DNA from: an uncultured Chloroflexia bacterium
GTDB taxonomy: Bacteria > Chloroflexota > Anaerolineae > Anaerolineales > Villigracilaceae
DNA: 64,000 bases
Assembly: GCA_963829485.1 (NCBI GenBank)
Contig: CAWHIK010000007.1
Coordinates: 135,753 to 199,752, forward strand
Direction: 5' to 3'
Shown here one piece after another: positions 1-64,000 of this stretch; the first letter of the stretch is position 1, and each line of letters opens with the position of its first letter. Below the pieces are notes generated by a model that saw nothing but the letters and a program-made list of their open reading frames with translations, had not been told where the DNA came from and did no database searches. The position numbers and the translations under genes were made by a program.

Positions 1-156
1 GCAGCCACCCCCACCTTTGGCGGCCTGCAGCGCAAAGGCGAGACCGCCGAGTTCAACCCGGACTACACGGACGTCCGGCGCGACCTCAAGCGCATCGGCA
101 TCCTGGCGGGCTCCATCATCACGGTGTTGGTCATACTGTCCTTCATTATCAAATAA
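1..156 (+). CDS. 3' end of a gene entering from upstream; hypothetical protein with a hydrophobic C-terminal tail anchor
   Basis: Frame 1 is open from the window edge to TAA 154-156 (...DLKRIGILAGSIITVLVILSFIIK*). No family recognised. Confidence 0.45.
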   Translation, partial: AATPTFGGLQRKGETAEFNPDYTDVRRDLKRIGILAGSIITVLVILSFIIK

Positions 157-335
157 TTCCTTGATCGATCAGTGAAGCGGGATTCGCTTTGCGTGGTGTG
201 TGTTGCGGAGCAGGCCAGACGCGGACCACACCACGTAATGCTTTAACAGCGAGGTTCCATGCCTGCCGAGGTCGCACCATTCGACCTGTACCCTAAAACC
301 CCTCACAGCGACAGTATTAGCTTATTCGAGAAGCC

Positions 336-974
336 ATGACAAAATCCGCCACTTACTTTTCCATTGTTGAAGCCTGTGAAAAAGACGGCTGTCCGCTCTG
401 CCGGGTGGAGCAGGACGCCGCGCTCAAGTTCCTCGAGACCCTTTTTTATGAGCAGATCAATGAATTCGAGATGCGCGAGAGGTTGCGTAAAAGCCTGGGG
501 TTGTGCCATGAGCATGCCTGGCTCTCCGCTGCCGGGATGACCGGCAATGCGCTTGGATTGGCAATTCTCTATGACGACATGCTGCGCTTGAGACTTGAAC
601 AATTAAATGAAAAGAAGGGTAAACTGCGCCTCGCGCCTGCAGGGAAGTGTCCTGCCTGTGAGCAGAGGGACAGCGTGGGACATCGCGCGCTCACCGTATT
701 GGCACGTCATCTCACCGAGGAGGAGATGCGCGAGGCGATGTTACGCTCGGATGGGTTGTGCTTCCACCACCTGCCGCTGGCGCTTGAGCAACTCAAGGAC
801 TCTTCTGTGCAAAAGGAGCTATTGTCCATTCATCGGGAAAAGATGGAGAAGCTGCGCGCTGAACTGGGCGAGTTCATTCGTAAGAACGATTATCGCTTCA
901 TAAATGAAGGCTTTGGCGCGGAACGCGATGCCTGGCGACGCGCGGTCGCCATGGGAGCGGGGAAGAAGAGATAA
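336..974 (+). CDS. Cys/His-rich hypothetical protein with two CxxC...LCxxH modules (DUF6062-like, putative zinc-binding)
   Basis: 212-aa ORF. CPLC...LCHEH and CPAC...LCFHH occur with near-identical spacing. The family name is from memory, not searched. Confidence 0.75.
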   Translation: MTKSATYFSIVEACEKDGCPLCRVEQDAALKFLETLFYEQINEFEMRERLRKSLGLCHEHAWLSAAGMTGNALGLAILYDDMLRLRLEQLNEKKGKLRLAPAGKCPACEQRDSVGHRALTVLARHLTEEEMREAMLRSDGLCFHHLPLALEQLKDSSVQKELLSIHREKMEKLRAELGEFIRKNDYRFINEGFGAERDAWRRAVAMGAGKKR

Positions 975-979
975 AAGAG

Positions 980-1007
980 CTGGGCGAGGGTCATGACCCT
1001 CGCCCAG
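980..1007. terminator. GC-rich palindrome between convergent genes; candidate bidirectional intrinsic terminator
   Basis: CTGGGCGAGGGTC-AT-GACCCTCGCCCAG, a 13-bp stem 6 nt after the stop at 974. Confidence 0.55.
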
Positions 1008-1036
1008 CCAGTCACTCGACGATTAAGATTCCTTTT

Positions 1037-2923
1037 CTAACTCTCCGCCAGCACGATCACCTTATCTTCCTCCGCAAACGTGACCAACTCCGACTTCTTC
1101 GGGTTGGTGTGGATGCCATAGCTCCGGCCGGCATCGTCCGATTCGCGCAGCAGCCGGTAGCCAATGGCCGTTTCGTTGTGCCGGTGTGCCGCCTCGACCA
1201 CGGTGTAGAAATTGACCGGCACACCTGCCTGCACGTAATCGCTCATCGGCTTGAGGTATATCTCGCAGCCCTCCGGGTCGAAAAGGTCGGTGAAGACCGC
1301 CTCCAGCCGGGGATTCTCAGAGAGCTGGGTCATGAGCAAACTGACCAGGTGATCGCTGACGATGAAATCGTCCACCTTGGCGGATTCGATCAGCTCGCGG
1401 TTGCGCAAGTCGAGCATCTCGCTGACGATGGAGAACGGCGTTTCGTCTCGCAGGGAAATATCGCGCAGGTGCAGCAGGGTGATCATGGTACGCGCATCAG
1501 CCACCTGGACATCGAAACGGTTGTCCGCCAGCACGATGACATGATCGAAGCTTTCCACGTTCAGCTTGTCCAGCAGGCGGCGGTCGGTGGTGTCGCCTTT
1601 GCGGACGTCGAGCCGCTGGTTGACGATGCCGGCGCACTGCGTGCGGATCTCCTCCGGGTCTTCGCCCGACACCACCAACACCTCGGAGCCGGGGATGACG
1701 TAATGGTCCAGCTCATTGACGATGACCGGACCGGCGGTATTCCAACTGAGGATGAGGGCGCGCTCGGGTTTGGGCGGCGTAGCTTCATGAATCCCGTTGA
1801 TAACGGACTCATCCACCGGGATTTGACCCAGCCCGGAGAGTTTAATCCTATCGTCGTCAGCCGCGATGGCGATGACCTTGTCTCCGGGTGAGAAGTGTGT
1901 GTCCATGGCGGGATTCAGGCTGACGGCTCCGGCGGCGTCCTGCATCCCGATGACGGTGGAATCTTCAAAAGCAGTCAAAGCCTCGCCGTAGGTCTTCCCC
2001 TCCAGCCCGGACACGTCGCTAAAATAAATTTCATCGCCGCCGAAATCCAGCAGCTCGGTGTAGACGCCTGACAGCCCGGACTGGCGCGAGGTCTGCGCCG
2101 TGACGCGCGCGATCAGGTCGCCGGTGACGAGCGGAGTGATGTGATCTTTTGTGCTGATCAGCTTCAGCACGTCGAGGGTGCGCGGGTTGCGGACCTGGGT
2201 GACGATGTGATGCGGCTCGGTGCGCTGGTCATGGAAGTGGGTCAGCGCAAGGATGGACTTAACCACCGAGGCGTCGGGCATGTCGCCCTGGGGCAGGATG
2301 ATGATGGCGCGCGCCGTCTGCGGGCGGACGATGGCCAGATCAGCCGGGTCGATGGGCGAACCGGAGCGGCAGACCACGCGCGTATTCTTCGTGTCGGGCA
2401 CGCGGACGCTGATCTCCTCCTCCATCTCTACTTTATCGCGGTCAGCCAGAATGGCGATAGCGGGGCGTTTCTGATTCTCGTTGGCGATGACCAGCTCCGC
2501 GATGATGGTGAAAACCTGCGGCGACCAGCCGAGAATGATGGTATGCCCCTGTTCAAGCACGATCGAGCGTCCCTTGCGCAATTCCGCCAGCTTGTCTTCC
2601 ACGCCAGCGCTGAGCACGCCGATCAGCGCGCTGACGACGAACACGCCGCCCAGCGTAACCACCAGCATCGAGAGCAGGTAGGTCCAGGGGCCCGTGTCGC
2701 CGCCCATCGTCCCGGCGTCGAGGGTGCGCATCAGGCTGATCCAGGCCACCTCAAGGAAGCCCCTTTCCGGCGCGGCGCCGATCAGTTTCACGAACAGGGA
2801 TACTGCAAGGATGATGGCCAGCGAAAATACCGCCAGGAGGGCAATTTGAGCGGCAAGCCCGCGCGACATCATGTTGTCGAACCAGTACCGGAATTTCTGC
2901 TTGAAGGACGATTTGTGTGCCAT
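1037..2923 (-). CDS. CASTOR/POLLUX-related putative ion channel with tandem RCK/TrkA-like domains
   Basis: 628 aa. N-terminal TM helices and a pore-like MRTLDAGTMGGDTGPW segment, followed by two Rossmann-like RCK regions. GGAGG RBS 5 nt upstream of the ATG. Confidence 0.75.
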   Translation of the reverse strand: MAHKSSFKQKFRYWFDNMMSRGLAAQIALLAVFSLAIILAVSLFVKLIGAAPERGFLEVAWISLMRTLDAGTMGGDTGPWTYLLSMLVVTLGGVFVVSALIGVLSAGVEDKLAELRKGRSIVLEQGHTIILGWSPQVFTIIAELVIANENQKRPAIAILADRDKVEMEEEISVRVPDTKNTRVVCRSGSPIDPADLAIVRPQTARAIIILPQGDMPDASVVKSILALTHFHDQRTEPHHIVTQVRNPRTLDVLKLISTKDHITPLVTGDLIARVTAQTSRQSGLSGVYTELLDFGGDEIYFSDVSGLEGKTYGEALTAFEDSTVIGMQDAAGAVSLNPAMDTHFSPGDKVIAIAADDDRIKLSGLGQIPVDESVINGIHEATPPKPERALILSWNTAGPVIVNELDHYVIPGSEVLVVSGEDPEEIRTQCAGIVNQRLDVRKGDTTDRRLLDKLNVESFDHVIVLADNRFDVQVADARTMITLLHLRDISLRDETPFSIVSEMLDLRNRELIESAKVDDFIVSDHLVSLLMTQLSENPRLEAVFTDLFDPEGCEIYLKPMSDYVQAGVPVNFYTVVEAAHRHNETAIGYRLLRESDDAGRSYGIHTNPKKSELVTFAEEDKVIVLAES

Positions 2924-3015
2924 GGAACCTCCAGCTACGGATAAAGGATGATGAATTATAGAACTTTTTCCACCAGATACTAGAGAATAGTGATGGGAGA
3001 TTTGTACCAGATGAT

Positions 3016-3044
3016 TTGACCCGCGGCTCGATTCTGCCTATACT
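3016..3044 (+). promoter_or_regulatory. sigma70-type promoter TTGACC-17 nt-TATACT for the downstream hydrolase gene
   Basis: Hexamers at 3016-3021 and 3039-3044 with a 17-nt spacer. GGAGGA RBS and ATG 3078 lie downstream. Confidence 0.5.
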
Positions 3045-3077
3045 GGATTCATCCACGCATCAAATTTGGAGGACATC

Positions 3078-3779
3078 ATGAGCAACATTCTCACCTGGTA
3101 CGGACATGCCACCCTTGGGCTTGAAACCGGCGGATTCAAATTGTTGATCGACCCCTTTTTCAGCGGCAACCCGGCTGCAACCGTCAAGCCGGAGGAGGTC
3201 AGCGCGGATTACATCCTTGTCACGCACGGGCACGGGGACCACGTCGGCGACACGGTGGCGATCGCCAAGCGCACCGGCGCGACCGCCATCAGCAATGCCG
3301 AGATCTCCGGCTGGCTCGGCAAGCAAGGCGTCAAGGAAACTCACGCCCAGCACATCGGCGGCGGGTTCAAGTATCCGTTTGGCTATCTCAAGCTGACCAT
3401 GGCACTGCACGGTTCCGCCCTGCCCGACGGCTCGAACGGCGGCAACCCGGCCGGCTTCCTGCTCACGACTAACGACGGTAAGAAGATCTACATCGCCGGT
3501 GATACGGGTCTGTTCGGGGATATGAAATTAATCGGCGAAGAGGGGTTGGATGTGGCGGTCATTCCCATCGGCGATAACTACACCATGGGGCCCGACGGAC
3601 GCTCTGCGCGCTGTGAAGATGCTCGCGCCGAAAACGGTTATCCCCATCCACTTCAGCACCTGGGATGTCATCCAGCAGGATGCCGCCGATTGGGTGGCGC
3701 GGGTGGGGAAGGAGACCAGCGCGAAGGCAGTTTTGTTGAAGCCGGGGGAGAGTTTACGCTTAGGAGTTTTACGTTTTAG
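3078..3779 (+). pseudogene. UPF0173-family metallo-beta-lactamase-fold hydrolase; reading frame broken near 3587-3600 as assembled
   Basis: The N-terminal part (HGHGDH motif) is in the frame of ORF 3066..3779. The conserved C-terminal part (DALRAVKMLAPKTVIPIHFSTWDVI...LKPGESL) continues in ORF 3550..3927. The break lies at a GGGGCCC run. The true 3' end is uncertain. Confidence 0.7.
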
Positions 3780-3786
3780 AAATCAA

Positions 3787-3817
3787 CGTCCCGAAGGTTT
3801 GACGAACCTTCGGGACG
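3787..3817. terminator. 13-bp-stem hairpin CGTCCCGAAGGTT/AACCTTCGGGACG
   Basis: Perfect stem with a 5-nt loop just after the hydrolase gene. The same arms recur at 25720-25756. Confidence 0.5.
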
Positions 3818-3899
3818 ATTTATATACGGGGAGGGCAAAAAAGGTTTCTCGCTGGGCGAGTTTGGTGACCCTCAGCAATCAAAGAGAGATTGTTAGATT

Positions 3900-4100
3900 T
3901 TATGCCACTTCGATTTCAAATCCCTGAAAGCGAAAAGCTCCACGAATATTTTCGATTATGGCTTTTCTCTTAGTTCCATCAATTTCTTCACCATCGTTAG
4001 GCGAATCCCAAGTGCGAAATCGAATCTGCCCACAGAACCAATCCAGATGGTGAAGTACTAACCAATATCTCTGGAGTCTAATATGGATTTTTTCGAACCC
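3900..4100 (-). pseudogene. Startless 66-codon ORF remnant in an AT-rich spacer (decayed gene fragment?)
   Basis: Open frame bounded by TGA (4101-4103) and TAA (3900-3902) with no start codon (...RFRTWDSPNDGEEIDGTKRKAIIENIRGAFRFQGFEIEVA*). Neighbouring frames hold further short fragments. Confidence 0.2.
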
Positions 4101-4264
4101 TCAGTATATTTAATCCCGTGCGCCCAAGAACTTCCACAGAAAAACCCATCTCTCATCGCTTTCAATCACATTTACTCTGGGACGCCTTGTACATATAACA
4201 CCTTAACTGTCAGGATATAAAGCAGGGGACAATTACATTCTCGCTCGCTGAGTAGGGATCTCTC

Positions 4265-7200
4265 TTACGGTGTCGTCACGACCGGTGTGTCGGTGGGAGT
4301 CGGTGTGGGGGTATCCGTCGGCGTAAACGTCGGCGTGGGTGTGGACGTGGGCGGGAACGTGGGGGTCACGCTCGGCGTGAGCGTGATGGTGGGGGTGAAC
4401 GTCGGCACGGGGGTCGGCGGCTGATACAGGAAGCGAATCTTCTTCTCAGCATACTTGTCGCCGTCGCGCGACTTCATGCGCAGCTTCAACGTGACTACCC
4501 CCGGGGGGATGTTCGTCATGTCCATCGAATAGATCTTCGCAGGCTGCGGCACCGGCGATGAATTGTCATTCACCAGCGTTTCCCAATTTCCGGGGTTTTC
4601 CCCGATCCCGTAATCGAGGTCGTAAACCTGGAAGCCGTTTGTCGCGTCCACCAGGGCATAGATATCCAGCGGATTAGTAGTGACCGTCTGCCCCTCGGCG
4701 GGAAACAGGATGTCGAGCTTGGGGCGCGGCATGTCCGGGCTGCAAGGCTTCTCCATGTTAAAGGAGAAGGGACGCGACCAGCCGTGATTCTCCGCCCAGT
4801 TCTCGCCGTCTTCGCGCGTGGTGAGCCACTTGATCGCCCATTCATCGTCGGTATTGATCACCAGCTTGTTATCGCGGAAGTCCCTGCCGCAGGCATCCGA
4901 AGCCGGGAAGCCGGTCCAGGTGTCCAGGTCCAACTTACGCCACAGGTCCTGCCCTGCGCTGAGCCGGAGGCTGGTCGCTGGCGAAGACCTCGGCATACTG
5001 CGAGGGGCACTCATCCGAGGGGTCCGTGCCTGAGATCTGGCACACCACCCGGTCCATGATTCCACCCGGCCGGATGAACTGGGAGACAGCGCCTCCCGTC
5101 AAACGCGGGACGGCATACTGCATGAACTGCGACCAGACAGGCGCCGCGCCGCTCAGGCCCGAAGTGTTGATCATCGGCGAGTAGTCCGCGTTGCCAAACC
5201 ATACACCTGTCACCAGGTCGGGAGTGTAACCGAGCGTCCAGTTGTCGCGGAAGTCGTTGGATGTACCCGTCTTGGCAGCGGCCGGGAAAGGCAGGTTGAG
5301 CACGGAGTTGGATCCGAACATGGGCACACGCGCCTGGTTGTCCGAGAGGATGGACGAGATCAGGAAGGCGTGCTCCGGCCGGATGACCTGCTCGCCCTCT
5401 TTGGGTTCGTATTTATAGACCTGGTTGCCTTCGAAGTCCTTGATCTCCAGGATCGACACGGGCGGGACGCGTTTGCCGCTGTTGGCAAAAACAGAGAAGG
5501 CGCTGGTCATGTCGAGCAGGCTGACCTCGCCGCCGCCGAGGGTCAGCGACAGGCCGTAGTCGTCGCGGGTCAGCGTGGTGATGCCCAACCGCTCCGCCAT
5601 GGCGATCATCCCCTCCTTTTGAGGAGTATCCGGGTCGTCGTAGATGCCGACGAAATCCAGCGTACGAACCGCGGGGATGTTGTACGAGTTGGCCAGCGCC
5701 GTGCGGACGGTCACTGCCCCGTGATATTTGCCGTCATAGTTGACCGGCTTGTAGGGCTCGCGCGGGTCGTTCGGGTCGCCGGAGGGAGGCAGCTCGATGG
5801 GAACGTCCCAGATCATGGTGGACGGCGTCCAGCCTTTTTCGAAAGCCGCGGCATAGGTGATCGGCTTGATGGATGAACCCGGCTGGCGTGTGGCGCTGGT
5901 CGACATGTTGATCTGCCCGGCGTTGACATCGTCGTAGAAATTCGGCGACCCGACCATCGCCAGTATCTCGCCGGTGGAAGGCCGGATGGACACCAGCGCG
6001 CCGTTCTTCACGTTCTGCGCGGCAAGGTTGGCCGCCTGCTGGGTGACCAGCGTCTGGGCGGTTTCCTGTAATTCCGAATCAAGCGTGGTGATCACCGAAT
6101 AGCCGGAGCGGTAGATGGCCTGAGCGCCGAACTGCTTCTCAAGCTGTTCGCGCACGTACTGCACCCAGTGCGGATACGTGGCGGTGATATTGGGCAGCGG
6201 GAAGGTGTAGGCTTCGATCTCCTGTGAGGCAGTCACTGCATCGGGCGCCGTGACGCAGATCCGCTCGGGGCTGTTGCTGACGTAGATACAGCCGTCCTCC
6301 TCGCTGTTCTGGAACATCAGCACCAGCACCTGACGCATGCGGTTGAGCGTGTCCTCGCGGTTGGTGTGGATATCGTAGATGGCGGGGGACTGCGGCAGCC
6401 CGGCCAGGAAGACCGCCTGCGAAAAGGTCAGCTGTTCGGCGGTAGTGTTGAAATATGTCTCGGCGGCTGCTTCGATTCCGTAGGCGAGATTGCCGTAATA
6501 AGCCTCGTTGAGATACAGCTCGAGGATCTCGTCCTTGCTGTAGCGGCGGGTGAGCTCTGCGGCCAGCATCGCTTCACGGACCTTGCGCATGTAACTTTGT
6601 TCGTTGCGTTCTTCGGGAGAAAACAGGAGCATGCGCGCCAGCTGCTGCGTGATGGTGGATGCGCCCGAGACGATACCGCCCTCGCTGGTATTCTGAATGA
6701 AAGCTCGAATGATGGCAGTCGGGTCGAAGCCGGGATGGGAATAGAAATTCTGGTCTTCGGTGGCGACGGTCGCCGCGACAAGATAGGGCGAGATTTTATC
6801 GATCGGGACATAGGTGCGCCGTCCCGCGTTGGGGTCGTTGAGTTCGTACAGCATCCTGCCGTTGCGGTCGAAGATGCGGGTCGTCTCGAACTGCGAGGTG
6901 TGTTCCTTTAAATCCTCCACACCCGGGAGGGTCGAGGCGATCGAATAATACGTGTAAATGGCATAAGCCGCTCCGAGCAGCAGCACCGCGACCAGCACGA
7001 ACATCGCGATGATCAATCCACGCAGGAAACAGCCCAGCGCCTTGCGTCGTTTGTGCTTGGGCTGTGTTTTCGAGGGCTGGCTGGTGACGTGATAGGCCGC
7101 CGGGGTGACGCTGGTGGCGTTGACGTCCACCTCGTCCACGCGCTGCGGCAGGGGTGAACCATTCTTGTCGAGAGCCGGCGGGACGCGGCGGCGCGACGGC

Positions 7201-7322
7201 GCTCCGCCCGGGGCGATGGTCTGCGAGTTCTGCGGAACCTGCGCCCGGGTCAGGTTGGAATCAGACGATCCCGGTTCGCGGGATTCATCGTCGATGGGAT
7301 TTTTCTGAGTTGGAGTGGTCAT
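4265..7322 (-). pseudogene. PBP1A-family bifunctional penicillin-binding protein (GT51 glycosyltransferase + transpeptidase) with a long C-terminal extension; frame broken near 4950-4980 as assembled
   Basis: Motifs EDQNFYSHPG, GASTITQQ, SSIKP, SYN and KTGT in ORF 4935..7373 (ATG 7322 preferred). The polypeptide continues sensibly in ORF 4265..5065 (...SAGQDLWRKLDLDTW...), ending in a Pro/Thr-rich tail. Confidence 0.8.
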
Positions 7323-7339
7323 TATTATAAGAGCGGTTC

Positions 7340-7810
7340 TTATTCCTTCTTTGATGCGACGAGCACCGTCCACAGCCCCTTCATGACGACCTCGCCCTTC
7401 TGGTTCTTGACGTCCACCGCCAGCTGCACCGATCCGCCTCCCAGGCGGGGAAGGGATTTCTTCTCGGCCACTTCAAGCTCGGCGTGAATCGTGTCCCCGA
7501 TCTTCACCGGCAGCGAAAACTTCCACTCGCTGACCTCGCGGAAAGCCATCACCGTGCCGTCCATCATGCCGGTGCGCGTGGCGAGGCCCGAGGCGATGGA
7601 CAGTCCCAGCAAGCCGTGCGCCACGCGCGTCCCAAAAGGCGTCGTCTTGCTGTATTCTTCATCAGTGTGGATGGTGTTGAAGTCGCCGGACAGCCCGGCG
7701 AAGGTGAGGATATCCAACTCGGTGATGGTGCGTCCGTCGGTGATGATCTTGACGCCGGGTTCGAACTCTTCAAAATACATACCGCGCGGGCGGCGGGGAG
7801 CAGGGGGCAT
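7340..7810 (-). CDS. MaoC-family (R)-specific enoyl-CoA hydratase/dehydratase
   Basis: 156 aa with a hot-dog fold signature (FAGLSGDFNTIHTDEEY, AHG). AAGGAG RBS 7 nt upstream. Confidence 0.8.
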   Translation of the reverse strand: MPPAPRRPRGMYFEEFEPGVKIITDGRTITELDILTFAGLSGDFNTIHTDEEYSKTTPFGTRVAHGLLGLSIASGLATRTGMMDGTVMAFREVSEWKFSLPVKIGDTIHAELEVAEKKSLPRLGGGSVQLAVDVKNQKGEVVMKGLWTVLVASKKE

Positions 7811-7936
7811 GATGAAACTCCTTCAGCGTAGGGTTAAAACGTATTCTAGCACAAAAGGTTCCGCCTACTTTTTCACTCATCCGTGATTTAGGGGTGCGCC
7901 ACATCGAAGATATCCAATTTCTTCTGTGTAGGTATG

Positions 7937-7985
7937 GTCAAAAACAGATATGTAGACGCGATGCGACTACATATCTGTTTTTGAC
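7937..7985. repeat. Perfect 19-bp inverted repeat (49-nt hairpin) in a divergent promoter region
   Basis: GTCAAAAACAGATATGTAG - ACGCGATGCGA - CTACATATCTGTTTTTGAC. The stem is AT-rich in otherwise GC-rich surroundings. Confidence 0.6.
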
Positions 7986-8002
7986 TACTTTATCCCCTCC
8001 TT

Positions 8003-8034
8003 CCTAGGGGAGCCCCCGGGGATGCTCCTCTAGG
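8003..8034 (+). promoter_or_regulatory. 11-bp-stem hairpin directly 5' of the RBS of the glycosidase-like gene
   Basis: CCTAGGGGAGC-N10-GCTCCTCTAGG (one G-U pair as RNA), ending 3 nt before GGAGGG and ATG 8045. Confidence 0.3.
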
Positions 8035-8044
8035 GCTGGAGGGT

Positions 8045-10471
8045 ATGGTTAAACGACCCTTTGACCTTATCCCCATCTCCCCGTACAATGGACGTATGCG
8101 TGAATGGCACCTCGGTCCCGGCGATCCCCTCGCCCTCGTCCTGGCGGCGGATTTCCGGCTTACCCAGCCGGATTATCTCAACGACCAGATCTGGGAGCTC
8201 GATACCCTCAGCGGGGAGCCGCCGGCGCTCGCCCTGCGCACCACCTACGGACTGCGCGCCCGGTCCATGCGCCTGTTTCCCAGCTTCACCGAGGACGGCA
8301 AAACCGTCATCGACCCGGCCCAATTCGCAGCACCGATCCTCGTCCACCACCTGTATCCCAACTTCCTGTCGCTGACTTTTTCCCCCTTCAAAGGTGTGGA
8401 CGTCAACGCCGAATACTGGATCACCACCTCGCAGGTGGCAGCCGGACGGCTGACCATCACCAACCGCGACATCCGTCCGCACCCGGTCAAACTCGAATGG
8501 ATCGGGCAGCTCATCCCCATCAACGGGCAGCCGCTCTCGCCGGTGCAGATGCAGTCGGTGACCGTGCTGGCCGGCAAAACGGAAAATCTGGCTCCCGTGG
8601 TCTTCATCACCGGCGGGCCGCAGCCCGGGCCGGGACCGTACCCCTCGCTGCTGCTGGGCGTCGATTTGACTCCCGGCTCCACCCGCACCCTCACCTGGGT
8701 GCATGCCGCGCTGAGCGACCACCAGGCTTCCTTCGAAGCCGCCCGCCGCACCGCCGCACGCCCGTGGGACGCAGAACGAGGCCGCATCGAGGTCGTCAAC
8801 CGCAACCAGACGGTGGATATCACCACCGGCGACCCCGACTGGGACGCGGCTTTTACCCTCAGCCAGAAGACTGCTTTCGGACTCCTCTTCCCCGGCGGGC
8901 AGAATCTGCCCAGCCCATCCTTCGTCCTCGCCCGCAACCCCGACCAGGGATTCTCGCGCCGAGGCGACGGGTTCGACTACACCTTTTTGTGGAACGGGCA
9001 GGCGCCGCTCGAGTCCTACTACCTCGGCACGCTGCTGCCCGGAGCGCCGCACTTGCTCAAGGGATTCGTACAGAACTTCCTGGCAGCGCAGGACGTCACC
9101 GGCGAGGTCGACTGCAAGCCCGGCATCGGCGGACAACTCGGAAAATTCCAGGCCGCGCCCCTGCTGGCCTCGCTGGCATGGAAGGCGTATCTGGCCACAC
9201 GCGACCGCGCCTTCCTGGCGGATGCCTACCCCAGGCTGCTGGCTTTCTTCCGCGCCTGGCTCTCGCCCGCGCACGACCGCGACGCGGACAGCCTGCCCGA
9301 GTGGACCAATACCCTCCAGACCGGCTTCGAAGACAACCCGCTTTTCGATGCGTGGCATCCCTGGGCGCAGGGCGCGGAGATCAGCGTCGTCCAAAGCCCG
9401 ACCCTCGCCTCCATGCTCTACCGCGAAGCGCGGACACTGGTGCGCATCGCCGAGGAATTGGGTATCGACGACGACCGGCTTTATCTCAAGACACGGGCTG
9501 GCATCATGCGCGCCGGCATCGAAGCCTGCTGGGACGCCGACCTCAGCTACTACCGCTACCGCGACCGTGACACCAAACTCAGCAGCGCGGGCAGGGTGGT
9601 CAGCCAGCGAAAAGCCATTCCGCACTACACACTGAAAAAAGAACTCGATGAACCTGCCCGCCTGCTCATCCGCATCCAATCGGGGTCCGGCGGCAGCCCG
9701 CGCCCGGAGATGACCCTCCGCGGCAGCCTCAACGGGCAGGAGCAGGAGGAGACGATTCCGCACGCGGCCTTCCAGTGGATGACAGGCGGATCGGTGGCCA
9801 CGACACAGAAGGTGTACGACTCACTCGGGGTATTCGACGTGACCGGGCTGGAGCGGCGCGACACGATCACCATCCAGACGCTCGACCTGACCGGCGAGGA
9901 CCACACCCTCTTCCTGCCGCTGTGGGCGCGGATCCCCAACCAGGATGAAGCAACTCAGTTCGTGCAGAACAGGCTGCTCTCCGCGGAGCATTTCCTCCAC
10001 CCGTTTGGCGCACCCGCCCTGCCGCTCATCCCCGACCCGAACGCGGACCCCATCTGCCTGAGCGTGCACATCCCCTGGAACCAGTTGATCGGCGAAGGGC
10101 TTCTCGCGTACGGATTCCGCAGCGAGGCTGCCGCTTTGGTGACGCGTCTGATGAGCGCCGTGACCCAAAATCTCAAAAGCAGCGGAGCGTTCTTCACGCG
10201 CTATCACGCGGCGAGCGGCATGGGCATGGGCGAGCGGAATGCGCTCGCCGGACTCGCGCCGGTGGGGTTGTTCCTGCAAACGCTCGGGCTGCAAATAATT
10301 TCACCGGAGCGAATCCGGTTGAGTGGAGAAAATCCATTTCCGTGGCCTGTTACGGTAAAATATAGGGGCTTGGTGGTGACACGTTCCGCCGGGCGAACGG
10401 AAGTGACCTTCCCCTCCGGGCAGTCGGTCACCATGACCGACCCCACCCACGCGGAAGTCCTCGCGAAGTAA
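8045..10471 (+). CDS. Large (alpha/alpha)6-barrel glycoside-hydrolase-like protein (GH63/GH15/debranching-enzyme-like)
   Basis: 808-aa ORF. Central and C-terminal segments (LPEWTNTLQTGFEDNPLFDAWHPWAQG, HIPWNQLIGEGLLAYG) resemble six-hairpin glycosidases. The exact family is not resolved. Confidence 0.55.
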   Translation: MVKRPFDLIPISPYNGRMREWHLGPGDPLALVLAADFRLTQPDYLNDQIWELDTLSGEPPALALRTTYGLRARSMRLFPSFTEDGKTVIDPAQFAAPILVHHLYPNFLSLTFSPFKGVDVNAEYWITTSQVAAGRLTITNRDIRPHPVKLEWIGQLIPINGQPLSPVQMQSVTVLAGKTENLAPVVFITGGPQPGPGPYPSLLLGVDLTPGSTRTLTWVHAALSDHQASFEAARRTAARPWDAERGRIEVVNRNQTVDITTGDPDWDAAFTLSQKTAFGLLFPGGQNLPSPSFVLARNPDQGFSRRGDGFDYTFLWNGQAPLESYYLGTLLPGAPHLLKGFVQNFLAAQDVTGEVDCKPGIGGQLGKFQAAPLLASLAWKAYLATRDRAFLADAYPRLLAFFRAWLSPAHDRDADSLPEWTNTLQTGFEDNPLFDAWHPWAQGAEISVVQSPTLASMLYREARTLVRIAEELGIDDDRLYLKTRAGIMRAGIEACWDADLSYYRYRDRDTKLSSAGRVVSQRKAIPHYTLKKELDEPARLLIRIQSGSGGSPRPEMTLRGSLNGQEQEETIPHAAFQWMTGGSVATTQKVYDSLGVFDVTGLERRDTITIQTLDLTGEDHTLFLPLWARIPNQDEATQFVQNRLLSAEHFLHPFGAPALPLIPDPNADPICLSVHIPWNQLIGEGLLAYGFRSEAAALVTRLMSAVTQNLKSSGAFFTRYHAASGMGMGERNALAGLAPVGLFLQTLGLQIISPERIRLSGENPFPWPVTVKYRGLVVTRSAGRTEVTFPSGQSVTMTDPTHAEVLAK

Positions 10472-10481
10472 GGAGATGCTG

Positions 10482-10820
10482 ATGACCTCGATCCCCATTC
10501 GCAGTTTGATGACGGCCATCGTCCAGGACCAGGATTCGGACCTCGCCGTCCGCGCCCTGACCCAGCTTGGTGTGCCGGTCATTCATCTAGCCAGCTCCGG
10601 CGGCTTTTTAGGGCGGCGTAATTCCACCCTGATGATCGGGCTGCCCGAGCAGGCGGAGGAAAAAGTGACGCAAGCGTTGCAGACCGCCTGCCGCCAGCGC
10701 GTGGAGTACCTCGCCATCCCGCTGGAAGGCTCGCCGCTGCCCATGCCATCCCCCGTACCCGTCACCGTGGGCGGCGCGACCGTGTTCACCCTCCCCGTTG
10801 ATCGCTTCGAAGAATTCTAG
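10482..10820 (+). CDS. darA: PII-like cyclic-di-AMP receptor (DarA/PstA family)
   Basis: Aligns by eye along its length to B. subtilis DarA/YaaQ (IVQDQDS...TGGFL...GGATVF.LPVD.F). AGGAG RBS overlaps the upstream stop. Confidence 0.8.
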   Translation: MTSIPIRSLMTAIVQDQDSDLAVRALTQLGVPVIHLASSGGFLGRRNSTLMIGLPEQAEEKVTQALQTACRQRVEYLAIPLEGSPLPMPSPVPVTVGGATVFTLPVDRFEEF

Positions 10821-10830
10821 GAGTGCTGCC

Positions 10831-11091
10831 ATGAAAATGATCATTGCCGTTCTGAAAGATACCGACAGCGATGCGGTCACCCAGGGGCTGACCTCCGCGG
10901 AGTTCCGCGTGACGCGCGTCGCTTCGACCGGGGGATTCTTCAAGAAGGGTACCGTCACCCTGCTCGTCGGTGTGGACGATGACAAGGTGGACGCCGCCAT
11001 CCAGGTCATGAAAGACAAGACGACCGTCGTCTCCGGCGAGAAACGCTGCACGGTGTTCGTCGTGCCGGTGGACCGCTTCGAGCAGATTTAG
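10831..11091 (+). CDS. Second, shorter PII-like c-di-AMP receptor paralog
   Basis: MKMIIAVLKDTDSD...STGGFFKKG...VFVVPVDRFEQI has the same fold signature but lacks the roughly 20-aa loop of the first copy. AGGAG RBS. Confidence 0.75.
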   Translation: MKMIIAVLKDTDSDAVTQGLTSAEFRVTRVASTGGFFKKGTVTLLVGVDDDKVDAAIQVMKDKTTVVSGEKRCTVFVVPVDRFEQI

Positions 11092-11099
11092 GAGTACTC

Positions 11100-12308
11100 A
11101 TGCGCAAGCAAGTGTTTCTGGCGGGACTGCTGATCTCCGCTGCGATGCTGGCCTGCAGCCTGCCGTCGGGCAGTTCCACGCCCGAACCGACAATTCTGAA
11201 TCCAGAATCAGACCTGCCCAGCGACACACCCTCCGCCCCGCCGGACGAATCACCGACCGAGACACCGCCTGAGGCGCCTTCCGTTCTGCCGGCTGCGCTG
11301 TATTATCTGAACAACGACACCGGCGGGCGTCTGCAGATCTTCCGCCTCGATCCTGACGGCGTCACAGTACGCCAGCTGACCTCGGAGCCGGTTGAAATCC
11401 GCATGTACGATGTCTCGCCTCTTGACGGACGCCTGGCGTACATCGTCAACAACCAGCTGATCCTGATGAACGCGGACGGCTCCGGCCGTACCGTGCTGGT
11501 GGACGGCGGCCTGCTCGAGTCGGATATCAGCTACATTACGAATTCGCTCAGCCATCCGCGCTTCAGCCCGGACGGCCGCACGCTGGCCTACGGTATGAAC
11601 GGTGTGAATTTGTACGACCTCGCCAGCGGCACCTCGGTCAACCCGCTCACCAACATCCCGCGCGCAGGCGAGGGCTTCACCATCATCGAGGAGGGCTATT
11701 CCCCGGAGGAATTCTCACCGGATGGATCGAAGCTGCTGGTCAATGTCTTTTACTATGAAGCCGGCACTCTAGGGATTTATGATTTGGCCTCGGGCGCTTA
11801 CAACAAAGTCTCACGTCCTGAAGGCGGGCTGTTGTGCTGCAACTCCCAATGGACCTCGGACAGCAGTGCAGTGTACGTCGCCAGCTCGGTCATCGGCATG
11901 GTCGACCCGGGGATGTGGCGCTTCAATGCCGAGGACGGCTCCGGAACCACCCTGCTCCCGCCGACAAACGCGGACGGGTCCTTCAATTTTGCCGATTACC
12001 CTCTGCTGCCTCCCGACGGGCTGCTTCGCTTCTTCTTCGCCAACCTGCCCATCATTCCCGACGGCCACACGCCGTTGATGCTGGTCCAGTCCGCGCCGGA
12101 CGGCGTTACGGGCAGGACGATTATTTACCCCGAAACATTCACTAAAATGAACGAAGCTCTCTGGTCCTGGAACGGGATGCAAATCGTCGTGGTCGAAGCG
12201 ACCAATCCGGACATGTGGTACGGCGGTGCTGCGACGTTGTATCCACTTGACGGAGGCGCACCGGTCCCGCTCGTGCCCTTCGCGCAAGGCCTGCGCTGGG
12301 GACCGTAG
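11100..12308 (+). CDS. Lipoprotein with TolB-like/PD40 beta-propeller repeats
   Basis: Lipobox LACS, a Pro/Thr/Ser linker, and repeated FSPDG motifs. AGGAG RBS. Confidence 0.7.
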   Translation: MRKQVFLAGLLISAAMLACSLPSGSSTPEPTILNPESDLPSDTPSAPPDESPTETPPEAPSVLPAALYYLNNDTGGRLQIFRLDPDGVTVRQLTSEPVEIRMYDVSPLDGRLAYIVNNQLILMNADGSGRTVLVDGGLLESDISYITNSLSHPRFSPDGRTLAYGMNGVNLYDLASGTSVNPLTNIPRAGEGFTIIEEGYSPEEFSPDGSKLLVNVFYYEAGTLGIYDLASGAYNKVSRPEGGLLCCNSQWTSDSSAVYVASSVIGMVDPGMWRFNAEDGSGTTLLPPTNADGSFNFADYPLLPPDGLLRFFFANLPIIPDGHTPLMLVQSAPDGVTGRTIIYPETFTKMNEALWSWNGMQIVVVEATNPDMWYGGAATLYPLDGGAPVPLVPFAQGLRWGP

Positions 12309-12398
12309 CGACCGTCCTCACCAGTACTTCCCAGATGCAACTGTGCACCTGGCGCAAGTGTAAAGAGATACATCTCTATTACCGTGAATTCCAGGTAT

Positions 12399-12980
12399 TT
12401 ATTTCGATTTGGGAGGCGGTGCCACTCTCCAGTAATCTCCCCCGCCGCCCTCGCGCTGCATCAGCCCGCTGCCGACCAGTTCCCGCCGCAGGGACGCAGT
12501 GTCATCATGGAAGCGACCAAGGATTTCGTTGACTTCCTTCTCGCTGTAGCGTCTCCCCGGTTCGAACGACTTGACCACATAGCGCAGGATCGCGTCCAGC
12601 TTTTTGCGCTGCGCCGGCAGGGTCTTCAGCCGGCCGTTCGGACGTGAGTAATCCTTGACCACCTTGCGGTCGTAGGCATCCAGATCCACATCAGCGACAG
12701 AGTCAGACAGATCGAGCTGCGAGAAGAGCAGGCGCGTCTTCTTGAGCGCGGATTCGTCGAGGTAGTACATGCTGTAGTAGCCCTCCGCCTTGGCGCCGAC
12801 CAGCCCCACCTCCGACAGCTTCGAAAGGTGATGGGAAACGGTCGGAGGCTTGAGGTCGAGCAGGGCGGCCAGTTGCTCCACGCTGTAGGGCTGACGCGCG
12901 AGCAGTCCGATGATCTTCAACCGGTTGGCATCCGCCAGGGCTTTAAAGATTTCAAGGAGTTCGGCGTTGGGCTCAGTCAC
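12399..12980 (-). CDS. ArsR-family winged-HTH regulator fused to a DUF2087 domain (paralog 2)
   Basis: LEIFKALADANRLKIIGLL...SVEQLAALL HTH plus a C-terminal YSEKEVNEIL...LRRELV motif. GTG 12980 with a GGGAGG RBS, overlapping the upstream stop as GTGACTGA. Confidence 0.75.
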   Translation of the reverse strand: MTEPNAELLEIFKALADANRLKIIGLLARQPYSVEQLAALLDLKPPTVSHHLSKLSEVGLVGAKAEGYYSMYYLDESALKKTRLLFSQLDLSDSVADVDLDAYDRKVVKDYSRPNGRLKTLPAQRKKLDAILRYVVKSFEPGRRYSEKEVNEILGRFHDDTASLRRELVGSGLMQREGGGGDYWRVAPPPKSK

Positions 12981-13530
12981 GGGGCGCCTCCCGCCAGTAT
13001 TTCGAGCCGTCGCGCTCGCGCTTGAGCATGCCCGCGTCCACCAGGTCGCGCCGCAGTCCCGACACATCTGCGTTGAAACGCTTGAGGATCATATTGACTT
13101 CCTTCTCGGTGTAGACGACCTCGGGCGTGAAGGCGTTGATCAGGTAATCCAGGATCACACGCAGCTTGGCCGGCTGCTGGGGAATCTGCTTGATGGACCC
13201 GTCCGGGTTGAGGCAGGTCTTGAGCACCTTCCGTTTTTCAGCGTCAAGGTCCGGCGCGGGAGTATAGGACTCGCGCGGCTTGCCGGCGAACTGGCGGCGG
13301 GAGAGCGCCTCCAGACCCTCGGGGTCCAGTTCGTAGACGTCGTCCTTTTCTCGGACGATGCCGATATATGCCATGAACGCGAGATGGTTGTAGGCGTCCT
13401 TGAAGGGAATGCCCAGCTCGGTAGAGACTTCCTTGACGGAGGCCGGGTGCTGGGTGAGCATACCGATGATGCGCAGCCGATCGGCGTCGCTCATCGCTTT
13501 GACAAAGTCGAGCATTTCGTTCTGTTCCAT
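12973..13530 (-). CDS. ArsR-family winged-HTH regulator fused to a DUF2087 domain (paralog 1)
   Basis: 185 aa with the same architecture as the neighbour. GGAG RBS. Confidence 0.8.
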   Translation of the reverse strand: MEQNEMLDFVKAMSDADRLRIIGMLTQHPASVKEVSTELGIPFKDAYNHLAFMAYIGIVREKDDVYELDPEGLEALSRRQFAGKPRESYTPAPDLDAEKRKVLKTCLNPDGSIKQIPQQPAKLRVILDYLINAFTPEVVYTEKEVNMILKRFNADVSGLRRDLVDAGMLKRERDGSKYWREAPRD

Positions 13531-13541
13531 ATCATTTCTCC

Positions 13542-13577
13542 ATCTAATTAATTAGATAAGTATCGAATTGAATTATA
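13542..13577 (-). promoter_or_regulatory. -10 box TATAAT (13572-13577) plus a perfect 16-bp palindrome ATCTAATTAATTAGAT (13542-13557); candidate autoregulatory operator of the ArsR-like pair
   Basis: The palindrome sits between the -10 box and the RBS of gene 12973..13530. TGTATAAT is an extended -10. Confidence 0.45.
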
Positions 13578-13654
13578 CAACAATCTATAACCATGTCAAG
13601 GGCTTTTCCGGATGGACTTATAATTTTGGTTGAGGGAGACCTTACGGTCAAAAA

Positions 13655-13703
13655 CTGGGCGGGGTCACCCCCAAAAGGGTGCTTCGCAAAGACCCACGCC
13701 CAG
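13655..13703. other. Irregular nested hairpin (about 16 bp in three stacked stems) of unknown role
   Basis: CTGGGCG/CGCCCAG encloses GGGTC/GACCC, which encloses CACCC/GGGTG. It lies in an AT-rich intergenic island. Confidence 0.3.
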
Positions 13704-13719
13704 CGAGGGAAATTAGTGA

Positions 13720-13748
13720 TTGATTTCACGAAGTGGGATTGCTATACT
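13720..13748 (+). promoter_or_regulatory. sigma70-type promoter TTGATT-17 nt-TATACT
   Basis: Hexamers at 13720-13725 and 13743-13748. The next convincing plus-strand gene starts at 13988, implying a long leader. Confidence 0.4.
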
Positions 13749-13807
13749 GACAATATCTATTGGGGAGGTATCGCTTTATTATTAGTGACCGGACGGAATC
13801 TGAGCAG

Positions 13808-13897
13808 ATGTTCGACCTTTACACCAAGGTGGTCATCCGACTGGCTCTGACTTTTTTACTCTTCGGCTTGGTGATCCTGTATTTTGTTCTTCAATAA
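13808..13897 (+). CDS. Possible 29-aa hydrophobic small ORF (MFDLYTKVVIRLALTFLLFGLVILYFVLQ)
   Basis: ATG..TAA within the long leader and a single predicted TM helix. The RBS is weak, so support is low. Confidence 0.2.
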   Translation: MFDLYTKVVIRLALTFLLFGLVILYFVLQ

Positions 13898-13987
13898 AAC
13901 ATTCCTGGGTTTGCAGATTGCCCTTATCCTGATACTAATAAAGCGCGAGAACCATAACCGCGGAACACGCCCTGCAAAGGAGACATC

Positions 13988-14613
13988 ATGGACCTTGGAC
14001 CGATTTTATCTGAAACGCCCTTCATTACTCCGGCGGTAGATGTCGTCGGCAAGGGATTTTGGCCTCGCGCCTTCGCCTACTTCCTCGACTTCATCGTCGT
14101 AAACCTTACATCTCTTGCTTCTGGCTTAGTGGGTATTGCTGCTTTCTGGTTCTTCCTATCCATTATCACTACTATTTTCAACTACAGGACAGTGGATGCA
14201 GAACCTGCAAGACTATACAACTATGCCATTGGATTTCTTGTATCATTATCGTACTTCATATCGTTCGAAGCTCTCTGTGGGACTACTCCAGGTAAGCTCA
14301 TCCTTAGAATGAGAGTCGCCACCCTCACCGGTGACCGCCCATCCCTCAAAGCTGCTGCCATTCGCGCGCTCTGGCGGCTCATCGATAGCTTTATCTTCGG
14401 ATGGTAGCCGCCTCCTCCATGACGCCTCCCTTGCAACAACGGTATGGGGACAAGCGTGCCATGACAATCGTGGTAGCCTCCAATTCTTTGATCCTTCGCT
14501 ATAAACTGTCAGCTCTCCGTTTCATCCTGGCAGCGCTCATCTATCTGTTGGCTTCTTCTGTCATTCAAGCTCTTGCGTTACTTCCCTACACCACTTTTCG
14601 AGCCTTGCCGTGA
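13988..14613 (+). pseudogene. RDD-family membrane protein; frame broken at about 14398-14403 as assembled
   Basis: ORF 13988..14407 carries the N-terminal RDD helices. The conserved tail (QQRYGDKRAMTIVV) continues in ORF 14401..14613. AAGGAG RBS. Confidence 0.65.
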
Positions 14614-14991
14614 AGGACACTTACCCTTCAATGTAGGATGCTATCTGATGTGGATGAGGTTGAACGAACCAGGGGTGTCGGAGGAGGTCGCCAGGGAAGT
14701 CAATCCTGGCGGATCCAAGGTACTTTCCCGTTTGATCGAGGAATTATCCGCTCGCCCATGGGCAGGCGCACAGAACTAAACTGGTGTCTCTTTGATGATT
14801 TTGGCCGGTTATTTTTAATAGCATTTTGGATGGACACATTTCTGGGAGAGACTTTTGACGTAGCTTTGGATAATTTACTCGCTGGAGAAAAGGGAAAATC
14901 CATAGACCGGAATGGTCATTGGTGAATGATAGCAGCCTGACTATCGACAAGCAAAGAGCTATAAGCTGACCACAGCTCCAAGGAGGCAATC

Positions 14992-15198
14992 ATGAAGTTT
15001 TTGGGAGTGATACTATTTGGTTGGGGCATAATCGTGATGGTACTCTCGATGATAACCATTGTTTTCACCGTCTTGACACCAGGAGGCAACCAGGAATGGT
15101 TAGGAAATTTAATTCCTCTCCTGCTCGGTTTGGGGGCGCAATATCTTGGACAGCGATTGTTCAAGCGTTCTGGTAAATCGACGAGCAAACCAAAGTAA
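14992..15198 (+). CDS. Small membrane protein (68 aa, two TM helices, basic tail)
   Basis: AAGGAGG RBS 6 nt upstream of the ATG. Hydrophobic segments. Confidence 0.5.
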   Translation: MKFLGVILFGWGIIVMVLSMITIVFTVLTPGGNQEWLGNLIPLLLGLGAQYLGQRLFKRSGKSTSKPK

Positions 15199-15270
15199 TG
15201 TCAAGGTTTTTCGTCCGCAATCTATTCGCATCGTTTCGGCATAGATTTTTAGCCGGGAATTCTCCGCTCA

Positions 15271-15301
15271 GCTAAGGTCTCTGACCTAGCCAAGTTTTTT
15301 T
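15271..15301 (+). terminator. Intrinsic terminator candidate
   Basis: GCTAAGGTC-TCT-GACCTAGC (one bulge), followed after 4 nt by a T7 run. Confidence 0.45.
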
Positions 15302-15486
15302 CCGCAGGTCCACCAACATTCAATCAGCCGATTAATTCCTTACGAAGACCTTTCGGTCAATACCTGGGCGAGGTCGGGAGAGTCGCGCCAAGCGAGTTTT
15401 TTTATAGTGGATTTGGGAAAGGCAGGGAAAGGGTCAGGTATAATGTTCACAGCGATATCATCTGTCAATTTCACGCGGAGGTGTTC

Positions 15487-16410
15487 ATGGATCTCCCAAA
15501 GCATGCCTATTTTATGGGTAAGATCGTCCCGTTCGAGGACGCAAAGGTCAGCGTAGCAACCCACGCCTTCAATTACGGGACGGCGGTCTTCGGGGGCTTG
15601 CGCGGCTACTGGAACGACGAGCAAAAGAAAATGTACGTCTTCCGCCCTCAGGACCACTTCCGCCGGCTGCTGAACTCCGCCAAGATGATGTGCATGGAAG
15701 TCCCGCACACGCCCGAGAGCCTGACGGAGATCACGCTCGAGCTTCTCAAGGCAGAAGGCTGGCAGCGCGACATTTACATCCGCCCGCTGATCTACAAATC
15801 CGAGCTCGGCATCGGCGTGCGCCTGCACAACCTGACGGACGACATCACCATCTTTTCTCTTCCGTCGTTCCAATACATCAAGAATGACACATCCGCGCAC
15901 GTCACCGTCTCTTCGTGGCGGCGGGTGGACGATAACGTCATCCCCGCCCGGGGCAAGGTCAGCGGCGCGTACGCCAACTCCGCGCTGATCAAGACCGAAG
16001 CCTCCCGCGCCGGCTTCGACGAGGCGCTGGTGCTCAACCAGGACGGCCACGTCTCGGAGGGCAGCGCCATGAACGTGTTCATGGTCCGCGACGAAGTCGT
16101 GATCACTCCGCCGGTAACCGACAACATCCTCGAGGGCATCACCCGCCGCTCGATCATCGAACTGGTGCAAAAGGAATTGGGATTGACCGTGGTCGAACGC
16201 TCGATCGACCGCACCGAGCTGTATATCGCCGACGAGCTGTTCATGACCGGGACCGCGGCGCAGGTCGTTGCCGTCACCCGTGTGGACTTCCGCTCGGTGG
16301 GCACCGGCGCGATGGGGCAGGTCACCGCTGAATTGCGCACACGGTATGAAGATATCCTGCGTGGGCGGAATCCCAAGTACGCCCAGTGGATCGTGGCTGT
16401 ACCGCAGTAA
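15487..16410 (+). CDS. ilvE: Branched-chain amino acid aminotransferase
   Basis: Class IV aminotransferase hallmarks along its length (FRPQDHFRRL, SGAYANSAL, EGSAMNVF, EGITR, FMTGTAA). GGAGG RBS 5 nt before ATG 15487. Confidence 0.9.
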   Translation: MDLPKHAYFMGKIVPFEDAKVSVATHAFNYGTAVFGGLRGYWNDEQKKMYVFRPQDHFRRLLNSAKMMCMEVPHTPESLTEITLELLKAEGWQRDIYIRPLIYKSELGIGVRLHNLTDDITIFSLPSFQYIKNDTSAHVTVSSWRRVDDNVIPARGKVSGAYANSALIKTEASRAGFDEALVLNQDGHVSEGSAMNVFMVRDEVVITPPVTDNILEGITRRSIIELVQKELGLTVVERSIDRTELYIADELFMTGTAAQVVAVTRVDFRSVGTGAMGQVTAELRTRYEDILRGRNPKYAQWIVAVPQ

Positions 16411-16434
16411 CTGGCGGCAATCTTACAACATAAC

Positions 16435-16466
16435 AAAAAGCCGACGCTCTCAAGCGTCGGCTTTTT
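16435..16466. terminator. Bidirectional rho-independent terminator
   Basis: AAAAAGCCGACGCT-CTCA-AGCGTCGGCTTTTT, a perfect 14-bp stem flanked by an A run and a T run. Confidence 0.8.
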
Positions 16467-16480
16467 GTTATCATACTTAT

Positions 16481-16568
16481 GTCATCGCGAGGAGCATCGC
16501 AGGTGAGACGTGGCGATCTCCTTTTTTGCAGATTGCCGCACTCGCACGGAACGCTCGCTCGCAATGAC
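16481..16568. repeat. Palindromic intergenic repeat of the GTCATYGCGAG...GGCRATCT type (inverted dimer)
   Basis: Left arm GTCATCGCGAGGAGC...GGCGATCTCC and right arm GCAGATTGCC...GCTCGCTCGCAATGAC fold into about a 90-nt hairpin. A related copy lies at 24304-24426. Confidence 0.6.
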
Positions 16569-16572
16569 CATG

Positions 16573-17367
16573 TTATTTAATTTGCTCAAACCGCACGATG
16601 GGTAAATTCTTCGTGCAGTCCGAATAAGTATCGAAGGTGTTTACACCCGAAAGCGGCAGCCCGGCCTGGTCCAGCAGCTGGACGGTCATCGTGCCAGATG
16701 AATCCACCGGTTTGGAGCCGAGGGCGAACTCAAATCCGCTTTGCCCGTAGGCTGGCGCTGTACCGGAGACGGTCAACTGGCTATAGAATTTTCCGCCTGC
16801 GCTGCCTTCCAGCTTGACCACCATCCCTTTAAAGGGATTATTCTGCAGGTCAAAGACTGCCCCGCCGACCCCGAAGAAGTTGCAGCCCAACTCGGGATGC
16901 ATGATGGAACTATCCACATACTTGACGGTCACAGTGAAAGGCACGCCGGTCGGTTCAGGTGAGGGTGTCAGTGTATCCTCGGGCGTGCCCGTTTCGGTGG
17001 GCGTGTCCGTATACAGCTTCACAGGCGTATTGGTGAAGATGGGCGTAAAGGTCGGTCGCAGCGTGGGCTGCTCCACCGGCGGAGGCGTGGAGGAAGGCGT
17101 CCAGGTGGCTCCCAGCGAAAGAGGGGTCCAGGTAGCGGTCGGCAGTTCAAGCGGAGGAACGGGCGTGTTGGGCGGGAACGGGTTGAGCGCCAGTTGGGGA
17201 TTGGTGAACACCACGACAAAATAACAGCAGGAGCACAGCGTCAACAGCAGGACTCCGAGAGTCAGGACGTTCCAGAGTATTCGCTTGGTGTCGCGCGGTT
17301 TCCTCGGTTTATCCGGCGCCTGCGGCTCCGGCTGCTCAAGGATTTCAGGTTGTTCATTCGTGGTCAT
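16573..17367 (-). CDS. Membrane-anchored hypothetical protein with a Pro/Thr-rich linker and a C-terminal beta-rich domain
   Basis: 264 aa with an N-terminal TM helix. GGGAGTGAG RBS. No family recognised. Confidence 0.7.
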   Translation of the reverse strand: MTTNEQPEILEQPEPQAPDKPRKPRDTKRILWNVLTLGVLLLTLCSCCYFVVVFTNPQLALNPFPPNTPVPPLELPTATWTPLSLGATWTPSSTPPPVEQPTLRPTFTPIFTNTPVKLYTDTPTETGTPEDTLTPSPEPTGVPFTVTVKYVDSSIMHPELGCNFFGVGGAVFDLQNNPFKGMVVKLEGSAGGKFYSQLTVSGTAPAYGQSGFEFALGSKPVDSSGTMTVQLLDQAGLPLSGVNTFDTYSDCTKNLPIVRFEQIK

Positions 17368-17396
17368 AACTCACTCCCATGGATTCGACACGCCCA

Positions 17397-18290
17397 TCAT
17401 TGGACGATGACGATGGTGCTTTGGATACGCTGCTGTTCAACCCACTCACGCACTGCCTTGGACTGCAATGCCAGCAGGGCATCAGGCGACAACGGGCGGT
17501 TTTCGCGTTCCAGAATCTTGATAATGTGATATCCCAGGTCGGTCGCGATCACGTCGCTGACCTGCCCCGGCTGGAGGGCAAACGCTGCCTGCTCCACCGC
17601 TTTTTCGGGCAGGTAACCGCGTGGAAACCACCCTAAATCACCGCGCGTTACCGGATCGACCAGCACAGCAAACTCATCGAAATCGGTGCGATTCGCCTGG
17701 ATGTCGGTGAGCACCTGCCGCGCCCTTTCCTCATTATAGAACAAAATCTGCCGGACGTGAACCTGGTCTTTCGATTTTGCAATCTGCCCCGCCAGCTGGT
17801 CGCGCATCCATGCGGCGGCGATCGAGCGGCGCAGCGCGTCGCGGAAGGACTCGGGGGTGTAGTTATGGGCGGTCAACCACTGGTTGAGCGCGTCCTCGCC
17901 GCCGACCTCGCCGATCAGCTTGTCGATGCGCTCCTGGAGCAGGGTATCGTCCACGACAAAGCCGGACTGCTTCGCTCCCTGTGCCAGCAGGTACTGCGCG
18001 AACAGGTCGTCCAGCACGGTCGTAACGGCTTCCTCATCGCTGACGGTCTTCCCAAGCTCCGCCTGGGCGGCTTTGTAACGCTCCAACTCGGCGTTGAACT
18101 CCACCAAGGGGATGATCTCTCCGTTGACCGTGGCCTTGGCTGGAACAGGCGTCGGCGACGGGGTGCGGGTGGGCGGAACGGCCGTCGGGGTGGATTCTAC
18201 CGTCGGGGTGCCGCCGGAAAGGATCCCGCAGCCAGCCAAAAGGATGGTGACGAGAAAAAACATCGAAAAACGGGCGATTTTGAAAAGCAT
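17397..18290 (-). CDS. Parvulin-type peptidyl-prolyl cis-trans isomerase lipoprotein (PrsA/SurA-like)
   Basis: Lipobox LLAGC and a C-terminal PpiC domain (GDLGWFPRGYL...GYHIIKILE). Confidence 0.8.
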   Translation of the reverse strand: MLFKIARFSMFFLVTILLAGCGILSGGTPTVESTPTAVPPTRTPSPTPVPAKATVNGEIIPLVEFNAELERYKAAQAELGKTVSDEEAVTTVLDDLFAQYLLAQGAKQSGFVVDDTLLQERIDKLIGEVGGEDALNQWLTAHNYTPESFRDALRRSIAAAWMRDQLAGQIAKSKDQVHVRQILFYNEERARQVLTDIQANRTDFDEFAVLVDPVTRGDLGWFPRGYLPEKAVEQAAFALQPGQVSDVIATDLGYHIIKILERENRPLSPDALLALQSKAVREWVEQQRIQSTIVIVQ

Positions 18291-18437
18291 GGGATAAATT
18301 ATACCTGATTAGCTTCCTCGACCGTTCAGGGAAGGAGGCGGTCAATTATGACCGTTTTTTAATAGTATTTGGAGACGCAATGAGTGGATTAAAAAAAATC
18401 GGGGCGCACGTTGTGCGCCCCGATAAAGTGTTTCGGT

Positions 18438-20078
18438 TTAGTAATCCATCCCGCCGCCCGGAGGCATGGCCGGAGCCTTGTCTTTTTCAGGCATGTCGGT
18501 GATCAGGACCTCGGTGGTCAGGATCATCGCAGCGATGGAAGCGGCATTTTCGAGCGCGCCGCGCACCACTTTGACCGGGTCGATGACACCCGCATGGATC
18601 ATGTCGACATACTCATCCGTCAGGACGTTGTAGCCGATATTCTTGTTCTTCAATTCCTTGGCCTTGCGGCGGACGCCGTCGATGATCACGGAGCCGTCCT
18701 GACCGGCATTGGCAGCCAGTCTGCGGATGGGGGCTTCGAGCGCTTTGCGCACGATATTGACGCCCACCATGACCTCTTCGGTCTGGTCCTTGATCTTGTC
18801 GAGGGCAGTGGAGGCGTTGATCAGGGAAATTTCACCACCGGCCACGATGCCTTCTTCCACAGCCGCGCGGGCGGCGGAAAGAGCATCTTCGACGCGGTGT
18901 TTCTTTTCCTTCATCTCGGTCTCGGTCGCAGCGCCGACGCGGACAATGGCCACGCCGCCGGACAGCTTGGCAAGGCGCTCCTGGAGCTTTTCCTTGTCGT
19001 AATCGCTGGTGGACTTGTCGATCTCCACGCGGATCAGTTCGATGCGGCCCTTGATCTCGGAGGATTTACCCTTGCCGCCGATAATGGTGGTGTTGTCCTT
19101 GTCCGCGGTGACCTTCTCGGCGCGGCCCAGGTCCTGCAGGGTGGCAGTCTCGAGCTTGCGGCCGGTCTCTTCGCTGATGACGGTGCCACCGGTCAGGACG
19201 GCGATGTCCTGCAGCATGGCCTTGCGGCGGTCGCCAAAGCCGGGGGCTTTGACAGCCAGCACGTTCAGCATGCCGCGCAGTTTGTTCAGAACCAGGGTGG
19301 CCAGCGCTTCGCCGTCGATATCTTCGGCGATGATCACCAGTTCGCGCTTGCCGAGCTGGACGAGTTTCTCAAGGATGGGGACGATATCCTGGGCAGCGGA
19401 GATCTTCTTCTCGTTGATCAGGATGTAGGGTTCGCTGATGACCGCTTCCATGTGCTCGGAATCGGTGATCATGTAGGCGGAGATGTAACCGCGGTCGAAC
19501 TGCATACCTTCGACAAATTCGGTCTCGAACTGCATGGACTTCAACTCTTCAACGGTGATGACGCCGTCTTTTCCGACCTTGTCCATCACATCGGCGATCA
19601 AGCCGCCGATTTCCGCATCGGCAGCCGAGTTGGTCGCCACCGAGCTGATTTCCTCTTTGGTATCGATCTTGGTAGCCATCTTCTTGAGGGCGATGACAAT
19701 CTCCGAAGAGGCCAGTTCGATGCCGTGCTTGAGCAGCATGGGGTTGAACCCGGCAGCCAGCGCCTTCAGGCCTTCGCTGACGATCGCATGGGCCAGAATG
19801 GTCGAGGTGGTGGTGCCGTCGCCGGCGATGTCATTGGTCTTGGAAGCAGCTTCCTTCAGGAGCTGGGCGCCCATGTTCTCAAAGGGATCTTCGAGCTCGA
19901 TCTCCTTGGCGACGGAAACGCCGTCGTGGGTGATGGTCGGGGAGCCGAACTTGCGGTCCACGGCCACGTTGCGGCCTTTGGGGCCGAGGGTGGTTGCCAC
20001 CGCATTCGCAACGACATCCATGCCGTTCTTGAGCTTGCGGCGGGCTTCTTCAGTAAATACGAGTTGTTTAGCAGCCAT
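18438..20078 (-). CDS. groL: Chaperonin GroEL (60 kDa)
   Basis: 546 aa with a canonical sequence ([15 protein letters not shown]...GDGTTT...PGGGMDY). Confidence 0.97.
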
Positions 20079-20095
20079 TGGTCATTCCTCCGTTA

Positions 20096-20413
20096 TTATT
20101 TCTTACCCTTGCCGTGGGTTTCTTCCACGATACCGAGAATATCGGTCTCGCGCAGGATGAGCAGTTTTTTGCCATCCAGTTTCATCTCGGTGCCGGCATA
20201 CTTGGCAAAGAGCACCTTGTCGCCGGTTTTGACATCCATGGGGATGCGCTTGCCGTCTTCGTCGCGGTCGCCGGGACCCGCAGCCACGATCAGGCCTTGC
20301 TGGGGTTTTTCCTTGGCAGTCTCGGGCAGAACGATTCCGCCGGCAGTAACTTCCTCCTGCTCGATCGGGTCGATGACCACACGGTTACCGAGGGGTTTTA
20401 GGGATAGTGCCAT
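20096..20413 (-). CDS. groES: Co-chaperonin GroES
   Basis: 105 aa (LKPLGNRVV...[16 protein letters not shown]). GGAGG RBS. It lies 17 nt upstream of groEL. Confidence 0.95.
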
Positions 20414-20457
20414 ACACGCCTCCTGAAATAAAAAGATTTATTGGTTTTGACAAAGAT

Positions 20458-20484
20458 TTAGCACTCAACCCTGGCGAGTGCTAA
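20458..20484 (-). promoter_or_regulatory. CIRCE operator (HrcA binding site)
   Basis: Perfect TTAGCACTC-N9-GAGTGCTAA between the promoter and groES. Confidence 0.9.
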
Positions 20485-20494
20485 ATGCAACCTT

Positions 20495-20523
20495 ATAATA
20501 CATGTCTTCACGGTGAAAGTCAA
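20495..20523 (-). promoter_or_regulatory. groESL promoter TTGACT-17 nt-TATTAT
   Basis: On the minus strand, -35 at 20518-20523 and -10 at 20495-20500, directly upstream of CIRCE. Confidence 0.6.
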
Positions 20524-20573
20524 GGGGAATGCCTGATTTTTAACAAAACTCTGACATTTCCCGCCTGAAACCC

Positions 20574-21965
20574 CTACGGGGTGACTGTGGGCGAGGGCAC
20601 GGGAACTGACGTCGGGGCGGGAGGGAGCGGCGTACCCATTTTTTCAGCGACCCCCTGGCAGATAGCCTCCCCCGCCTGGACAATGGGCATGATGATGATA
20701 TCGGTTCCAAACGACAGCCGCACATCGGCAAAAACATCGAGCGCTTCGTCGCAGTAATTCTGTTGAGGCCGGCTGAGCGCGGAAAGCACCGAGCCATAGG
20801 TGTAATAATAAATGACCGTGTTGGGCGTGAGCGGCAGACCCTTCACTTCAACGCCGACCTCCCCCGCATCGGCATCGCATCCGTTGCGCGCCTCGCAGCT
20901 CTCCTCCGGCGTGCAGCCTCTCACTGCACACTTGAGCGGGAGGATGGAACCCTCGTAGTTGCGCGATTTAAAGAAGACGACGCCCAATTGACCGTAGGTA
21001 TCCGCGTTCGTCTGGTCGTAGGAGAGCGCCTTGAGCACATTGCGGGCGGCACCGAAGAATTCGCCCTGCTGCGAGTACGTCTTGGCGATTGAGAGATTGG
21101 GGGTCGGGTCTTTGATGCCCAGCTTTTCGTTTATCTTTGCCGCCCGGTCGAAATACTCAAGGGAGCGTTCGTAATCCTGCAAATGGCGGTAGATCGCCCC
21201 GGCGCGCACCATCAGGAAGGTGAGGTTGGGCGTGATGGCGATGGCCTTGTCATATTCCTCGATCGCCAGGCGGTAATCCCTGTACAATTCCAATACGTAT
21301 GCATAAACACGGTGAACATCCATGAGCGAGGGATCCTGCTGGACTGCCTGCTCGATATTGATCAGAGCCTGGTCCAGTTTCTGCTGGTCGGTCAGGATCT
21401 CAGCGTAGTAGGCAAGCGCAAGTGTGTTGGTAGGGTCGAGGGTCAGCGCGCGGCGCGCAGCCAGCTCCGCATCGGTAAGATATTTCTCCGTCTGGTCGCC
21501 CACATAGACAGGGCTGGCGTTCCAATCCAGCACGAAGGCGCGGATGGCGTGCGCGGTGCTGTCTTCCGGCGCGAGCTCGACCGCCTTATCCGCGGAATTG
21601 AGCGCCTCCTGCAGCCGGATGCGGCGCTGTTCATCGGTGGTCATCGTTGCCGAGGAATACGCCTGGATGCGCGCCAGCTTCCCCCAGATGTCCGCTGCAG
21701 CCGGATCGATTCGCACCGCCTGCTGGTAGGCTGTGATGGAATCCTGGATCTGGCCAGCCTCGAAGAGCGCATCCCCCTGGAGGGCGTAGGAATTGGCGGT
21801 TCGGGTGGGCGTCAGCGTCGGCTCAAAAGGGGAGCGCATCGCACCGATGTCGACCGAGCGCACGACGTAGATACCCGCGATGATGAGGAATATCCACAGG
21901 AAGGCGCGGCTGATGCTGGTGCGCGGTTTCTTAAAGAAAATCTGACGCTGGGGGAATTTATTCAT
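20574..21965 (-). CDS. Membrane-anchored TPR-repeat protein
   Basis: 463 aa with an N-terminal TM helix, multiple 34-aa TPR-like repeats and a Pro/Thr-rich C-terminal tail. Confidence 0.8.
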   Translation of the reverse strand: MNKFPQRQIFFKKPRTSISRAFLWIFLIIAGIYVVRSVDIGAMRSPFEPTLTPTRTANSYALQGDALFEAGQIQDSITAYQQAVRIDPAAADIWGKLARIQAYSSATMTTDEQRRIRLQEALNSADKAVELAPEDSTAHAIRAFVLDWNASPVYVGDQTEKYLTDAELAARRALTLDPTNTLALAYYAEILTDQQKLDQALINIEQAVQQDPSLMDVHRVYAYVLELYRDYRLAIEEYDKAIAITPNLTFLMVRAGAIYRHLQDYERSLEYFDRAAKINEKLGIKDPTPNLSIAKTYSQQGEFFGAARNVLKALSYDQTNADTYGQLGVVFFKSRNYEGSILPLKCAVRGCTPEESCEARNGCDADAGEVGVEVKGLPLTPNTVIYYYTYGSVLSALSRPQQNYCDEALDVFADVRLSFGTDIIIMPIVQAGEAICQGVAEKMGTPLPPAPTSVPVPSPTVTP

Positions 21966-21986
21966 CAGGGAATCAACCGTGGCTTG

Positions 21987-23295
21987 TTACGGCGTTGGCG
22001 TGGACTCGGTTTCCACGGTCGGCTCAGGGGAAGGCGTGACGTCGATGCTTTCGGTGCAAATGCGCAGACCTTCATTGGCATTGTCGGTCGCGACTGCATC
22101 ATCGGGCACCTGTGTCAGAATCTGCTGAAAGACCGGGAGCGCTTCGCCGCAACGGTTCTGCTTGACAAGCGCCAGCCCATAGATATAGTAGTATTCCGCG
22201 ATGCGCGGTTCGTTGACCACCAACTGCACGGAAGGGATGTCCTGTCCGTCTTCCGTCTTGCCTCCGTTCACCAGCAGGGATAACTGGTTGCTGGCTTCGG
22301 GATACTGTAAATTGCGATAGAGCATCACGCCCAGGTTGCCGTGATAAAGCGGGTTGGCAGGTGCGTCACGCACGACCTGCTCGGCATACTGGATGGCCTT
22401 GGCGAATTCGCCGTTCGTGGCAAGGATGCGCGAAATGTAGAGGTTGGGGAGGGGGTCCGACGGGTTAAGGGCATAGGCGCGGCTGAACAAATCGACCGCG
22501 TCGACGTAGTAACGCCCCGGGTTGGGGTCGGTCGAGTTGGGGTCTGTGGCCATCGCCCGGTACAGCAGCCCAAGCAGCAGATGAACGTCAGCAATATTGT
22601 CGTTGATGGACAGCGCCTGTTTATACTCGCGGACCGCCTCGTCGTAGTTGCCGGTCACGAATAGAACGTATCCTCTCGCGCGGTGCGCCTCCAGGCTGTT
22701 GGGCGCCAGCGCCAGGGCGGTATTCGAACTCGGCGGACATCTTGTCCACGGCATCGAGCGACGCCTGCCCGCGGGTGTACAGGTCGGCGATCAATTCCGC
22801 ATAATAAGCATGCGCCATGGCGTTGTTGGGGTCAAGTTCCAGCGCCCGTTGGAGCGCAGCCTCGGCGTTGAGGAAATCCTCCTGAAAGTAAAGCGCCCAT
22901 CCGCGCAGGGCATGCGCCATCGAGTTGTTCTGGTTGAGCAGGATGGCGTTCTCCGCGCTCAGCTGCGCATCGGCATACCTTCCGCTGAACATCTGCGTCC
23001 GAGCCAGTGCGATATACACGGATGGGTCGTCCGGTCTGTTCCTCACCGCTTGCTCATAAGACGCGACCGCCTGCGAGAACTTGCCTTCGTTGAACAATGC
23101 TTCTGCCTCGGAGATGTAGGATTCGGGGTCGCGCGTGGGTGTCTGGGTGGGGATGAACAACGGCGGGACGTCCGGCACGATAACCTGGTTGACGTACACC
23201 GCGCCGGCCACCATCAGGAGCAGGAAAACGACCAGGAGCGGATTCGAACGCCTCCGCTTCTTGCGCATGCTCCATTGTGAACCGCGTAAATACAT
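21987..23295 (-). pseudogene. Membrane-anchored TPR-repeat protein (paralog); frame broken near 22721-22735 as assembled
   Basis: ORF 22621..23349 (ATG 23295 with an AAGGAG RBS) continues in ORF 21987..22754 (...DKMSAE / NTALALAPNSLEAH...). Confidence 0.7.
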
Positions 23296-23508
23296 GTGTC
23301 TCCTTGCTGAGAACAGCCCTGCCGGGGATATGAAACCCATCCAGTCCACTGCAGGCAGGAATCATCTTACCATCTTATTAAAATTCAAGTCAAGGCGGGC
23401 ACCCGGCGGTCTAATGTCCTTCTTATGTGATTTCCCTACGCACTCGTCAGATGGAAGTCATTCTCCAGCTTGCTTGCGCTCGGATGCGCTTTCTTATAGA
23501 ATGAAGTC

Positions 23509-24252
23509 ATGCGCTTCGACGTCTTTACCCTTTTCCCCGAAACTTTCGCCCCCTACCTGCAGGCCAGCATCCTGCAGAAAGCCGCCGAACGGGGGCTGGT
23601 CGAGATCAGCCTGCACAACATCCGCGATTGGGCGCGCGACAAGCACCACACCACCGACGATACACCTTACGGCGGCGGCGGCGGGATGGTGATGAAACCC
23701 GAGCCGGTCTTCGAAGCGGTCGAATCCGTGCTGGGACCCGAGCCTGCCTGCCCGGTCATTCTGCTCACGCCGCAGGGACGGGTCTTCAACCATGCGGTCG
23801 CCGAGGAACTGGTGCGGCACGAGCGCATCGCCCTCCTCTGCGGACGGTATGAAGGGGTGGACGAGCGCATCAGGGAAAGCCTGGTCACCGATGAAATCTC
23901 CATCGGCGATTACGTGCTGACGGGCGGCGAGCTGCCGGCCATGATCGTCATCGACGCTGTTTCGCGCCTGATCCCCGGAGTGCTGGGCGACCCCGACGGC
24001 GCCGCCGATGATTCGCACGCCACCGGACTGCTGGAGTACCCGCACTATACGCGCCCGCCGGAGTTCCGCGGACAGGCGGTCCCCGAGACGCTGCTCTCCG
24101 GCGACCATGCGAAGATCGAACAGTGGCGGCGGGAACAGTCCCTGCTGCGGACGCTGCAGCGGCGCCCCGACCTGTTGAAAAGCGCGCCTCTCACCAAGGC
24201 TGATATCAAATTTTTAAAAGAACAAGGTTATGACCCGGAAAGTGGAAAGTAA
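23509..24252 (+). CDS. trmD: tRNA (guanine37-N1)-methyltransferase
   Basis: Canonical TrmD sequence ([11 protein letters not shown]...[13 protein letters not shown]...[10 protein letters not shown]...LTGGELPA). Confidence 0.95.
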
Positions 24253-24275
24253 GGTTCGATTTACTTTCCACTTTT
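24239..24275 (+). terminator. Intrinsic terminator of trmD
   Basis: 14-bp perfect stem AAAGTGGAAAGTAA/TTACTTTCCACTTT that includes the stop codon, followed by T residues. Confidence 0.7.
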
Positions 24276-24303
24276 AATTCAAGCGATGATATAATTAACA
24301 TGG

Positions 24304-24426
24304 GTGTCATTGCGAGTCGCATTGCGACGAAGCAATCCCATCATTTCAAGAATATGCCTTTAATAAACAGATGCCTCCTGCCAAACGCAGGGACAAGCGG
24401 TCACTCGCGCTCCCTCGCGATGACAC
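24304..24426. repeat. Second copy of the GTCATYGCGAG-type palindromic repeat
   Basis: GTGTCATTGCGAGTCGCATTGCGACGAAGCAATCCC ... CTCGCGATGACAC. The terminal inverted arms match the family at 16481-16568. Confidence 0.55.
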
Positions 24427-24444
24427 AATACTAAGGAGGTATTT

Positions 24445-25695
24445 ATGAAATTCAACTACTGGAAGATTTTCCTGCTCGGTTTCGGTTTCTTCGGGGTCAG
24501 CGTCATCTGGGCAGTGTACAACGCCTTCGTGCCGATCTTCCTTTCGCAGAAGTTCGGGCTGTCGGCGGCATTGGTCGGCTTCTTTATGACGCTGGATAAC
24601 ATTGCCGCGCTGTTCATCCAGCCGCCGGTAGGCGCCTGGTCCGACCGGCTGCGGACCAAGCTCGGGCGCCGTCTGCCGTTCATCCTGGTCGGCGCACCCA
24701 TCTCCGCCGTGGCCTTTGGGCTGATCCCGCTGGCTGCGGTGCTGCCGCTGTTCGTCGCATGCACCAGCACCCTGCTGCTCAGCATGGCGCTCTGGCGCAC
24801 GCCGGTCGTTGCTTTGATGCCGGACATCACCCCCTCGGAAAAACGCTCGCAAGCCAACGGCATCATCAACTTCATGGGCGGTCTGGGCGCGATCATCGCT
24901 TTCATCGGGGGCGCGGCGCTTTATGACATGAATCCCGCATTCCCGTTCTGGCTGGGGTCGATCCTGGTGGTCCTGTCTTCGGCTCTCGTGCTGATCTTCA
25001 TCCGCGAGCCAAAGAACTATGAGGAGGGGGTGAAACAGCCCGGTATGTGGGCCAGCCTTCAGGAGGTGACAAAGGATCAGGATAAGAGCGCGCTGCGCAT
25101 CCTGCTGGCGATCTTCTTCTGGTTCCTGGGGTACACCGCCATTGAAGCGTTCTTTACTTTGTACTCAGTCAATCATCTGGGTCTCGAACCGTCAGACGGC
25201 TCACGCCTGTTGGGGCAGCTCTCGCTGTTCTTTGTGCTGTTCGCACTGGTCTCCGGTTTCATCGGAGGGAAGATCGGGCGCAAGTTGACCATTTCCATCG
25301 GCCTGGTGATGATGATCGTCGTGCTGCTGGGTATCTTTGCGCTTCCGGTGTCCACTCTGACCACTGTGATAACCAAGCTGCCCGTGCTGGGAGTCGTGCC
25401 TGTCATCGGCCTGTTCCTGATGGTCGCGGGCGTCGCCTGGTCGCTGATCAACATCAACTCACTGCCGATGGTGGTGGACATGACCACCGCAGCGCGTATC
25501 GGCACCTTCACCGGTCTGTACTATCTTTTCTCGACATTCTCCGCCATCGTGGGACCCAATCTCAACGGATTGATCATCCAGTTCTCGGGGAACAATTACA
25601 ACCTGGTCATGGTGGTCGGAGCCCTTTTCATGGCTGTAGCGCTGGTCTTGATGCTGGGTGTGAAGCGCGGCGAGGCGCAGCCGGCTGGAGTTTGA
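24445..25695 (+). CDS. MFS transporter (SLC45/GPH-like sugar-type)
   Basis: 416 aa with 12 predicted TM helices and the motif GAWSDRLRTKLGRRLPF. AAGGAGG RBS. Confidence 0.85.
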   Translation: MKFNYWKIFLLGFGFFGVSVIWAVYNAFVPIFLSQKFGLSAALVGFFMTLDNIAALFIQPPVGAWSDRLRTKLGRRLPFILVGAPISAVAFGLIPLAAVLPLFVACTSTLLLSMALWRTPVVALMPDITPSEKRSQANGIINFMGGLGAIIAFIGGAALYDMNPAFPFWLGSILVVLSSALVLIFIREPKNYEEGVKQPGMWASLQEVTKDQDKSALRILLAIFFWFLGYTAIEAFFTLYSVNHLGLEPSDGSRLLGQLSLFFVLFALVSGFIGGKIGRKLTISIGLVMMIVVLLGIFALPVSTLTTVITKLPVLGVVPVIGLFLMVAGVAWSLININSLPMVVDMTTAARIGTFTGLYYLFSTFSAIVGPNLNGLIIQFSGNNYNLVMVVGALFMAVALVLMLGVKRGEAQPAGV

Positions 25696-25719
25696 ACCTT
25701 TCTGCTCAACTTAAATCAA

Positions 25720-25756
25720 AACGTCCCGAAGGTCATAAGAAAACCTTCGGGACGTT
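25720..25756. terminator. 14-bp-stem hairpin AACGTCCCGAAGGT/ACCTTCGGGACGTT between convergent genes
   Basis: Perfect stem whose arms are identical to the hairpin at 3787-3817. Confidence 0.6.
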
Positions 25757-25762
25757 GTTTAA

Positions 25763-26464
25763 CTAAAACACGAACCAACCCACGAGAACCGAAGCCAGCG
25801 TGACCGTGATGTTATCGATGTCCTTGAACGGCAGCGACTCAACAATCGTTCCGACCACAGCGACAATGGTAATCGGCAGCAGATAAACTGAGAACGGCGA
25901 CGGGAACACTCCAGCGTAAACATAGATCCACAGCACCAGCGCGGACAGGATCCAACCGCCGAAGAACACACCCAGCGATCCCGCCACCGATTTCTCCGGG
26001 CTGTGCGGCAGTCTCGCAGATGCAATTCCCCGCCCGACCACATCCGCCACCCCATCACCGCCGCACATCATCATCAACGCCACGATCCCGATCGGATTCT
26101 CCGTCCAAAAGAAGATGGTCAGTAACACGAACACGATGCCGTAGTACAGCGGTCCGCGCAGGATCTCGCGCCGATCGCCGGTGCGCGACATGGCCTTGAC
26201 CGAAGCCTCGTCCTTCATGACGCCCAAACCCACCAGCGCAAACTGGACCGTGATCAGCAGCGGCACGAGCGCGGCGAGGTAGCGGGAATACCAGAGATCA
26301 GGAAACATCAGCCAGCACAGCACAAAGATGGGTCCCGTTCCGATGTGGATGATCTTGCGGCTCAGGCGGGATTCGATCCAGCCTTTGTGGGCGAAGAAAT
26401 CCATCAGGCGCAGGAAGGCGATGGCAATGGCAAAGGTCAGACCGGTGGCAAGGAAAGGATTCAT
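25763..26464 (-). CDS. Polyprenol/phytol-kinase-like membrane protein (CTP-dependent kinase / CTP_transf_1 superfamily)
   Basis: Multi-TM protein with a GDGVADVVGR motif typical of VTE5/dolichol-kinase-like enzymes. GAGGAG RBS before ATG 26464. Confidence 0.55.
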   Translation of the reverse strand: MNPFLATGLTFAIAIAFLRLMDFFAHKGWIESRLSRKIIHIGTGPIFVLCWLMFPDLWYSRYLAALVPLLITVQFALVGLGVMKDEASVKAMSRTGDRREILRGPLYYGIVFVLLTIFFWTENPIGIVALMMMCGGDGVADVVGRGIASARLPHSPEKSVAGSLGVFFGGWILSALVLWIYVYAGVFPSPFSVYLLPITIVAVVGTIVESLPFKDIDNITVTLASVLVGWFVF

Positions 26465-26559
26465 CCGTTTTCTCCTCAGGGATATGGCCATGATTTTACA
26501 ATAGAACACCAAATGGGACGTCCGCGATATGAAATCCGTTCTATAATGGGCGGAATATT

Positions 26560-27246
26560 ATGAACTCTTCTTCGCAGGAATTCCTGTTCGGTGTGCGCGA
26601 CGAATTGCCCATCCTCGTGGGCGTGGTGCCGTTCGGGATGATCTATGGCATACTCGCCCTCAGCGCCGGTGTGGACGCGGTTGCCGCTCAGGCCATGTCT
26701 GCCATCATCTTTGCCGGCTCAGCGCAGTTCATGACCGTGCAGCTGGCGGGGATCGGCGCGCCGGCGGCGGTGATGATCATCACCGGTTTCGTGATCAACC
26801 TTCGGCATGCGCTGTACAGCGCGTCCGTTGCGCCGTATGTGCGTCACCTCAACCCGGCGTGGAAAGGAATCCTGGCTTACCTGCTCACGGACGAGGCGTA
26901 CGCAGTGACCATCACCCACTACCAGCAGGAAGGCGAACCCGACCGTAAACACTGGTATTTCCTCGGCGCAGGACTGGCGTTGTGGACCTCGTGGCAGCTG
27001 AGCACGGCGGTGGGAGTCTTTCTCGGAGCGCAAGTGCCGGCAAGCTGGGGGTTGGAATTCACCCTGGCACTGACCTTCATTGCGCTTGTCGTCCCACAGA
27101 TCAAGGACCGTCCCAGCCTGCTGTCCGCGCTGACTGCCGGGTTGGTGGCTGTACTCGCTGCCGGGATGCCCTACAGGCTGGGCTTGCTGACCGCCGGTCT
27201 GGCGGGGATTCTCGTCGGGTTGTGGAGCGAGCTGAAATGGAAATGA
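26560..27246 (+). CDS. azlC: Branched-chain amino acid exporter subunit AzlC
   Basis: 228-aa membrane protein with an AzlC-like sequence (AGSAQF...). Confidence 0.85.
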   Translation: MNSSSQEFLFGVRDELPILVGVVPFGMIYGILALSAGVDAVAAQAMSAIIFAGSAQFMTVQLAGIGAPAAVMIITGFVINLRHALYSASVAPYVRHLNPAWKGILAYLLTDEAYAVTITHYQQEGEPDRKHWYFLGAGLALWTSWQLSTAVGVFLGAQVPASWGLEFTLALTFIALVVPQIKDRPSLLSALTAGLVAVLAAGMPYRLGLLTAGLAGILVGLWSELKWK

Positions 27247-27560
27247 GCATTTGGATCGTCATGGTCATCATCGGCGCGCTGACCTTCCTGACACAACTCT
27301 CGTTCATCGCACTGGCCGGCCGCTGGGACGCTCCCCCGCTCTTTAGCAGCGCGCTGCGCTTCGTGCCGGTCGCCATCCTGACCGCCATCGTCGTGCCCGA
27401 ATTGGTTTTGCACGCCGGGTCGCTCGATGTCTCGCTGACCAACGCGCGCTTGCTGGCGGGAGTACTCGCCATCCTCGTCGCTTGGCGGACGAAGAACACG
27501 GTGCTGACCATTGTCATCGGCATGACGGCGTTTTGGGTGCTTCAGATAATAATAAAGTGA
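27237..27560 (+). CDS. azlD: Branched-chain amino acid exporter subunit AzlD
   Basis: About 107-aa, 4-TM protein whose start overlaps the azlC stop (ATGGAAATGA). Confidence 0.8.
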   Translation: MEMSIWIVMVIIGALTFLTQLSFIALAGRWDAPPLFSSALRFVPVAILTAIVVPELVLHAGSLDVSLTNARLLAGVLAILVAWRTKNTVLTIVIGMTAFWVLQIIIK

Positions 27561-27581
27561 CAGTCACCTTCGAGGCGACTG
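27561..27581. terminator. Weak hairpin between convergent genes
   Basis: CAGTCACC-TTCGA-GGCGACTG (7 of 8 bp). Confidence 0.3.
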
Positions 27582-27608
27582 CCACTTTAAATAATCCCTT
27601 TCTTATCG

Positions 27609-28832
27609 CTACGGGCAGGAGACTTTCGGCACCTCTCCGCCTCCGTCGGCAGCGATCCCCTCAGCTTGTTGCGGTAAGCCCGCGACTTTCGCACATTGGT
27701 TGGCAAGCAGCCACCAGTTGGTGATCTTCGTTTCCCCCTCTCGGAGGGTGATTGAAAAACTCCTGGCAAATTCAATCAACACCAGCATCTCGCCAACTTT
27801 CTTTTTATCAGCCTTTTCCCCGGGCTGCGGATTGATACACGTATCACATGTTACCCGCACGCAATCCGTCAGACGTTCCAGCACGGCGTATTGGTCGATT
27901 TTTATATGGGTTTGAAAAGATGCAGACATTTTCGCTATCTTGACTTTGGAAAGCCACCGTTCCAACTCCAAAGCTGTGTTGCTCACCTTGTTGCAGCTCG
28001 TGTCATCCAGATTTTCTATTAAATTCTTGACGTTTCTGTCATAAGATTTACTCAACGTTTTTTCCAACTTGGATACCTTTACAGGCTCAATGTGCACCAG
28101 GGGCGCCAACTCCTGGTCATCCTGGCTGGCAGGATTGACAGGCGGGTGCGCAAGTTGACTTTCGATCTCGCCCTGCAGGACTTGCGCCACTCCGTACAGG
28201 CTGAAATGGGTGACATAGAACTCGGCATAGGTCTTGCCGTCATAAGAGGAGAATGTCGCCGGGTAAAGATGCAGATCGTCACCAGTGCCGTCGGCAGCAA
28301 AGCCAATCAGCGTGGATGGGTCGTAATCGCCGGGAATCTCCATGGTGAGATCAGCGCTTTCCACCAGTTTCGCGCCATCCGGTCCGAGGTGAACTGCTGC
28401 CAGGTATCCCTGGCTGAAGGGCAGTCCTTCGATGGAGGATACAGGTGTCATGGTGATATCAGAGTCATAATCGATGGCAAGGTCTCCGTTTTCATCCTCC
28501 TTAAAAATCATATCGTTCATCAGATACAACTCGAAAATCGCTCCATCCGCCGATTCCGTTTCGACGGACCGGGTATAACTCCCCTTATTATAAGTGGCTG
28601 CATTTTCAGTTTCCAGCGTGGCAGTGACGTTGATCGGATCCGGTGTGAGCGGGAAGACATCCTCATCCACTACGGGACTCTCGAGGCTGGGTACGACGCT
28701 GGGTGAAACTGTCTGCGAAGAATCACCCTTATCCTGTGCAGTGGATTCGGCGGCAGGTGATGCAAAAAGGCCACAGGCTACAATCACCAGCGATGATATG
28801 AGCAAAATTGTTAATACACGGTGGTTCTTCAT
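27609..28832 (-). CDS. Orphan lipoprotein, function unknown
   Basis: Lipobox VACG and a GGAGGAAAA RBS before ATG 28832. Visibly AT-richer than its neighbours, with Cys pairs in the C-terminal third. Confidence 0.65.
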   Translation of the reverse strand: MKNHRVLTILLISSLVIVACGLFASPAAESTAQDKGDSSQTVSPSVVPSLESPVVDEDVFPLTPDPINVTATLETENAATYNKGSYTRSVETESADGAIFELYLMNDMIFKEDENGDLAIDYDSDITMTPVSSIEGLPFSQGYLAAVHLGPDGAKLVESADLTMEIPGDYDPSTLIGFAADGTGDDLHLYPATFSSYDGKTYAEFYVTHFSLYGVAQVLQGEIESQLAHPPVNPASQDDQELAPLVHIEPVKVSKLEKTLSKSYDRNVKNLIENLDDTSCNKVSNTALELERWLSKVKIAKMSASFQTHIKIDQYAVLERLTDCVRVTCDTCINPQPGEKADKKKVGEMLVLIEFARSFSITLREGETKITNWWLLANQCAKVAGLPQQAEGIAADGGGEVPKVSCP

Positions 28833-28923
28833 TTTTCCTCCATAGCGCAACTGATGGGATTATAACGATAGGCTATTATAAGTCCACTTTTAGGATGCTG
28901 TTTATCGAATTTACGCAAAATAA

Positions 28924-28963
28924 CAAAAAAAGTTTCAGTCATTTTGAGGATGACTGAAACTTT
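28924..28963 (-). terminator. Rho-independent terminator of the Vps62-like gene
   Basis: 14-bp perfect stem AAAGTTTCAGTCAT/ATGACTGAAACTTT followed on the minus strand by a T run. Confidence 0.8.
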
Positions 28964-28985
28964 GATAATCAAGTTTTTCACTCGA

Positions 28986-30824
28986 CTACCCCGTCAATTC
29001 CCTCAGCCTCTGCCACATCAGGAACACGCCCAGCGCCACCAGGCCGCCGACCAGGATCCAATCCCAGAAATGAATGAACAGGATAAGCGCGCTGACCAGT
29101 GCCAGCAGCAGCGTGATGCGCGTCATTGTTTCGATGAACGCCCCGCGCAGGATGGACTCGGCCAGCACGAACAGGATCATGATGATCATCAGTCCTGCCC
29201 AGATAAACGAAGGGGCAAAGAAAATCAATGCGGCGATGGCGAACAGCATCAGGCTCAGGCTGATCGCCGCCCAGGTCTCGGCGGCGCGGCCATAACGTAC
29301 ACGCATGGCGCGCACCGGCATAGCCAGATGATGGACATGAGCGCGAGGCTCATCCTGTATGCCAGCCTTCATCCGCCCAAGCCGCTGGGTCAATCCCTGC
29401 TGGAGCGCTCCGTTCTCAAGGCGTTCGCGACGAAGGTTTTTTACTTCTTCCGCCAGCGCATTAATTTTCTTTTCCAGTGCTGCATATTGTTTCGCCAAAT
29501 GCGGATTGCCTTCCATACCTTTCAATTTGATGCCCAGCGCCTGAAGTTCAGCCGCCTTCTTGGGGATCAGATTTTCGAGTTCACTCTGGCGGACAGTGAT
29601 CTCATCGCAATTCTTCTGGAGATATTCCAACGCCTGTGGAGGCGGAGGAATTTTATCCAGACCAGCGAAACCAAGCGGGTCGAACCACGAGCCGCGCGGC
29701 GAACCATCGCGGTTGTACATGGGTCCCGCCGGGGCGTTCTCGCCGGAGATGGGATCGCGCGCGAAAAGCCCCCACAACCCGCGGTACTGGCTCACCCACG
29801 GCGTGGATTCGTCGATCTGTACCGGCGTCCAGGCGTGTTTTTCACCCTGCCCGACCTTCATTCCATCGCCGCGGGCAAAATCGACGAACGGGATACGGAA
29901 CGGATTCCCCGCCGGCTGGTCCAGCACCTCGGTCCAGAACTTGTTCAATGCGCGGTTAATTCCGTTGACCCAGCCCGGCATCGGCAGCGTGACCTCGGCC
30001 TGGTATTCGCCGGGGCGGAAGTAGGAGGCGTGAGAGCCGGCGCCAGCGTAAATGACCGGATGCCCGTCAACAAAATCCAACTCCTCGAGATCGTCCCAGC
30101 GGCGGCGCAGGTCGTCCCCATGGAAGTCGTGCGAGGCGTAGGCTGCCCACTCGGGCACAAGCTGGCCTTCGTCCTCATACAGGTAGATACAGACGTTTTC
30201 CCAATCGGATTCGTGGTCGTTGACGCCGTGGAAGCCGGAGCGCCAGCTGTTGTAGCAGTAGAAATACCAGTACTGCAGCACGGTCCATCCGTTCTGGCGG
30301 ACGACGCGCCCATAATAGACGTATTTTTCATCCTGGTCATGCATGCGATTAAAAGCGAGCTCAGCCGCCGCGGCAGTAGCTGCCGACACTTTTCCACGCA
30401 GCAGGAAGGAGAGGGAGAACATGGCATCTGCCAGGCGAGGCAGGAATCCGCCTCGCGCCAACCTCCCCATGCCAACATGGAAGTAATTACCCAGCTTGCG
30501 CCGCAGCGAAGCCTGCTCGGTCAGAGCTATCGCGGCCTCGGAGAGCGTGAGCGTTTCAATAAAGCGGAGGAAGCGAACCGTGCCAAACACCGCCGGCCGC
30601 TGGTGGACCAGATTCTCGAGGGTCAGCTCACCCTGCTTGACCACGACCTCCTCGCGCCCGTCAGGGTAATGCGCCCACAGGCTGCACTCGCGCACATAAC
30701 GATCCACATCCATGGGGAAGAATTGTTCGCCTTTGGTAAAGCGTACGACCGGCTCGAACTGGCGCAGCAGGTCAAGGTCAGGGGTGCCAACGGGGACAGT
30801 GAAGCGATCAGGAGAGGAGTTCAC
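28986..30824 (-). CDS. Vps62-like (DUF946-type) domain protein with a coiled-coil and a C-terminal 4-TM module
   Basis: 612 aa. FFPMDVD, YWYFYCYNSW, HESDWENVCIYL and GSHASYF resemble the Vps62 family. A heptad-rich segment follows, then four hydrophobic helices. The GTG start overlaps the upstream gene by 17 nt. Confidence 0.7.
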   Translation of the reverse strand: MNSSPDRFTVPVGTPDLDLLRQFEPVVRFTKGEQFFPMDVDRYVRECSLWAHYPDGREEVVVKQGELTLENLVHQRPAVFGTVRFLRFIETLTLSEAAIALTEQASLRRKLGNYFHVGMGRLARGGFLPRLADAMFSLSFLLRGKVSAATAAAAELAFNRMHDQDEKYVYYGRVVRQNGWTVLQYWYFYCYNSWRSGFHGVNDHESDWENVCIYLYEDEGQLVPEWAAYASHDFHGDDLRRRWDDLEELDFVDGHPVIYAGAGSHASYFRPGEYQAEVTLPMPGWVNGINRALNKFWTEVLDQPAGNPFRIPFVDFARGDGMKVGQGEKHAWTPVQIDESTPWVSQYRGLWGLFARDPISGENAPAGPMYNRDGSPRGSWFDPLGFAGLDKIPPPPQALEYLQKNCDEITVRQSELENLIPKKAAELQALGIKLKGMEGNPHLAKQYAALEKKINALAEEVKNLRRERLENGALQQGLTQRLGRMKAGIQDEPRAHVHHLAMPVRAMRVRYGRAAETWAAISLSLMLFAIAALIFFAPSFIWAGLMIIMILFVLAESILRGAFIETMTRITLLLALVSALILFIHFWDWILVGGLVALGVFLMWQRLRELTG

Positions 30825-31269
30825 TGATGTCCGTCCTTATTCCAAAAATGCGTTGCACTTCCGCCTGGCTGAGCGCGAAGGCGATGACCACGTCCGAAGC
30901 CATGATGACGTAATTGGGCTGCCCAAAGTAAAAATAATCCACAAGGCCGACCACCATCGAAATTCCGACCCAGGTCATCAGCATGACCCAGCTCCAGCGT
31001 CGCATGCGCAGGAAACCGATCAGCACGATCACCAGGCCGATGGCGAGCGTAAAATAAAAGATGCTGTCGAGCAACGCCTGACCGGCATCGGTCAATTCCG
31101 TGCCAGTATAAAGCAGTTGACCGACGAAACCACCCTGGAATAATCCCATTTCATAAAGAGGCCTGAACACCTGAAACAGCCGGACGATGAACAGCACGAC
31201 GATGGCACCGCCGATGACGGTCACCGCGATGGGACGCTTCTTCCCTTTTGTCTTTTTCCGTTTAAACAT
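30808..31269 (-). CDS. Small polytopic membrane protein (153 aa), co-transcribed with the Vps62-like gene
   Basis: Basic N-terminus (KRKKTKGKKR) and hydrophobic helices. GGAGG RBS. Confidence 0.65.
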   Translation of the reverse strand: MFKRKKTKGKKRPIAVTVIGGAIVVLFIVRLFQVFRPLYEMGLFQGGFVGQLLYTGTELTDAGQALLDSIFYFTLAIGLVIVLIGFLRMRRWSWVMLMTWVGISMVVGLVDYFYFGQPNYVIMASDVVIAFALSQAEVQRIFGIRTDISELLS

Positions 31270-31304
31270 CTCACGCCTCCACGTTCTGCGGATTTGATAA
31301 ACAA

Positions 31305-31312
31305 ATTATACA
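31305..31312 (-). promoter_or_regulatory. Extended -10 box TGTATAAT
   Basis: Lies 36 nt upstream of ATG 31269 on the minus strand. Confidence 0.4.
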
Positions 31313-31331
31313 GCGGGCGATAAAATATAAA

Positions 31332-32132
31332 TCATTTCCCCAATACCAGTCCGGTCGGGTCGATCTCGTGCAGGACGCGTCGTTCCTCGTCCGTGGGTGG
31401 TGCGGTCACGGTGACATTCGCCGGGACAAGGATCTCAAACTCGCTGTTGGCCTGAACTTCGTCCACTGTGACGCCGGGGTGGAGGCTGAGCAGCATGAGT
31501 CGCTTGGATTCCTCGTCGAAGCCGTACACTCCCAACTGGGTGATCACCCGGTAGGGACCGCCCCCCGCGGGCAAGCCGGCTTCCTCGCGTTTGCCGGGTC
31601 CATCCAAATAACCGGGAGTAGTGAGGAAATCCAGTTTGTTCATAAAGGTGCGTTTGCTCTGCCCGCGCATGATGTACATCGTCCGCCAGCAAAATGAGCC
31701 GATGTCATTGGCGCCGCCCGAGCCGGGCAGTCGCGCTTTGGGCCTGGACCAGTCCCCGATGACGGTGGTATTGATGTTGCCATAGGCGTCCATGGCAGCT
31801 GCGCCGAGGAAGCCGTAGTCGATATAGCCCGCCTGAGCCGCGGACATGACATCGTGCATCGAGGATGCGGCCATCGCACGGTGGTAGGTGCGCGAATCGC
31901 CCACTGAGATGGGCAGCACCGGCACCTGCGGCCCCACCCCGCCAGCCTCGAAGATGATCAACATTTTCGGAGCATTGGTCCTCTGGGCAAGCATCGAGGC
32001 GATCATCGGCAGGCCGGTGCCCACAAAGACCGAGCGGTTGTCCTCCAGCAAGCGGGAGGCCACGCAGCACAGCAATTCCGCCAGAGTATAGCCGGCAGCA
32101 GGAGGAACAGCATCCACTTTGCGCATGGTCAT
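31332..32132 (-). CDS. CoA-transferase subunit B (glutaconate/3-oxoacid CoA-transferase family)
   Basis: 266 aa with family I CoA-transferase beta-subunit motifs (FEAGGVG, LPGSGGANDI). Confidence 0.85.
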   Translation of the reverse strand: MTMRKVDAVPPAAGYTLAELLCCVASRLLEDNRSVFVGTGLPMIASMLAQRTNAPKMLIIFEAGGVGPQVPVLPISVGDSRTYHRAMAASSMHDVMSAAQAGYIDYGFLGAAAMDAYGNINTTVIGDWSRPKARLPGSGGANDIGSFCWRTMYIMRGQSKRTFMNKLDFLTTPGYLDGPGKREEAGLPAGGGPYRVITQLGVYGFDEESKRLMLLSLHPGVTVDEVQANSEFEILVPANVTVTAPPTDEERRVLHEIDPTGLVLGK

Positions 32133-32141
32133 CCCCTCCCT

Positions 32142-33159
32142 TCATCTAGAGTCCGTCAGCGGCGACTGTAGTTGCTCGATCTGTTTAAGCCGCTCGAAGA
32201 GCTTCCTCCCGCCGACCTTTTCAAGATATTCATTGAAGTCTTTCACGCCGAAGACATACTTTTCGAAATACTCCTTCGCGCCGGCCTCTGTCTTCGATTG
32301 CTCCAGCCAGCCGCGGATGTGAGGTTCGTCGAAATAGTAAAGGTAGGGCATCTGGCTGGGATGCGCGCCGAAGGGCACCTCGCACACCGCGTCCACCACG
32401 TAAAAGGGGATGGCCGTCTGGCGCGGGTCGCGGCGGGTCTGTTCCTCGTCGATGACCTGCTCTGCCGTGACGATCACGCGCCGGGCAGCGCGCGCCAGTT
32501 CGAAGTCCTCCACAAGGATGCCGTCGATCTGGGCGTTGCCGTACTTGTCGCAGCGCGGCACATGGAACAGGGCCACGTCCGGGTAGGCCGCCGGCAGCAG
32601 GGTGACAGGCTTTGCCGCTCCACGGGTCGCGCACCTGCTTGGCGGAACTCTTCTCGAAGGTGTCGGTGCCGCCCAGGTTGCGCACGGCGATGAAAGGCAC
32701 GCCCATCATCCCCGCCAGGAAGCGCCACTGGTAGCCGGCGTTGGAAAGCTCGGCGACGACCTTCACCTGCCCGCTCTCGACCGCGCGCCGGCCGGAGGGC
32801 GAGAGTCCGCGCAGCTCGTGGCCGAAGGAGTAGGCGCACTCGACGCGGCTGACGCAGCCCGCGCCGATCAGCAGGTCGATGTCATGTACGGCGGTCTTGC
32901 CGGCGACGGCCAGGTCGCGCCGCCCCTGCCGGATGATCTCGTAGACGAGGCTCATCGGCACGCGGACGTGCCCGAATCCGCCGAACGCGATGTAGTCGCC
33001 GTCATGGACATACTCCGCCACCGCTTGCGCCACGCTCATGCGTTTGTCGATCAAGCCGCGCGGCTTGTGATCGCGGATCCAGGCGCGATTCTCGTCCGGG
33101 TCATGCCAGCCGAGCAGCTCGCCGCTGCCTTCTGCAAGGATTTCCATGGACTTGGTCAT
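32142..33159 (-). pseudogene. CoA-transferase subunit A; frame broken near 32606-32616 as assembled
   Basis: ORF 32230..33162 (N-terminal, ...FEKSSAKQVRDPWSGK) continues as PVTLLPAAYPDVALFHVPRCDKYGNAQIDG in ORF 32142..32576. The break is at a short homopolymer. AAGGAGG RBS before ATG 33159. Confidence 0.8.
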
Positions 33160-33185
33160 CAAGCCTCCTTGGGAATGGTGAATCC

Positions 33186-33226
33186 ATTATACGGCAAGTG
33201 CCTCAGAGCGATTCACTCTGAGGCAC
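33186..33226 (-). promoter_or_regulatory. Palindrome + -10 module, copy 1 (GTGCCTCAGAG-N7-CTCTGAGGCAC then TTGCCGTATAAT)
   Basis: 11-bp arms at 33198-33226 and TATAAT at 33186-33191, 27 nt upstream of ATG 33159. Two further copies lie at 40692-40731 and 43351-43391. Confidence 0.5.
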
Positions 33227-33246
33227 CAGGTTTGTTTCAATCTTGA

Positions 33247-34980
33247 TTATTCGGTCGGGCAGACAGGAGCAAGCGGGACTGAGATCTGCTCCAAAAATTT
33301 CTCATCCCATTTTCTTTCCGCACACTCCGGGAGATCATAGACTCCCGCCATGAATTCGGCCGAGCTCATGACCAACCCAGTTGCATCCGGATCCTTCGAA
33401 ATCAGGACATTGCTGCCTTCCCATTCCGCCGTTTCACCGGGGGCGACGCGAAATCCTCCCATCCAGTCAAAATCTTCGGTGCCTGCGTAAACATCCGCAT
33501 GATATTGATTAATGAGATAAAACACGGAATGATCAGCGTCCGTGTTGGTGATCTCAAGCTTATAATCACACGACCGCGAGCCGAATTCGTCGACGATTTC
33601 CTGACGGGTGATCACACCTTTGACTTGAAGCGCTGAAGTCCCATCACAAACTTGGCGGTCGGCATCCCCTGAATCTTTCTCCTCATCGGGCTCCTGGGTG
33701 TTTCTGATCGCGGCGACGGCAGTGGCCACGGCAGGCTGGCTTTCCATGATTTCATCTGTAAGGTCCCCGGCCAGTTGTTCGGCGGTCTCCTCGTCAAGAT
33801 CGGGCATGGCGCTCATCAGGTCCTGTTGAATCCTGTCAGCGATTTCGCTTTTAATCTCATCAACGGACATGTCGACCAAGGTCCCAAGCGGGTTGACATA
33901 CATGTTATTGACAAATTCCGCCCATTCGGAGGCTTTGTCCGCATACTCAAACCCCTGTTGGATCTCCGGGAATGCCGCGGTCAGGGTTTCCTTGACGATC
34001 TCGAATTCCAACTCGGCCCCGCGCTGGAGCAGCTCTGTGCCAACCCGATGGGTGGTTTCGCCGCCCGGACGGTTCGATTCCTGGAATACGGTCTGATAAA
34101 CACCCTGATAAGGACCTCCGGTGTACAGGTCGCTGCGTATACCGGTAACATCCCCCAACTGACCATCCTGGAGGAGCTGCAGGAATTCATCGTAATTCTG
34201 CGCTCCGCCGCGATTTTTATCATCAAGCCAGTAGAAAGCATCTTCTTTCTCTTCCGGAGTCATGGCTGCGGAAACGAATAGAATTTCCTCCCTGGCTTTC
34301 TCATCTTCCTCATTTTTGAATGTGAAGAATTGCTCCAGTGAATCCCAGATGCCTGAGAGATTCCGCGGCAGCGCAGCGCTGGCCAGCTTTCCATCGCCGC
34401 CCCGGGAATCCGAAGCGGCTTGCTGCATCCGTACTTCCAATGCCTGGGCAGCGGCGCGAACCGCTTCCTTCTGATCTGAGATACTCTGCAAACGGGCATA
34501 AAGCGCGTCCACATCGCTCATTTGTATGATATCGATGGAATCCTTAAACGTGCGCTGAAATCCGTTCGAAGCGGTTTCCAGATAAGTCAGTTGTGCAAGA
34601 TCAACCAATAGCATGAAATTCGCCAGGGTTTTCAATTGAGATGCAATCGCTTCATCAGGCCTGCCTCCACCTCTTACCTGCAGGCGGATGGGGACCGAGT
34701 TGCCACTGCCCTGAGCCGGCTCGACGACTTCACGCCAGCTTCCATAGACCAGCCCTTCCGGGCTGACGGCCTCCATGTAGTATTCACCGGCCGGAAGCCG
34801 GAATCGATCAGATTGGGGATTCCCGACATACAGCGCCAGGGATGGAATCCCTTCATAGTTCATTGCGACAACGATCACAGGACCAACGGGTTTTGGGAGG
34901 CTGCAAGACAACGAGGCTGAAACCAGAACCGACACGCACAGCAATAAACGGACCATGAGCTTGAGCTTTGTCTTCATCAA
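33247..34980 (-). CDS. Orphan lipoprotein (577 aa), function unknown
   Basis: Signal/lipobox SLSCS, an acidic helical central region and a Cys-containing C-terminal domain. No family recognised. Confidence 0.65.
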   Translation of the reverse strand: MMKTKLKLMVRLLLCVSVLVSASLSCSLPKPVGPVIVVAMNYEGIPSLALYVGNPQSDRFRLPAGEYYMEAVSPEGLVYGSWREVVEPAQGSGNSVPIRLQVRGGGRPDEAIASQLKTLANFMLLVDLAQLTYLETASNGFQRTFKDSIDIIQMSDVDALYARLQSISDQKEAVRAAAQALEVRMQQAASDSRGGDGKLASAALPRNLSGIWDSLEQFFTFKNEEDEKAREEILFVSAAMTPEEKEDAFYWLDDKNRGGAQNYDEFLQLLQDGQLGDVTGIRSDLYTGGPYQGVYQTVFQESNRPGGETTHRVGTELLQRGAELEFEIVKETLTAAFPEIQQGFEYADKASEWAEFVNNMYVNPLGTLVDMSVDEIKSEIADRIQQDLMSAMPDLDEETAEQLAGDLTDEIMESQPAVATAVAAIRNTQEPDEEKDSGDADRQVCDGTSALQVKGVITRQEIVDEFGSRSCDYKLEITNTDADHSVFYLINQYHADVYAGTEDFDWMGGFRVAPGETAEWEGSNVLISKDPDATGLVMSSAEFMAGVYDLPECAERKWDEKFLEQISVPLAPVCPTE

Positions 34981-35090
34981 TTCACTTGTCCTTTCGGATC
35001 CATCAGGGAATCCAATGTTGATAAAGATTTACTCGGCTATGTCAATGATCTTTTCCTCATTTGATATCCAGAATCTGGTCAATCCCGGCA

Positions 35091-36359
35091 TTAGTTCTCA
35101 TCCACCTCGCACCAACTAGCTGCAAGGTTGGCAAGCACTTTAGTGCAAGAGAGGACCTGCTCAAATTCCACGTATTCATCCACACAATGCACCATCCCGC
35201 CGCGAGGACCGTAAATTACCGCGGGCGTATTGCCATACAGAACAGGCAGGCGCAGGTCGCAGCCGCCTCCCCCTCCGATGATGGGAGCATGTCCGATCAC
35301 CTGCTCGATCTCGCGCGCAGCCGCCAGCACCAGCGGATGGTCGAGACTCACCTCGGCGCTCTCCAGCCTCAGTCCCCACCATTCCACCTCGATGGGATGC
35401 TCCGCGAACCAGGCATCCTGTAAGCCCAAAGCCGAGAGATAATTTTTGAAACCGTTCTTTATCATTTCGATGTCCTCACCCGGCAGTGCCTCGATGGACC
35501 CTTCCAAGTAACAGGCTGAAGGGATGGTCGAAGCCCACTCCCCGCCGTGAATCTTGCAGATGGCCAGCGGCACCTTGACCTTGTAATAGGGGTCATAAAG
35601 CGGGTGTGAAACGGTCGACTCGCGCCAAAGCGAATAGGCTTCCACAGCCTGGTAGACCTGCAGCGCCTTGCCGATCGGGTTGACCAGGTCGTATCGGCCC
35701 TCGATCGATCCTTCAACACCGGTAATTTTCAAGCGGAAGAATTGCGCGCCGCGCTGGGCAATTCCGAGGGCAAAATCCCCGCTCGGTTCGCTGAACACCA
35801 TACCATCGCCGGTGTAACCGCGCAACACGCATGCCAGCGTCCCATTGCCGCCGTTCTCTTCGTCCACCACCGACTCCAAAACCACATCACCCTTGAGTTT
35901 CACACCGGCTTTCTGCAGGGCCTTGACGACCATCAGGTTGACCACGCAGCCGGCTTTCATGTCGGCGGACCCGCGGCCATATACTTTTCCGTCCTCGAAA
36001 TCGCCGCTCCAGGGCGAGTGAGTCCATTTTGCTTCCTCGCCGGTGGGCACTACATCGACGTGACCGTTGAAGATCAACTTTCTGCCTCCGCCTGTGCCTT
36101 TCCAGGTACCGACGACGTTCGGACGCCCGGTGTAGGGAATCTCACTGGGCACGTAAGCCGGGTGGGATTGAAGCTCCGGGTCCACCGGGTCCCAGATATC
36201 CAACTCCAGGGTCATCTTCTTCATCTCGCTTGCGATGATATCCTGAACGCCCTTTTCCCTGCCCGGCAGGGTCGGAATCCTCACCAGGGTTTGCAGCAGG
36301 GCAAGCGCTTCTGCGCGCAGGCCTTCCACTGCTTGATCGATCCGTTCCCGAGTTGCCAT
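35091..36359 (-). CDS. M20-family metallopeptidase/deacylase (ArgE/DapE-like)
   Basis: HVDVVP, GRGSADMKAG and DEENGGNG metal-ligand motifs. Confidence 0.85.
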   Translation of the reverse strand: MATRERIDQAVEGLRAEALALLQTLVRIPTLPGREKGVQDIIASEMKKMTLELDIWDPVDPELQSHPAYVPSEIPYTGRPNVVGTWKGTGGGRKLIFNGHVDVVPTGEEAKWTHSPWSGDFEDGKVYGRGSADMKAGCVVNLMVVKALQKAGVKLKGDVVLESVVDEENGGNGTLACVLRGYTGDGMVFSEPSGDFALGIAQRGAQFFRLKITGVEGSIEGRYDLVNPIGKALQVYQAVEAYSLWRESTVSHPLYDPYYKVKVPLAICKIHGGEWASTIPSACYLEGSIEALPGEDIEMIKNGFKNYLSALGLQDAWFAEHPIEVEWWGLRLESAEVSLDHPLVLAAAREIEQVIGHAPIIGGGGGCDLRLPVLYGNTPAVIYGPRGGMVHCVDEYVEFEQVLSCTKVLANLAASWCEVDEN

Positions 36360-36371
36360 TTTTCTCTCTCC

Positions 36372-37793
36372 TTATTCGTTGACCATCTGCGCTGCCGTCT
36401 CGAGGGCCATTCCCGTCGCGTCCTGTTCGAGGGCGTTCATGATGGTCTCGTATTTAAACTCTGCGCCATCTTCCGCAAAATTACTGATGTGAGGCAGATA
36501 GCCCAAAAAACCATTGGACAGACCGATGACAAACGCCTTCTCGCCCTGTGGAGCATTACGTTCCTGCCAGTCCCGTCCGACTTCCACCAGGGCTTCGCCG
36601 GGCAATGTCATCAAACGATAATCATTCACTTCGATGGTCTGCACTGGAAATGACATTTGCTTTTTGAACGCCGGGTTTGCCAACTTCATGGCCATCATGA
36701 GGAATGTGGAAACTGCCGACATCAACCGCCGCATATCGGACTCATCCATATCCTTTTCAATCACCACGGCCGACGCATCCCGCCAGAGGGTGAAGACAGG
36801 CTTCAGGTTGAGAGGCGATGCCTTGCGGAATTCCGGCAGATATTCCAGGATGATGCGGCGCTGGGCAAGCAGCTGTTTCCACGCCACGAACATTCCCAGA
36901 TTGGTCCGGGTTGGCTTAGCGGTGATGGTGCACTTGTCCACTCGCAGGCGCGTAAGCGGCTGGTGTGCGGTGGACCTCAAACTCCGCGCCACCTCTGTGC
37001 CGAGGGCTGTACCTATTTTTTCTGCGTCCTCGAAGGAGCCGCCCAGGTAGCCGCGCGTATCCAGCGAGTTGTAGAGCGGACGGGTATTGGGGATGACATT
37101 GCCCTCGGTCAGGTTGACGAACAACGCATTCCGGGCTCCGAGCTGCTGTTCGACAACGCGCTGCGCAACACCCGGGTAATCGGCGCTGATCAGCAAATTG
37201 TCGTGCCCCAGGCAGACGGCATGGCATCCCACGCCGAACAACACCGCCAGCGGACGCTCTGTTTCGATCTCGTCCACCTCGAGCGCAAGCACACGCCTAT
37301 CCACCAGGTTATCCGCTCCCCTCTGGCGGCGGTTGACGAGGAAATCCACCTGCCCGACCGCTAATTTCAGTTTCACTTCGACGGTCTTATCACACGCCTG
37401 CTTCCCCACATTGACCAGATTCTTCACCAGCCGGTCAAGGTAATCCCGTACCGGCGCGGCAATGATCAGGCTTTCTTCCACATCCGGCCCGGAATGGGTA
37501 TGCGAGGCGGACATACACAAGCCGGTTTCATCGATCTCCCCTGCGCCGGTCAGGGCAGCGAGAACCTGAGTGTAGATTCCGACCGGCAGCGAAATCAGAT
37601 CAGCGGTGATGAAAAGCAGGCGCTCTCTGCCATCGGTCAGGAAAAGCGCCTTGGCAAAAAGCGGATCGTGCACCCCGAGGCTGGTCTGTTCCGCACGCTG
37701 ACCATACCCGCCCATGCTGATCGGATCAACGGGAGTGATCTCCACCCTGGATGTCCCGGCAAATAACCTCGCCGGGAGTCCATCAAGATTCAT
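36372..37793 (-). CDS. Neutral/alkaline ceramidase-like amidase
   Basis: N-terminal ITP...MGGYG...GVHDPLFAKA and SHTHSGPD motifs typical of the non-lysosomal ceramidase N-domain. Confidence 0.75.
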   Translation of the reverse strand: MNLDGLPARLFAGTSRVEITPVDPISMGGYGQRAEQTSLGVHDPLFAKALFLTDGRERLLFITADLISLPVGIYTQVLAALTGAGEIDETGLCMSASHTHSGPDVEESLIIAAPVRDYLDRLVKNLVNVGKQACDKTVEVKLKLAVGQVDFLVNRRQRGADNLVDRRVLALEVDEIETERPLAVLFGVGCHAVCLGHDNLLISADYPGVAQRVVEQQLGARNALFVNLTEGNVIPNTRPLYNSLDTRGYLGGSFEDAEKIGTALGTEVARSLRSTAHQPLTRLRVDKCTITAKPTRTNLGMFVAWKQLLAQRRIILEYLPEFRKASPLNLKPVFTLWRDASAVVIEKDMDESDMRRLMSAVSTFLMMAMKLANPAFKKQMSFPVQTIEVNDYRLMTLPGEALVEVGRDWQERNAPQGEKAFVIGLSNGFLGYLPHISNFAEDGAEFKYETIMNALEQDATGMALETAAQMVNE

Positions 37794-39127
37794 GCTCCGC
37801 TCTCATTCTCCAATACATATTGCTTGACTTCCTCCGGGGTATCGCCCAGCTTGTAATTTCGGAAGAAGAACAAACCGATCATGACCAGGAGCCCCATGAC
37901 CAGAAAAGCCAAGCGGATGCCCATCGGGTTGGCGAGTGAATATCCAAAATTCTGGTATAGGATCGGCAACAGCAGGACAGCGATAGCCGGTCCGCCTTCC
38001 ACCGCGAGGGAAAAGGCGCCGTAGTAAATGGCCTCTCGGCGGGTCTTGGTTTTAATCTCATCGTAATCCGCGACCGAGCCCATCATGGCATAGGGGAGCA
38101 TCGAGCTGCCTGCCAGCATGAAGCCGAGCGCCATGAAGATCGCAAAAGTCATGATCGTGGCGGGTGTTCCCGGGATGCTTCCAATCAGGAATCCGGCAGC
38201 GTATATGACGCCCAGGATAATGGTGGCCGTCTGCCAGACCTTCCGGTTCAGTCGTTTTCGACCGATCCTGTTCCAGAAGATGGCTGCAAATGCCATCACC
38301 AGGATCACAACCCCCATGACGATGGAAACAAAATCGGTTGGCATTCCCAGAACCTGGGTCACAAAATAAGGCAGGTTTACGACCAGCATCCCGTATGCAG
38401 ATTGAACGAACAGGATAGCGAGGAAGAGGTGTAAGAATTGTCGGTTCTTGAAGGTTGCCATCAAGCTCTTTGTAACCGGAAGTGGTTCACCCAGCTCTTC
38501 GCTTTTCTTCTCTCTTAGTCCAAGCAGCGTCAGCACGCCTCCGATCAATGCGGCGATCCCAACAACAATCCCCATCCCCCGGGGTCCGAACGCAGAGTTA
38601 TAGAGGATACCGGAGGCGAGTGCGCCAACCAGCACGCCCACCAGGGCGAACACATTCTTCCAGGCAGCCAGGGTAACCCGGTCCTTCGGGTCATCCGCCA
38701 TTTCAGGCAGGGCCGCGTCATATGGGATCTGCCAGGCGCTCTGAGCACCGTAAAAGGCGACAGTGATGACTAGAAAATAAATGATATTTGCTGTGGAGGC
38801 ATACTGGTCTGGGGGGGTCCAGATCAAGATCAAAGCCAATACAGATAAGGGAAGGAAGACCAAGATAAATGGTCTTCGCCTACCCAGTCTGCCGCGGCGG
38901 GTATCGCTCCAGTGCCCGAGGAAGGGGTCGATTACTGCATTGACAATACTTCCGACCGCCATCAGGATCCCGATTATTGCCAGGGGGACAAGGTTCGGAC
39001 GGCCCGAGTCGGGCGGGGGTGCGTAGGTGAACATCAACCAGGTGGATACTGTGATCGCCATGATATTGGTGCTGATGGATGCCGAGCTGAAGAGCAACAT
39101 CCGGCCGGTGGAAAGTTTCGCGCTCAT
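37790..39127 (-). CDS. GPH-family (MelB-like, MFS_2) glycoside/cation symporter
   Basis: 445 aa, 12 TM helices, DPFLGHWSDTRRGRLGRRRPF motif. 4-nt overlap with the downstream gene. Confidence 0.85.
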   Translation of the reverse strand: MSAKLSTGRMLLFSSASISTNIMAITVSTWLMFTYAPPPDSGRPNLVPLAIIGILMAVGSIVNAVIDPFLGHWSDTRRGRLGRRRPFILVFLPLSVLALILIWTPPDQYASTANIIYFLVITVAFYGAQSAWQIPYDAALPEMADDPKDRVTLAAWKNVFALVGVLVGALASGILYNSAFGPRGMGIVVGIAALIGGVLTLLGLREKKSEELGEPLPVTKSLMATFKNRQFLHLFLAILFVQSAYGMLVVNLPYFVTQVLGMPTDFVSIVMGVVILVMAFAAIFWNRIGRKRLNRKVWQTATIILGVIYAAGFLIGSIPGTPATIMTFAIFMALGFMLAGSSMLPYAMMGSVADYDEIKTKTRREAIYYGAFSLAVEGGPAIAVLLLPILYQNFGYSLANPMGIRLAFLVMGLLVMIGLFFFRNYKLGDTPEEVKQYVLENESGA

Positions 39128-39201
39128 GTTGTATGTCTCCTGTAATCGTTGGATGAATTGAGAATGGCGGAATGAATGCGATCGATGTTGGCAAATTGAC
39201 G

Positions 39202-40512
39202 TTAACGCACCTCCGCTTTCACCTCGCGAGCCGCCTCGAGGATTTTCCCGACTGCACTGTCAAGGGTCTCGTTGTCGTGCTGCGCAGAGACCGTAAAATC
39301 CGTATGAAAATACAGTCCCTTCTGAATGCATTTATTGAAAAGTGATTTTGCCATTGCAGGATTGAGCTTGTCGAAATCCTTGTACTGCGTCACCGGTTCG
39401 CGCGTTCCTACATAGATGAAGAAATTACAGCCCAGGTGCTGCACTCGGGCGGTGAAACCTTCGTCATCGAATCCGGATTGGAGACTGTCGGTGAAACGAT
39501 CCACTTGTTCCAGCCAGGATTCAAAAAATCCCGGCTCTTCCATGATTCGAAGCGCAGCCAGGCCGGCTGCACATCCCATCAGGTTTCCTGAGAAAGTTCC
39601 GCCCGCAACAACAGGATCTACAGGATCCATGATTTTTGACAGGATTTTTTTCTTTCCCGCGATCGCAGCCAGCGGCACTCCATTGGTAAGCGCCTTGCCC
39701 AGCAGGCACAGATCCGGCGTTACGCCATAATACCCCTGCCCGCACGAGATGCCTGTGCGGAATCCTGAAAGTATTTCATCCATAATGAAAACAATCCCGT
39801 GAAGGTCACAGACTTCTCGGATTTTTTGAAGGTACTCGGTGGTTGTCCCCATACAGCCATTGTTGTAATCAATCGGATTCATGATAATTGCTGCGATTTC
39901 ATGGCCTTTTTCTTTGGCCAGCTTTTCGAACACATCAGGCCGGTTCCAGGGAATTACATAAAGCGTTTCCTTAATAACGTCAGGGATACCAGAAGAAAGG
40001 TGGCCAATTTTTGATATTCGATTTCCAGGATTTCCCCGGTCAATTTTCGAAGCCAGATTATTCGCAAGCGCATAATCATGCCCGCCGTGAAAATGACCGT
40101 CAATTCTTACAACCTTGCTTCGCCCTGTATAGCCCCTTGCCAGGCGCATGGCCAATAAAGTGCCTTCGCTTCCGGAGTTGACGTACCGCACTTGTTCTGC
40201 GCAAGGAACATGCTGGACGATTTTTCTGGCAAGTTCAACAGTTAACGAGTGATCGTACTCCGCAAAAAAACCAAGGTTTAACGCATCTGTGATTGCTTCG
40301 CGAATCTCCGGTCGGTTATGCCCCAGCGGGCACGCGCCGTGGCCCATAAAGAAGTCCACATAATGGCGGCCAGCGAGGTCATATATGGATGATCCATCCG
40401 CCCTGCTGAGGTACATGGGCTGGCCCGTGTAGGGATTGATCCGAAAGCTTGACGACACGCCTCCCACCAGGAACTTTTCAGCCTCATTTTTAAATTCGTC
40501 AATCACAAGCAT
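39202..40512 (-). CDS. Class III (PLP) aminotransferase, glutamate-1-semialdehyde-aminomutase-like
   Basis: SGSEGTLLAMRLAR, DEILSGFR and the GKALTNG lysine motif. AAGGAGA RBS. Confidence 0.9.
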   Translation of the reverse strand: MLVIDEFKNEAEKFLVGGVSSSFRINPYTGQPMYLSRADGSSIYDLAGRHYVDFFMGHGACPLGHNRPEIREAITDALNLGFFAEYDHSLTVELARKIVQHVPCAEQVRYVNSGSEGTLLAMRLARGYTGRSKVVRIDGHFHGGHDYALANNLASKIDRGNPGNRISKIGHLSSGIPDVIKETLYVIPWNRPDVFEKLAKEKGHEIAAIIMNPIDYNNGCMGTTTEYLQKIREVCDLHGIVFIMDEILSGFRTGISCGQGYYGVTPDLCLLGKALTNGVPLAAIAGKKKILSKIMDPVDPVVAGGTFSGNLMGCAAGLAALRIMEEPGFFESWLEQVDRFTDSLQSGFDDEGFTARVQHLGCNFFIYVGTREPVTQYKDFDKLNPAMAKSLFNKCIQKGLYFHTDFTVSAQHDNETLDSAVGKILEAAREVKAEVR

Positions 40513-40534
40513 TTTGGGATTCTCCTTTTATACA

Positions 40535-40565
40535 ATTATGTCATAAACGACGATTCCAAATCGTC
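40535..40565 (-). promoter_or_regulatory. Small hairpin (40549-40565) followed by a CATAAT -10-like box (40535-40540) proximal to the aminotransferase gene
   Basis: GACGATT-TGG-AATCGTC then GTTTATGACATAAT on the minus strand, the same layout as the repeats at 59.5-63.2 kb. Confidence 0.35.
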
Positions 40566-40590
40566 AAAAACAAAAATAGCCGTGCGGATA

Positions 40591-40665
40591 TCAACATTGC
40601 GCGTGGACCATTTTTCCGAGCAGCTCGCCGCTGCCTTCTACAAGGATTTCCATAGACTTGGTCAT
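40591..40665 (-). other. 24-codon remnant ORF created by duplication of the CoA-transferase A 5' end (MTKSMEILVEGSGELLGKMVHAQC*)
   Basis: Part of the 117-nt block 40616-40731, which is homologous to 33110-33226. It retains the AAGGAG RBS. Confidence 0.5.
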
Positions 40666-40691
40666 CGGCTCTCCTTGGGAATGATTAAATC

Positions 40692-40731
40692 ATTCTATGG
40701 CAAGTGCCTCAGAGCGATTCATCTGAGGCAC
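40692..40731 (-). promoter_or_regulatory. Palindrome + -10 module, copy 2 (degenerate: TAGAAT, right arm 1 nt shorter)
   Basis: GTGCCTCAGA...TCTGAGGCAC at 40704-40731 and TAGAAT at 40692-40697. Confidence 0.45.
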
Positions 40732-40756
40732 ACTTTATACTCCGTATAACGATCGA

Positions 40757-41917
40757 CTATTTTCCATCGCGGATGATCGTCCCGTTATGGATGACCATGC
40801 GGATGCTTGCCAGGTTTTGCAGGTCTTCCAACGGATTTCCCGAAACAACCAAAACATCGGCGATCTTTCCAGCTTCAAGCGTCCCCGCCTCGTCTTCGAT
40901 ACCCAGCACGTGCGCGGCATTCTTCGTGGACGCAAGGATGATCTGCATGGGCGTCATCCCTGCTGCGGACATCTGCTCGATCTCGTACATCGGGATTCCC
41001 AGCTCGAATTTACCCGGACCTCCCCCGTAGTCATTGCCGAGAGCCACTTGCCCGCCCTGTTCAACAAAATTACGGAGATTGAGTACGCACGTGCTGATCG
41101 GCGCGCCGTAATTCTTGAAGACGGTAAAGGTTGGGGTCATGTAGATGCCCTTCGCCACCATTTCCCGCCAGGTTTCATCAGACACTACGTCATATGTGAT
41201 GTGGGCAATATCATCCACACCGGCTTCCACCAAAATCTCGAGGTACTCAACCTGTGTGATGTGCCCTGATACCAAAGCCCCGCGTTCGTGCGATGCGGAA
41301 ATGATGGCATCCAGTTCCTCATCGGTCAGCTTGGGCAAGCCGGACTGCCCGGCATAACCATCCTCCATCGAAAGCTTGATCATGTCCACGCCGGCGTCCA
41401 ACTGCTCGAATACTTTCCGGCGCGCTTCTTCAGGTGAGGCAACAAACAACTCGCCGTATCCGTCGGGGACGGTCATCATATAGCCGGCTGAGATGAGGCG
41501 CGCATTCATCGGATCCAAAGCAGCTGAATCGCGAAAGGCTATCAGCTCCTCCAGTGATTCGTCCGAGAGAATCGACTCGTCGCGCACCGTGGTGACTCCA
41601 CCGTAAGCCCAGGCCTGCAAGTTCTCCTCATTAAAACCAAAGTGGACATGGGCATTGATAAAGCCGGGCAGGATGGTATTTCCCTTCAGGTCAATGACAC
41701 GCGCCCCTCGAGGGATCTCGACCTCGTCCTTGGAACCAACCGCTACAATCCGCTCGCCTTTGATGATCAGAACAGCATCGGGAATCGGTTCCGCTCCGGT
41801 GCCATCAACCAATGTGCCGTTAACCAGCGCCAGCGTGTCCAGATCTGGCGCAGAAAGAGAGCAACCGGTCAGAAATAAGATAACGACCATGAAAAGGATT
41901 ATTTTTCGGATTAACAT
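40757..41917 (-). CDS. Secreted/lipoprotein amidohydrolase-family metallohydrolase
   Basis: Lipobox LTGCS and the HxH motif (FINAHVHF). GGAG RBS before ATG 41917; the alternative GTG 41953 overlaps the upstream gene. Confidence 0.85.
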   Translation of the reverse strand: MLIRKIILFMVVILFLTGCSLSAPDLDTLALVNGTLVDGTGAEPIPDAVLIIKGERIVAVGSKDEVEIPRGARVIDLKGNTILPGFINAHVHFGFNEENLQAWAYGGVTTVRDESILSDESLEELIAFRDSAALDPMNARLISAGYMMTVPDGYGELFVASPEEARRKVFEQLDAGVDMIKLSMEDGYAGQSGLPKLTDEELDAIISASHERGALVSGHITQVEYLEILVEAGVDDIAHITYDVVSDETWREMVAKGIYMTPTFTVFKNYGAPISTCVLNLRNFVEQGGQVALGNDYGGGPGKFELGIPMYEIEQMSAAGMTPMQIILASTKNAAHVLGIEDEAGTLEAGKIADVLVVSGNPLEDLQNLASIRMVIHNGTIIRDGK

Positions 41918-41942
41918 AAGTCTCCGGCAAGACACCACAAAG

Positions 41943-43293
41943 TTACCTCGCACAGACTTCCTCGATCACATTCCACAGCACGGGCAGGCCGCTCTCGATA
42001 AAGGATACCGGCAGGCGCTCGTCGTGCCCGTGGCCGAGAGACACAGTAGGAAACTCGGGAGGCAGCATGCCGGGCGTGAACCCGTAAGTCTGGATGCCGG
42101 CCTTCTGGTACTGCGACGCGTCCGTCGCGCCGGGCATCATCAGCGGGACGATCAATCCCTCCGTGTCCATCTTGCGGGTGCAGCGCTCCAGCGTTTTGTA
42201 GAGTGGCGACTCGGCGGACACCTGAGCCCCGTCCGAGGTTTGGAGCGGTTCAAATGTAAAGCCCTCCCCCACGATGGCTTTGATCTCGCGAATCACATCC
42301 TCCACCGACTGACCGGGCAGCTTGCGGCAATCGAGGTGCACTTCCGCCGTGGAAGGGATGACGTTGGTTTTTGAGCCGGCCTGCAACACCGTCGGCGTGC
42401 ATGTGTTGGTCGTCAAAGCCGTCAGGATGGAACCACCTGTGCCCTTGATCCTCGGCAAGGCAAGATTGACCGCGGCCGGGCTGCCCATCAGACCGACCAG
42501 CATCTTCAAGGGCCAACGGACCTGCCCCGAGGCGGATTTCAACATGCTGCGGAAAGTGGGCGTGATGTGCACCGGTAAATGGCCGGCTTTGCGGATGCGC
42601 TCGATGGCCTGCGCCAAATGCAGCACGGCATTGTCCCTATGCGGCAGGGACGCGTGCCCGGGCTTGCCGCTGGCGGTCATGCGCAGCCAGCAGACACCCT
42701 TTTCCGCCACCTGGATCATGTAAGCCTTCGTCTTCCCAAAGTAGAGCGTCATCGCGCCGCCCTCGGTCAGCGCATATTCGGCGTCGATCAGATCGTGGTG
42801 TTGCTCGGTCAGGAACTGCGAGCCATGGGTGAAACCAGCCTCCTCGTCGGCGATCGCCGCCAGGATCAAATCGCGCTTGAGGGGCAAGCCGCGCCGGCTT
42901 CACCTGCAGGAAGATCTGCAGGTACATCGAGAGGAAGCCCTTCATGTCGAGGGCGCCGCGCCCCCACACCTCGCCATTGATCACCTCGCCGCCGAAGGGA
43001 TCGTGAGTCCAGCGCTCGCGCTCCACCGGCACCACGTCCACATGACCGGAGAGCAGTAGCGGTCGCTGTGACCCGTCGCCTCGCAGGCGGGCCACCAGAT
43101 TCACCCGTCCCGGTGCAGACTCGAGGATCTTGAAGTCCTCGCTGCCAAATCCCTCGCGCTCGAGGATTTCCTTGACCACCCGGATGGCGGGCTCCTCGTT
43201 CCCCGGCGGGTTGACCGTCTCAGCGCGGATCAAGCGGGAAAGGTGACCTACGGTCTCGTCGGTTGCGGATTTCCAGTTGATGGGTTCAGGCAT
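41943..43293 (-). pseudogene. M20-family metallopeptidase; frame broken near 42888-42900 as assembled
   Basis: ORF 42637..43293 (HVDVVPV, GRGALDMKG ... LQVK) continues in ORF 41943..42887 (GLPLKRDLILAAIADEEAG...). An extra C in a CC run would explain the break. Confidence 0.8.
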
Positions 43294-43350
43294 GGCTGCT
43301 CATCTCCAGTGCAGGAAAATCTTGGCTATCTATGAAAATGTCACTAATCC

Positions 43351-43391
43351 ATTATACGGCAAGTGTCTCAGAGCGAATCGCTCTGAGACAC
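43351..43391 (-). promoter_or_regulatory. Palindrome + -10 module, copy 3 (GTGTCTCAGAGCG-AAT-CGCTCTGAGACAC then TTGCCGTATAAT)
   Basis: 13-bp arms at 43363-43391 carrying a compensatory C>T / G>A pair relative to copy 1. TATAAT at 43351-43356. Confidence 0.5.
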
Positions 43392-43433
43392 GGGAGATAA
43401 AATTACGATTTGGGGCTGCCCTGATAGAAACTA

Positions 43434-44084
43434 TTACTCCAGCCAGCCTCTGCCAATGTCAGCCGCCTGCTGGCGAAAGAAAGCCTTTACCATTTCCCAT
43501 TCCAGCGGCTCAAGCATATCAGGTGGTTCATCCTGCTCGGCGCGCTCGAAGTAGACAAGCCGCTTCACCGCCTGTGCCTCAAAATCACGAACACCGGGGT
43601 ACTTCTGCGGCGCCAGACGCAACAATTCCCGCAGAGGTCTGCGCTGGCAAATGGCATACAGGTCGTAAAAATCCTTGCGGGCAGCACGGGCAAGCAGCGC
43701 ATCCAGCTTCATCAAGGCGATGTCTGCGACACTGGCAAGTTTTATCCCTTCAATGTCGACCAGGGGCTCAACAAGGTCATACCCATATCCATGGAAACCC
43801 GTTCGAATCCCCCTTGCGACGTAGACCAGACTGCCCCATGCCGAATCCGCCAGAATAGGCTCAAAGGAGGCGAGCGACTGCAGTAAAGGTTCTTTAATGG
43901 ATGGGATGTCTTCAGTGGGCGAAAAATAATCCAGGTCTACGGACCTGCGATGTCCGAGCTGCAGCGCCAGCGCTGTACCTCCGGCGAGATAAAACCGTTT
44001 GCCGATATCCGTCTGCGAAAAGGCGGACGCGATCTCGCGCATTCCGGGGGAAACAGTCTCCCAGAAAATATCAGGCATCGTCAT
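43434..44084 (-). CDS. AbiEii/AbiGii-family nucleotidyltransferase toxin (type IV TA)
   Basis: FYLAGGTALALQLGHRRSVDLDYF motif. ATG 44084 overlaps the upstream stop as ATGA. Confidence 0.8.
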   Translation of the reverse strand: MTMPDIFWETVSPGMREIASAFSQTDIGKRFYLAGGTALALQLGHRRSVDLDYFSPTEDIPSIKEPLLQSLASFEPILADSAWGSLVYVARGIRTGFHGYGYDLVEPLVDIEGIKLASVADIALMKLDALLARAARKDFYDLYAICQRRPLRELLRLAPQKYPGVRDFEAQAVKRLVYFERAEQDEPPDMLEPLEWEMVKAFFRQQAADIGRGWLE

Positions 44085-44329
44085 GCATCCAGCAGGAATT
44101 TCCAGAAGGTGAGATGCGGCTCCGGCAGGCGCTCCGGACCGGACCCGCTCAACCAATCCAGGATTTGTTTGCGCGGATAGCGTCCGAACAGCCAGCGGAT
44201 CTCTTCCCGGTTGCCGAACTGCAATGTGCGCTCAATGACGGTCGATGCCGCGCGGTCAGAGTCGAGATCGCTCAGGGAATACTCTTGAAAAAAAGGCGCG
44301 AGGGTTTGGGGAATGGCTGTCATTGGCAT
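44081..44329 (-). CDS. Small partner protein of the AbiEii-type toxin (putative antitoxin, DUF6922-like)
   Basis: 82 aa (FFQEYSLSDLD...VIERTLQFGNREEIRWLF). Translationally coupled to the toxin. The family name is from memory. Confidence 0.6.
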   Translation of the reverse strand: MPMTAIPQTLAPFFQEYSLSDLDSDRAASTVIERTLQFGNREEIRWLFGRYPRKQILDWLSGSGPERLPEPHLTFWKFLLDA

Positions 44330-44404
44330 GGTTTCATCTTACAACACCCATTTGAATGCTGCAAGACCCGAATAAGTTTTACTGATTAACCGGCAAGTCA
44401 TAAA

Positions 44405-44431
44405 GCAGGTCACGCATGAAGCGTGACCTGC
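44405..44431 (-). terminator. Hairpin terminator after the SBP gene
   Basis: GCAGGTCACGC-N5-GCGTGACCTGC, an 11-bp perfect stem 11 nt after the stop. Confidence 0.6.
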
Positions 44432-44441
44432 CCGGTGTGCA

Positions 44442-46577
44442 TTACTCTTCCAAGGATAAGAATGGAATGTAGGACCCGCTCATGGGCATCATCGTGAAAC
44501 CCTGCACGCGAGGCTTGACCAGGACGTTATCCACACCGTACATGTACGGTACGGCAGCGACGTCCTCCAGTAGCATGGTTTCAACCTGCTGGTAGAGCGC
44601 GAGCCGTTTGGCGGAGTCCTGTTCCACGCGAGCCTGCTCGAGCAGCGCATCGACCTCCGGGTTGGAGTAGGCTGACGCGTTAATATCGCTGTCCGTGTGG
44701 AAGAGAAGGTCCAGGAAATTTTCGGGGTCGGGATAGTCCGCGCACCAGCCGTAAAGCGTCATCGGGTTGGCCTGCTCGCGCGCCGCCTCGTGCAGACGGG
44801 TGGGGTCAAGGTACTCGACCGTCACCTGCACGCCCAGAACATCCTTCCACATGGAGACCATCGCATTCACCAGGTCGGATCCGGAATCGCCGTAACCGCC
44901 GACGCTGAGTTTCACCTCGGGCAGGTTCGTCCCGTAGCTGGAATCAGCGAGCGCAGCCCTGGCGGCATCCGGGTCATAGCCCAGGTCGCGGATTGATTCC
45001 TGATAACCGGGCATCGCAGGCGGGAGGATTGCGTCGGCTGTAATGTCGACATTATTGGTCATGCGTTCGACCAGGGCGTCCTTGTCAACCGACATGGCGA
45101 ACGCCTCGCGGACCTTGATGTCATCGAAGGGCGCTGTTGCGTTATTGAACAACAACATGCTGGTGCACATCGACGTGGTGGACTGCCATTCCTCATGGAG
45201 CGGATCGTCCGCTTCGCGGATGCGGATCACGTCCTCACCCCAGATCGGCACCATATCGAGCGTGCCTTCTTCATACAAACTGAGCAGCGAACCGCCAGGG
45301 TTGAACAGGAACAGGACATTGGGGATCGCCGGAGGATTCCAGTAGAAATCATTGCGCTCAAAGATGATGTACTCGTCCGGTTTGTATTCCTTGATCTTGT
45401 AGGGACCGGAGGCATTGGCGTCGTAATACCACTCGCCGCCGGCATCCGCCTGGGAGTTGTCCACGGCATAACTGTTGGGGTAGGAAAGTTTGGCGAGGAA
45501 GTAGGGCTTGGGGCCATCGAGGGTGACCTCGAGCGTGCGGTCGTCGATGACCTTGACGCCGGTGATCTCATCGGCCGTTCCGGCGTGCTTCTCCTTTGCG
45601 CCGAGGATATCCCCCAGGTAGGTCAGGGCGACCGAGGAGTCGGTGGCGGGATCGAGTGCGCGCTCCCAGCTGTCCTTGAAATCCTGCGCGGTGATGGGAC
45701 GCCCGGACGCAAACCGGATTCCGTCCCGCAGGGTAAAGGTGTAGACCGTGCCATCAGGGCTGATATCCAGGTTCTCGGCAAGGTCCGGAATGACCTCCAT
45801 TTCAGGTGACAGGCGCACCAGGCCGGCGAATACCAGTCCCATATAGCCGCCTGCGCCGGACGTGCTCATGGCCGGGTCGATGTCTTCAGGATCGAGGGGG
45901 TCAACGCCGTATTCCGCGTAAGTCTCGGATTTGTCCAGGCCGTAGAAAGTGGGGGCGAAGAAATCCACGCTGGCATAGACGTCCTCGAACGTGCCGGCGG
46001 CATCCTGCATGGTCGATTCGTCGGCGATGATGAACATCCGGTAGGAGCGGTTGTTGGCATATAAGTAAATCATGCGCACCACAAACACCGTTCCATTGTC
46101 CACCGTCGTCGTCAGGTCTTTGGCCTGCGCTGTAAATCCGTCGCCGATGGTCACTTCGTAAGGCTCGCCCGTATCATATGGGAGGTCTTCGAAAATGCTC
46201 GGAGCCAGTTCCTCGATGAACTCATCCAGCGTCCCCGGCTCGCTGGCTGCCAGGCTTTCCATATAGAAGGTGATCCAGTCATCGCCCAGCACCGTATAGG
46301 ATGAGCCTTCCTCCTGCACAGTCCACTCCTGCGGGACGATCAGGGAGAATCCGGATGTTCCGTTGGAATAAAATCCCTCCGGGGTGGGAGTCGGCTCCGG
46401 GACTGGCGTCGCATCGGGGGGAGCAGTGGGTTCACCCGGAGAGACCGGAGCGGCGACTGTTTCTTCCTTTTCTCCGAGAATGGGCAGGGACGCCAGCTTG
46501 CAGGCAGTGGCTGTGAAGAGCACCATCAGGATGAAGACCAGCAGAACCGGATTGCGGAGAATGCTTTTTGCGTTCAT
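44442..46577 (-). CDS. Family-5 (peptide/nickel type) ABC substrate-binding lipoprotein with an extra N-terminal domain
   Basis: Lipobox TACK and a Pro/Thr linker. The SBP_bac_5 core includes YTFTLRDGIRFASGRPITAQDF. No cognate permease or ATPase lies nearby. Confidence 0.85.
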   Translation of the reverse strand: MNAKSILRNPVLLVFILMVLFTATACKLASLPILGEKEETVAAPVSPGEPTAPPDATPVPEPTPTPEGFYSNGTSGFSLIVPQEWTVQEEGSSYTVLGDDWITFYMESLAASEPGTLDEFIEELAPSIFEDLPYDTGEPYEVTIGDGFTAQAKDLTTTVDNGTVFVVRMIYLYANNRSYRMFIIADESTMQDAAGTFEDVYASVDFFAPTFYGLDKSETYAEYGVDPLDPEDIDPAMSTSGAGGYMGLVFAGLVRLSPEMEVIPDLAENLDISPDGTVYTFTLRDGIRFASGRPITAQDFKDSWERALDPATDSSVALTYLGDILGAKEKHAGTADEITGVKVIDDRTLEVTLDGPKPYFLAKLSYPNSYAVDNSQADAGGEWYYDANASGPYKIKEYKPDEYIIFERNDFYWNPPAIPNVLFLFNPGGSLLSLYEEGTLDMVPIWGEDVIRIREADDPLHEEWQSTTSMCTSMLLFNNATAPFDDIKVREAFAMSVDKDALVERMTNNVDITADAILPPAMPGYQESIRDLGYDPDAARAALADSSYGTNLPEVKLSVGGYGDSGSDLVNAMVSMWKDVLGVQVTVEYLDPTRLHEAAREQANPMTLYGWCADYPDPENFLDLLFHTDSDINASAYSNPEVDALLEQARVEQDSAKRLALYQQVETMLLEDVAAVPYMYGVDNVLVKPRVQGFTMMPMSGSYIPFLSLEE

Positions 46578-47942
46578 CGTTCCTCCTTGTTTTTGAGAAC
46601 AGCCTTACCCATGGCCGGCGAAAAGACCAGCAGCAGTATTCCAAAAACGGCTGCATTTCCTCCAATACAATTCAAGGGAGACGAGGCAGGCGGGGCGGAT
46701 TCCGGCTGCGTCGCAGCAGGGACAGGCGAAGCCTCGGCAGGAGCTTCCGTCGGGCGGGGAGTTCTCGTCGCCGAGCTTCCAAACCCGGGCTTCGCGAGTT
46801 CGACAGTAGGCACGGTTGTCGCTTCCGGAGAAGGCGACGGGGTCACTCGCTCAGCGGGAAGCTCGGCATAGCCTTTGGAGGCGCGGTATTCCAGGTCCAG
46901 CCAGTCGGTATCAAACCCGTAAACCTTGTTCAGCGCGTTGTCGATCGTATTGCCTTGCTGGATCGCGGACAACAGCGCCGCCATTTTCTCCGAGCCATAG
47001 GTGTCGATCATGTAGCGCACCACTTCCCCGCTGAAGGCATACGCCAGGCGGGCTTTGTCGCCGCTGACCGCGAATCCCTGCGCGAGCGAGCGTAATGAAA
47101 ACAAGTTGTCATTCTTCAGTGCGGTTTCGACACTGATGAGATCGCTGGGAAGCGGATCGCCCTCCATGTACATGGAAAGCCCTTCGGAAAGCCAGGCCGG
47201 CATGTAGGTTCCCAGGCAGTTGAAGACCACGCCGTCCGTGACCAGGTGCGCGAGCTCGTGCGGTATGACTTCCGCAGCCCAATCGTCCTCACCGGGCGAG
47301 ATGCCCATCATGCTGATGCCGTACGTGGGGAAGGCCATTCCGCCCACCCACTCTGACGTGAACAGGATGGCCTCCTTGAGCATCTCGGCATCAGGATAAA
47401 TGACAAGAAGGATATCCGAGGGAGGTTCGATGCCGGCGTCATCCGATAATCGCTGAACGCTGTCGGTGGCGATATTCAACAGCATGTTGCCAAAGCTCTG
47501 CCCGCCCTCGAACCACATGACCGTCACGCCGTCGCGGTTCACCGATTTCCAGTTCTGGGAATTGTCCTCGACGGTCATCGCCTTCGGGTCGATCAGCGTG
47601 GTGGTGCCGTCCGAGTTGACGATCTCCCACTGCCAGTTCACTTTGACGCCGACGGGAAGGCTGTCGGTCTTATGAAAGTCCCAGACCCATTCAGCGGTAA
47701 CCGCGTCGCCGGCAGTAGTGAAATCCACCTTCTGGCGCGCCATTCCCCCGGTGCACGATTTTCCTTCCGCGCCGTACAGCAGGTTGACCTGGCTTACGGT
47801 GCCGGAGGGTTTGAATTCCAGATTAAATGTGATGTCGTCTGGGAAAATCGAGCGTGGCGCTGTTGTCGACAACTTCGACCGTGGATTGAGCCTGAGCATG
47901 ACCAACTGCAGCCGCCAAAATAACAACAAGGAGGAAAAACAT
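46574..47942 (-). pseudogene. Secreted HExxH (MA-clan) zinc metallopeptidase with a C-terminal TM anchor; frame broken near 47841-47847 as assembled
   Basis: HELAH motif in ORF 46574..48121. A clean signal peptide, MFFLLVVILAAAVGHAQA, starts at ATG 47942 in another frame and joins at ...ATLDFPDDITF across a TTTT/CCC run. The stop overlaps the SBP start as ATGA. Confidence 0.7.
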
Positions 47943-48069
47943 GAACAGGTTTCGGGATATTCTTTGCATAAAGCCCTCGCCAGGATTTTTAGAAATGTAA
48001 ATCTGTCGATTAACAATGTCATCGCATTAATGAAATTATAGTTTGGTTTACCCGTTCGATGTTTAATAC

Positions 48070-49111
48070 CTAACCCATGCCAGCCGTCTTCAACACCCGC
48101 AAGGCACGAAGCGTGACCCATTTATTAGGTTGCTTCTTCGCGCCGAAGTCCACCCAGGTCTTTCCGGTGTAGTCGTACTCCAGCGCCCACCGACCGTTCG
48201 CATCCTGCTTCTCACGGACCAGCGTTATGGCTCGAGCCAACCGCGGATCATTGACATAGCCCAGGGCAGTCAACGCTTCCACGACCTGGAGCAGATCCGT
48301 CGCATAGAATACCGGGAAGCCGAACTTCCACCAGTTCCCGCTGGGTTTGCTTGCGAAACCGGTCGGGTAAGCCGCGTCCGCCGGGTCCACGCTGAACAGG
48401 AAATCCACCCCATGCTGGATGGCACGTTTGATGACCGGCGTATACTTCTTTTTCGGCAATCTTCCCAGAGCCAGCATTACCTTGACGCCGCCCCACGCGC
48501 ACGGCAGTTTGTTATTCGAGCCGCAGGCAAAAGTGGGGCCGCATTTCCCGGCATAGTAGCGCTCAGCAGCGTTTACGATCTCCCACTTGGGCAATGCCCT
48601 CGCCGGTGACAGTGCGCGCCATCCAGTCGAACGCCTTGTCCAGGCGTGGATCTTCATATCCCAGTTCCTGCAATGCCCAGAGGAGATTTCCCTGCAGGCA
48701 GTCGGCGGTACCGGAAGGCGCGCCCGATGCGGTGAATTGGCCGCCTTCAGCAAGGGCATGCTCCATCAGATAAGCGCACGCCTTTGCGATTCGCTTATCC
48801 TCCTTAATGGAAGCCCCCAACTGTGCCAGTAGAATCACCGACCAGACCGTGGACCGGTACTTCGGGTTGTAACCGGGACCCGGCTCGACCCAGAAGCCTT
48901 CCTTGTCCATGTTGCTCAAGATGGTTGCGATGGGACCTTTTTGGTGGGCGGCTTCTCGCGCTGTCCGCAGGTCTGAATCATCGCTGGGGCGATCCAACAA
49001 ATCTCGAAGTGCCAGATAACGTACATCTGGTGTTTCGGTCTCCAATAACCAGGATTGTGGATCCTTTTTGGGTTGATCCTTCCGGGACACAGGCATCACC
49101 TCCGATGGCAT
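48070..49111 (-). pseudogene. Prenyltransferase/squalene-cyclase-repeat (alpha/alpha toroid) protein; frame broken near 48586-48598 as assembled
   Basis: ORF 48563..49111 (...FDWMARTVTGEGIA) continues in ORF 48070..48759 (PKWEIVNAAERYYAGKCGP...). Repeats of the Q..DG.W type (KEGFW, DANGRW). Confidence 0.7.
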
Positions 49112-49706
49112 GGATAGTACCGGTTAGAAGTCTCGGTATCACAGCGCCCGTCTTCTTCATATATTCGCGGTACTGGTCACCAAAGGTATCAAGCATCATT
49201 TTTTCCTCGGCGCGCACGCGAAGGATGTAAAAAGGGATGAAGAACAGCAGGTCAATGGGGCCGGCGATCCAGTTCTGCAGGAGCAGGATCTGCGCGATGA
49301 CCCAAATCCACTGGCTGGCATACATCGGGTGACGGATGTATCCATAGATGCCCCTGGTCACCAGGGTGTGGCCTTCAAAGATCTCGAGCGTGGGCGACCA
49401 GTTGGATTTCAGGTCCACGTGGGCGCGCGCGAAGACAAGCAGGGCACAGGCCATCAGCACCACCCCCAGCCAGCCCATCCATACCGGAAGAGTGTAATCC
49501 GCAAAGTCCAGCCAGTCTGTGACGGAGTAGATGAGCGGGAAGACGATCATCACGACCGATAACATACCCAGCAAAAATTTTTCGGTTCGCGATACGCGCT
49601 GTTCGGTTTTCGCGGTTCCCTTCCAGGTCTTGCGCAACGGCGCACGAATGACCATTTCGGTAAGGATTTCAATCCAGTAAACGATGATGAACGGGGTCAT
49701 GCTCAT
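48978..49706 (-). CDS. ICMT/Ste14-family membrane methyltransferase (isoprenylcysteine carboxyl methyltransferase-like)
   Basis: RHPMY...EEKMMLDTFGDQYREYMKKTGAVIPRL signature. The ORF then reads 134 nt into the next gene, so the stop was probably lost by an indel near 49124-49130. Confidence 0.8.
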   Translation of the reverse strand: MSMTPFIIVYWIEILTEMVIRAPLRKTWKGTAKTEQRVSRTEKFLLGMLSVVMIVFPLIYSVTDWLDFADYTLPVWMGWLGVVLMACALLVFARAHVDLKSNWSPTLEIFEGHTLVTRGIYGYIRHPMYASQWIWVIAQILLLQNWIAGPIDLLFFIPFYILRVRAEEKMMLDTFGDQYREYMKKTGAVIPRLLTGTIHAIGGDACVPEGSTQKGSTILVIGDRNTRCTLSGTSRFVGSPQR

Positions 49707-49729
49707 TCCTTTCCGTAACCCGATAATTC

Positions 49730-50154
49730 TTAAAGCTGTTTTGTGAAATAGTAGCGCTGATGCCCGGGAGGAAAATCGTTCAACACGCCAAAAGCATGAT
49801 AGCCGTGTTTTTCATAAAAAGCGGGCGCCTGGAAACTGAAAGTGTCGAGGTAGGCATTGTTGCCCCCAGTTTCCGCGCCTCCTCCTCGGCCAGGGTCATG
49901 AGCTGGTGACCGTACCCACGTCCGCGGAGTTCTTCCTTTATAAAAAGCAGGTTGATATAAAGCCAGCCCCAATGGACATTGCCGATCAGGCCGCCGGCGA
50001 TCTGGTCATCCGGCGCGTACAGGACGAAACACACGTCCTTGTTCAGCGATTCTCCCCCCTTCTGGATGTTGTAACGATGGATGCCGCCCCCGACCGCTTC
50101 CCAGAGGGGATCATCGGGCTTTTCAACCTGGAGTATACGAAAGTCGTTGGTCAT
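49730..50154 (-). pseudogene. GNAT-family N-acetyltransferase; frame broken near 49855-49868 as assembled
   Basis: ORF 49780..50154 (...RGRGYGHQLMTLAEEEARKLG) continues in ORF 49730..49972 (NNAYLDTFSFQAPAFYEKHGY...). Confidence 0.7.
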
Positions 50155-50232
50155 GAGATTTCGTCATCCTTTTCCGATCAGAGATTATTCAATGAAACGA
50201 GGCTTTTCAAAACGACCGAACAGGCAATCCGG

Positions 50233-50793
50233 TCACCGGATATCCTTAAACCACTTAATATCCTCAAGCGGTTCTTCCTGATCGCTGTACAGACCCATCT
50301 GGCGCGCAAGCTCAACGGCAAACTCGACATAAGCCTGCCCCTGGGCTGTGATGATGTTCCCATCGACGACCACGTGTTCGTCGGAAACGATTGATTCCGA
50401 GTAATAGTTAAAACTCTTATACTTAGGAGTCACACCCGATGCCATTCCCGTGCATTTTTTCCCTTTCAGGATTCCAAGCCCTGCCAGCAGGCTGGCCCCT
50501 CCGCAAATTCCGGCTATTTTCTTGTTTTTGCCAGCCACTTCTTCAACAAAGTTCTTCAATTCCCGATTTTCAACCAGTGGATACGGTTCCCCTCCCGGAA
50601 TGACCAGCAGGTCAATGGTATCGACATCCACTTCACCGAGGGTCTTGTCCACGCAGAATTGTTGATTTTCTTCGCTGCGATAATCCCTTTTCTCCAATGC
50701 CAAGGTGATCAGATCATGCTTTTTGAAGAACAGACCGATCAGGACAATCTCGAACTCTGAAAATCCGTCGTAGTAGAAAAAGGCTACCTTCAC
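50233..50793 (-). CDS. DJ-1/PfpI-family protein (class I glutamine-amidotransferase-like)
   Basis: Nucleophile elbow IAGICGGASLLA. GTG start with an AAGGAGG RBS. AT-richer than its surroundings. Confidence 0.85.
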   Translation of the reverse strand: MKVAFFYYDGFSEFEIVLIGLFFKKHDLITLALEKRDYRSEENQQFCVDKTLGEVDVDTIDLLVIPGGEPYPLVENRELKNFVEEVAGKNKKIAGICGGASLLAGLGILKGKKCTGMASGVTPKYKSFNYYSESIVSDEHVVVDGNIITAQGQAYVEFAVELARQMGLYSDQEEPLEDIKWFKDIR

Positions 50794-50836
50794 GAGTTCC
50801 TCCTTTTGTTTTTGGAATCCACGATCAACGCACGAC

Positions 50837-51121
50837 CTAATGCGGATTTAATATCTCTCCAGCCGCGAAGAAGATAGCGAACAAGCCGGGAACGAGCGCG
50901 AGCCAGAGCAGCCAGGAGCGTTCCTGCTTCCAATAGATCGCCGCGAGCACAAGGATTCCCGCAGCGACGCCGATGGCGATGGTGAGAATTCCTGGGAATG
51001 GAACGAGATCGTTCGAGACACCCAGGAACAGGAGCACGAACAGGAGCGCCAGCCCCGCCGCCCACCGTCCCAGTTTTGTTCGAGGCAGCTCGAGAAACTT
51101 ACCTCTTTGAGTTGTGCTCAT
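50837..51121 (-). CDS. Small membrane protein (94 aa, three TM helices)
   Basis: Hydrophobic ORF with an AGGA RBS. No family recognised. Confidence 0.55.
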   Translation of the reverse strand: MSTTQRGKFLELPRTKLGRWAAGLALLFVLLFLGVSNDLVPFPGILTIAIGVAAGILVLAAIYWKQERSWLLWLALVPGLFAIFFAAGEILNPH

Positions 51122-51201
51122 GGTATTTTCCTTTTATTCCAGGCTATTGTGAAACCTGCTGCCATCAACCAATTTATCTGCACATGGCAGGGGAAGTAAA
51201 T

Positions 51202-52014
51202 TTATTGTATACCTTTTACATAAGCATGGCTTAATTCCAGAGCATAGCGAATGAACTCTTCCGTGCTGGTTACTTCGTTTGCATCGGCTTTTTGTTGTAC
51301 TTTGAGAGATGGATTCGGGCGTTCTTCCCACGCGCGCTGAATAAGACCGGTCCAACGATCATCCAGGGTGGTTTTCGCCCATTGCGCTCCGGAGAGTTTC
51401 GATGCGATTTTTCCGGTTTCGAGGGTGTGCAGCATGCGGCAGTAACTCAAAACCGCGAACGGCTGCGCCCACCGGTTGTCTATTTTATATTTACCGGTGA
51501 ACATTTCCTCCGCCCATTCATGCATGGTGTTGAACACTTCCTGTCGCAGGTCGTCAGCAGATACCGGGTCGATGAGTTCTTTCGGATCAGGACCTGCCAG
51601 GGTAATTCCGTATTCACGAACGACCCAGCGCACGACCAGGGTATTATCGTGGTCTGACAGGATCAGCTGGTCATGCGCATTGTCAAGATATAAAAGTTTC
51701 GTTCTGGACGGATCACCGCTTTTCAATATCGCTTTGGGGAAATAAGACCCTTCGAGATGCCTGGCCCATTCAGATTCCAAATTGAACAGTCTGGCATGCA
51801 TTGTCTGAAGTGCGGGTATTTCCGCATCGGGCACTTCGTGCTCGGTGGCGATCAAAAAATCAACATCGCTATCCAAGTCCCAGTCACCAACAGCAAAAGA
51901 ACCCTGCAAATAAATAGAGACAAGGTTCTTCCCCAACGCTTCCTGAACGCTCGCCACTAATTCACGAAGCACGGCGTTTAATTCCGAATTGGTTGTAGGA
52001 AAAATTGCACTCAT
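51202..52014 (-). CDS. Nucleotidyltransferase with a DUF4111-type C-terminal domain (ANT(3'')/AadA-like adenylyltransferase fold)
   Basis: GSFAVGDWDLDSDVDFL Pol-beta NTase motif and an AadA-like helical C-terminal domain. Substrate unknown. Confidence 0.75.
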   Translation of the reverse strand: MSAIFPTTNSELNAVLRELVASVQEALGKNLVSIYLQGSFAVGDWDLDSDVDFLIATEHEVPDAEIPALQTMHARLFNLESEWARHLEGSYFPKAILKSGDPSRTKLLYLDNAHDQLILSDHDNTLVVRWVVREYGITLAGPDPKELIDPVSADDLRQEVFNTMHEWAEEMFTGKYKIDNRWAQPFAVLSYCRMLHTLETGKIASKLSGAQWAKTTLDDRWTGLIQRAWEERPNPSLKVQQKADANEVTSTEEFIRYALELSHAYVKGIQ

Positions 52015-52119
52015 TCTATTGATTTTCCATTGACCTTAGAGCGACTGAACTTAATAATTATACGACTTGCGCTTTACTTTGATTCGCTCAACCAACTTTC
52101 AAAATCCATGCATCAAACA

Positions 52120-52148
52120 CTGGCAATATATTCAAATTGCCGTATACT
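52120..52148 (+). promoter_or_regulatory. Candidate promoter CTGGCA-17 nt-TATACT with the dyad GGCAAT-N8-ATTGCC, upstream of the ABC operon
   Basis: The TTGCCGTATACT string resembles the -10 context of the three palindrome modules. It lies about 155 nt upstream of ATG 52303. Confidence 0.4.
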
Positions 52149-52302
52149 ATGAACGTGCACATGTTCCAGCGTCGCACCCCGTTGACCACACACACCTTTG
52201 GACACGCTTCCGTGTTAAGAGAAGGAGGCCAACGGTTTAATTTTCCCCTCACCCCAACAACCTTAATGAAAACCGCCATTCCAAAAAGGAGGAGCATTTA
52301 AC

Positions 52303-53448
52303 ATGAGAACGCCTAAACAAACCTGGATGATTTTATTTTCCCTGCTGATGCTGGCCAGCCTGGTGCTCGCTGCCTGTCAGCCGGCTCCCGCGCCGACCGA
52401 GGAACCCCCGGCTCCTCCGGCGGCTACTGAAGCCCCTGCGGCACCCGCGGCAACGGAAGCGCCCGCCCCGGTCACCGGCAACCTGGTCATGCTTGACTGG
52501 GCCGGCTACGAGCTGCCTGAGTTCTGGCAGCAGTTCGCCACGCAGTACCCTGAGGTCAAGGTGGAATACAGCTTCCTCGCCGAGAGCGCCGAAGCCTACG
52601 CCAAGGTGCAGAGCGGATTCGAGGCCGACCTGATCCATCCGTGCAGCAACTACTGGAAGATCATGGTGGACGAAGGCCTCGTCCAGCCCATCGACACCTC
52701 GAAGCTCTCGCACTGGAAGGACGTCAACCCCGACCTCGCTGCTCAGGGCCAGTTCGACGGCAAGCAATACTGGATCCCGTGGGACTGGGGCTTCGAGTCC
52801 GTGCTCGTGCGCAAGGACATGATCGAGACTGTCCCAACATCCTGGGCAGATCTGTGGAATCCCGAATACGCGGGAAAGATCGCCCTGTTCGACTCGGGTG
52901 AGTCCGCTCACATCATCACCGCGATGGCCCTGGGCATGGATCCCTGGGCGACCACCCCCGAGCAGGATGAGCAGATCAAGCAGAAGCTGCTCGAGCTGAT
53001 GCCGAACGTGCTGACCATCTGGGACAGCCAGACCACGCTCGACCAGCAGCTGGCCTCCGGCGATGTTCAGGTCGCGGCCAACGCCTGGAACGCATCCTAT
53101 GTCGGTCTTCTGGGCCAGGGCATCGATGTGGAATACATCGACCCGAAGGAAGGACGCGCCGGCTATCTGTGCGGCTTCGCCATCCCGACCACCTCGAAGA
53201 ACGTCGACCTTGCGACCGCGATGATCGATGCCTACATCGCCCCCGACGCGCAAGCCTACCTCGCCAATGAGTACGGCTACGGCATCGTGAATGACGCCGC
53301 GCTGTCCCTCGTGGACCCCGAAACGGTCAAACTGCTCAGCCTGGATGACAAGGACGTCATCTCGCGCACGCTGTTCTATAAATACATCACCCCGGAGCAG
53401 CGCCAGGCCTGGACGGACGTCTGGTCCGAGGTAAAGACCTCCAAGTAA
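52303..53448 (+). CDS. ABC transporter substrate-binding lipoprotein (PotD/PotF-like, family 1)
   Basis: Lipobox LAAC, a Pro/Ala/Thr linker and a PotD-like core. AAGGAGG RBS. Confidence 0.85.
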   Translation: MRTPKQTWMILFSLLMLASLVLAACQPAPAPTEEPPAPPAATEAPAAPAATEAPAPVTGNLVMLDWAGYELPEFWQQFATQYPEVKVEYSFLAESAEAYAKVQSGFEADLIHPCSNYWKIMVDEGLVQPIDTSKLSHWKDVNPDLAAQGQFDGKQYWIPWDWGFESVLVRKDMIETVPTSWADLWNPEYAGKIALFDSGESAHIITAMALGMDPWATTPEQDEQIKQKLLELMPNVLTIWDSQTTLDQQLASGDVQVAANAWNASYVGLLGQGIDVEYIDPKEGRAGYLCGFAIPTTSKNVDLATAMIDAYIAPDAQAYLANEYGYGIVNDAALSLVDPETVKLLSLDDKDVISRTLFYKYITPEQRQAWTDVWSEVKTSK

Positions 53449-53510
53449 GACCATTCCTATAAACCACAGAGCCTCCCTATAACCGGGAGGCTCTGGAAGG
53501 ATTTCGCCGG

Positions 53511-54362
53511 ATGAAACAGCGCCAGCGTTTTCTCACGCTGATCGGCCTTCCGTCAATCTACCTGCTGCTCCTGTTCATCGTCCCGCTCGGACTGATGGCT
53601 GTCTTCAGTTTCAGAGCAGGGACCACCGGCGCAGCGCGGGACGTATTCACCTTCGACAACTACATCAAATTTTTCCATAACACTTCGTTCCAGCGTCTGC
53701 TCTGGCGGTCGGCGGGGATATCCTTCTTCATGGCGATCATCTCATGCGTGCTGGCCTACCCGCTGGCTTACTACCTCGCCTTCAACGCCGGCTCGAAGAA
53801 GACCTTCCTGATGCTGCTGATCATCATCCCCACCTGGACCAGCTACCTGCTGCGCATCTTCTCGTGGAAACTGATCCTCGGCTCGAGCGGCCTGCTGAAC
53901 GGAATCCTGCAGGCGCTGGGGCTGATCGACCAGCCCTCGCCCATCCTGCTCTACTCGCGTCCGGCGGTGGTGATCACGCTGATCTACGTCTGGGTGCCGT
54001 TCGTCATGCTGCCCATCTTCGCCTCGCTCGAGCGCATCGACCGCTATCTCCTCGAGGCCGCCGCCGACCTGGGCTGCACGCGCTTCGAAGCGTTCCTGCG
54101 CGTGACCTTCCCGCTCAGCCTGCCCGGCGTGGTGGCCGGATTCTTCTTCGCCTTCATCCCCACCCTCGGCGAGTTCGTCACCCCGCTGCTGGTGGGAGGC
54201 GCGCAGGGCTCGATGTACGGCAACCTGATCCAGGACCAGTTCATGCGCGCGCTCAACTGGCCGATGGGCTCGGTGATGAGCCTGGCCATGCTGGTGATCG
54301 TGCTGCTGATGATGTTCCTGCTGACCCGCGTGGGACCGCTGACCGACCTGCTGGGGTTGTGA
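53511..54362 (+). CDS. ABC transporter permease (PotB-like)
   Basis: 6-TM BPD_transp_1 protein with an EAA-like loop (LEAAADLG). Confidence 0.9.
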   Translation: MKQRQRFLTLIGLPSIYLLLLFIVPLGLMAVFSFRAGTTGAARDVFTFDNYIKFFHNTSFQRLLWRSAGISFFMAIISCVLAYPLAYYLAFNAGSKKTFLMLLIIIPTWTSYLLRIFSWKLILGSSGLLNGILQALGLIDQPSPILLYSRPAVVITLIYVWVPFVMLPIFASLERIDRYLLEAAADLGCTRFEAFLRVTFPLSLPGVVAGFFFAFIPTLGEFVTPLLVGGAQGSMYGNLIQDQFMRALNWPMGSVMSLAMLVIVLLMMFLLTRVGPLTDLLGL

Positions 54363-54363
54363 C

Positions 54364-55161
54364 ATGCGCCAACTCAAACTCCCCTCCTTCGGCGCGTTCT
54401 ACTACCTGCTGGTGTGCGTGATCCTCTACCTGCCCATCGCGCTGCTGGTCATCTTCTCGTTCAACGACGCCACCTCGCTCACCTTTCCGCTCAAGGGATT
54501 CACGCTGCGCTGGTACGAGGCGGTGACGGAAAGCAGCGAGCTGTTGATGGCGCTGCGCAACAGCTTTTTTATTGCCTTCGGCTCAGCCCTCGTGGCGACG
54601 ATCCTGGGGGGGATGGGCGCCATCGCCATCGTGCGCTACAACCTGCCGGGGCGCGGAGCCTTCCTTGCCGTCGCCGCCATGCCGCTGGTCATCCCTTATG
54701 TCATCCTGGGTGTGTCGCTGCTGATCCTGCTCAACCAGGTCGGCATCCCGCTCTCGGCGCCGGCGGCCGGGCTGGGACATGTCATCATCAGCATCCCGTA
54801 CGCCCTGCTGATCATCTCCTCGCGGCTGGTGGGATTCCCCAACAACCTCGAGGAAGCCGCGATGGATTTGGGCGCGTCGTACTGGGAGGCGCTGGGACGC
54901 GTGACCATCCCCATCATCTCACCGGCGCTGCTGGCCTCCTTCCTGCTGTGCTTCACCATCTCCTTCGACGAATTTTCCATCGCTTCATTTCTGGTCGGCA
55001 CAGACGCCACCCTGCCCGTGTACATGTACTCGCAGCTGCGCTTCCCCACCCGCCTGCCCATCGTCATCGCGCTGGCGGCCATCATCATGACCGTCACCAT
55101 GGCGGTGATGATCCTCAGCGAGTGGCTGCGCCGGCCTCCGCAACAACCTTCAAGGAAATAA
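54364..55161 (+). CDS. ABC transporter permease (PotC-like)
   Basis: 6-TM permease with an EEAAMDLGAS loop. Starts 1 nt after the previous stop. Confidence 0.9.
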   Translation: MRQLKLPSFGAFYYLLVCVILYLPIALLVIFSFNDATSLTFPLKGFTLRWYEAVTESSELLMALRNSFFIAFGSALVATILGGMGAIAIVRYNLPGRGAFLAVAAMPLVIPYVILGVSLLILLNQVGIPLSAPAAGLGHVIISIPYALLIISSRLVGFPNNLEEAAMDLGASYWEALGRVTIPIISPALLASFLLCFTISFDEFSIASFLVGTDATLPVYMYSQLRFPTRLPIVIALAAIIMTVTMAVMILSEWLRRPPQQPSRK

Positions 55162-55164
55162 CCC

Positions 55165-56274
<1,110 letters not shown>

Positions 56275-56299
56275 TGTACGGTGACGACCTCCTCAGCCC

Positions 56300-56327
56300 T
56301 TGAAAATTATAACAAATTTGTTATAAT
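56300..56327 (+). promoter_or_regulatory. HigBA promoter TTGAAA-16 nt-TATAAT overlapped by a perfect 22-bp palindrome (operator)
   Basis: ATTATAACAAATTTGTTATAAT at 56306-56327 includes the -10 box. Confidence 0.6.
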
Positions 56328-56341
56328 GGGGACGAAAGCCC

Positions 56342-56668
56342 ATGTGGCAGATCCACTTCTACGAAGACCATCGCGGTAAAAGCTCTGTTCTGGATTTCAT
56401 CAACAGCCTCTCCCCCATGGAAAAAGCGAGGGTCAACAACGGGCTGCGATTGCTGGAAGAATTCGGCATAGACCTGGGGATGCCGCACGCCCGCCGGATT
56501 GAAGGCCGGCTGTGGGAACTTCGTCCCGGTGGAAACCGCCTGTTCTATTTCCTTTATACGGAGAGGAGATTCGTCATTCTGCACGGCTTTCGCAAGCAGT
56601 CCATGAAAACGCCGGAGAAGGAAATCGCCAAAGCGGTGCGCCGGATGAAGGAAATACTGGAGGATTAA
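56342..56668 (+). CDS. higB: Type II toxin, RelE/HigB (Gp49-like) family
   Basis: 108 aa (...LWELRPGGNRLFYFLYTERRFVILHGFRKQSMKTP). The stop abuts the antitoxin start. Confidence 0.85.
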   Translation: MWQIHFYEDHRGKSSVLDFINSLSPMEKARVNNGLRLLEEFGIDLGMPHARRIEGRLWELRPGGNRLFYFLYTERRFVILHGFRKQSMKTPEKEIAKAVRRMKEILED

Positions 56669-56950
56669 ATGACCCCTGTCTCAAAAAAGACCCTGAAGGG
56701 TTGGCAGGCCCAACAACTGAAAGACCCTGAATTCGTCGCCGCGGCAAATGAACTGGAACCCGGTTACCAGATTGCGCGCCTGCGAATCCAGCGCGGATTG
56801 ACACAGGCGCAACTGGCAGATATGGTCGGGACACGCCAGCCCTCCATCGCGCGGCTTGAAAACGGCTCAAGCGTGCCCAGCCTGTCCTTTCTGGACCGCA
56901 TCGCCACGGCGCTGGATGCCCGCATCGAACTGCGGGTTGTCCCACGTTAA
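56669..56950 (+). CDS. higA: Type II antitoxin, XRE-family HTH (HigA-like)
   Basis: LRIQRGLTQAQLADMVGTRQPSIARLENG HTH motif. Confidence 0.85.
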   Translation: MTPVSKKTLKGWQAQQLKDPEFVAAANELEPGYQIARLRIQRGLTQAQLADMVGTRQPSIARLENGSSVPSLSFLDRIATALDARIELRVVPR

Positions 56951-56967
56951 TCCTATATTATATAGTA

Positions 56968-57003
56968 CTGGGCTTGAGGAGCGACTCTTCAAGCTCAGTT
57001 TTT
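56968..57003 (+). terminator. Intrinsic terminator after higA
   Basis: 14-bp stem (two G-U pairs), a 3-nt loop, then TTTTT. Confidence 0.65.
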
Positions 57004-57100
57004 GTAAGTTAGTCCTTCGGGTAAAATCCGGTCGGGGACGGGACGCGCGCCCCAAGGTGTAGTCCATCGCCCAGCGGAGTTTTATTCAGGATTAGAGTAA

Positions 57101-57331
57101 ATGACGCCAGTTATACTAAATCAAGTTATTAACGTCTCTGCGCTTACTTTCGTAATTTGTTTGTTTATTCTAAAGGCGCGACTTAATATTAGAGATGCTC
57201 GGAGGAAATTGAACGAAAGAGATCTGTCAAGTTGGTCAAAAGCTTGGGAGATTTTTGTTTTGTTTTCTAGTGCTGTGGTCGTTTTAGTAGCAATGGCAAT
57301 AATAGGTCTTTTGTTTATGAAATTGTTTTAG
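57101..57331 (+). CDS. Possible small membrane protein (76 aa) in an AT-rich patch
   Basis: Two hydrophobic helices but a weak RBS. No homology recognised. Confidence 0.4.
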   Translation: MTPVILNQVINVSALTFVICLFILKARLNIRDARRKLNERDLSSWSKAWEIFVLFSSAVVVLVAMAIIGLLFMKLF

Positions 57332-57368
57332 TGATAACCATCACCGCAATGACATATATGGAGAACCC

Positions 57369-58826
57369 ATGACCTGGAGAAGTCTCGACCCTAGCCAGCC
57401 CGGCGGCGTGCACCTGACGCGCCTGTCGGACGAACAATTTGAAAAGATCCACGCCGCCAGCCTCGAGATACTCGGGCGCATCGGCGTGCGCGTGGACCTG
57501 CCGGAGGCGCTCGACCTGCTGAAGAAAGGCGGCGCGCAGGTCGAAGGGAACATCGTCCGCGTCCCCCACAAGATGGTGGAAAGCGCGCTCCTCAGCGCGC
57601 CCAAGAAGGTCACGCTCCATAACCGGCACGGCGACCCGGTCATGCCGCTGGAGAATAATCGCTGCTTCTTCGGCCCCGGCTCGGACTGCCTGACGATCAT
57701 CGACCACCGCACGGACGAACGGCGCAAGCCCGTGCTTCAGGACGTGGCCGAGGGCAGCCGCCTGTGCGATGCCCTGCCTAATATCGACTTCGTCATGTCC
57801 ATGGTGCTGCCGTCCGACGTGGACGCGACGCTGGCGGACACCTACCAGATGGAAGCCATGCTGTCGAACACGGTCAAGCCCATCCTGTACGTGTCGTATG
57901 AATCACAGGGACTGGTGAACGCCGTCGAGATGGCGGAGGCCGTGGTCGGCGGCGCGGACGCGCTGCGCGAGAAACCCATCCTGACCTGCTACATCAACGT
58001 GGTGTCGGGCGCGGTGCACAACGCGGAGAGCCTGCGCAAGCTGCTGTATCTTTCGGGCAAGGGACTGCCGTCGCTGTACATCCCCGGCTCGAATGCGGGC
58101 GTCACCAGCCCGATGACGCAGGCCGGCGCGGTCGCGCTGGACACCGCCGGGGCGCTGCTGGGACTCGTCCTGGCGCAGTTGAAGCGGGAAGGCGCGCCGT
58201 ACATCATGTCCGCCATGGACCCGGCGGCGCTGGACATGCGCACCATGGTCTCGCCGTACGCCTACCCCGAGCGCGGATTCATCCGCTCGGTGTCGCAGCG
58301 CTACGGGCTGCCGACGCTCTCGCTGGCCGGCGCGACGGATTCCAAGGTGGTGGACGGTCAGGCCGCCGCGGAGGCCGCTCTCACGATGCTGGCGGACGTC
58401 TTCATGGGCGGCAATCTCATCCACGATCTGGGCTATCTCGAATTGGGACTCACCTACTCGTTCGCGCAGCTGGTCATCTGCGAGCAGATGGTGGACTGGA
58501 TCAAGGGTTTCTTCCGCGAGATCGAAGTGACCGACGAGACACTTGCGCTGGACGAGATCGAGCGCGCCGGCGCGGGCGGCATGTACCTCAGTTCCAAGCA
58601 TACGAAGAAGCACTTCAAGGAAACCTGGTACCCGGACCTGTTCGAGCGCGGGAGTTACACGGATTGGGAAAAGAAGGGCGGCCAGACCCTGCTGGAGCGC
58701 GCCTCAACGCGCGTGGAAAAGCTGCTGGCTGAACACCAGCCCGAGCCGCTGCCGGAGGATGTGAAGGTGAAGTTGAGGAAGATTGTGGAGAGGGCGAACC
58801 CCCACCCAGCCTTCCCCAAATCCTAG
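57369..58826 (+). CDS. MttB-superfamily methyltransferase, non-pyrrolysine type (quaternary-amine:corrinoid methyltransferase-like)
   Basis: 485 aa with MttB-like sequence throughout and no in-frame TAG. GGAGAA RBS. Confidence 0.9.
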   Translation: MTWRSLDPSQPGGVHLTRLSDEQFEKIHAASLEILGRIGVRVDLPEALDLLKKGGAQVEGNIVRVPHKMVESALLSAPKKVTLHNRHGDPVMPLENNRCFFGPGSDCLTIIDHRTDERRKPVLQDVAEGSRLCDALPNIDFVMSMVLPSDVDATLADTYQMEAMLSNTVKPILYVSYESQGLVNAVEMAEAVVGGADALREKPILTCYINVVSGAVHNAESLRKLLYLSGKGLPSLYIPGSNAGVTSPMTQAGAVALDTAGALLGLVLAQLKREGAPYIMSAMDPAALDMRTMVSPYAYPERGFIRSVSQRYGLPTLSLAGATDSKVVDGQAAAEAALTMLADVFMGGNLIHDLGYLELGLTYSFAQLVICEQMVDWIKGFFREIEVTDETLALDEIERAGAGGMYLSSKHTKKHFKETWYPDLFERGSYTDWEKKGGQTLLERASTRVEKLLAEHQPEPLPEDVKVKLRKIVERANPHPAFPKS

Positions 58827-58862
58827 GATGAGGGGGAGGCGGCCGCAGGCCGGAGGGGGTCA
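58801..58862. repeat. Short variant of the intergenic repeat module seen at 60489-60568
   Basis: CCCACCCAGCCTTCCCCAAATC...GGGGGAGG...GGAGGGGGTCAA parallels CCTACCCAGCCTTCGCC...CCCCAAATC...GGGGGAGG...GGAGGGGATCAA. It overlaps the last codons of the MttB gene. Confidence 0.4.
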
Positions 58863-58922
58863 AAACTGGGCAGGGTCAGAGACCCGCGCCTAGCGAGCTG
58901 GTTGTAACGTGGAACTGGCAAA

Positions 58923-59468
58923 TCATGAATTTGCTAGTTCCAATTTGACCGCATAACTATCATCTTTTATGTGAAAACTAAGATCAGGGTAATTCGAGGT
59001 TACTTCTATCGGAAATGAAATGCTGCAACAATTTTTTCGCATCATGACTGTCTTCACGAAGACTTTAAATAGTTTTCTCAATAAGTAAGACATCGCTCCA
59101 AGAACCACTAGTAATATTATCCAAAGGATTATGGCTAATATATCCTCTGAATAACCTGCCAAAAACAATAGATATCCAGAAATTACCCATAACAGTGGTG
59201 GAATAATCCAAAGAATGATTAATACAACATTATCGAACGCTAAATGAAAGGCACATCTCTTACAAGTCGGAACGGTCCATGAGAGGTACGTTGTTAATCC
59301 TCCACCAAGAACTGGCTTGTGCTCCAATCGATAATGATGATTACCATCAATACCAAGTCCACAACAAGGACATTGCTGGGGCCAATTAATATTTTGTAAA
59401 TATATTTTTTCAGGGGAAATTCCCAAAGCGTCACTTTGACGGGACATCTGGACACTGAAGGTTTTCAT
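58923..59468 (-). CDS. Hypothetical membrane protein with an N-terminal CxxC...CxxC zinc-ribbon-like motif
   Basis: CPCCG...CKRC followed by 3-4 TM helices. GAGGAG RBS before ATG 59468. Strongly AT-rich. Confidence 0.6.
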   Translation of the reverse strand: MKTFSVQMSRQSDALGISPEKIYLQNINWPQQCPCCGLGIDGNHHYRLEHKPVLGGGLTTYLSWTVPTCKRCAFHLAFDNVVLIILWIIPPLLWVISGYLLFLAGYSEDILAIILWIILLVVLGAMSYLLRKLFKVFVKTVMMRKNCCSISFPIEVTSNYPDLSFHIKDDSYAVKLELANS

Positions 59469-59573
59469 TGTATCTTCTCCTCTAGCAGGCAAACTGGTGG
59501 GTACTCCTAGCGATTTGCTACCTGTCCAGTATTTTCAATTGAGACGGCGATAAAGGAGGATTGTAAAGACTAC

Positions 59574-59617
59574 TAAATATTATGATACAAAACAAGGCAG
59601 ACCGCGCGACCGCTGCC
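59574..59617 (-). repeat. Hairpin + CATAAT junction repeat, copy A
   Basis: Minus strand reads GGCAGCGGTCGCGCGGTCTGCC-TTGTTTTGTATCATAATATT. It sits between the hydrolase stop and the next gene. Confidence 0.45.
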
Positions 59618-59620
59618 ATT

Positions 59621-60376
59621 TCATTGAGTTTGTGCATCAAGAAAATCAAGAATACGTGGGATGGTCAAGTCGCCACGCACAAGAAGATCAAGATGGCTCA
59701 ACCCAGTCAGGGTTATTAACGATGAATTTGAAGTCGCGTGTTCGATTTTTCTTAACAGTTCCATTTCAACGCCTATAAAATCGCTTGTCAAAATAAGACT
59801 GAAAAGGTTAATAGTTTCTGAAAGGTTGTTGATATCATCAATTATCCTGGGAATATCATCTGCAATGCCACTGGAAAGAGATAGTAGTGCTATTTTGTCA
59901 TTGTTCAAAAACCGGGCTCTATTGTTAGGTGTGAGTGCTAATTGAGAGGTTAGGGTTTCTATATTATTTACAAAATCTCGAATTACCTTTGAGTCATCCG
60001 GACCCGGAACACCATCTAATAGAATCATTGACTGGATTCTTTCGGGATATTTTCTCAAAAAGCGATAGACGATCCAACCTCCAAACGAGAAACCCAGGAC
60101 ATGACAGAGACCAATTCCCAATTCATCCAATACAGCAACGACATCCTGAACATACTTATCTATGTAATACGAATTCGGATCATAGGGTTTGTCACTTTGC
60201 CCGTGTCCTCGCAAATCAATCAGAATAAGTTTGTATTTTCTTCCCAATCTCGCTACGTAGCCAAATTCAATCCAGTCTTCGCAACTACCAAAAACCCCAT
60301 GAAGCAACACGATGGGTGGTCCTTCACCCACTACTTTGTAATAAATATTTATACCTTGATTGTTAATTTTTGCCAT
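59621..60376 (-). CDS. Alpha/beta-fold hydrolase
   Basis: HG oxyanion motif (LLHGVFG) and nucleophile elbow GFSFGG. GAGGAAG RBS. AT-rich. Confidence 0.85.
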   Translation of the reverse strand: MAKINNQGINIYYKVVGEGPPIVLLHGVFGSCEDWIEFGYVARLGRKYKLILIDLRGHGQSDKPYDPNSYYIDKYVQDVVAVLDELGIGLCHVLGFSFGGWIVYRFLRKYPERIQSMILLDGVPGPDDSKVIRDFVNNIETLTSQLALTPNNRARFLNNDKIALLSLSSGIADDIPRIIDDINNLSETINLFSLILTSDFIGVEMELLRKIEHATSNSSLITLTGLSHLDLLVRGDLTIPRILDFLDAQTQ

Positions 60377-60440
60377 GAGTCTTCCTCAACCGCAGATGTG
60401 GCAGGTAATGGTTGTGTTATAGGGAAGGGCAAATTGTCAA

Positions 60441-60625
60441 GACGATACAATGATTATGGCACAAAACGGGTCAGACCGCACGACCGACCCCTACCCAGCC
60501 TTCGCCAGTTGCATGCGAAGCGCGTCCCCCAAATCTTTTAAGATTTGGGGGAGGTGTCCTACGGACGGAGGGGATCAAGATCTGCGCACAGCGCAAGTCA
60601 GTTGCAGTCGAATTTTGGGCGGCGT
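60441..60625 (-). repeat. Junction repeat, copy B (long form with extra hairpins)
   Basis: GACGATACAATGATTATGGCACAAAAC core at 60441-60467, a 12-bp perfect hairpin TCCCCCAAATCT/AGATTTGGGGGA at 60525-60552, and a GCGCACAGCGCAAGTCAGTTGC segment shared with copy D. Confidence 0.5.
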
Positions 60626-60631
60626 CAGAAA

Positions 60632-61270
60632 TTATTCGGTCTGTAATTTCTGGAAACGGGCATAGACATAGGGTCGCACATCACCGGACGGCATACGATA
60701 GGTATAGTCCATACTCTCCACAAGTCTGAACCCGTCTCCGAAAAATTCACACAGGCCATCCACGTTGTATCTTTGCACAGGCAGGCCGCTGCATTTTTCC
60801 GCCCCATCCAAAGCGAAGGTGGCCATGATAACAAATCCGCCCGGCATGACGGCTTTTTGCAGCAGGGAATGGTACGTCCGCCTGTGTTGTTCTTCAGTAA
60901 GAAAATGAAACACGGCTCTGTCGTGCCAGACAGCGATATTTTGGAGTTGCAGCACAGCGGTTGGATTGGTAATATCATCCACCATCCAGTGCACCTGGGC
61001 GGCCTGCTCTTTGGTTAGCAGGGTTTTGGCCGTTTCCAGGGCAACATCGCTGATATCGACGGCATAAAGATTATCGTAGCCAAGTTCCAGCAGATTGGAA
61101 ATAAGGACCGATGTGCCCGATCCAATATCCACAATCGGGGACTGCCGGGGAACCGCACACTGTTCAATAAGCTGAATGGATGGGGACGACCTGGATTCAT
61201 ACCAGCCCAGTTGAGTGATGGGATCCTGGGTATATTTCCTGTTCCAATGCTCTTTCAATACCGATGTCAT
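60632..61270 (-). CDS. Class I SAM-dependent methyltransferase
   Basis: Motif I VDIGSGTSVL. ATG 61270 is preferred; the alternative TTG 61309 is possible. Confidence 0.85.
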   Translation of the reverse strand: MTSVLKEHWNRKYTQDPITQLGWYESRSSPSIQLIEQCAVPRQSPIVDIGSGTSVLISNLLELGYDNLYAVDISDVALETAKTLLTKEQAAQVHWMVDDITNPTAVLQLQNIAVWHDRAVFHFLTEEQHRRTYHSLLQKAVMPGGFVIMATFALDGAEKCSGLPVQRYNVDGLCEFFGDGFRLVESMDYTYRMPSGDVRPYVYARFQKLQTE

Positions 61271-61342
61271 GAGTGTCTTCAACTTTCTTTTTAATTGGCC
61301 GCCTGGCAAGTATTTATCCGCTGCGGTGACAGCCCTCGCCGC

Positions 61343-62299
61343 CTACGGGATATCCTTCTGGCACTGGAGCCATTCCGGGTCACGGGCATAGCCCAGCTTG
61401 TTGAAGAGCGCCTGCATCGGGGCGTTATGAATGGCGGTACAGGTCTTGAGCACCGGATAACCGTGCTCCCGTGCGTAGGCAATACCGCGCAGCTGCATCG
61501 CCAGCCCAATGCCGCGCTTGCGTTCCTCCCGGCGGACGCCGAGCAGCCCCCCGAGCAGTGTGTCGCCGTTGGGCTCCTTTCCCAGCTCCCGCAGGCCGAG
61601 GTACTCGTCCCCGCGCACGGCGACAAAATAGGCGTCGTGCAGGATGGTGGGATCGTTCATGCCCCATTTCACCCATTCGTCGAAGGAAGGCCTCTCAAGG
61701 CGGGTATCCTCCTGCGGGACATCCTCAACAGCTTCCCAGTACAGGTCGTAGATTTTTCGGTCCCGGTCCGGGTCGGATTCAAGCTGGCGCAGGGTCCTGA
61801 TCACGATACCCTGCTGCCGCAGTTTTGGCTCCAGCTCCGCATAGGGACTCGGGTCGAAGGAAGCGATATCCAGATGGACGGGGGTCTCACGGAAGGCTTC
61901 ATAGAATCCGCGTTTTTGCAGAAAAGGGAAACCCTGGGGCAGGTTCGTGAAGGCGTCCGCACGAAGGACGCGGGGGTCGAAAACCTGCAGGCCTTCCATA
62001 ACACATTCGTAGAGCTTCGAGCCGATCCCTCTCCGCTGGTATTCCGGCCGCACCTCGACATTGACATAGAATCGCTGCGGGTGATAGTCATCCATTCCCT
62101 GCCCGTAGGAAGCCCAGCCGACCGCGACCCCATCTTCGCTGGCGACCCAGCGCTGGTATTTACATTTGGGGTTGCGGTTCCGGTCGGCCTGTTCCCACCC
62201 TTCCGGGGTGCGAGGACGCTCCGGCCAGACAATATTCAGGCTGTTGTGGATATCCACGAAGGACGGGTAGTCATCGGGTGTAAACGTATGGATGTCCAT
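61343..62299 (-). CDS. GNAT-family acetyltransferase with two acetyltransferase-like halves
   Basis: 318 aa with the motifs RRGIGSKLY and RKRGIGLAMQL. Confidence 0.85.
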   Translation of the reverse strand: MDIHTFTPDDYPSFVDIHNSLNIVWPERPRTPEGWEQADRNRNPKCKYQRWVASEDGVAVGWASYGQGMDDYHPQRFYVNVEVRPEYQRRGIGSKLYECVMEGLQVFDPRVLRADAFTNLPQGFPFLQKRGFYEAFRETPVHLDIASFDPSPYAELEPKLRQQGIVIRTLRQLESDPDRDRKIYDLYWEAVEDVPQEDTRLERPSFDEWVKWGMNDPTILHDAYFVAVRGDEYLGLRELGKEPNGDTLLGGLLGVRREERKRGIGLAMQLRGIAYAREHGYPVLKTCTAIHNAPMQALFNKLGYARDPEWLQCQKDIP

Positions 62300-62392
62300 G
62301 GTTTTTTCATCCTATCATGGCGAAAAAGAGATATTTCCATCCATTACCTGGTACAGATCCATGATCAATCTCCCCTGCTGTAAATTAGAGAA

Positions 62393-62455
62393 GACGACAC
62401 AATGATTATGGCACAAAGCAAATCAGGCTGCGTCTGAAAAACCGGCGCGGTCTGT
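62393..62455 (-). repeat. Junction repeat, copy C (its hairpin half lies inside the 3' end of the upstream CDS)
   Basis: GACGACACAATGATTATGGCACAAAGC core plus CTGAAAAACCGGCGCGGTCTG, which matches copy D. Confidence 0.45.
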
Positions 62456-63034
62456 TTCCTTTGCATCCTTATCCTTCCGGCGCTTGAGCATGATCCGCTG
62501 CAGCCGCACGATCCGCCCCCGATTCCAGCGCTGCAACATTACCGGATAGACATTGAACAGGGTGGTAAAAGCTACCAGCCAGATCCCGATGAAAACCTGC
62601 CCGGCCAGGGTAAAAAAGGCAGCCACAGCGAGCGAAATTCCAGCGGCAAGGATGTGTACGCCTTCCACGGCGTTCATGTCCCTCAACAACCGATCCATAT
62701 CCGGCCCGCCCGACCTGACCTTGATGTTTGGGTTCAGCCAGCCCAGCGGCGTATACCGCAGCACCCAGCGAACAGCACCCAGTCCCACCCGATCGTATAT
62801 CCTGCCTTCGCGTTCCCAATACGCGAGGCGGAACCACTCCGGGTCCAGCCGGACAAAGATCCTGCCGGTCACCGCCGCAACGAACGCCATAATGAGCCAG
62901 GTCAGGGAAAATGCGAAGATCAACGGGTGGCGGTCAGGCTGGAAAACCGTCATGACCAATCCAATGCCGACCGCAACCGTCAGGGCGGTGAAGATGACCA
63001 GATACTTCGCAGTTGCTTCAGGATTACCTGTCAA
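62423..63034 (-). CDS. Polytopic membrane protein; the C-terminal NVYPVMLQRWNRGR motif resembles the CrtO (glycosyl-4,4'-diaponeurosporenoate acyltransferase) family
   Basis: 203 aa with a TTG start. The family assignment is tentative (motif recall only). Confidence 0.55.
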   Translation of the reverse strand: MTGNPEATAKYLVIFTALTVAVGIGLVMTVFQPDRHPLIFAFSLTWLIMAFVAAVTGRIFVRLDPEWFRLAYWEREGRIYDRVGLGAVRWVLRYTPLGWLNPNIKVRSGGPDMDRLLRDMNAVEGVHILAAGISLAVAAFFTLAGQVFIGIWLVAFTTLFNVYPVMLQRWNRGRIVRLQRIMLKRRKDKDAKETDRAGFSDAA

Positions 63035-63156
63035 GTGACAACCGCCTTACCCGTGCCATTGGCTCGAAATGAATGCCAAAAGGTGAGCAGCCTGTCCTTG
63101 GCGCTCTCTTTTCCCACCGCGCCTACAGAGCCCAAAGGCCTGTCCCGCTGATGGGC

Positions 63157-63270
63157 GAACGACACAATCATTATGACATAAAACAAAAAGACCGCGCCTG
63201 AAAACCGGCGCGGTCTGACGAAAGAACAGGTCAACCTGGAGCGCGCAGCGCAAGTCGGCTGCGTGCGGTG
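63157..63270 (-). repeat. Junction repeat, copy D, including a canonical terminator (63181-63216)
   Basis: Minus strand reads AGACCGCGCC-N8-GGCGCGGTCT + TTTTGTTTT, then ATGTCATAATGATTGTGTCG. Upstream, GCGCGCAGCGCAAGTCGGCTGCG is shared with copy B. Confidence 0.5.
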
Positions 63271-63340
63271 GTCATGCGGTTTTGCCATTTGGAGTCTACA
63301 TCGTTCTTTTACCGCGACCACGCCTGGAATTTCATTACGC

Positions 63341-64000
63341 TCATGAAGGGAGCGATGCTTTTTCACTCTCCGCCTGTTCGATCAGCCCCCGGCGGATCTT
63401 GCGGTAGGTGATGATCGGTCCGTCACCCTGGATCAATTTCTCGCCGATGTTCAGGTCGGAGCGCTTGGGCTGCTGGGTGATGACCACAACCTTGTCCTGG
63501 CGCTCGATATACAGGTTGCTCAGGCTGCCGAAGAAGTTGACGATATTCCTGATCACGGGAGTGCGCATCTTGTGATAGAAGCGCAAGTACATAAGCGTAT
63601 TCTCATCATCGATGGGTGCAAAGGCGATCATCACGCGCACATCATTGCTGATCCAGTTATGCCAGACATTGGGAAAGCGGAACTGCAGGGACGAGTGGCG
63701 GTCCGGTTCGGTTATCTGGGAGGCTTTGAGCAGCGTCTGCCCGTTATCCGTTTCGTTAAAGACCCAGATATCCAGCAGGTTATCCCCCGGGTAGCGGGCT
63801 TCGGCCCGGCACAGCGGTCCATTCACCACAGTTTTGTTCCCGCGCCCGATGGTGTTGTAATGCACGAACGGGACATGAACCACATCCAGTTGGTTTTCGA
63901 TCGCGCGCGAGTAATGAGTAGCCCAATGATCGCGCAGGCTGCCGAAAACCATATCCTCGCCGATACTCTCGAAGAAGGGCAGTTCCGGGTAGGACTCGCG
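63341..64000 (-). CDS. Rieske-type non-heme iron oxygenase, catalytic (C-terminal) part; the 5' end lies beyond the window
   Basis: ENQLDVVHVPFVH matches the E/D-x3-D-x2-H-x4-H iron motif. The frame stays open upstream of Met 63952 to the window edge. Confidence 0.75.
   Translation of the reverse strand, partial: RESYPELPFFESIGEDMVFGSLRDHWATHYSRAIENQLDVVHVPFVHYNTIGRGNKTVVNGPLCRAEARYPGDNLLDIWVFNETDNGQTLLKASQITEPDRHSSLQFRFPNVWHNWISNDVRVMIAFAPIDDENTLMYLRFYHKMRTPVIRNIVNFFGSLSNLYIERQDKVVVITQQPKRSDLNIGEKLIQGDGPIITYRKIRRGLIEQAESEKASLPS

Follow-up and report, generated by a model that had tools for sequence, protein, structure and literature searches.

The gene island at 31332-43293 of the window (the whole 64,000-nt stretch of DNA that was analysed) appears, at about even odds (probability roughly 0.5), to consist of three unrelated gene units joined in one strain, each with a copy of one promoter. 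The stretch may well be a mosaic specific to this strain, set in a variable part of a Chloroflexota (Anaerolineales-like) genome, and not one inherited pathway. The only conserved unit of the island is a four-gene cassette, aminotransferase-MFS_2-ceramidase-like-M20, which probably serves the uptake, N-deacylation and deamination of a candidate N-acylated amino sugar or polyol.

Layout of the island

Using ORF calls, Pfam and NCBIfam, we recovered the nine ORFs and domains that a first-pass annotation had described, at the same positions:

41943-43293, minus strand: unit 1a, cytoplasmic M20 metallopeptidase of the PRK07906 type (Pfam Peptidase_M20 and M20_dimer)
40757-41953, minus strand: unit 1b, lipoprotein amidohydrolase with an LTGC lipobox (Pfam Amidohydro_1, E 1.3e-32)
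39202-40512, minus strand: cassette gene 1, class-III aminotransferase, GSA-aminomutase-like, not HemL (Pfam Aminotran_3, E 2.6e-61)
37790-39127, minus strand: cassette gene 2, MFS_2 (GPH-superfamily) symporter (Pfam MFS_2, E 3e-56)
36372-37793, minus strand: cassette gene 3, 'CerL', short (473 aa) cytoplasmic homologue of the neutral-ceramidase catalytic domain (Pfam Ceramidase_alk, residues 13-237 only)
35091-36359, minus strand: cassette gene 4, M20 deacylase of the ArgE/DapE family (TIGR01910, 253 bits, cut-off 217.6)
33247-34980, minus strand: 577-aa secreted/lipoprotein with a signal peptide (no Pfam or NCBIfam match)
32142-33159, minus strand: unit 3a, CoA-transferase subunit A, glutaconate/3-oxoacid type (Pfam CoA_trans)
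31332-32132, minus strand: unit 3b, CoA-transferase subunit B (Pfam CoA_trans, E 1e-26)

The gene content agrees with the earlier description in combining several amide hydrolases with a transaminase, a CoA-transferase and a transporter of glycoside type, and we agree that it matches no described pathway. The first-pass annotation had overlooked that CoA-transferase A and the PRK07906-type M20 are each broken in frame. The 577-aa lipoprotein, which had been called an orphan, belongs to no Pfam or NCBIfam family but has 11 metagenomic homologues.

The cassette is an insertion in an older block

By blastn, a genome of the same genus (G001) is collinear with the window over 24445-33226 and 40757-43294. 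It has no counterpart of 33227-40615, the segment from the lipoprotein gene through the M20, ceramidase-like and MFS_2 genes to the aminotransferase gene, or of 43295-48071. A metagenome contig with an 86%-identical lipoprotein has the gene order Amidohydro-lipoprotein-CoA_trans A-CoA_trans B-152aa-612aa-411aa-AzlD-AzlC, which is that of the window minus the four-gene cassette, with the 577-aa protein lying between the amidohydrolase and CoA-transferase A. Taken together, these two relatives keep M20-amidohydrolase-(lipoprotein)-CoA-transferase A/B without the cassette. Judged from these alignments, the aminotransferase-MFS_2-ceramidase-like-M20 block is an insertion of ~5.6 kb between the amidohydrolase and lipoprotein genes, and the 577-aa protein is part of the older genus-level block, not of the cassette. 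The cassette itself could plausibly be horizontally mobile.

Its four genes travel together. Using tblastn, we found the aminotransferase (69-78% identity), symporter (67-89%), CerL (54-71%) and M20 (59-89%) adjacent in seven Chloroflexota contigs (L015, L017, L018, L021, L022, L024 and L102); the amidohydrolase, lipoprotein and second M20 are absent from all seven loci. The first-pass annotation had read the island as one jointly acting gene set; that reading is largely contradicted by related genomes, in which the genes are not co-conserved.

The Chloroflexota cassette loci are embedded among GH1, GH4, GFO, PIG-L and DegT sugar genes. In every such contig with upstream sequence, a glycerol-dehydrogenase-like Fe-ADH_2 gene adjoins the cassette, and in L018 the cassette lies exactly between Fe-ADH_2 and GFO. 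The Fe-ADH_2 of the present genome is on another contig (C8:123852-124809), directly before GFO and inside an SBP-permease-GH1-GH4 cluster. Across phyla, 35 non-redundant CerL loci have PIG-L within 6 kb in 17 cases and Fe-ADH_2 in 15, followed by DegT (8/35), MFS_2 (8/35), M20 (7/35) and class-III aminotransferase (5/35).

Cassette enzymes and their closest known relatives

The aminotransferase, 69-78% identical in L015, L018, L021 and L022, has GSA aminomutases as its best PDB matches (E ~1e-70). We rejected HemL itself as an assignment, the protein reaching 325 bits with the TIGR00713 hemL model, which requires 527. The symporter scores 139 bits against TIGR00792 gph, below the cut-off of 231, and its best PDB matches are MFSD2A (90 bits) and then MelB (60 bits). 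Its gene overlaps that of CerL by 4 nt (ATGA, 37790-37793), as the first-pass annotation had it, and the same overlap recurs in 6/7 orthologous contigs; the two genes are, on this arrangement, predicted to be translationally coupled. Five orthologous contigs carry the cassette M20 at 85-89% identity and a sixth carries it at 59%; against PRK06915 the protein reaches 378 bits (cut-off 428). The CerL family, the cassette M20 clade and the aminotransferase clade have no characterised member, and none reaches an NCBIfam equivalog.

CerL is predicted to be a Zn amidase. A profile search of the PDB returned only 2ZWS and 4WGK, and Foldseek with an AF2 model (pLDDT 82) matched only neutral ceramidases (TMq 0.64-0.68) and no other significant PDB fold. 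All 16 homologues compared share the Zn-site and catalytic residues H98, H100, R155/156, H191, E400, Y432 and Y448, and CerL-type proteins of different phyla retain the Zn site. By sequence and modelled fold, CerL resembles the catalytic domain of neutral ceramidase (P. aeruginosa PaCD 2ZWS/2ZXC; human ASAH2 4WGK; PF04734), with alignable SHTHSGP, GCH histidine and LPGE motifs and two tyrosines. It differs in length (473 aa versus ~640-690 aa, at 16-17% identity), in having neither the C-terminal beta-domain nor a signal peptide, in its coupling to a transporter and in its sugar-catabolic contexts.

We propose that the substrate, a candidate amino sugar, amino-glycoside or amino-polyol in N-acylated form, would enter through the MFS_2 symporter and lose its N-acyl groups to the M20 enzyme and to the ceramidase-like Zn amidase, whose gene is coupled to that of the symporter. 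The GSA-like class-III PLP enzyme would then remove or shift the freed amine, and the glycerol-dehydrogenase-like Fe-ADH_2 encoded beside GFO, GH1 and GH4 on the other contig would reduce the resulting carbonyl, the product passing into ordinary sugar catabolism.

Known routes share parts of this logic. The E. coli chb operon combines ChbG, a YdjC-type deacetylase, with the GH4 enzyme ChbF and de-N-acetylates imported amino-sugar glycosides in the cytoplasm; the archaeal diacetylchitobiose route uses a PIG-L deacetylase. As proposed here, a glycoside is imported, its N-acyl group removed in the cytoplasm, and the product cleaved and metabolised, and larger cassette-holding clusters contain YdjC, PIG-L and GH4 genes. 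Unlike these routes, the cassette has a ceramidase homologue and an M20 enzyme as deacylases, has no PTS, and adds the aminotransferase and the glycerol-dehydrogenase-like enzyme. Aminoglycoside pathways employ a PIG-L 2'-N-acetylparomamine deacetylase, a GSA-like class-III 6'-aminotransferase and DegT aminotransferases, and here too PIG-L, DegT, a GSA-like class-III aminotransferase and a dehydrogenase that makes or removes carbonyls occur together. The cassette context is by contrast catabolic (LacI/ROK regulators, SBP/permeases, GH1/GH4), with no glycosyltransferases or cyclases, and the aminotransferase matches the C-6' aminotransferase 7LLD weakly (E 1.6e-31) compared with GSA aminomutases.

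A caveat for the sugar reading is that the best solved relatives of the symporter are lysolipid symporters of the MFSD2A type and not sugar carriers, which fits a lipid-like substrate too. MFSD2A performs lysolipid symport, and bacterial LplT-Aas likewise couples transport to lipid processing, LplT belonging to MFS_1 and Aas being an acyltransferase. The cassette resembles these systems in tightly coupling an MFS carrier to a cytoplasmic acyl-processing enzyme, and differs from LplT-Aas in carrier family (MFS_2) and in its enzyme, which is not an acyltransferase. The cassette might then salvage an amphiphilic lipid, whether ceramide/sphingoid base, N-acyl-serinol, lyso-aminolipid or lipid-A-derived N-acyl-glucosamine: the MFSD2A-like symporter would flip the lipid in, the ceramidase homologue would remove the fatty acid, and the transaminase and glycerol-dehydrogenase-like enzyme would convert a 2-amino-1,3-diol head group. 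We consider this unlikely. Ceramidases are the sole structural relatives of CerL, which retains their full catalytic set; the carrier stands closer to the lysophosphatidylcholine symporter than to MelB; the GSA-like aminotransferase and glycerol/G1P-dehydrogenase-like Fe-ADH_2 would suit amino-diol chemistry; and one orthologue adjoins DUF3419 (BtaA-like) and AMP-binding genes. However, the recurrent neighbours encode sugar enzymes and sugar regulators (GH1, GH4, GFO, PIG-L, DegT, YdjC, ROK, LacI and a BadF-type ATPase), no genes for fatty-acid activation or beta-oxidation are conserved alongside the cassette, and true ceramidases have a C-terminal domain and a secretion signal that are missing from CerL.

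A duplicated promoter precedes each unit

The common cis element noted in the first-pass annotation is real, and a palindrome with a -10 box precedes each unit:

33186-33226, minus strand: promoter copy 1, 29-nt palindrome 33198-33226, TTGCCG, TATAAT 33186-33191; upstream of CoA-transferase A
40591-40731, minus strand: promoter copy 2, palindrome 40704-40731 lacking 1 nt, TAGAAT -10 at 40692-40697, AAGGAG RBS
43351-43391, minus strand: promoter copy 3, palindrome 43363-43391, TATAAT 43351-43356; upstream of the PRK07906-type M20

The perfect 29-nt palindrome, followed by TTGCCGTATAAT, stands at 33198-33226 and 43363-43391; copy 3, located in the segment without a G001 counterpart, carries a symmetric C>T/G>A double change. 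The predicted RNA hairpins are stable (copy 1, -26.3 kcal/mol, z -5.5; copy 3, -25.4 kcal/mol, z -6.4). Searching the whole 3.72-Mb genome for the 21-nt core with <=2 mismatches, we found only the two full-length copies, and 0 matches to a reversed control pattern; a gapped search also recovered the third, 1-nt-deleted copy.

Copy 2 heads the inserted cassette and carries a 24-codon remnant of the 5' end of CoA-transferase A (40665-40591). The direct repeat D1 (33110-33215 versus 40616-40721) is 89% identical, and the duplicated block at the head of the insertion spans 117 nt and takes in the promoter of the CoA-transferase together with the first 17 codons of the gene. Both window copies of this block align by blastn to one site in G001, where the same element lies upstream of the CoA-transferase A gene; copy 1 is the ancestral copy. 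There is an even chance, on these sequence features, that the duplicated CoA-transferase promoter, palindrome included, drives the cassette. The first-pass annotation had argued from the shared element that the genes act together. The element arose by local duplication; it supports possible co-regulation in this strain, and not a single ancestral pathway.

Such a pathway would have the three operons act on one N-acylated amine, the hydrolases freeing acid and amine, the transaminase handling the amine, and the CoA-transferase activating the released (hydroxy/oxo) acid. We find this doubtful, although the palindrome and -10 precede all three units, with perfect or near-perfect copies only at these sites genome-wide, and one locus (L020/L028) has three ceramidase-like genes with PIG-L, SDR, CoA_trans A/B and a SIS protein. 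The three units are not co-conserved, the common element spread recently by local duplication, taking 17 codons of coding sequence with it, and the L020 CoA-transferase is only a 38-43% identical paralogue. CoA-transferase orthologues from other families of the order, at 64-80% identity, adjoin thiolase, ChsH2-type OB/zinc-ribbon (DUF35), BKACE or SDR genes. From this context, the A/B genes have a reasonable claim to being a beta-keto-acid-type pair that elsewhere works with thiolase/DUF35/BKACE genes. They resemble 3-oxoacid/glutaconate-type CoA-transferases (ScoA/B, PcaIJ, AtoDA, GctAB) in being a two-subunit Pfam CoA_trans pair in coupled A-B order, with orthologues beside thiolases and the beta-keto acid cleavage enzyme; they differ in scoring only 27-30 bits against the PcaIJ/ScoAB NCBIfam cut-offs of 128-243, and in the long A subunit (342 aa). 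A genuine functional link between cassette and CoA-transferase may nevertheless exist, given the identical promoter/operator on all three units and the L020/L028 locus.

Frame breaks and the genus-level block

In this assembly, the PRK07906-type M20 is split between two frames near 42885, NCBIfam PRK07906 positions 11-144 matching ORF 42637-43293 and positions 144-440 matching ORF 41943-42887. CoA-transferase A matches CoA_trans profile positions 2-134 of 217 before the frame changes near 32605. The listed ORF finishes as Arg/Pro-rich nonsense, while the true C-terminus reaches 32142, in agreement with the intact 342-aa G001 orthologue, which contains ...DPWSGKPVTLLPAAYPDV... Should the breaks in these two of nine genes be genuine, parts of the mosaic would be non-functional. 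The region would then be decaying, with two of three units pseudogenised and only the cassette functional, which we regard as improbable. Both split genes have intact G001 orthologues and neither break is inside a long homopolymer. Yet 6 of ~25 inspected genes in this 10-contig assembly are split (including SBP, permease, Fe-ADH_2 and PIG-L genes), and the two are otherwise 90-95% identical to the G001 protein (93-95% for the M20), with no stops in the corrected frames. With about a quarter of inspected genes broken, assembly indels are likely and fit better than biology.

It is very improbable that the cassette salvages cell-wall muropeptides or peptides, importing a glycopeptide fragment whose sugar-peptide bond CerL would cut and whose DAP/ornithine-type peptide the M20 would trim, with the neighbouring peptidases, SBP_bac_5 protein and MA-clan protease supplying and finishing peptides: the cassette M20 is of the ArgE/DapE family, the flanks (SBP_bac_5, Peptidase_MA_2, amidohydrolase, second M20) are peptide-oriented, and larger clusters contain YdjC, GH4 and BadF-type kinase genes, also found in chitobiose and MurNAc use, but the conserved contexts have no MurQ-, NagZ- or AmpD-type genes, and the peptide-type neighbours are strain-specific insertions or genus-level genes elsewhere unlinked to the cassette.

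Within the mosaic that we favour, the genus-level block of M20, amidohydrolase and secreted protein is predicted to serve generic peptide or N-acyl-amino-acid scavenging. The amidohydrolase is 80% identical to its G001 counterpart, has no orthologue at E<=1e-60 among 150 other genomes of the order, and scores 145 bits against the Caulobacter Xaa-Pro dipeptidase model (cut-off 500). Its true start is likely at ~41917, at MLIRK.

Gene content of the region

The region had been described as an amide/amine-catabolism island of three same-strand operons tied together by a shared cis element. Nine minus-strand open reading frames (ORFs) were confirmed at the coordinates claimed in the first-pass annotation, and their domain assignments stand.

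Genes of the region (window coordinates)
31332-32132, minus strand: CoA-transferase B (CoA_trans)
from 33159, minus strand: CoA-transferase A (CoA_trans), true C-terminus ending at 32142
33247-34980, minus strand: 577-aa signal-peptide protein of no family
35091-36359, minus strand: M20 deacylase of the ArgE/DapE family
36372-37793, minus strand: Ceramidase_alk-like protein (CerL)
37790-39127, minus strand: MFS_2 transporter, overlapping the ceramidase-like gene by 4 nt
39202-40512, minus strand: class-III aminotransferase
40757-41953, minus strand: lipoprotein amidohydrolase
41943-43293, minus strand: PRK07906-type M20, in two frames

The earlier description was essentially right but overlooked two frame breaks. 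The PRK07906-type M20 gene is split over two frames, with the break near 42885, and CoA-transferase A has a frame shift near 32605. The C-terminal half of the latter, as first listed, is Arg/Pro-rich nonsense, and its real C-terminus agrees with the unbroken 342-aa orthologue in a genome of the same genus. Broken frames were found in 6 of about 25 genes inspected in this genome (10 contigs, 3.72 Mb, 92% complete), SBP, permease, Fe-ADH_2 and PIG-L genes also being split. As such breaks are common across the assembly, we read the two in the window as probable assembly indels.

The transporter, previously labelled GPH/MelB-type, scores well above the Pfam MFS_2 cut-off (191 vs 27 bits) but misses TIGR00792 (139 vs 231), and its scores against the MelB, YagG and glucuronide equivalogs are far under their cut-offs. 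HemL (TIGR00713, glutamate-1-semialdehyde 2,1-aminomutase) was rejected as the identity of the aminotransferase, at 325 bits against a cut-off of 527; the protein is a GSA-like class-III PLP enzyme sited in a catabolic cassette. The cassette M20 contains both Peptidase_M20 and M20_dimer domains and belongs to the ArgE/DapE deacylase family TIGR01910 (253 bits, cut-off 217.6), and the ArgE, DapE and PRK06915 equivalogs all scored under their cut-offs. For the CoA-transferase only the general Pfam family CoA_trans was matched, PcaIJ/ScoAB (TIGR02428/02429) reaching 27-30 bits against cut-offs of 128-243. The amidohydrolase matches Pfam Amidohydro_1; identity as Xaa-Pro dipeptidase (NF051886) was rejected at 145 bits against 500. 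G+C content is 0.52 in window 38001-42000, which spans the 5' half of the cassette and the amidohydrolase gene, compared with 0.57-0.60 in the flanks.

A mosaic region with a four-gene insertion

The reading of these genes as a single island held in part: a putative operator is shared by all three promoters, but the genes are not co-conserved. When neighbourhoods were compared across related genomes, conservation of the whole set was not found, and only the four-gene cassette (aminotransferase, MFS_2, ceramidase-like protein and M20) and an Fe-ADH_2 gene were co-conserved. By blastn, the same-genus genome G001 is collinear with window 24445-33226 and 40757-43294 at 82-85% identity and has no counterpart of 33227-40615; at the cassette/lipoprotein site it carries a HicA/HicB-like pair (84 and 109 aa; 11288-12024 of locus L064, which is ~601.3-602.0 kb of G001 contig C8). 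On a metagenome contig encoding an 86%-identical 577-aa protein, the genes run amidohydrolase, 577-aa protein, CoA_trans A, CoA_trans B, 152 aa, 612 aa, 411 aa, AzlD, AzlC, exactly the order of the window minus the four-gene block. Together, the alignment gap in G001 and the gene order of the metagenome contig show that the aminotransferase-MFS_2-ceramidase-like-M20 block (~35091-40731) was inserted. At its head stands a 117-nt duplication, 88-89% identical, of the stretch holding the CoA-transferase promoter, its RBS and 17 initial codons; this duplication leaves a 24-codon remnant ORF at 40665-40591. The window is thereby an example of promoter capture via a duplicated promoter-plus-coding fragment, and its interest lies in this capture and in the conserved, uncharacterised cassette that made it.

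A second strain-specific insertion, 43295-48071, is likewise absent from G001. It encodes an AbiEii toxin with a small partner, a 711-aa SBP_bac_5 lipoprotein and a 515-aa Peptidase_MA_2 protein, and is ended by the third copy of the shared promoter, which would drive the PRK07906-type M20 gene. Toxin-antitoxin pairs mark the cassette site as a variable hotspot in both the window genome and G001. Orthologues of the CoA-transferase pair in other families of the order (64-80% identical) lie with thiolase-like and ChsH2-type OB/zinc-ribbon genes and with a BKACE or an SDR gene, and never beside the amidohydrolase, the second M20 or the cassette. The amidohydrolase had 0 matches at E<=1e-60 among 150 other genomes of the order.

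Conservation of the cassette in sugar-catabolic clusters

Among 60 relatives, same-genus genomes included, no orthologue of the ceramidase-like protein was found, and the only matches were N-terminal and 26-36% identical; the cassette was thus not found even in other same-genus genomes. Full-length homologues at 40-80% identity occur in metagenomes, and seven contigs from Chloroflexota (L015, L017, L018, L021, L022, L024 and L102) have the cassette genes side by side. The 4-nt overlap between the MFS_2 and ceramidase-like genes, confirmed in the window, is kept in six of the seven orthologous contigs for which both genes are recorded; on the seventh, that of the ceramidase-like homologue P0016, the two genes are separated by a 30-nt gap. 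The cassette M20 is 85-89% identical in five contigs.

An Fe-ADH_2 gene resembling glycerol/G1P dehydrogenases lies beside the cassette in every contig with upstream sequence. Around the cassette lie genes of sugar catabolism, encoding LacI or ROK regulators, SBP, permeases, GH1, GH4, GFO_IDH_MocA, PIG-L, DegT, YdjC, a BadF-type ATPase and AP_endonuc_2. In the window's own genome these partners are on another contig, C8, in the order SBP-permeases-GH1-GH4-...-Fe-ADH_2-GFO, with Fe-ADH_2 directly adjoining GFO; in L018 the cassette is placed exactly between those two genes. The C8 cluster, several genes of which are frame-broken, corresponds to the L018 cluster without the cassette. The window offers a clean natural experiment, which shows the four genes of the cassette moving together and out of the sugar cluster where they usually sit.

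Related clusters elsewhere in the genome
C8:115023-130785: large sugar cluster with SBP, permeases, 460-aa protein, GH1, GH4, His-rich 362-aa protein (MSHEHDHHEHEHEHDHE...), Fe-ADH_2, GFO, a split 124-aa and 280-aa ORF pair, 235-aa ORF, second GH4 and DegT
C10:273993-277473: second module with MFS_2 (46% identical to the L018 carrier), ceramidase-like paralogue (27-35%) and PIG-L (72-80%, frame-broken)

The C10 module parallels a second module in L021, made up of MFS_2, CerL-like, DegT and PIG-L genes. On the P0016 contig (JGI 3300075153, 19.4 kb), a 63%-identical ceramidase-like orthologue and its MFS_2 partner have as neighbours a B12-radical-SAM enzyme, a PPDK/Rph-like protein, DUF3419 (BtaA-like) and an AMP-binding enzyme, a context that is lipid-flavoured, unlike the sugar clusters.

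A family of short ceramidase-like proteins

CerL matches Pfam PF04734 at 64.1 bits (cut-off 32.1) through residues 13-237 only, which cover profile positions 4-258 of 509. Its motifs align to the ceramidase structures 2ZWS and 4WGK, and H98, H100, R155/156, H191, E400, Y432 and Y448, invariant in 16 CerL homologues, align with ceramidase Zn ligands and catalytic residues, which in PaCD and ASAH2 we take to be two His, Glu and Tyr for the metal and His, Arg and Tyr for catalysis. A family profile run against the PDB matched only PaCD (2ZWS) and human ASAH2 (4WGK), and the AF2 model (pLDDT 82) had fold matches to these ceramidases only, with TMq 0.64-0.68; the Foldseek alignment takes in just part of the ceramidase target (TMt 0.49-0.50). 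Neutral/alkaline ceramidases are ~640-760 aa and carry a C-terminal beta-sandwich, whereas CerL has 473 aa and no Pfam hit to that domain. Unlike the secreted or extracytoplasmic ceramidases, its N-terminus (MNLDGLPARLFAGTSRVEITP) has no hydrophobic signal segment. The family is large, with 2,187 clusters (50% identity) at E<=1e-30, mostly of 390-480 aa. In annotation, a 'neutral ceramidase' label on bacterial proteins of 400-480 aa should not be taken to indicate sphingolipid metabolism.

We counted partners within 6 kb at 35 non-redundant CerL loci from four phyla. PIG-L occurs at 17/35, Fe-ADH_2 at 15/35, DegT and MFS_2 at 8/35 each, M20 at 7/35 and class-III aminotransferase at 5/35; in Alphaproteobacteria the ceramidase-like gene is overlapped by PIG-L. 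Across loci the ceramidase-like gene and Fe-ADH_2 are constant, the second deacylase is M20 or PIG-L, and the aminotransferase varies in type (class III, DegT or PALP). This pattern points to a common chemistry made up of two N-deacylations, a single deamination and a single carbonyl reduction. Deltaproteobacterial and several other CerL loci (L019/L025-L027, L103 and L104) had no conserved partners. When partner enzymes of other phyla were scanned against NCBIfam, no equivalog was reached and the matches (IolG, G1P dehydrogenase, LegC/PseC and BshB) were all sub-threshold. In the papers searched, no description of the enzyme set was found.

The association of ceramidase-like protein, Fe-ADH_2 and aminotransferase is a reproducible, uncharacterised enzyme set. 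It occurs in MAGs of Chloroflexota, Actinomycetota, Proteobacteria and Firmicutes, and no cultured isolate was among the genome matches used. It therefore exposes a gap in knowledge of how amino sugars, and perhaps glycolipids too, are turned over by communities of sludge, soil and sediment.

A shared palindromic promoter element

The shared cis element proved real, with three copies in the window, and is near-unique genome-wide. It comprises a 29-nt perfect palindrome, GTGCCTCAGAG-N7-CTCTGAGGCAC, followed by TTGCCG and TATAAT.

Palindrome copies in the window
33198-33226, minus strand: copy 1, upstream of CoA-transferase A
40704-40731, minus strand: copy 2, upstream of the aminotransferase, with a 1-nt deletion
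43363-43391, minus strand: copy 3, upstream of the PRK07906-type M20, with a symmetric C>T/G>A change

A whole-genome search with a 21-nt core, allowing 2 mismatches, returned two full-length copies only (reversed control, 0), and a gapped search recovered the third. One diverged palindrome (GTGCCTCAGATCTCATAGGTCTGGGGCAC) lies on the window's contig at C7:~211573, ~12 kb past the window end and before an NmrA/epimerase-like gene; the rest of the genome beyond the window had no close match other than this copy at ~211.6 kb. The CACTTGCCGTATAATGGATT promoter core is also present at C7:~211573 and ~210586 (10-12 kb past the window), the ~210586 copy preceding a small lipoprotein gene. There appears to have been local spread of this module along C7. 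As regulon evidence the whole module was rejected: unrelated promoters on C1, C2 and C7 share its TTGCCGTATAAT part, so specificity resides only in the palindrome. Among the loci compared from other genomes, only the G001 CoA-transferase site carried a copy of the palindrome, and no cassette was preceded by one.

The palindrome centre is ~33 nt upstream of the expected start site, a position that suits a putative repressor site overlapping a weak -35. Each copy also follows the upstream gene's stop codon by 20-42 nt and forms a very stable hairpin (-26, -18 and -25 kcal/mol), so the palindrome could double as a U-tract-less terminator. A consensus promoter/terminator scan flagged the palindromes as terminator-like, on the non-coding strand only, and missed the TATAAT promoters because the -35 is weak. 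Ten flanking ORFs scanned for a local regulator, with MFS, AzlC/D, AbiEii, SBP_bac_5 and Peptidase_MA_2 among their domains, had no DNA-binding domain.

A possible route for N-acylated amino sugars

In the scheme we propose, MFS_2 would import an N-acylated amino sugar, glycoside or polyol, and the coupled, predicted Zn amidase and the M20 enzyme would strip its acyl groups. An open-chain amino sugar is an alpha-amino aldehyde, as is GSA, and the GSA-like PLP enzyme might transaminate it or shift its amine. Fe-ADH_2 would then reduce the carbonyl, and the GH and GFO enzymes would complete breakdown.

A lipid-like substrate is possible instead (ceramide, N-acyl-serinol or lipid-A-derived N-acyl-glucosamine), because the best solved match to the carrier is MFSD2A. 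There may also be a real functional link between the cassette and the CoA-transferase: the two have a promoter in common, and ceramidase-like genes in L020/L028 occur with SDR, CoA_trans A/B and a SIS protein. A bolder reading, to which we give a probability of about 15%, holds that the short cytoplasmic ceramidase homologues (~2,200 clusters) are an undescribed, transporter-coupled class of N-deacylases for amino sugars with non-acetyl acyl groups, that with the aminotransferase and the glycerol-dehydrogenase-like enzyme they form a new cross-phylum route to ordinary sugars, and that wiring to the CoA-transferase promoter here reflects use of the released hydroxy-acid. An example substrate for this N-deacylase class may be N-(3-hydroxyacyl)-glucosamine from lipid A or O-antigens.

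Two Anaerolineales-order genomes each have three ceramidase-like paralogues close together, in L005/L012 (~2.582-2.587 Mb on contig C1 of G049) and in L020/L028. In L020, ORFs lie between the three paralogues, with PIG-L, Zn-ADH, SDR, CoA_trans A/B and SIS-protein genes nearby.

Follow-up and report, generated by a model that had tools for sequence, protein, structure and literature searches.

A candidate -35-less promoter of a CoA-transferase operon recurs ahead of neighbouring operons at a variable locus of an uncultured Chloroflexota bacterium

Why should neighbouring operons with different gene content be preceded by the same palindrome and the same -10-like hexamer? This question arises from a 64-kb stretch of DNA (the window), in which a sequence-only reading had noted three minus-strand copies of a palindrome plus -10 module and had regarded them either as operators for a dimeric regulator or as a terminator-promoter fusion reused three times. 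All three copies were found at the positions claimed, as 46-nt minus-strand units (33181-33226, 40687-40732 and 43346-43391), each consisting of a 29-nt palindrome and, after it, TTGCCG, TATAAT and GGATT. Their number is above chance: a search for CTCAGAG-N7-CTCTGAG with up to two mismatches returned two matches against 0.21 expected, and none of 100 shuffled sequences reached two. Copy 2 was missed by this pattern because of a 1-nt deletion. What the earlier reading had overlooked is a repeat of about 117 nt shared by copies 1 and 2, a fourth copy, and the CoA-transferase origin that is apparent in relatives. The relevant features are as follows.

31332-33159, minus strand: CoA-transferase subunits A and B, the presumed native cargo of the module
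33110-33226, minus strand: full extent at copy 1 of the copy 1/copy 2 repeat (about 117 nt), comprising palindrome, core, 5′UTR and 51 nt of coding sequence from the 5′ end of the CoA-transferase A gene
33181-33197, minus strand: predicted copy 1 promoter core, with TTGCCG (33192-33197), TATAAT (33186-33191) and GGATT
33198-33226, minus strand: copy 1 palindrome, GTGCCTCAGAG-TGAATCG-CTCTGAGGCAC, beginning 20 nt past the stop of the gene for a 577-aa protein
33247-40512, minus strand: 7.3-kb cassette bounded by copy 2 and its CoA-transferase remnant on one side and by copy 1 on the other
40591-40665, minus strand: 24-codon remnant ORF, MTKSMEILVEGSGELLGKMVHAQC and stop, which opens with 17 codons from the beginning of CoA-transferase A
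40616-40732, minus strand: copy 2, with palindrome (40704-40731), TTGCCA and TAGAAT (40692-40697), then a Shine-Dalgarno (SD) sequence and the CoA-transferase remnant
40757-43293, minus strand: M20 peptidase and amidohydrolase, 3′ of copy 3
43345-43362, minus strand: predicted copy 3 promoter core, TTGCCG-TATAAT (43351-43356)-GGATTA, 57 nt ahead of the M20 ATG at 43293
43363-43391, minus strand: copy 3 palindrome, GTGTCTCAGAGCGA-T-TCGCTCTGAGACAC, a perfect 14-1-14 dyad beginning 42 nt past the AbiEii stop
43434-44329, minus strand: AbiEi-like (DUF6922) and AbiEii toxin-antitoxin pair
44385-44431, minus strand: fourth, degenerate copy, upstream of AbiEi/AbiEii

The units form a family of direct repeats that align without gaps at 70-91% identity and have sharp edges with unrelated flanks. 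The palindrome of copy 1 has an 11-N7-11 structure, effectively 14-1-14 with one U.G pair, and its core is followed by the SD sequence AAGGAGG and the CoA-transferase A start codon at 33159. In copy 2 the left arm is shortened by 1 nt, a deletion shared with the related loci L081a and L082a, and an additional 7-1-7 dyad, AATGATTTAATCATT, is present at 40680-40694. The fourth copy, whose orthologue is the module upstream of AbiE in L084-L087, carries a palindrome of another type (type 2; GCAGGTCACGC-TTCAT-GCGTGACCTGC, 44405-44431), then TTTATGAC and TTGCCGGTTAAT (44385-44396). When positions 33110-33215 are compared with 40616-40721, 89% identity over 106 nt is obtained (family D1), the palindrome being additional, and this repeat contains the SD sequence, the ATG and 17 codons of CoA-transferase A. 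Since it runs through the ribosome binding site into 51 nt of coding sequence, copy 2 can be regarded as a decapitated duplicate of the CoA-transferase promoter; its remnant ORF lies upstream of the aminotransferase gene (ATG at 40512). The long match between copies 1 and 2, including its coding portion, together with the non-palindromic TTGCCG and GGATT elements common to all copies, argues for duplication and not for convergence.

Related loci revealed where such a promoter may belong. The module precedes the CoA-transferase genes in L059, L076, L080, L081/L082 and L084-L087, and in an Anaerolineae-like bacterial clade, represented by related metagenome genomes, the CoA-transferase operon appears from this synteny to have the module as its native promoter. 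In the window, subunit A has a frameshift near 32611-32618. Upstream of the module, the gene order is highly variable: CoA-transferase genes that are at least 85% identical have at least eight different neighbours there (a 577-aa protein, HicB, M20, a 637-aa protein, AbiEii, and proteins of 143, 339 and 327 aa). The 7.3-kb cassette, which encodes a class III aminotransferase, an MFS_2 transporter, a ceramidase-like protein, an M20/ArgE-DapE deacylase and a 577-aa secreted protein of unassigned function, is absent from the corresponding position in relatives. There, the M20 gene (with a frameshift near 42890 in the window) and the amidohydrolase gene come after a 339-aa gene with no intervening module. 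The AbiE pair is 86% identical to that of L084-L087, which is flanked by two module copies; in relatives, the module copy that corresponds to copy 3 is found between the AbiE and CoA-transferase genes. In L081, two copies bracket a GT87 cassette. Judging from these comparisons, the module seems to sit in a hypervariable hot spot for insertion and rearrangement, often twice, bracketing variable cassettes.

On balance, we think it probable that a hairpin-insulated, -35-less CoA-transferase promoter has been copied ahead of other genes by local rearrangement. The module would then be a self-contained transcription-start unit of about 46 nt, spanning roughly -47 to -2 from the predicted start, in which a hairpin-forming palindrome fills the -35 and spacer region and TTGCCG-TATAAT-GGATT serves as a -35-independent core. 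Insertions just upstream of the CoA-transferase promoter would have left extra promoter copies before the newly adjacent genes, each severed at its own position 3′ of the start site. Copy 1 would have remained intact and drive the CoA-transferase genes, copy 2, with the 5′UTR and 17 codons, would now head the aminotransferase/transporter/ceramidase-like/M20 cassette, and copy 3, which follows the AbiE pair in relatives, would here have been fused to the M20-amidohydrolase genes. Because one copy holds a piece of the original coding sequence, the mechanism is better described as local rearrangement than as transposition; the copies presumably arose through homology-assisted or illegitimate recombination, which the palindrome itself perhaps favoured. 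The idea of a terminator-promoter fusion reused three times is close to the comparative data. Independent operators defining a regulon are not, as the copies derive from one promoter and copy 2 retains 51 nt of CoA-transferase coding sequence. If rearrangement placed the copies before other genes, their recurrence speaks for promoter reuse and is not clear evidence of a shared regulator.

As to the promoter itself, the hexamers TATAAT (copies 1 and 3) and TAGAAT (copy 2) conform to a sigma-70-type -10 element. The earlier reading was right that a palindrome stands in place of the -35 box: no TTGACA-like hexamer occurs 16-18 nt upstream of the -10 box in the three copies, a promoter scan called none of them, and the -35 position is taken up by loop and right arm (GAATCG and similar). 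Nor is there a TGn extended -10 motif, the preceding bases being CCG or CCA. The groESL operon in the same window has a canonical promoter (TTGACT-17-TATTAT), and therefore a -35-less promoter may need a factor. Among 14 instances of the module, the TTGCCG-TATAAT core is the most conserved block (-10 box 95-100%, TTGCCG 91-94%), followed by the arms (79-88%), the loop (about 70%) and the flanks (34-41%). A2, A4, A5 and T6 of the -10 box are invariant; A2 and T6 are the most conserved positions of sigma-70 -10 elements. This pattern suggests that the predicted TATAAT is an active -10 box. The related element reported ahead of the pot-like operon, TTGCCGTATACT (52137-52148), was confirmed and is also conserved in relatives, which its dyad is not; a -35-like CTGGCA of its own lies at 17 nt.

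The strongest competitor holds that the palindrome is a putative operator of a dimeric or tetrameric regulator, so that the duplicated modules would subject the CoA-transferase, M20-amidohydrolase and aminotransferase operons to common control as a small regulon formed by promoter duplication. We regard this as a possibility of about one chance in four. The regulator would most likely be a repressor, because the palindrome covers the -35 and spacer region. Several observations agree with this proposal: a perfect or near-perfect dyad ends at a constant distance of 6 nt before TATAAT in all copies with the palindrome of copies 1-3 (type 1), a -35 box is absent although canonical promoters are in use elsewhere in this organism, a link of the downstream genes to amino-acid or peptide catabolism is plausible, and in L076 both the CoA-transferase genes and a 358aa-M20 operon bear the module. 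Moreover, the arms are 88% conserved among six CoA-transferase orthologues while the loop varies, i.e. the arm sequence is kept and not merely its pairing; the palindrome is preserved at this level in L059, L076a, L080, L081b and L084b. However, it has decayed in L076b (-9.4 kcal/mol, z = -0.5), is replaced by an unrelated type-2 palindrome at the same place in L058 and L108/L109, and in L107, L108 and L110/L111 a likewise unrelated type-3 element leaves just the final 6 nt of the right arm in place. The TTGCCG-TATAAT core is retained in each of these loci, and thus the hairpins are interchangeable or dispensable, which argues against a sequence-specific operator being essential. As the earlier reading had remarked, no regulator gene is found across 27.6-50 kb except the AbiEi-like antitoxin, and a search for DNA-binding domains in the cluster and all related loci yielded only toxin-antitoxin antitoxins. 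Furthermore, the module also stands before a toxin-antitoxin pair and unrelated small ORFs, and the 11-14 bp conserved per arm exceed what a single HTH half-site needs. Finally, the only copies detected in the window, in the fetched parts of related genomes, in 185,579 species genomes and in metagenomes belong to this locus.

The symmetric changes in the arms bear on the same issue, as selection for protein contacts does not predict them. In copy 3, a left-arm C>T is matched by a right-arm G>A, as had been reported; this paired change exists, but the allele is not private to copy 3, since the same T/A pair occurs in L081/L082 and L072. Among the palindromes, pairing is kept in 91% of the cells, and double changes occur at two pairs; uncompensated single changes are found in L059, L072 and L084-L087. 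The apparently compensatory pair may stem from self-templating of the palindrome or from weak selection for pairing.

Under the preferred reading of a reused promoter, the hairpin probably works via its structure and not its sequence, either by terminating or insulating the co-directional gene ahead of it, or by stabilising a 3′ end. The hairpins of the copies are stable stem-loops as in intrinsic terminators (-19.7 to -26.5 kcal/mol, z = -2.8 to -5.5), with -26.5 kcal/mol (z = -5.1) for copy 1 and -25.4 kcal/mol for copy 3 when 66-nt segments are folded. They begin 20, 24 and 42 nt past the co-directional stops at 33247, 40757 and 43434, respectively, and a hairpin always lies about 20-107 nt past the stop of a co-directional gene. 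On the gene strand, however, no proper U-tract follows (UUGCCGUA; the tail UUGCCGUAUA has three U among its first eight nucleotides), unlike at clear terminators of this genome, and a terminator scan called copies 1 and 2 on the plus strand only, where no gene ends. The type-1 hairpin accompanies the promoter core past eight different upstream genes, and such linkage fits a promoter-linked cis element, which may be an operator, no worse than it fits a terminator belonging to the upstream gene.

A quite different proposal, which we consider rather improbable, is that the palindrome is a target for recombination or insertion, used by a host recombinase acting in trans or recognized as a hairpin, and that each event regenerates the module to give an array of operon-sized cassettes split by promoter-bearing sites. 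In three lineages, namely the window, L081/L082 and L084-L087, cassettes of changing content do have a module copy on either side. Several rearrangement breakpoints coincide with the palindrome's left edge, lie within its right arm (AGGCAC/TTGCCG in L107, L108 and L110) or coincide with GGATTA, and the 11-7-11 geometry resembles tyrosine-recombinase core sites. The loop also behaves as a mutational hot spot, with 4 of the approximately 7 differences between copy 1 and L080 within its 7 nt. On the other hand, neither a transposase-like nor a recombinase domain was detected in the scanned window ORFs or in any cassette, and the module-adjacent proteins are mutually unrelated. The copy 1/copy 2 repeat runs 88 nt past the palindrome into coding sequence, which fits homologous or illegitimate recombination and not a core-site crossover; there are neither target-site duplications nor integron R′/R″ boxes (GTTRRRY is missing from the arms), and, unlike dif, the site differs between close relatives. 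Equally doubtful in our view is the broader notion that cassettes in Anaerolineae are shuffled without an integrase, with the hairpin-promoter unit as the organising site and not just a passive by-product. Operon-sized cassettes such as toxin-antitoxin pairs or peptidase/transporter sets would enter at or beside the palindrome via hairpin-targeted or palindrome-stimulated recombination, and as each insertion would leave an insulated, -35-independent promoter before the displaced genes, insertions would never be polar.

Other repeated intergenic palindromes exist in this lineage: ACGTCCCGAAGG...CCTTCGGGACG occurs at 3787-3817 and 25720-25756 and is inserted in the L081 5′UTR, and type-2 and type-3 elements recur in several contexts. 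Although these could suggest that the module, too, belongs to the ordinary dispersed repeats of REP/MITE type or is a generic terminator, and lies near these genes by accident, this is very unlikely, because the type-1 palindrome is always joined to the TTGCCG-TATAAT core, is missing from the other roughly 50 kb of the window and from the fetched parts of related genomes outside this neighbourhood, and gave only chance-level, unrelated terminators among 185,579 species (one representative genome each), nothing real in viral contigs, and three real metagenome matches, all orthologous and in this locus. The generic dispersed REP or terminator that would have refuted the earlier reading was not seen in these sequences.

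Promoter reuse apart from cognate genes has already been documented (Matus-Garcia, Nijveen and van Passel 2012; PMC3575422). The module resembles those putative mobile promoters in that near-identical upstream sequence precedes non-homologous genes in one genome, no known mobile element is involved, and expression is rewired by rearrangement (PMC3575422). To qualify in that study, upstream sequences had to be 80% or more identical along a minimum of 50 nt, and the genes behind them had to lack paralogous coding sequences (PMC3575422). Copies 1 and 3 share 91% identity over 46 nt, below the length limit, and the 89% match over 106 nt of copies 1 and 2 (about 117 nt with the palindrome) includes a coding remnant, so that such a pair would fall to that study's filter (PMC3575422). 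The module differs further in containing a -10 box and in having all its copies within 11 kb at one hot spot.

Compact terminator-promoter junctions likewise have a stable GC-rich stem-loop 20-42 nt past a stop and a -10 box directly after it, but here the gene-strand U-tract is lacking and the hairpin moves with the downstream promoter, not with the upstream gene (at least eight upstream genes). The same layout with an unrelated hairpin is seen at 24239-24295. Repressor operators such as CIRCE/HrcA, present in this window as a 9-N9-9 element at 20456-20486, are also long, near-perfect inverted repeats with a variable spacer and a fixed position relative to the promoter. CIRCE, however, shows conservation across phyla and is located 3′ of a canonical -35/-10 promoter, whereas the module palindrome replaces the -35 region, is confined to a single locus in a single clade, and has been exchanged or lost among close relatives. 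With REP/REPIN, Correia and ERIC-type repeats it shares the short palindromic intergenic form and promoter potential; it is, however, undispersed in the sequences searched, starts with GTGC instead of GTAG, has no terminal inverted repeats, target duplications or direct repeats in its unrelated flanks, and no RAYT or transposase was seen. In integron attC arrays and Xer-dif (pdif) systems, palindromic sites, some with 11-spacer-11 geometry, part gene cassettes that include toxin-antitoxin pairs, but our locus has neither an integrase nor the conserved core motifs, and its repeats reach into flanking coding sequences. Moreover, an attC site follows a promoterless cassette, whereas the module carries a promoter and precedes its genes.

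If our reading is correct, identical motifs ahead of neighbouring operons need not imply a common regulator. The locus would represent a clean natural case of promoter reuse, in which hot-spot insertions carried a compact promoter with its hairpin before other operons, and since one copy retains a piece of the original gene, this history can be read from the sequence. For the Anaerolineae and the Chloroflexota, which are poorly studied and mostly uncultured, TTGCCG-TATAAT would be a candidate -35-independent promoter core.

Reading the minus strand confirmed that the three copies recognised in the sequence-only reading belong to one discrete 46-nt unit, or module, in which a 29-nt palindrome is followed by TTGCCG, TATAAT and GGATT:

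33181-33226, minus strand: copy 1, before CoA-transferase A/B; cctg-GTGCCTCAGAG-TGAATCG-CTCTGAGGCAC-TTGCCG-TATAAT-GGATT-cacc, unit edges after cctg and before cacc
40687-40732, minus strand: copy 2, before the aminotransferase cassette; aagt-GTGCCTCAGA (1-nt gap)-TGAATCG-CTCTGAGGCAC-TTGCCA-TAGAAT-GATTT, unit starting after aagt
43346-43391, minus strand: copy 3, before M20-amidohydrolase; tccc-GTGTCTCAGAG-CGATTCG-CTCTGAGACAC-TTGCCG-TATAAT-GGATT-agtg, unit edges after tccc and before agtg

In every copy 20-42 nt separate the stop codon of a co-directional gene from the start of the palindrome, which is a perfect 14-1-14 structure in copy 3; the folding energies of the palindrome-bearing RNA segments range from -19.7 to -26.5 kcal/mol. 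A relaxed arm search of the window gave 2 matches against 0.21 expected, a number reached by none of the shuffles; copy 2 was missed only because of its 1-nt deletion. Three genes, those for CoA-transferase A, M20 peptidase and a 339-aa homologue, align with intact orthologues (78-95% identity) only if a frameshift is allowed in each, at about 32611-32618, 42890-42898 and 48572-48654 respectively. These are either assembly indel errors or real pseudogenes, and they bear on the reliability of single-base indels in the window.

The reported absence of a -35 box was borne out: the copies have no -35-like hexamer, and a consensus scan calls no promoter there. The groES-groEL operon (18438-20486, minus strand) is an internal reference for how a promoter and a known operator appear in this genome, with a textbook promoter, TTGACT-17-TATTAT, and after it a perfect CIRCE element (TTAGCACTC-N9-GAGTGCTAA, 20456-20486). 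In view of these canonical boxes, the missing -35 box of the module is a real peculiarity. That the cluster holds no regulator gene likewise proved correct, the only exception among all sizeable ORFs at 27.6-50 kb being an antitoxin (Pfam and NCBIfam); the same scans revealed no recombinase.

Close homologues of CoA-transferase A are numerous, and some carry the name Anaerolineae; we compared syntenic loci from genomes with a CoA-transferase 85-96% identical (related loci bear L numbers; a and b denote separate module copies of one locus). The loci were searched with a 47-position nhmmer profile of the unit, and three further real matches, all in this same locus, came from scanning metagenomes for the right arm and core. 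In L059, L076, L080, L081/L082 and L084-L087 the unit lies directly before the CoA-transferase and is therefore the native upstream region of that operon. The genes immediately upstream of it in close relatives are of at least eight kinds (encoding 577-aa, 637-aa, 143-aa, 339-aa and 327-aa proteins, HicB, M20 and AbiEii), and the region upstream of the CoA-transferase is an insertion hot spot. L084-L087 carry copies both before and after the AbiE toxin-antitoxin pair; in L076 a second copy precedes the 358aa-M20 operon, and in L081/L082 a second copy, which has the 1-nt deletion of window copy 2, lies before a cassette containing GT87. The module was not found at the more distant CoA-transferase homologues L088-L095, which lie in thiolase, BKACE or divergent contexts.

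In L058 and L059, M20(-amidohydrolase) is followed directly by the CoA-transferase, with only HicAB intervening in L059. Compared with these loci the window has two insertions. The first is a 7.3-kb cassette, from the aminotransferase to the 577-aa protein, flanked by copy 2 and its CoA-transferase remnant on one side and by copy 1 on the other; the second is PeptMA-SBP5-AbiE in front of M20, with copy 3 at its end. The AbiE proteins of the window and of L085 share 86% identity, and in L085 the post-AbiE copy would drive the CoA-transferase; homology to the native 339aa-M20 spacer does not start until about 35-40 nt upstream of the M20 ATG. Taken together, synteny, the AbiE match and the spacer boundary indicate that the three window copies are versions of one promoter, cut at different points downstream of its predicted start site.

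The likeness between copies 1 and 2 goes past the -10 box. Beyond the palindrome, 106 nt are 89% identical (33110-33215 vs 40616-40721) and so include the SD and start codon (ATG) together with 51 nt of coding sequence for CoA-transferase A. For this reason copy 2 is followed by a 24-codon remnant ORF (MTKSMEILVEGSGELLG..., 40591-40665), after which the aminotransferase gene comes with its own SD; copy 2 appears to be a decapitated CoA-transferase promoter. A recent duplication of copy 1 is ruled out, because copy 2 is more diverged from copy 1 than the L059 and L080 orthologues are. Its UTR variant is common to L110/L111 and its 1-nt deletion to L081a/L082a, and it is not overall closer to L110; the shared variants and the high divergence from copy 1 suggest an old or imported allele. 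A second dyad overlaps both the -10 box and the predicted start of copy 2 (40680-40694, a perfect AATGATT-T-AATCATT) and also occurs in copy 1, as AATGG-N5-CCATT, and in L059 and L076a. It is particular to the CoA-transferase 5' region, is absent from copy 3, and may be an operator in its own right or form a hairpin at the 5' end. Upstream of AbiEi-like/AbiEii there is a fourth, degenerate copy, with the core TTGCCGGTTAAT (44385-44396) and, before it, a different palindrome, GCAGGTCACGC...GCGTGACCTGC (44405-44431).

Mean pairwise identity over an alignment of 14 instances was 95-100% in the -10 box and 91-94% in TTGCCG, 79-88% in the palindrome arms, about 70% in both the loop and GGATTA, and 34-41%, the random level, in the flanks. 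Positions A2, A4, A5 and T6 of the -10 box are invariant; A2 and T6 are the two most conserved positions of sigma-70 -10 elements. Of the two parts of the module, the palindrome is less stable than the core. L076b has a decayed palindrome (-9.4 kcal/mol, a value that shuffled sequences match) next to an intact TTGCCGTATAAT. The place 6 nt before TATAAT is taken in L058 and L108/L109 by an unrelated palindrome, GTAGGTCACGC-TTCAA-GCGTGACCTRC. A third element of roughly 100 nt, with 13-bp arms CCCCCAAATTCGC/GCGAATTTGGGGG, a 34-nt loop (N34) and a GC-rich tail, replaces all but the last 6 nt of the right arm in L107 (582-680), L108 (589-690) and L110/L111 (upstream of the CoA-transferase). It meets the core at an identical junction (..ggggtc, then AGGCAC TTGCCG) in three different gene contexts, through either site-specific insertion into the palindrome or joint spread with the core.

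Every hairpin type occurs with the core in at least two gene contexts. That the core is kept with hairpins of three kinds argues for an upstream element that would act through structure or be dispensable, and against the palindrome as a putative essential site for a sequence-specific activator. An operator role, one of two proposed in the sequence-only reading, is still a serious rival, although we consider it unlikely. As for the other, a terminator fused to a promoter, the clear terminators of the window have U-tracts; the tail after the module's own hairpin, UUGCCGUA, is marginal as such, and an A-rich run often precedes the hairpin. At best this hairpin, which moves along with the promoter, would terminate transcription partially, act as an insulator or stabilise 3' ends.

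The T/A pair of copy 3, proposed to be a compensatory double substitution, is present but not private to this copy. Since it also occurs in L072, the orthologue of copy 3, and in the CoA-transferase copy of L081/L082, it is a circulating allele. In the 14-sequence alignment 91% of the cells are paired, and double changes are seen in three sequences at pair 14-36 and in one at pair 15-35. Cell-level pairing measures beat all but 1-3 of 500 shuffles, a support that is overstated because the sequences are related, and the number of pairs with a double change is unremarkable (105/500). Uncompensated transitions occur in L059 (C.A), L072 (A.C), L084b (two U.G) and L081b/L082a (U.G); they show no clear strand bias, and the wobble counts, about four U.G events against two to three C.A events, are uninformative as a sign of an RNA-level hairpin. 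Pairing thus seems mildly favoured, in keeping with a hairpin. As is established for quasipalindrome mutagenesis, self-templated correction within a palindrome would yield the same pattern without selection. Between copy 1 and L080, its nearly identical orthologue, about 7 of 137 positions vary, 4 of them in the 7-nt loop, which is a mutational hot spot.

The sequence before the pot-like operon, TTGCCGTATACT (52137-52148), had been called related to the module. It shares the decamer TTGCCGTATA and is kept in L058 and L059, but its GGCAAT/ATTGCC dyad is not conserved. It has a -35-like CTGGCA at 17 nt. This promoter may share the module's core element and is not another copy of the unit. A leader of about 150 nt between it and the solute-binding-protein gene is conserved (window 52150-52300, L058 3050-3200, L059 3060-3200) and matches nothing in Rfam; within the operon, the gene itself is followed by a conserved hairpin that has no U-tract (53467-53495).

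Other hairpins were noted in the window:

24239-24274: orthologous to an intergenic hairpin of L058 (19056-19091), arms kept, loop varying; TATAAT 15 nt further on and no -35 box, the same order of hairpin and -10 box as in the module, with an unrelated hairpin
28929-28963: orthologous to L058 15701-15735, with several palindrome-keeping changes (AAAGTTTCAGTCAT vs AAAGTGACAGTCAC)
7937-7985: 49-nt palindrome whose 19-bp arms are perfect (GTCAAAAACAGATATGTAG...CTACATATCTGTTTTTGAC); the intergenic region is divergent, with the end of a minus-strand ORF at 7810 on one side and, on the other, a glycoside-hydrolase-like gene on the plus strand that starts at 8045
56306-56327: 10-2-10 palindrome ATTATAACAAATTTGTTATAAT in front of a Gp49/HigB-like toxin gene (56342-56668), probably an autoregulated toxin-antitoxin promoter; HicAB of L059 has a similar palindromic promoter
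3787-3817 and 25720-25756: palindrome (A)CGTCCCGAAGG...CCTTCGGGACG(T), after genes; also at L081 5925-5985, inserted in the L081/L082 5'UTR between module and CoA-transferase SD; it looks like a REP/MITE-like mobile hairpin of the lineage

A hairpin-centred, integrase-less site of cassette shuffling, with the promoter regenerated at each insertion, is quite improbable. A recombinase shared among the module-adjoining proteins of 577, 637, 561 and 287 aa is ruled out, as these have no mutual similarity. A generic dispersed REP element is rejected for the sequences covered: other copies exist neither in the rest of the window nor in the related loci outside this neighbourhood, and GYCTCAGAG-N7-CTCTGAGRC gave 57 matches across 185,579 species, each represented by a single genome, all unrelated terminators at chance level and none with the GTG...CAC plus TTGCC context. 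Viral contigs yielded only chance matches to right arm plus core or core alone. Rfam gave no match at the gathering threshold in the whole window and none relevant at E <= 1 over 33-44.5 kb. On the features tested, the unit does not belong to REP/MITE, attC/dif or canonical terminator families, an Xer/dif or attC site being excluded by motif, copy number and recombinase absence. A sigma-54 reading of GGCAC/TTGC fails because the spacing between GG and GC elements is 5 nt and about 10 nt are needed, and the palindrome is not AbiEi's own operator, as most module-bearing relatives lack AbiE and AbiE's upstream copy in the window has lost the module's own palindrome.

The probable reuse of the native CoA-transferase promoter through insertions at this locus is a new example of an already known phenomenon, promoter reuse. 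Its closest known category is that of the "putative mobile promoters" (PMC3575422), from which the module differs in that its mechanism is visible as local rearrangement. Its interest lies mainly in offering a case in which promoter capture at a hot spot can be read from the sequence, and in providing a candidate -35-independent core for Anaerolineae.

What the first reader, a model, noticed from the sequence alone, without database searches (positions are those of the whole stretch)
58801..63270. Same-strand array of AT-richer accessory genes punctuated by a modular hairpin + CATAAT junction repeat that also forms gene 3' ends
The minus-strand genes run in this order: Rieske oxygenase, CrtO-like membrane protein, double GNAT, SAM-methyltransferase, alpha/beta hydrolase, Zn-ribbon membrane protein.

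Four junctions carry copies of one module: 59574-59617, 60441-60625, 62393-62455 and 63157-63270. In minus-strand sense it is a GC-rich hairpin containing GACCGCGC, then TTTTGT(G/A)YCATAAT(C/G)ATTGTGTCGTC. That is a terminator followed at once by a -10-like box, with conservation continuing about 15 nt past the box.

Copies B and D also share a GCGCRCAGCGCAAGTCRGYTGC segment. Copy B shares a further submodule with 58801-58862.

The last 11 codons of the CrtO-like gene (ETDRAGFSDAA*) and the last codons of the MttB gene are encoded by repeat sequence.

The pattern looks either like promoter-bearing cassettes that were shuffled or acquired, or like a very stereotyped terminator-promoter junction that is copied between loci.
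Basis: seen in the sequence. Interest (0 to 1): 0.6.

Follow-up and report, generated by a model that had tools for sequence, protein, structure and literature searches.

The report
Reused terminator-promoter junction in gene array
In one Chloroflexota genus, the genes next to mttB are separated by old copies of one short terminator-plus-promoter sequence, while the genes between the copies differ from species to species, so the locus behaves like an integron cassette array without being one.

Summary
Copies A-D sit where stated, and two more junctions (E, F) lie just past the window end.

From 28 distinct copies the consensus is [CAGACCGCGCC-loop-]GCGCGGTCTG-NN-TTGTTTTGTGyCATAATnATTgTgtcgtcTTGcc. 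I read this as an intrinsic terminator fused to a TRTGn-extended -10 promoter.

The module is restricted in three ways:
- In G000 it occurs only within 5.6 kb.
- It was found in 4 of 5 species of the genus and in 0 of 116 other genomes of the family.
- All copies lie in one variable locus beside mttB, in direct orientation.

Gene order around the copies is permuted between species (R-CrtO-N-M, CrtO-N-L-X-R, M-L, L-M).

It is not an integron. It has no attC features and no adjacent recombinase. The genus's true attC profile does not match it, although real integrons exist elsewhere in these genomes.

Duplication borders are ragged: one copy carries the first ~6 codons of a neighbouring gene, and G001 has truncated mttB tails. 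Copies within a genome are old paralogues.

Best reading (confidence 0.55): promoter and terminator reuse, with the modules acting as portable homology for Campbell-type insertion, deletion and shuffling. A dedicated cassette recombination system is not excluded (about 0.12).

This scan has noted similar integrase-less arrays on other DNA.

The parts
63158..63262 (-). Junction D, between the Rieske gene and the CrtO-like gene. Parts: submodule m1 (63241-63262); full hairpin AGACCGCGCC-GGTTTTCA-GGCGCGGTCT (63189-63216); U-tract; core TTTATGTCATAATGATTGTGTCGTT (63158-63182), with CATAAT at 63170-63175.
   Evidence: (10-bp stem, 8 G-C pairs, tail TTTTGTTTTA), and 48 (nhmmer E = 1.5e-13). It is 86% identical over 116 nt to a junction in G002/G004 that has different genes on both sides.
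62393..62456 (-). Junction C, between the CrtO-like gene and the double GNAT gene. It has a degenerate hairpin (5' arm CAGACCGCGCC intact, 3' arm GACGCAGCCTG) that is read as the last 11 codons of the CrtO-like ORF. The core TTTGTGCCATAATCATTGTGTCGTC lies at 62393-62417, with CATAAT at 62405-62410.
   Evidence: (E = 8.7e-17). Its orthologue L021_73 is 92% identical, and the 25-nt core is 25/25 identical.
62343..62392 (-). Leader copied together with junction C: TTCTCTAATTTACAGCAGGGGAGATTGATC followed by ATGGATCTGTACCAGGT. This is the ribosome-binding site and the first ~6 codons of an LCM-type methyltransferase gene that is absent from this genome. It survives as a decaying pseudo-uORF.
   Evidence: Alignment A2. 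The same ~110 nt stands in front of the intact LCM gene in L021 and L009. In L021 the frame stops at codon 5, so it is not a conserved uORF.
60441..60481 (-). Junction B core, between the SAM methyltransferase and the hydrolase. It consists of the 3' arm GTGCGGTCTG (60472-60481), ACCCGT, and TTTGTGCCATAATCATTGTATCGTC (60441-60465), with CATAAT at 60453-60458. There is no 5' arm.
   Evidence: E = 1.7e-15.
60486..60605 (-). Upstream half of junction B. It holds submodule m1 (60584-60605) and a ~100-nt REP-like nested palindrome: GATCCCCTCCG..CCTCCCCCAAATC..GATTTGGGGG..GGCTGGGTAGGGGTC. The palindrome replaces the 5' arm of the hairpin.
   Evidence: (D3, D7, D8, I4). Related palindromes occur in both orientations in relatives and in other genera of the family.
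59568..59607 (-). Junction A, between the hydrolase and the Zn-ribbon membrane protein. It consists of the 3' arm GCGCGGTCTG (59598-59607), CCTTGT, and the variant core TTTGTATCATAATATTTAGTAGTC (59568-59591), with CATAAT at 59579-59584.
   Evidence: E = 3.9e-10. The same right-hand variant ATTTAGTAGTYTTTACAA occurs in L021_2125, between different genes.
58798..58861 (-). REP-like palindrome at the convergent end of mttB. Its right arm GGCTGGGTGGGGGT encodes, on the + strand, the last ~9 codons of mttB.
   Evidence: (D3, D8, I1).
62423..63034 (-). CrtO-like membrane protein (203 aa from a TTG start; the start is uncertain). GC3 is 0.71.
   Evidence: (PF18927, 4.3e-16).
61343..62299 (-). Double GNAT acetyltransferase (318 aa), GC3 0.75. 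In L021 and L009 the same gene is followed by a module and the LCM gene. Here it is fused directly to the leader of the SAM methyltransferase.
60632..61270 (-). SAM-dependent methyltransferase (212 aa), GC3 0.57. Its neighbours differ in G001 (module-MT-LCM) and in L030 (LCM-module-MT-module).
59621..60376 (-). Alpha/beta hydrolase (251 aa), GC 0.39 and GC3 0.35. It looks like a captured foreign gene. About 35 nt of its own 5' UTR and about 12 nt of its 3' flank came with it.
   Evidence: A 76%-identical homologue (L032) in another organism has no module but has a similar leader.
58923..59468 (-). 181-aa Cys-rich membrane protein with no family match. GC 0.37, GC3 0.32.
63341..64000 (-). 3' part of the Rieske/VanA-type oxygenase gene, which runs to window-equivalent 64375. 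In G000, G003 and L021 it has its own F-type promoter behind the same hairpin or 3' arm.
57369..58826 (+). mttB-family gene. It is the conserved convergent flank of the variable locus in all five species and in L030.

Best explanation
The repeat is a genus-specific junction module made of two functional halves.

1. **Terminator.** An 11-bp G+C stem (CAGACCGCGCC / GGCGCGGTCTG), a 7-11-nt loop and the U-tract TTGTTTTGT.
2. **Promoter.** The U-tract runs directly into an extended -10 promoter, TGTGyCATAAT (TRTGn plus hexamer). This is followed by a conserved initial transcribed stretch, nATTGTGTCGTCTTGCC.

Each accessory gene, or small gene group, in the variable locus beside mttB is therefore its own insulated transcription unit.

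The copies descend from one ancestral junction and are old. They are kept by selection on the ~35 central nucleotides. Because they lie in direct orientation, they serve as portable homology. Three kinds of event follow:
- Circles or segments that carry a module integrate by a single Campbell-type crossover or by unequal crossing-over.
- Loop-out between two modules deletes the genes between them.
- Illegitimate joins trim the edges.

The outcome is a locus where the junctions persist while genes are captured, lost and reordered.

What is shown: the anatomy, the distribution, the ragged duplication borders and the permuted gene orders. What is inferred: terminator and promoter activity, and the recombination route.
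For: **Anatomy**
- The consensus comes from 28 distinct copies.
- The 11-bp stem is paired in at least 95% of cells at 10 of its 11 pairs; the eleventh has five A.C mismatches. This is from 21 full copies. Folding energy is -18 to -33 kcal/mol, directly before the U-tract.
- Start codons lie as close as 15-35 nt after CATAAT (copy E, L016, G001_10763). This fixes CATAAT as a -10 box rather than a -35 box.
- TGnTATAAT is enriched in front of ORFs in this genome: 62% against about 33% for controls.

**Restriction**
- nhmmer finds only 5 copies in 3.7 Mb, all within C7:195300-200855.
- The pattern occurs in 4 of 5 species of the genus and in 0 of 116 other genomes of the family.
- Only 2 records match among 185,579 species representatives.
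- All copies on a contig share one orientation.

**Cassette-like behaviour**
- Relatives match the junctions but mostly not the genes.
- Gene orders: G000 R-CrtO-N-M-Hyd-Zn; L021 CrtO-N-L-X-R; G001 M-L-ORF200-EVE; L030 GNATx-L-M.

**Non-site-specific spread**
- The C/C' duplication runs from the 5' hairpin arm to codon ~6 of the LCM gene.
- G001 carries two truncated mttB 3' ends that bracket inserted blocks.
- Left and right halves of modules recombine at more than one point, at the GCGCGGTCTG/U-tract and at CATAAT.
- The right-hand borders are ragged.
- Some junctions have lost the module altogether.

**No recombinase**
- Pfam finds no recombinase in or beside the arrays.

**Capture of a foreign gene into an existing slot**
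- The AT-rich hydrolase has homologues elsewhere that lack the module.

**Precedent in this genome**
- Another promoter module in this window was copied together with a 5' coding stub.
- The general phenomenon is described in PMC3575422.
Against: - Terminator and promoter activity are therefore inferred from sequence only.
- The 3' arm GCGCGGTCTG is conserved even in the ~45% of copies that lack a 5' partner. Stem selection alone does not explain this.
- C at -12 (CATAAT, never TATAAT) and the near-palindrome GnCAYAAT-n-ATTRTGnC hint at a sequence-specific protein, either a regulator or a recombinase. This invariance is partly due to how copies were found.
- Two G004 copies are followed by convergent genes, so their promoter half has no gene to drive.
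- Copies within a genome share only 60-75% identity outside the core. That is poor substrate for RecA-dependent recombination today.
- No excised circle or strain-level polymorphism was observed.
Confidence: 0.55

Rival explanations
1. The module is the recombination site of a dedicated, non-integron cassette system. A recombinase encoded elsewhere would recognise the hairpin/GCGCGGTCTG and the CATAAT-n-ATTRTG palindrome. It would insert or excise circular cassettes, each of which brings its own leader and ends in terminator plus promoter.
For: - The locus has integron-like hallmarks. There is one locus per genome, the repeat is genus-specific, and all copies lie in direct orientation. Content varies between species, and the cargo is typical (GNATs, methyltransferases, hydrolases, HicAB, orphans).
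- GCGCGGTCTG and CATAAT are conserved beyond what a terminator or promoter needs.
- L021_2125 looks like the left half of one junction joined to the right half of another, exactly at CATAAT.
- The hydrolase insert hugs the module borders.
- The genus does encode integron integrases and remnants of them.
Against: - No recombinase lies in or next to any of the arrays examined.
- Joints fall at several different positions, and duplications run into coding sequence.
- The same gene carries different left halves in different contexts: GNAT2 in L021 against L009.
- The copies are old, with no recent identical pairs.
- The palindrome leaves only a 1-3-nt spacer, which is too short for a tyrosine-recombinase core.
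Confidence: 0.12
2. The copies are kept mainly as a shared operator. A repressor or activator would bind the 17-bp near-palindrome that overlaps the -10 box (and/or GCGCGGTCTG at -35 to -26). The whole array would then be one regulon. Spread by recombination would be secondary.
For: - ATT.T(G) downstream of the -10 box and GCGCGGTCTG upstream are conserved in at least 85% of copies.
- C at -12 is invariant.
- The 7-1-7 layout yCATAATnATTrTGt resembles Fur-family boxes. This resemblance is recalled from memory.
Against: - The palindrome occurs nowhere else in the genome. CATAATNATTRTG has 2 hits, both in the array.
- No regulator gene is conserved beside the arrays.
- The Fur-family gene at C5:9094 has a different box, ATAATTATTAT.
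- The right half-site is imperfect in most copies.
- This rival is compatible with the best explanation rather than exclusive of it.
Confidence: 0.15
3. The array is a decayed integron (CALIN), and the hairpin is a degenerate attC site.
For: - An IntI-like C-terminal remnant (..[30 protein letters not shown]..) lies about 14 kb away, at C7:215148-215358.
- The cargo and the single orientation resemble those of sedentary integrons.
Against: - The module has no R''/R' AAC...GTT boxes and no extrahelical bases. Its stem is 11 bp and perfect.
- A profile built from the genus's real attC sites (G003:C7) hits C7:216381-216483 and C3:3856-6622 in G000. It hits nothing in the arrays.
- That attC copy lies on the far side of the intI remnant and points away from this locus.
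- Each unit here has its own promoter, unlike typical integron cassettes.
Confidence: 0.03
4. The module is a small non-autonomous mobile element (MITE or REP/REPIN-like) that transposes into intergenic DNA.
For: - It is short, structured, repeated and intergenic.
- It is associated with a REP-like palindrome.
- Y1 (RAYT/IS200-like) transposase genes exist in the genome.
Against: - Copies occur in one locus only: 5-6 in 5.6 kb and none in the other 3.7 Mb.
- There are no terminal inverted repeats and no target-site duplications.
- All copies lie in one orientation.
- Copies are old and not homogenised.
Confidence: 0.03

Closest known systems
Promoter reuse / putative mobile promoters (Nijveen, Matus-Garcia and van Passel 2012, PMC3575422)
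   Same: One promoter-bearing sequence stands in front of non-homologous genes. Copies arise without an obvious transposase. The same genome shows a second case of a promoter copied together with a 5' coding stub (window 33110-33226 and 40616-40731).
   Different: Here the reused unit is a terminator-promoter fusion. It forms nearly every junction of one contiguous array, it is restricted to one locus and one genus, and it coincides with cassette-like turnover of the genes between the copies.
Sedentary chromosomal integrons and CALINs (attC cassette arrays)
   Same: There is a single locus, a lineage-specific structured repeat between genes, and one orientation. Gene content varies between relatives. 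The cargo consists of GNATs, methyltransferases, toxin-antitoxin pairs and orphans.
   Different: There are no attC features, no attI and no adjacent IntI. The true attC profile of the genus does not match. The borders are ragged. Every unit carries its own promoter and terminator rather than depending on Pc.
Minimal mobile elements of Neisseria, and the general model of gene exchange by homologous recombination in conserved flanks (own knowledge, not checked in a paper here)
   Same: Different genes occupy the same slot between conserved sequences in different strains, without any dedicated recombinase.
   Different: In Neisseria the conserved flanks are housekeeping genes. Here they are ~60-110-nt repeated regulatory modules, so many slots lie in tandem.
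Correia (CREE), BOX/RUP and REP/BIME intergenic repeats that carry promoters or terminators (own knowledge)
   Same: These are short structured intergenic repeats that supply transcription signals and mark rearrangement points.
   Different: Those families are dispersed genome-wide in tens to hundreds of copies. This module is confined to one locus with about 3-6 copies per genome.
Integrase-less terminator-promoter cassette arrays noted by this scan on other DNA (e1-4551196, e1-1220770)
   Same: A stack of unrelated small gene units is bounded by a repeated terminator/promoter or hairpin junction. The stack differs in every related genome and no recombinase is in sight.
   Different: The sequences, hosts and anchor genes are unrelated. 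Those notes were not verified here.

Membership tests
Intrinsic (Rho-independent) terminator | A G+C-rich stem-loop followed directly by a U-tract | tested here: met
   The family consensus has an 11-bp stem, a 7-11-nt loop and the tract TTGTTTTGT. In the window only copy D meets the scan's criteria. Copies A, B and C are degenerate.
Intrinsic (Rho-independent) terminator | Transcript 3' ends at the U-tract | not testable with these tools
Sigma-70 extended -10 promoter | TGn (TRTGn) directly upstream of a TAnnnT-type hexamer, placed upstream of a gene | tested here: met
   TGTGyCATAAT is present in 26-28 of 28 copies. About 25 of 29 copies have a co-oriented ORF starting 15-270 nt downstream. 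TGnTATAAT is enriched upstream of ORFs in this genome. The hexamer has C instead of T at -12.
Sigma-70 extended -10 promoter | A mapped transcription start about 7 nt downstream | not testable with these tools
   No RNA data were available.
Integron attC site / cassette array | R'' (RYYYAAC) and R' (GTTRRRY) boxes, an imperfect bulged hairpin with extrahelical bases, length 57-141 nt | tested here: not met
   There are no AAC/GTT boxes at the stem ends, and the stem is a perfect 11 bp.
Integron attC site / cassette array | Similarity to the attC sites of the lineage's own integron | tested here: not met
   The attC profile built from G003:C7 gave no hit in L015, L011 or L013. It did hit C7:216381 and C3 in G000.
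Integron attC site / cassette array | An adjacent intI gene and attI site | tested here: not met
   Only a ~70-aa IntI remnant was found, 14 kb away and facing another array. No recombinase lies beside the arrays in G001 or G004.
Putative mobile promoter / promoter reuse | Highly similar upstream sequence in front of non-homologous genes | tested here: met
   At least 15 unrelated gene families lie downstream of copies.
Xer/dif-type site (pdif modules) | Two ~11-bp arms separated by a 6-8-bp central region | tested here: not met
   CATAA-(T n A)-TTRTG leaves only a 1-3-nt spacer. The resemblance to dif was recalled from memory.
MITE / REP-type mobile repeat | Dispersed copies at many loci | tested here: not met
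   All significant nhmmer hits fall within 5.6 kb of one contig.
Fur-family operator (7-1-7 box) | The same box upstream of other regulon genes, including the regulator's own gene | tested here: not met
   CATAATNATTRTG occurs only in the array. The Fur-family gene at C5:9094 has ATAATTATTAT instead.
Known RNA families (Rfam 15) | A match at the gathering score | tested here: not met
   Searches returned only two tRNAs, and those lie elsewhere.

The most novel reading that the evidence does not exclude
The junction module would be the attachment site of an undescribed, integron-independent gene-capture platform in Chloroflexota. A trans-encoded recombinase would recombine cassettes at the GCGCGGTCTG hairpin and the CATAAT-n-ATTRTG palindrome. 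The site itself would supply every captured gene with a terminator and an extended -10 promoter, which would solve the expression problem that integron cassettes have. Together with similar integrase-less arrays seen by this scan in unrelated phyla, it would point to a general, unrecognised class of promoter-bearing cassette arrays.
Probability: 0.12. Interest if true: 0.85.

Novelty: new variant of a known kind. Interest (0 to 1): 0.5.

Why it matters
The locus shows how a bacterium can run a plug-in site for accessory genes without an integron. A reused terminator-promoter junction gives each newcomer insulated expression, and it also provides the homology that lets units be added, removed and reordered.

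If this is general, it would have three consequences:
- It would be a simple, overlooked route of gene capture and of promoter evolution. This scan has noted comparable arrays on unrelated DNA.
- It would help annotate hypervariable islands in metagenome-assembled genomes.
- It would offer a compact natural insulator-promoter part for Chloroflexota, where genetic tools are scarce.

If a dedicated recombinase were found, this would be a new kind of cassette system.

Tried and rejected
1. **Integron/attC.** No AAC/GTT boxes are present. An attC profile built from the real integron of G003 does not hit the arrays. The intI remnant near the locus belongs to another array that faces away.
2. **Xer/dif-like site.** The central spacing is wrong.
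3. **Fur-type operator.** The motif is absent elsewhere in the genome.
4. **Sigma-54 (TGGCAC-N5-TTGC) in the upstream GGCACTTGCC string.** The spacing is wrong. That string is a recurrent ordinary promoter (GGCACTTGCCGTATAATGGATTCA) of this genome.
5. **ECF-type -35/-10.** There is no GGAAC.
6. **TTGCCA/TTGACA after the core as the real -35 box.** Rejected because start codons lie only 12-20 nt behind it in some copies.
7. **The REP-like palindrome as an att site that bounds islands.** It occurs in both orientations and in other genera, so this is not supported. However, it does flank the AT-rich two-gene block as an imperfect direct repeat.
8. **Concerted evolution or gene conversion among copies.** The nearest neighbour of every copy lies in another genome.
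9. **The module travelling with the hydrolase gene.** Homologues elsewhere lack it.
10. **Rfam.** No match.
12. **Exact-protein look-up of MttB for strain variants.** Nothing is on record.
13. **NCBIfam for the orphan proteins.** Nothing found.

Full report
**1. The observation**

The window is G000:C7:135753-199752. Read on the minus strand, the region holds seven features in order:
- a Rieske/VanA-type oxygenase;
- a CrtO-like membrane protein;
- a double GNAT;
- a SAM methyltransferase;
- an alpha/beta hydrolase;
- a 181-aa Cys-rich membrane protein;
- the convergent mttB gene.

The pattern TTTGTRYCATAATNATTGTRTCGTC hits B (60441-60465), C (62393-62417) and D (63158-63182). None were seen in 100 shuffles. 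The repeat finder recovers the A/B/C and B/C/D families. It also recovers the B/D submodule (60584-60605 against 63241-63262) and the submodule that B shares with 58798-58863.

The CrtO-like ORF ends KETDRAGFSDAA* inside the repeat. The last ~9 codons of mttB are also repeat sequence.

In the whole assembly (3.72 Mb, 92% complete), a profile of the module finds only five significant copies, all in C7:195300-200855. One of them, E, lies just past the window end, in front of a small P-loop protein. A sixth junction, F, stands in front of the Rieske gene. F keeps GCGCGGTCTG but has a different promoter. So the repeat is real, far beyond chance, and strictly local.

**2. Anatomy**

I collected 29 copies (28 distinct) from four sources:
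- G000;
- three congeners;
- one short 'Nitrospirae' MAG contig, probably misbinned;
- ten metagenome contigs.

Their consensus is [CAGACCGCGCC - 7-11-nt loop -] GCGCGGTCTG NN TTGTTTTGTG y CATAAT n ATT g T g t c g t c TTGcc.

In 21 copies with both arms, the 11-bp stem is paired in at least 95% of cells at 10 of its 11 pairs; the eleventh has five A.C mismatches. Covariation is slight. The stem folds at -18 to -33 kcal/mol immediately before the U-tract. This is the form of an intrinsic terminator.

The U-tract runs into TGTG-y-CATAAT, a TRTGn-extended -10 element. Start codons can lie only 15-35 nt behind CATAAT (copy E, L016, G001_10763). CATAAT is therefore the -10 box, and the TTGCCA/TTGACA that follows it cannot be a -35 box. 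TGnTATAAT is enriched in front of ORFs in this genome.

The hairpin and the promoter can be separated. The same hairpin occurs alone as a terminator (G001_3650, G004_13883). It also occurs in front of the Rieske gene's own F-type promoter in G000, G003 and L021.

Within G000 itself only D keeps the complete hairpin. In A, B, E and F the 5' arm is replaced by a REP-like nested palindrome or is lost, and C is degenerate. The 3' arm GCGCGGTCTG stays conserved in all of them. I cannot fully explain that last point.

One caveat applies to the conservation figures. Most copies were found with patterns that required CATAAT, so the invariance of that hexamer is partly by construction.

**3. Distribution**

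The combined arm-plus-box pattern occurs in 4 of 5 species of the genus and in none of 116 other genomes from 35 other genera of the family. Reversed controls gave zero matches. Among one genome for each of 185,579 species, only a congener (a Chloroflexia-labelled MAG) and the 1.8-kb 'Nitrospirae' contig match the core.

In every genome the copies lie in one locus next to mttB, and all copies on a contig point the same way.

**4. What varies**

Blast of the locus against relatives matches the junctions and mttB but mostly not the genes. Protein comparison gives permuted orders:

| Source | Gene order |
|---|---|
| G000 | kinase-like, Rieske, CrtO, GNAT2, MT, hydrolase, Zn-ribbon protein |
| L021 | CrtO, GNAT2, LCM, X, Rieske |
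| L009 | GNAT2, LCM |
| G001 | MT, LCM, ORF200, EVE |
| L030 | DUF4386 ... GNATx, LCM, MT |
| G004 | serpin, HicAB, then PolX and BNR on the other strand, M29 peptidase, NDH2 |

Junction D is 86% identical over 116 nt to a G004 junction whose genes differ on both sides.

Beyond the array, at least 14 kb of G001 has no counterpart in G000. The array therefore sits at the edge of a large plasticity zone.

Composition is heterogeneous (GC3):

| Gene | GC3 |
|---|---|
| Zn-ribbon protein | 0.32 |
| hydrolase | 0.35 |
| MT | 0.57 |
| CrtO | 0.71 |
| Rieske | 0.73 |
| GNAT2 | 0.75 |
| mttB | 0.88 |

The hydrolase has 59-76%-identical homologues in other organisms that carry no module. G000 keeps about 35 nt of that gene's own leader and about 12 nt of its 3' flank. 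The gene was therefore dropped into an existing slot.

**5. How the copies spread**

- The borders are ragged. The segment shared by the junction upstream of GNAT2 and the junction upstream of LCM runs from the 5' hairpin arm to about codon 6 of LCM. The apparent uORF after junction C in G000 is the decaying stub of a gene that G000 no longer has.
- The anchor gene shows the same signature. G001 has two truncated copies of the last 100-125 nt of mttB, and these bracket inserted blocks. A single crossover of a circle that carries a homologous fragment leaves exactly this pattern.
- Left and right halves of junctions are recombined at more than one place. One is near GCGCGGTCTG and the U-tract (D-type left with F-type right in L021). 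The other is at CATAAT (L021_2125).
- Some junctions have lost the module through gene-to-gene fusion.
- The nearest relative of every copy lies in another genome. The copies are old paralogues kept by selection on the central ~35 nt. They are neither recent insertions nor homogenised by gene conversion.
- No recombinase lies in or beside the arrays.

Together this favours promoter/terminator reuse driven by homologous and illegitimate recombination. It argues against a fixed-site mechanism.

**6. Alternatives tested**

*Integron.* The genus does have integrons. G003 has an intact IntI (456 bits against TIGR02249, cut-off 265) with cassettes of about 800 bp and attC-like repeats. G000 has an IntI C-terminal remnant 14 kb from the array, plus attC-like repeats at C7:216381 and on C3. 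The attC profile does not hit any of the arrays. The remnant's attC lies on its far side, and the module has no attC features. The locus is therefore not an integron or a CALIN.

*Other candidates.* Xer/dif, Fur box, sigma-54, ECF, MITE/REP and Rfam families were each tested and not met.

*What remains open.* A dedicated recombinase or a regulator acting on GCGCGGTCTG and on the near-palindrome GnCAYAAT-n-ATTRTGnC is still possible. The conservation of the unpaired 3' arm and of C at -12 is the main reason to keep these rivals alive.

**7. Comparison with what is known, and novelty**

Functionally the closest description is promoter reuse (PMC3575422). An earlier follow-up in this scan found a second case of it in this very window, with a 5' coding stub.

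In behaviour the locus resembles a sedentary integron, but it fails every defining test. This scan has noted comparable integrase-less terminator-promoter arrays on unrelated DNA; I did not verify those notes.

I class the locus as a new variant of a known kind, of moderate interest. It would rise sharply if a fixed crossover point or a cognate protein were found.

Noticed in passing
L038:1148-1358 (G000:C7:215148-215358, outside the window) and L038:2382-2484: A C-terminal remnant of an integron-type integrase (..HTFRHSFTTHLLQNGYDI / [30 protein letters not shown]..), frameshifted and truncated. About 1 kb beyond it lies an attC-like repeat and a run of small same-strand ORFs pointing away from the mttB locus. 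This looks like a decayed integron or CALIN. More attC-like repeats lie at G000:C3:3856-6622.
   Followed up: partly
L046:2900-13860 (G003:C7): An apparently intact chromosomal integron in a congener. intI is at 12919-13860 (TIGR02249, 456 bits). Upstream there is an array of cassettes of about 800 bp with repeats that end in GTTGGGC or GTTAGCC.
   Followed up: partly
L011:8109-8260 and L011:6925-7024 (G001:C8): Two truncated extra copies of the last 100-125 nt of mttB, each with part of the REP-like palindrome. They bracket an alcohol-dehydrogenase gene and a block holding 210-aa and 1070-aa orphan proteins. This is the signature of successive single-crossover insertions at the 3' end of mttB.
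   Followed up: partly
L009 (JAAXXJ010000514.1): This 1.8-kb contig, binned as a Nitrospirae MAG, carries GNAT2 (93% aa identity), a perfect module copy and the LCM gene of this Chloroflexota genus. It is probably misbinned.
   Followed up: no
window 58798-58861 and 60486-60585; L013:15270-15430; L014 (G003): A REP-like nested palindrome (GACCCCCTCC..CCTCCCCCAAATCC..GGATTTGGGGGAGG..GGGTGGGGGTC). It occurs in both orientations, at low copy number, and also in other genera of the family. Two Y1 (RAYT/IS200-type) transposase genes exist in G000 (C7:329081, C2:264877).
   Followed up: partly
window 33190-33215 and 40700-40725; L015:10187-10209, 11583-11605 and 12570-12592; upstream of the hairpin in G001, G003 and L009 junctions: A second recurrent promoter string, GGCACTTGCCGTATAATGGATTCA. 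It stands in front of many unrelated genes. In decayed form it also lies directly upstream of the terminator hairpin in several junctions.
   Followed up: partly
G000:C5:9001-9375: A Fur-family regulator gene preceded by an AT-rich region that holds ATAATTATTAT, a PerR/Fur-type 7-1-7 box. This is probably autoregulation.
   Followed up: no
L013:7301-12239 and 16816-18021 (G004:C9): The array in G004 holds a HicA/HicB pair, a PolX and a BNR protein on the opposite strand between two modules, and a DDE transposase next to mttB.
   Followed up: no
L015:12668-12873 (G000:C7:~211667-211872): Two adjacent tRNA genes lie inside the variable region upstream of the array.
   Followed up: no
G000:C7:614271-614305: The only other place in the genome with the same hairpin stem (CAGACCGCGC..GCGCGGTCTG plus a T-run). 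It has no promoter box.
   Followed up: no
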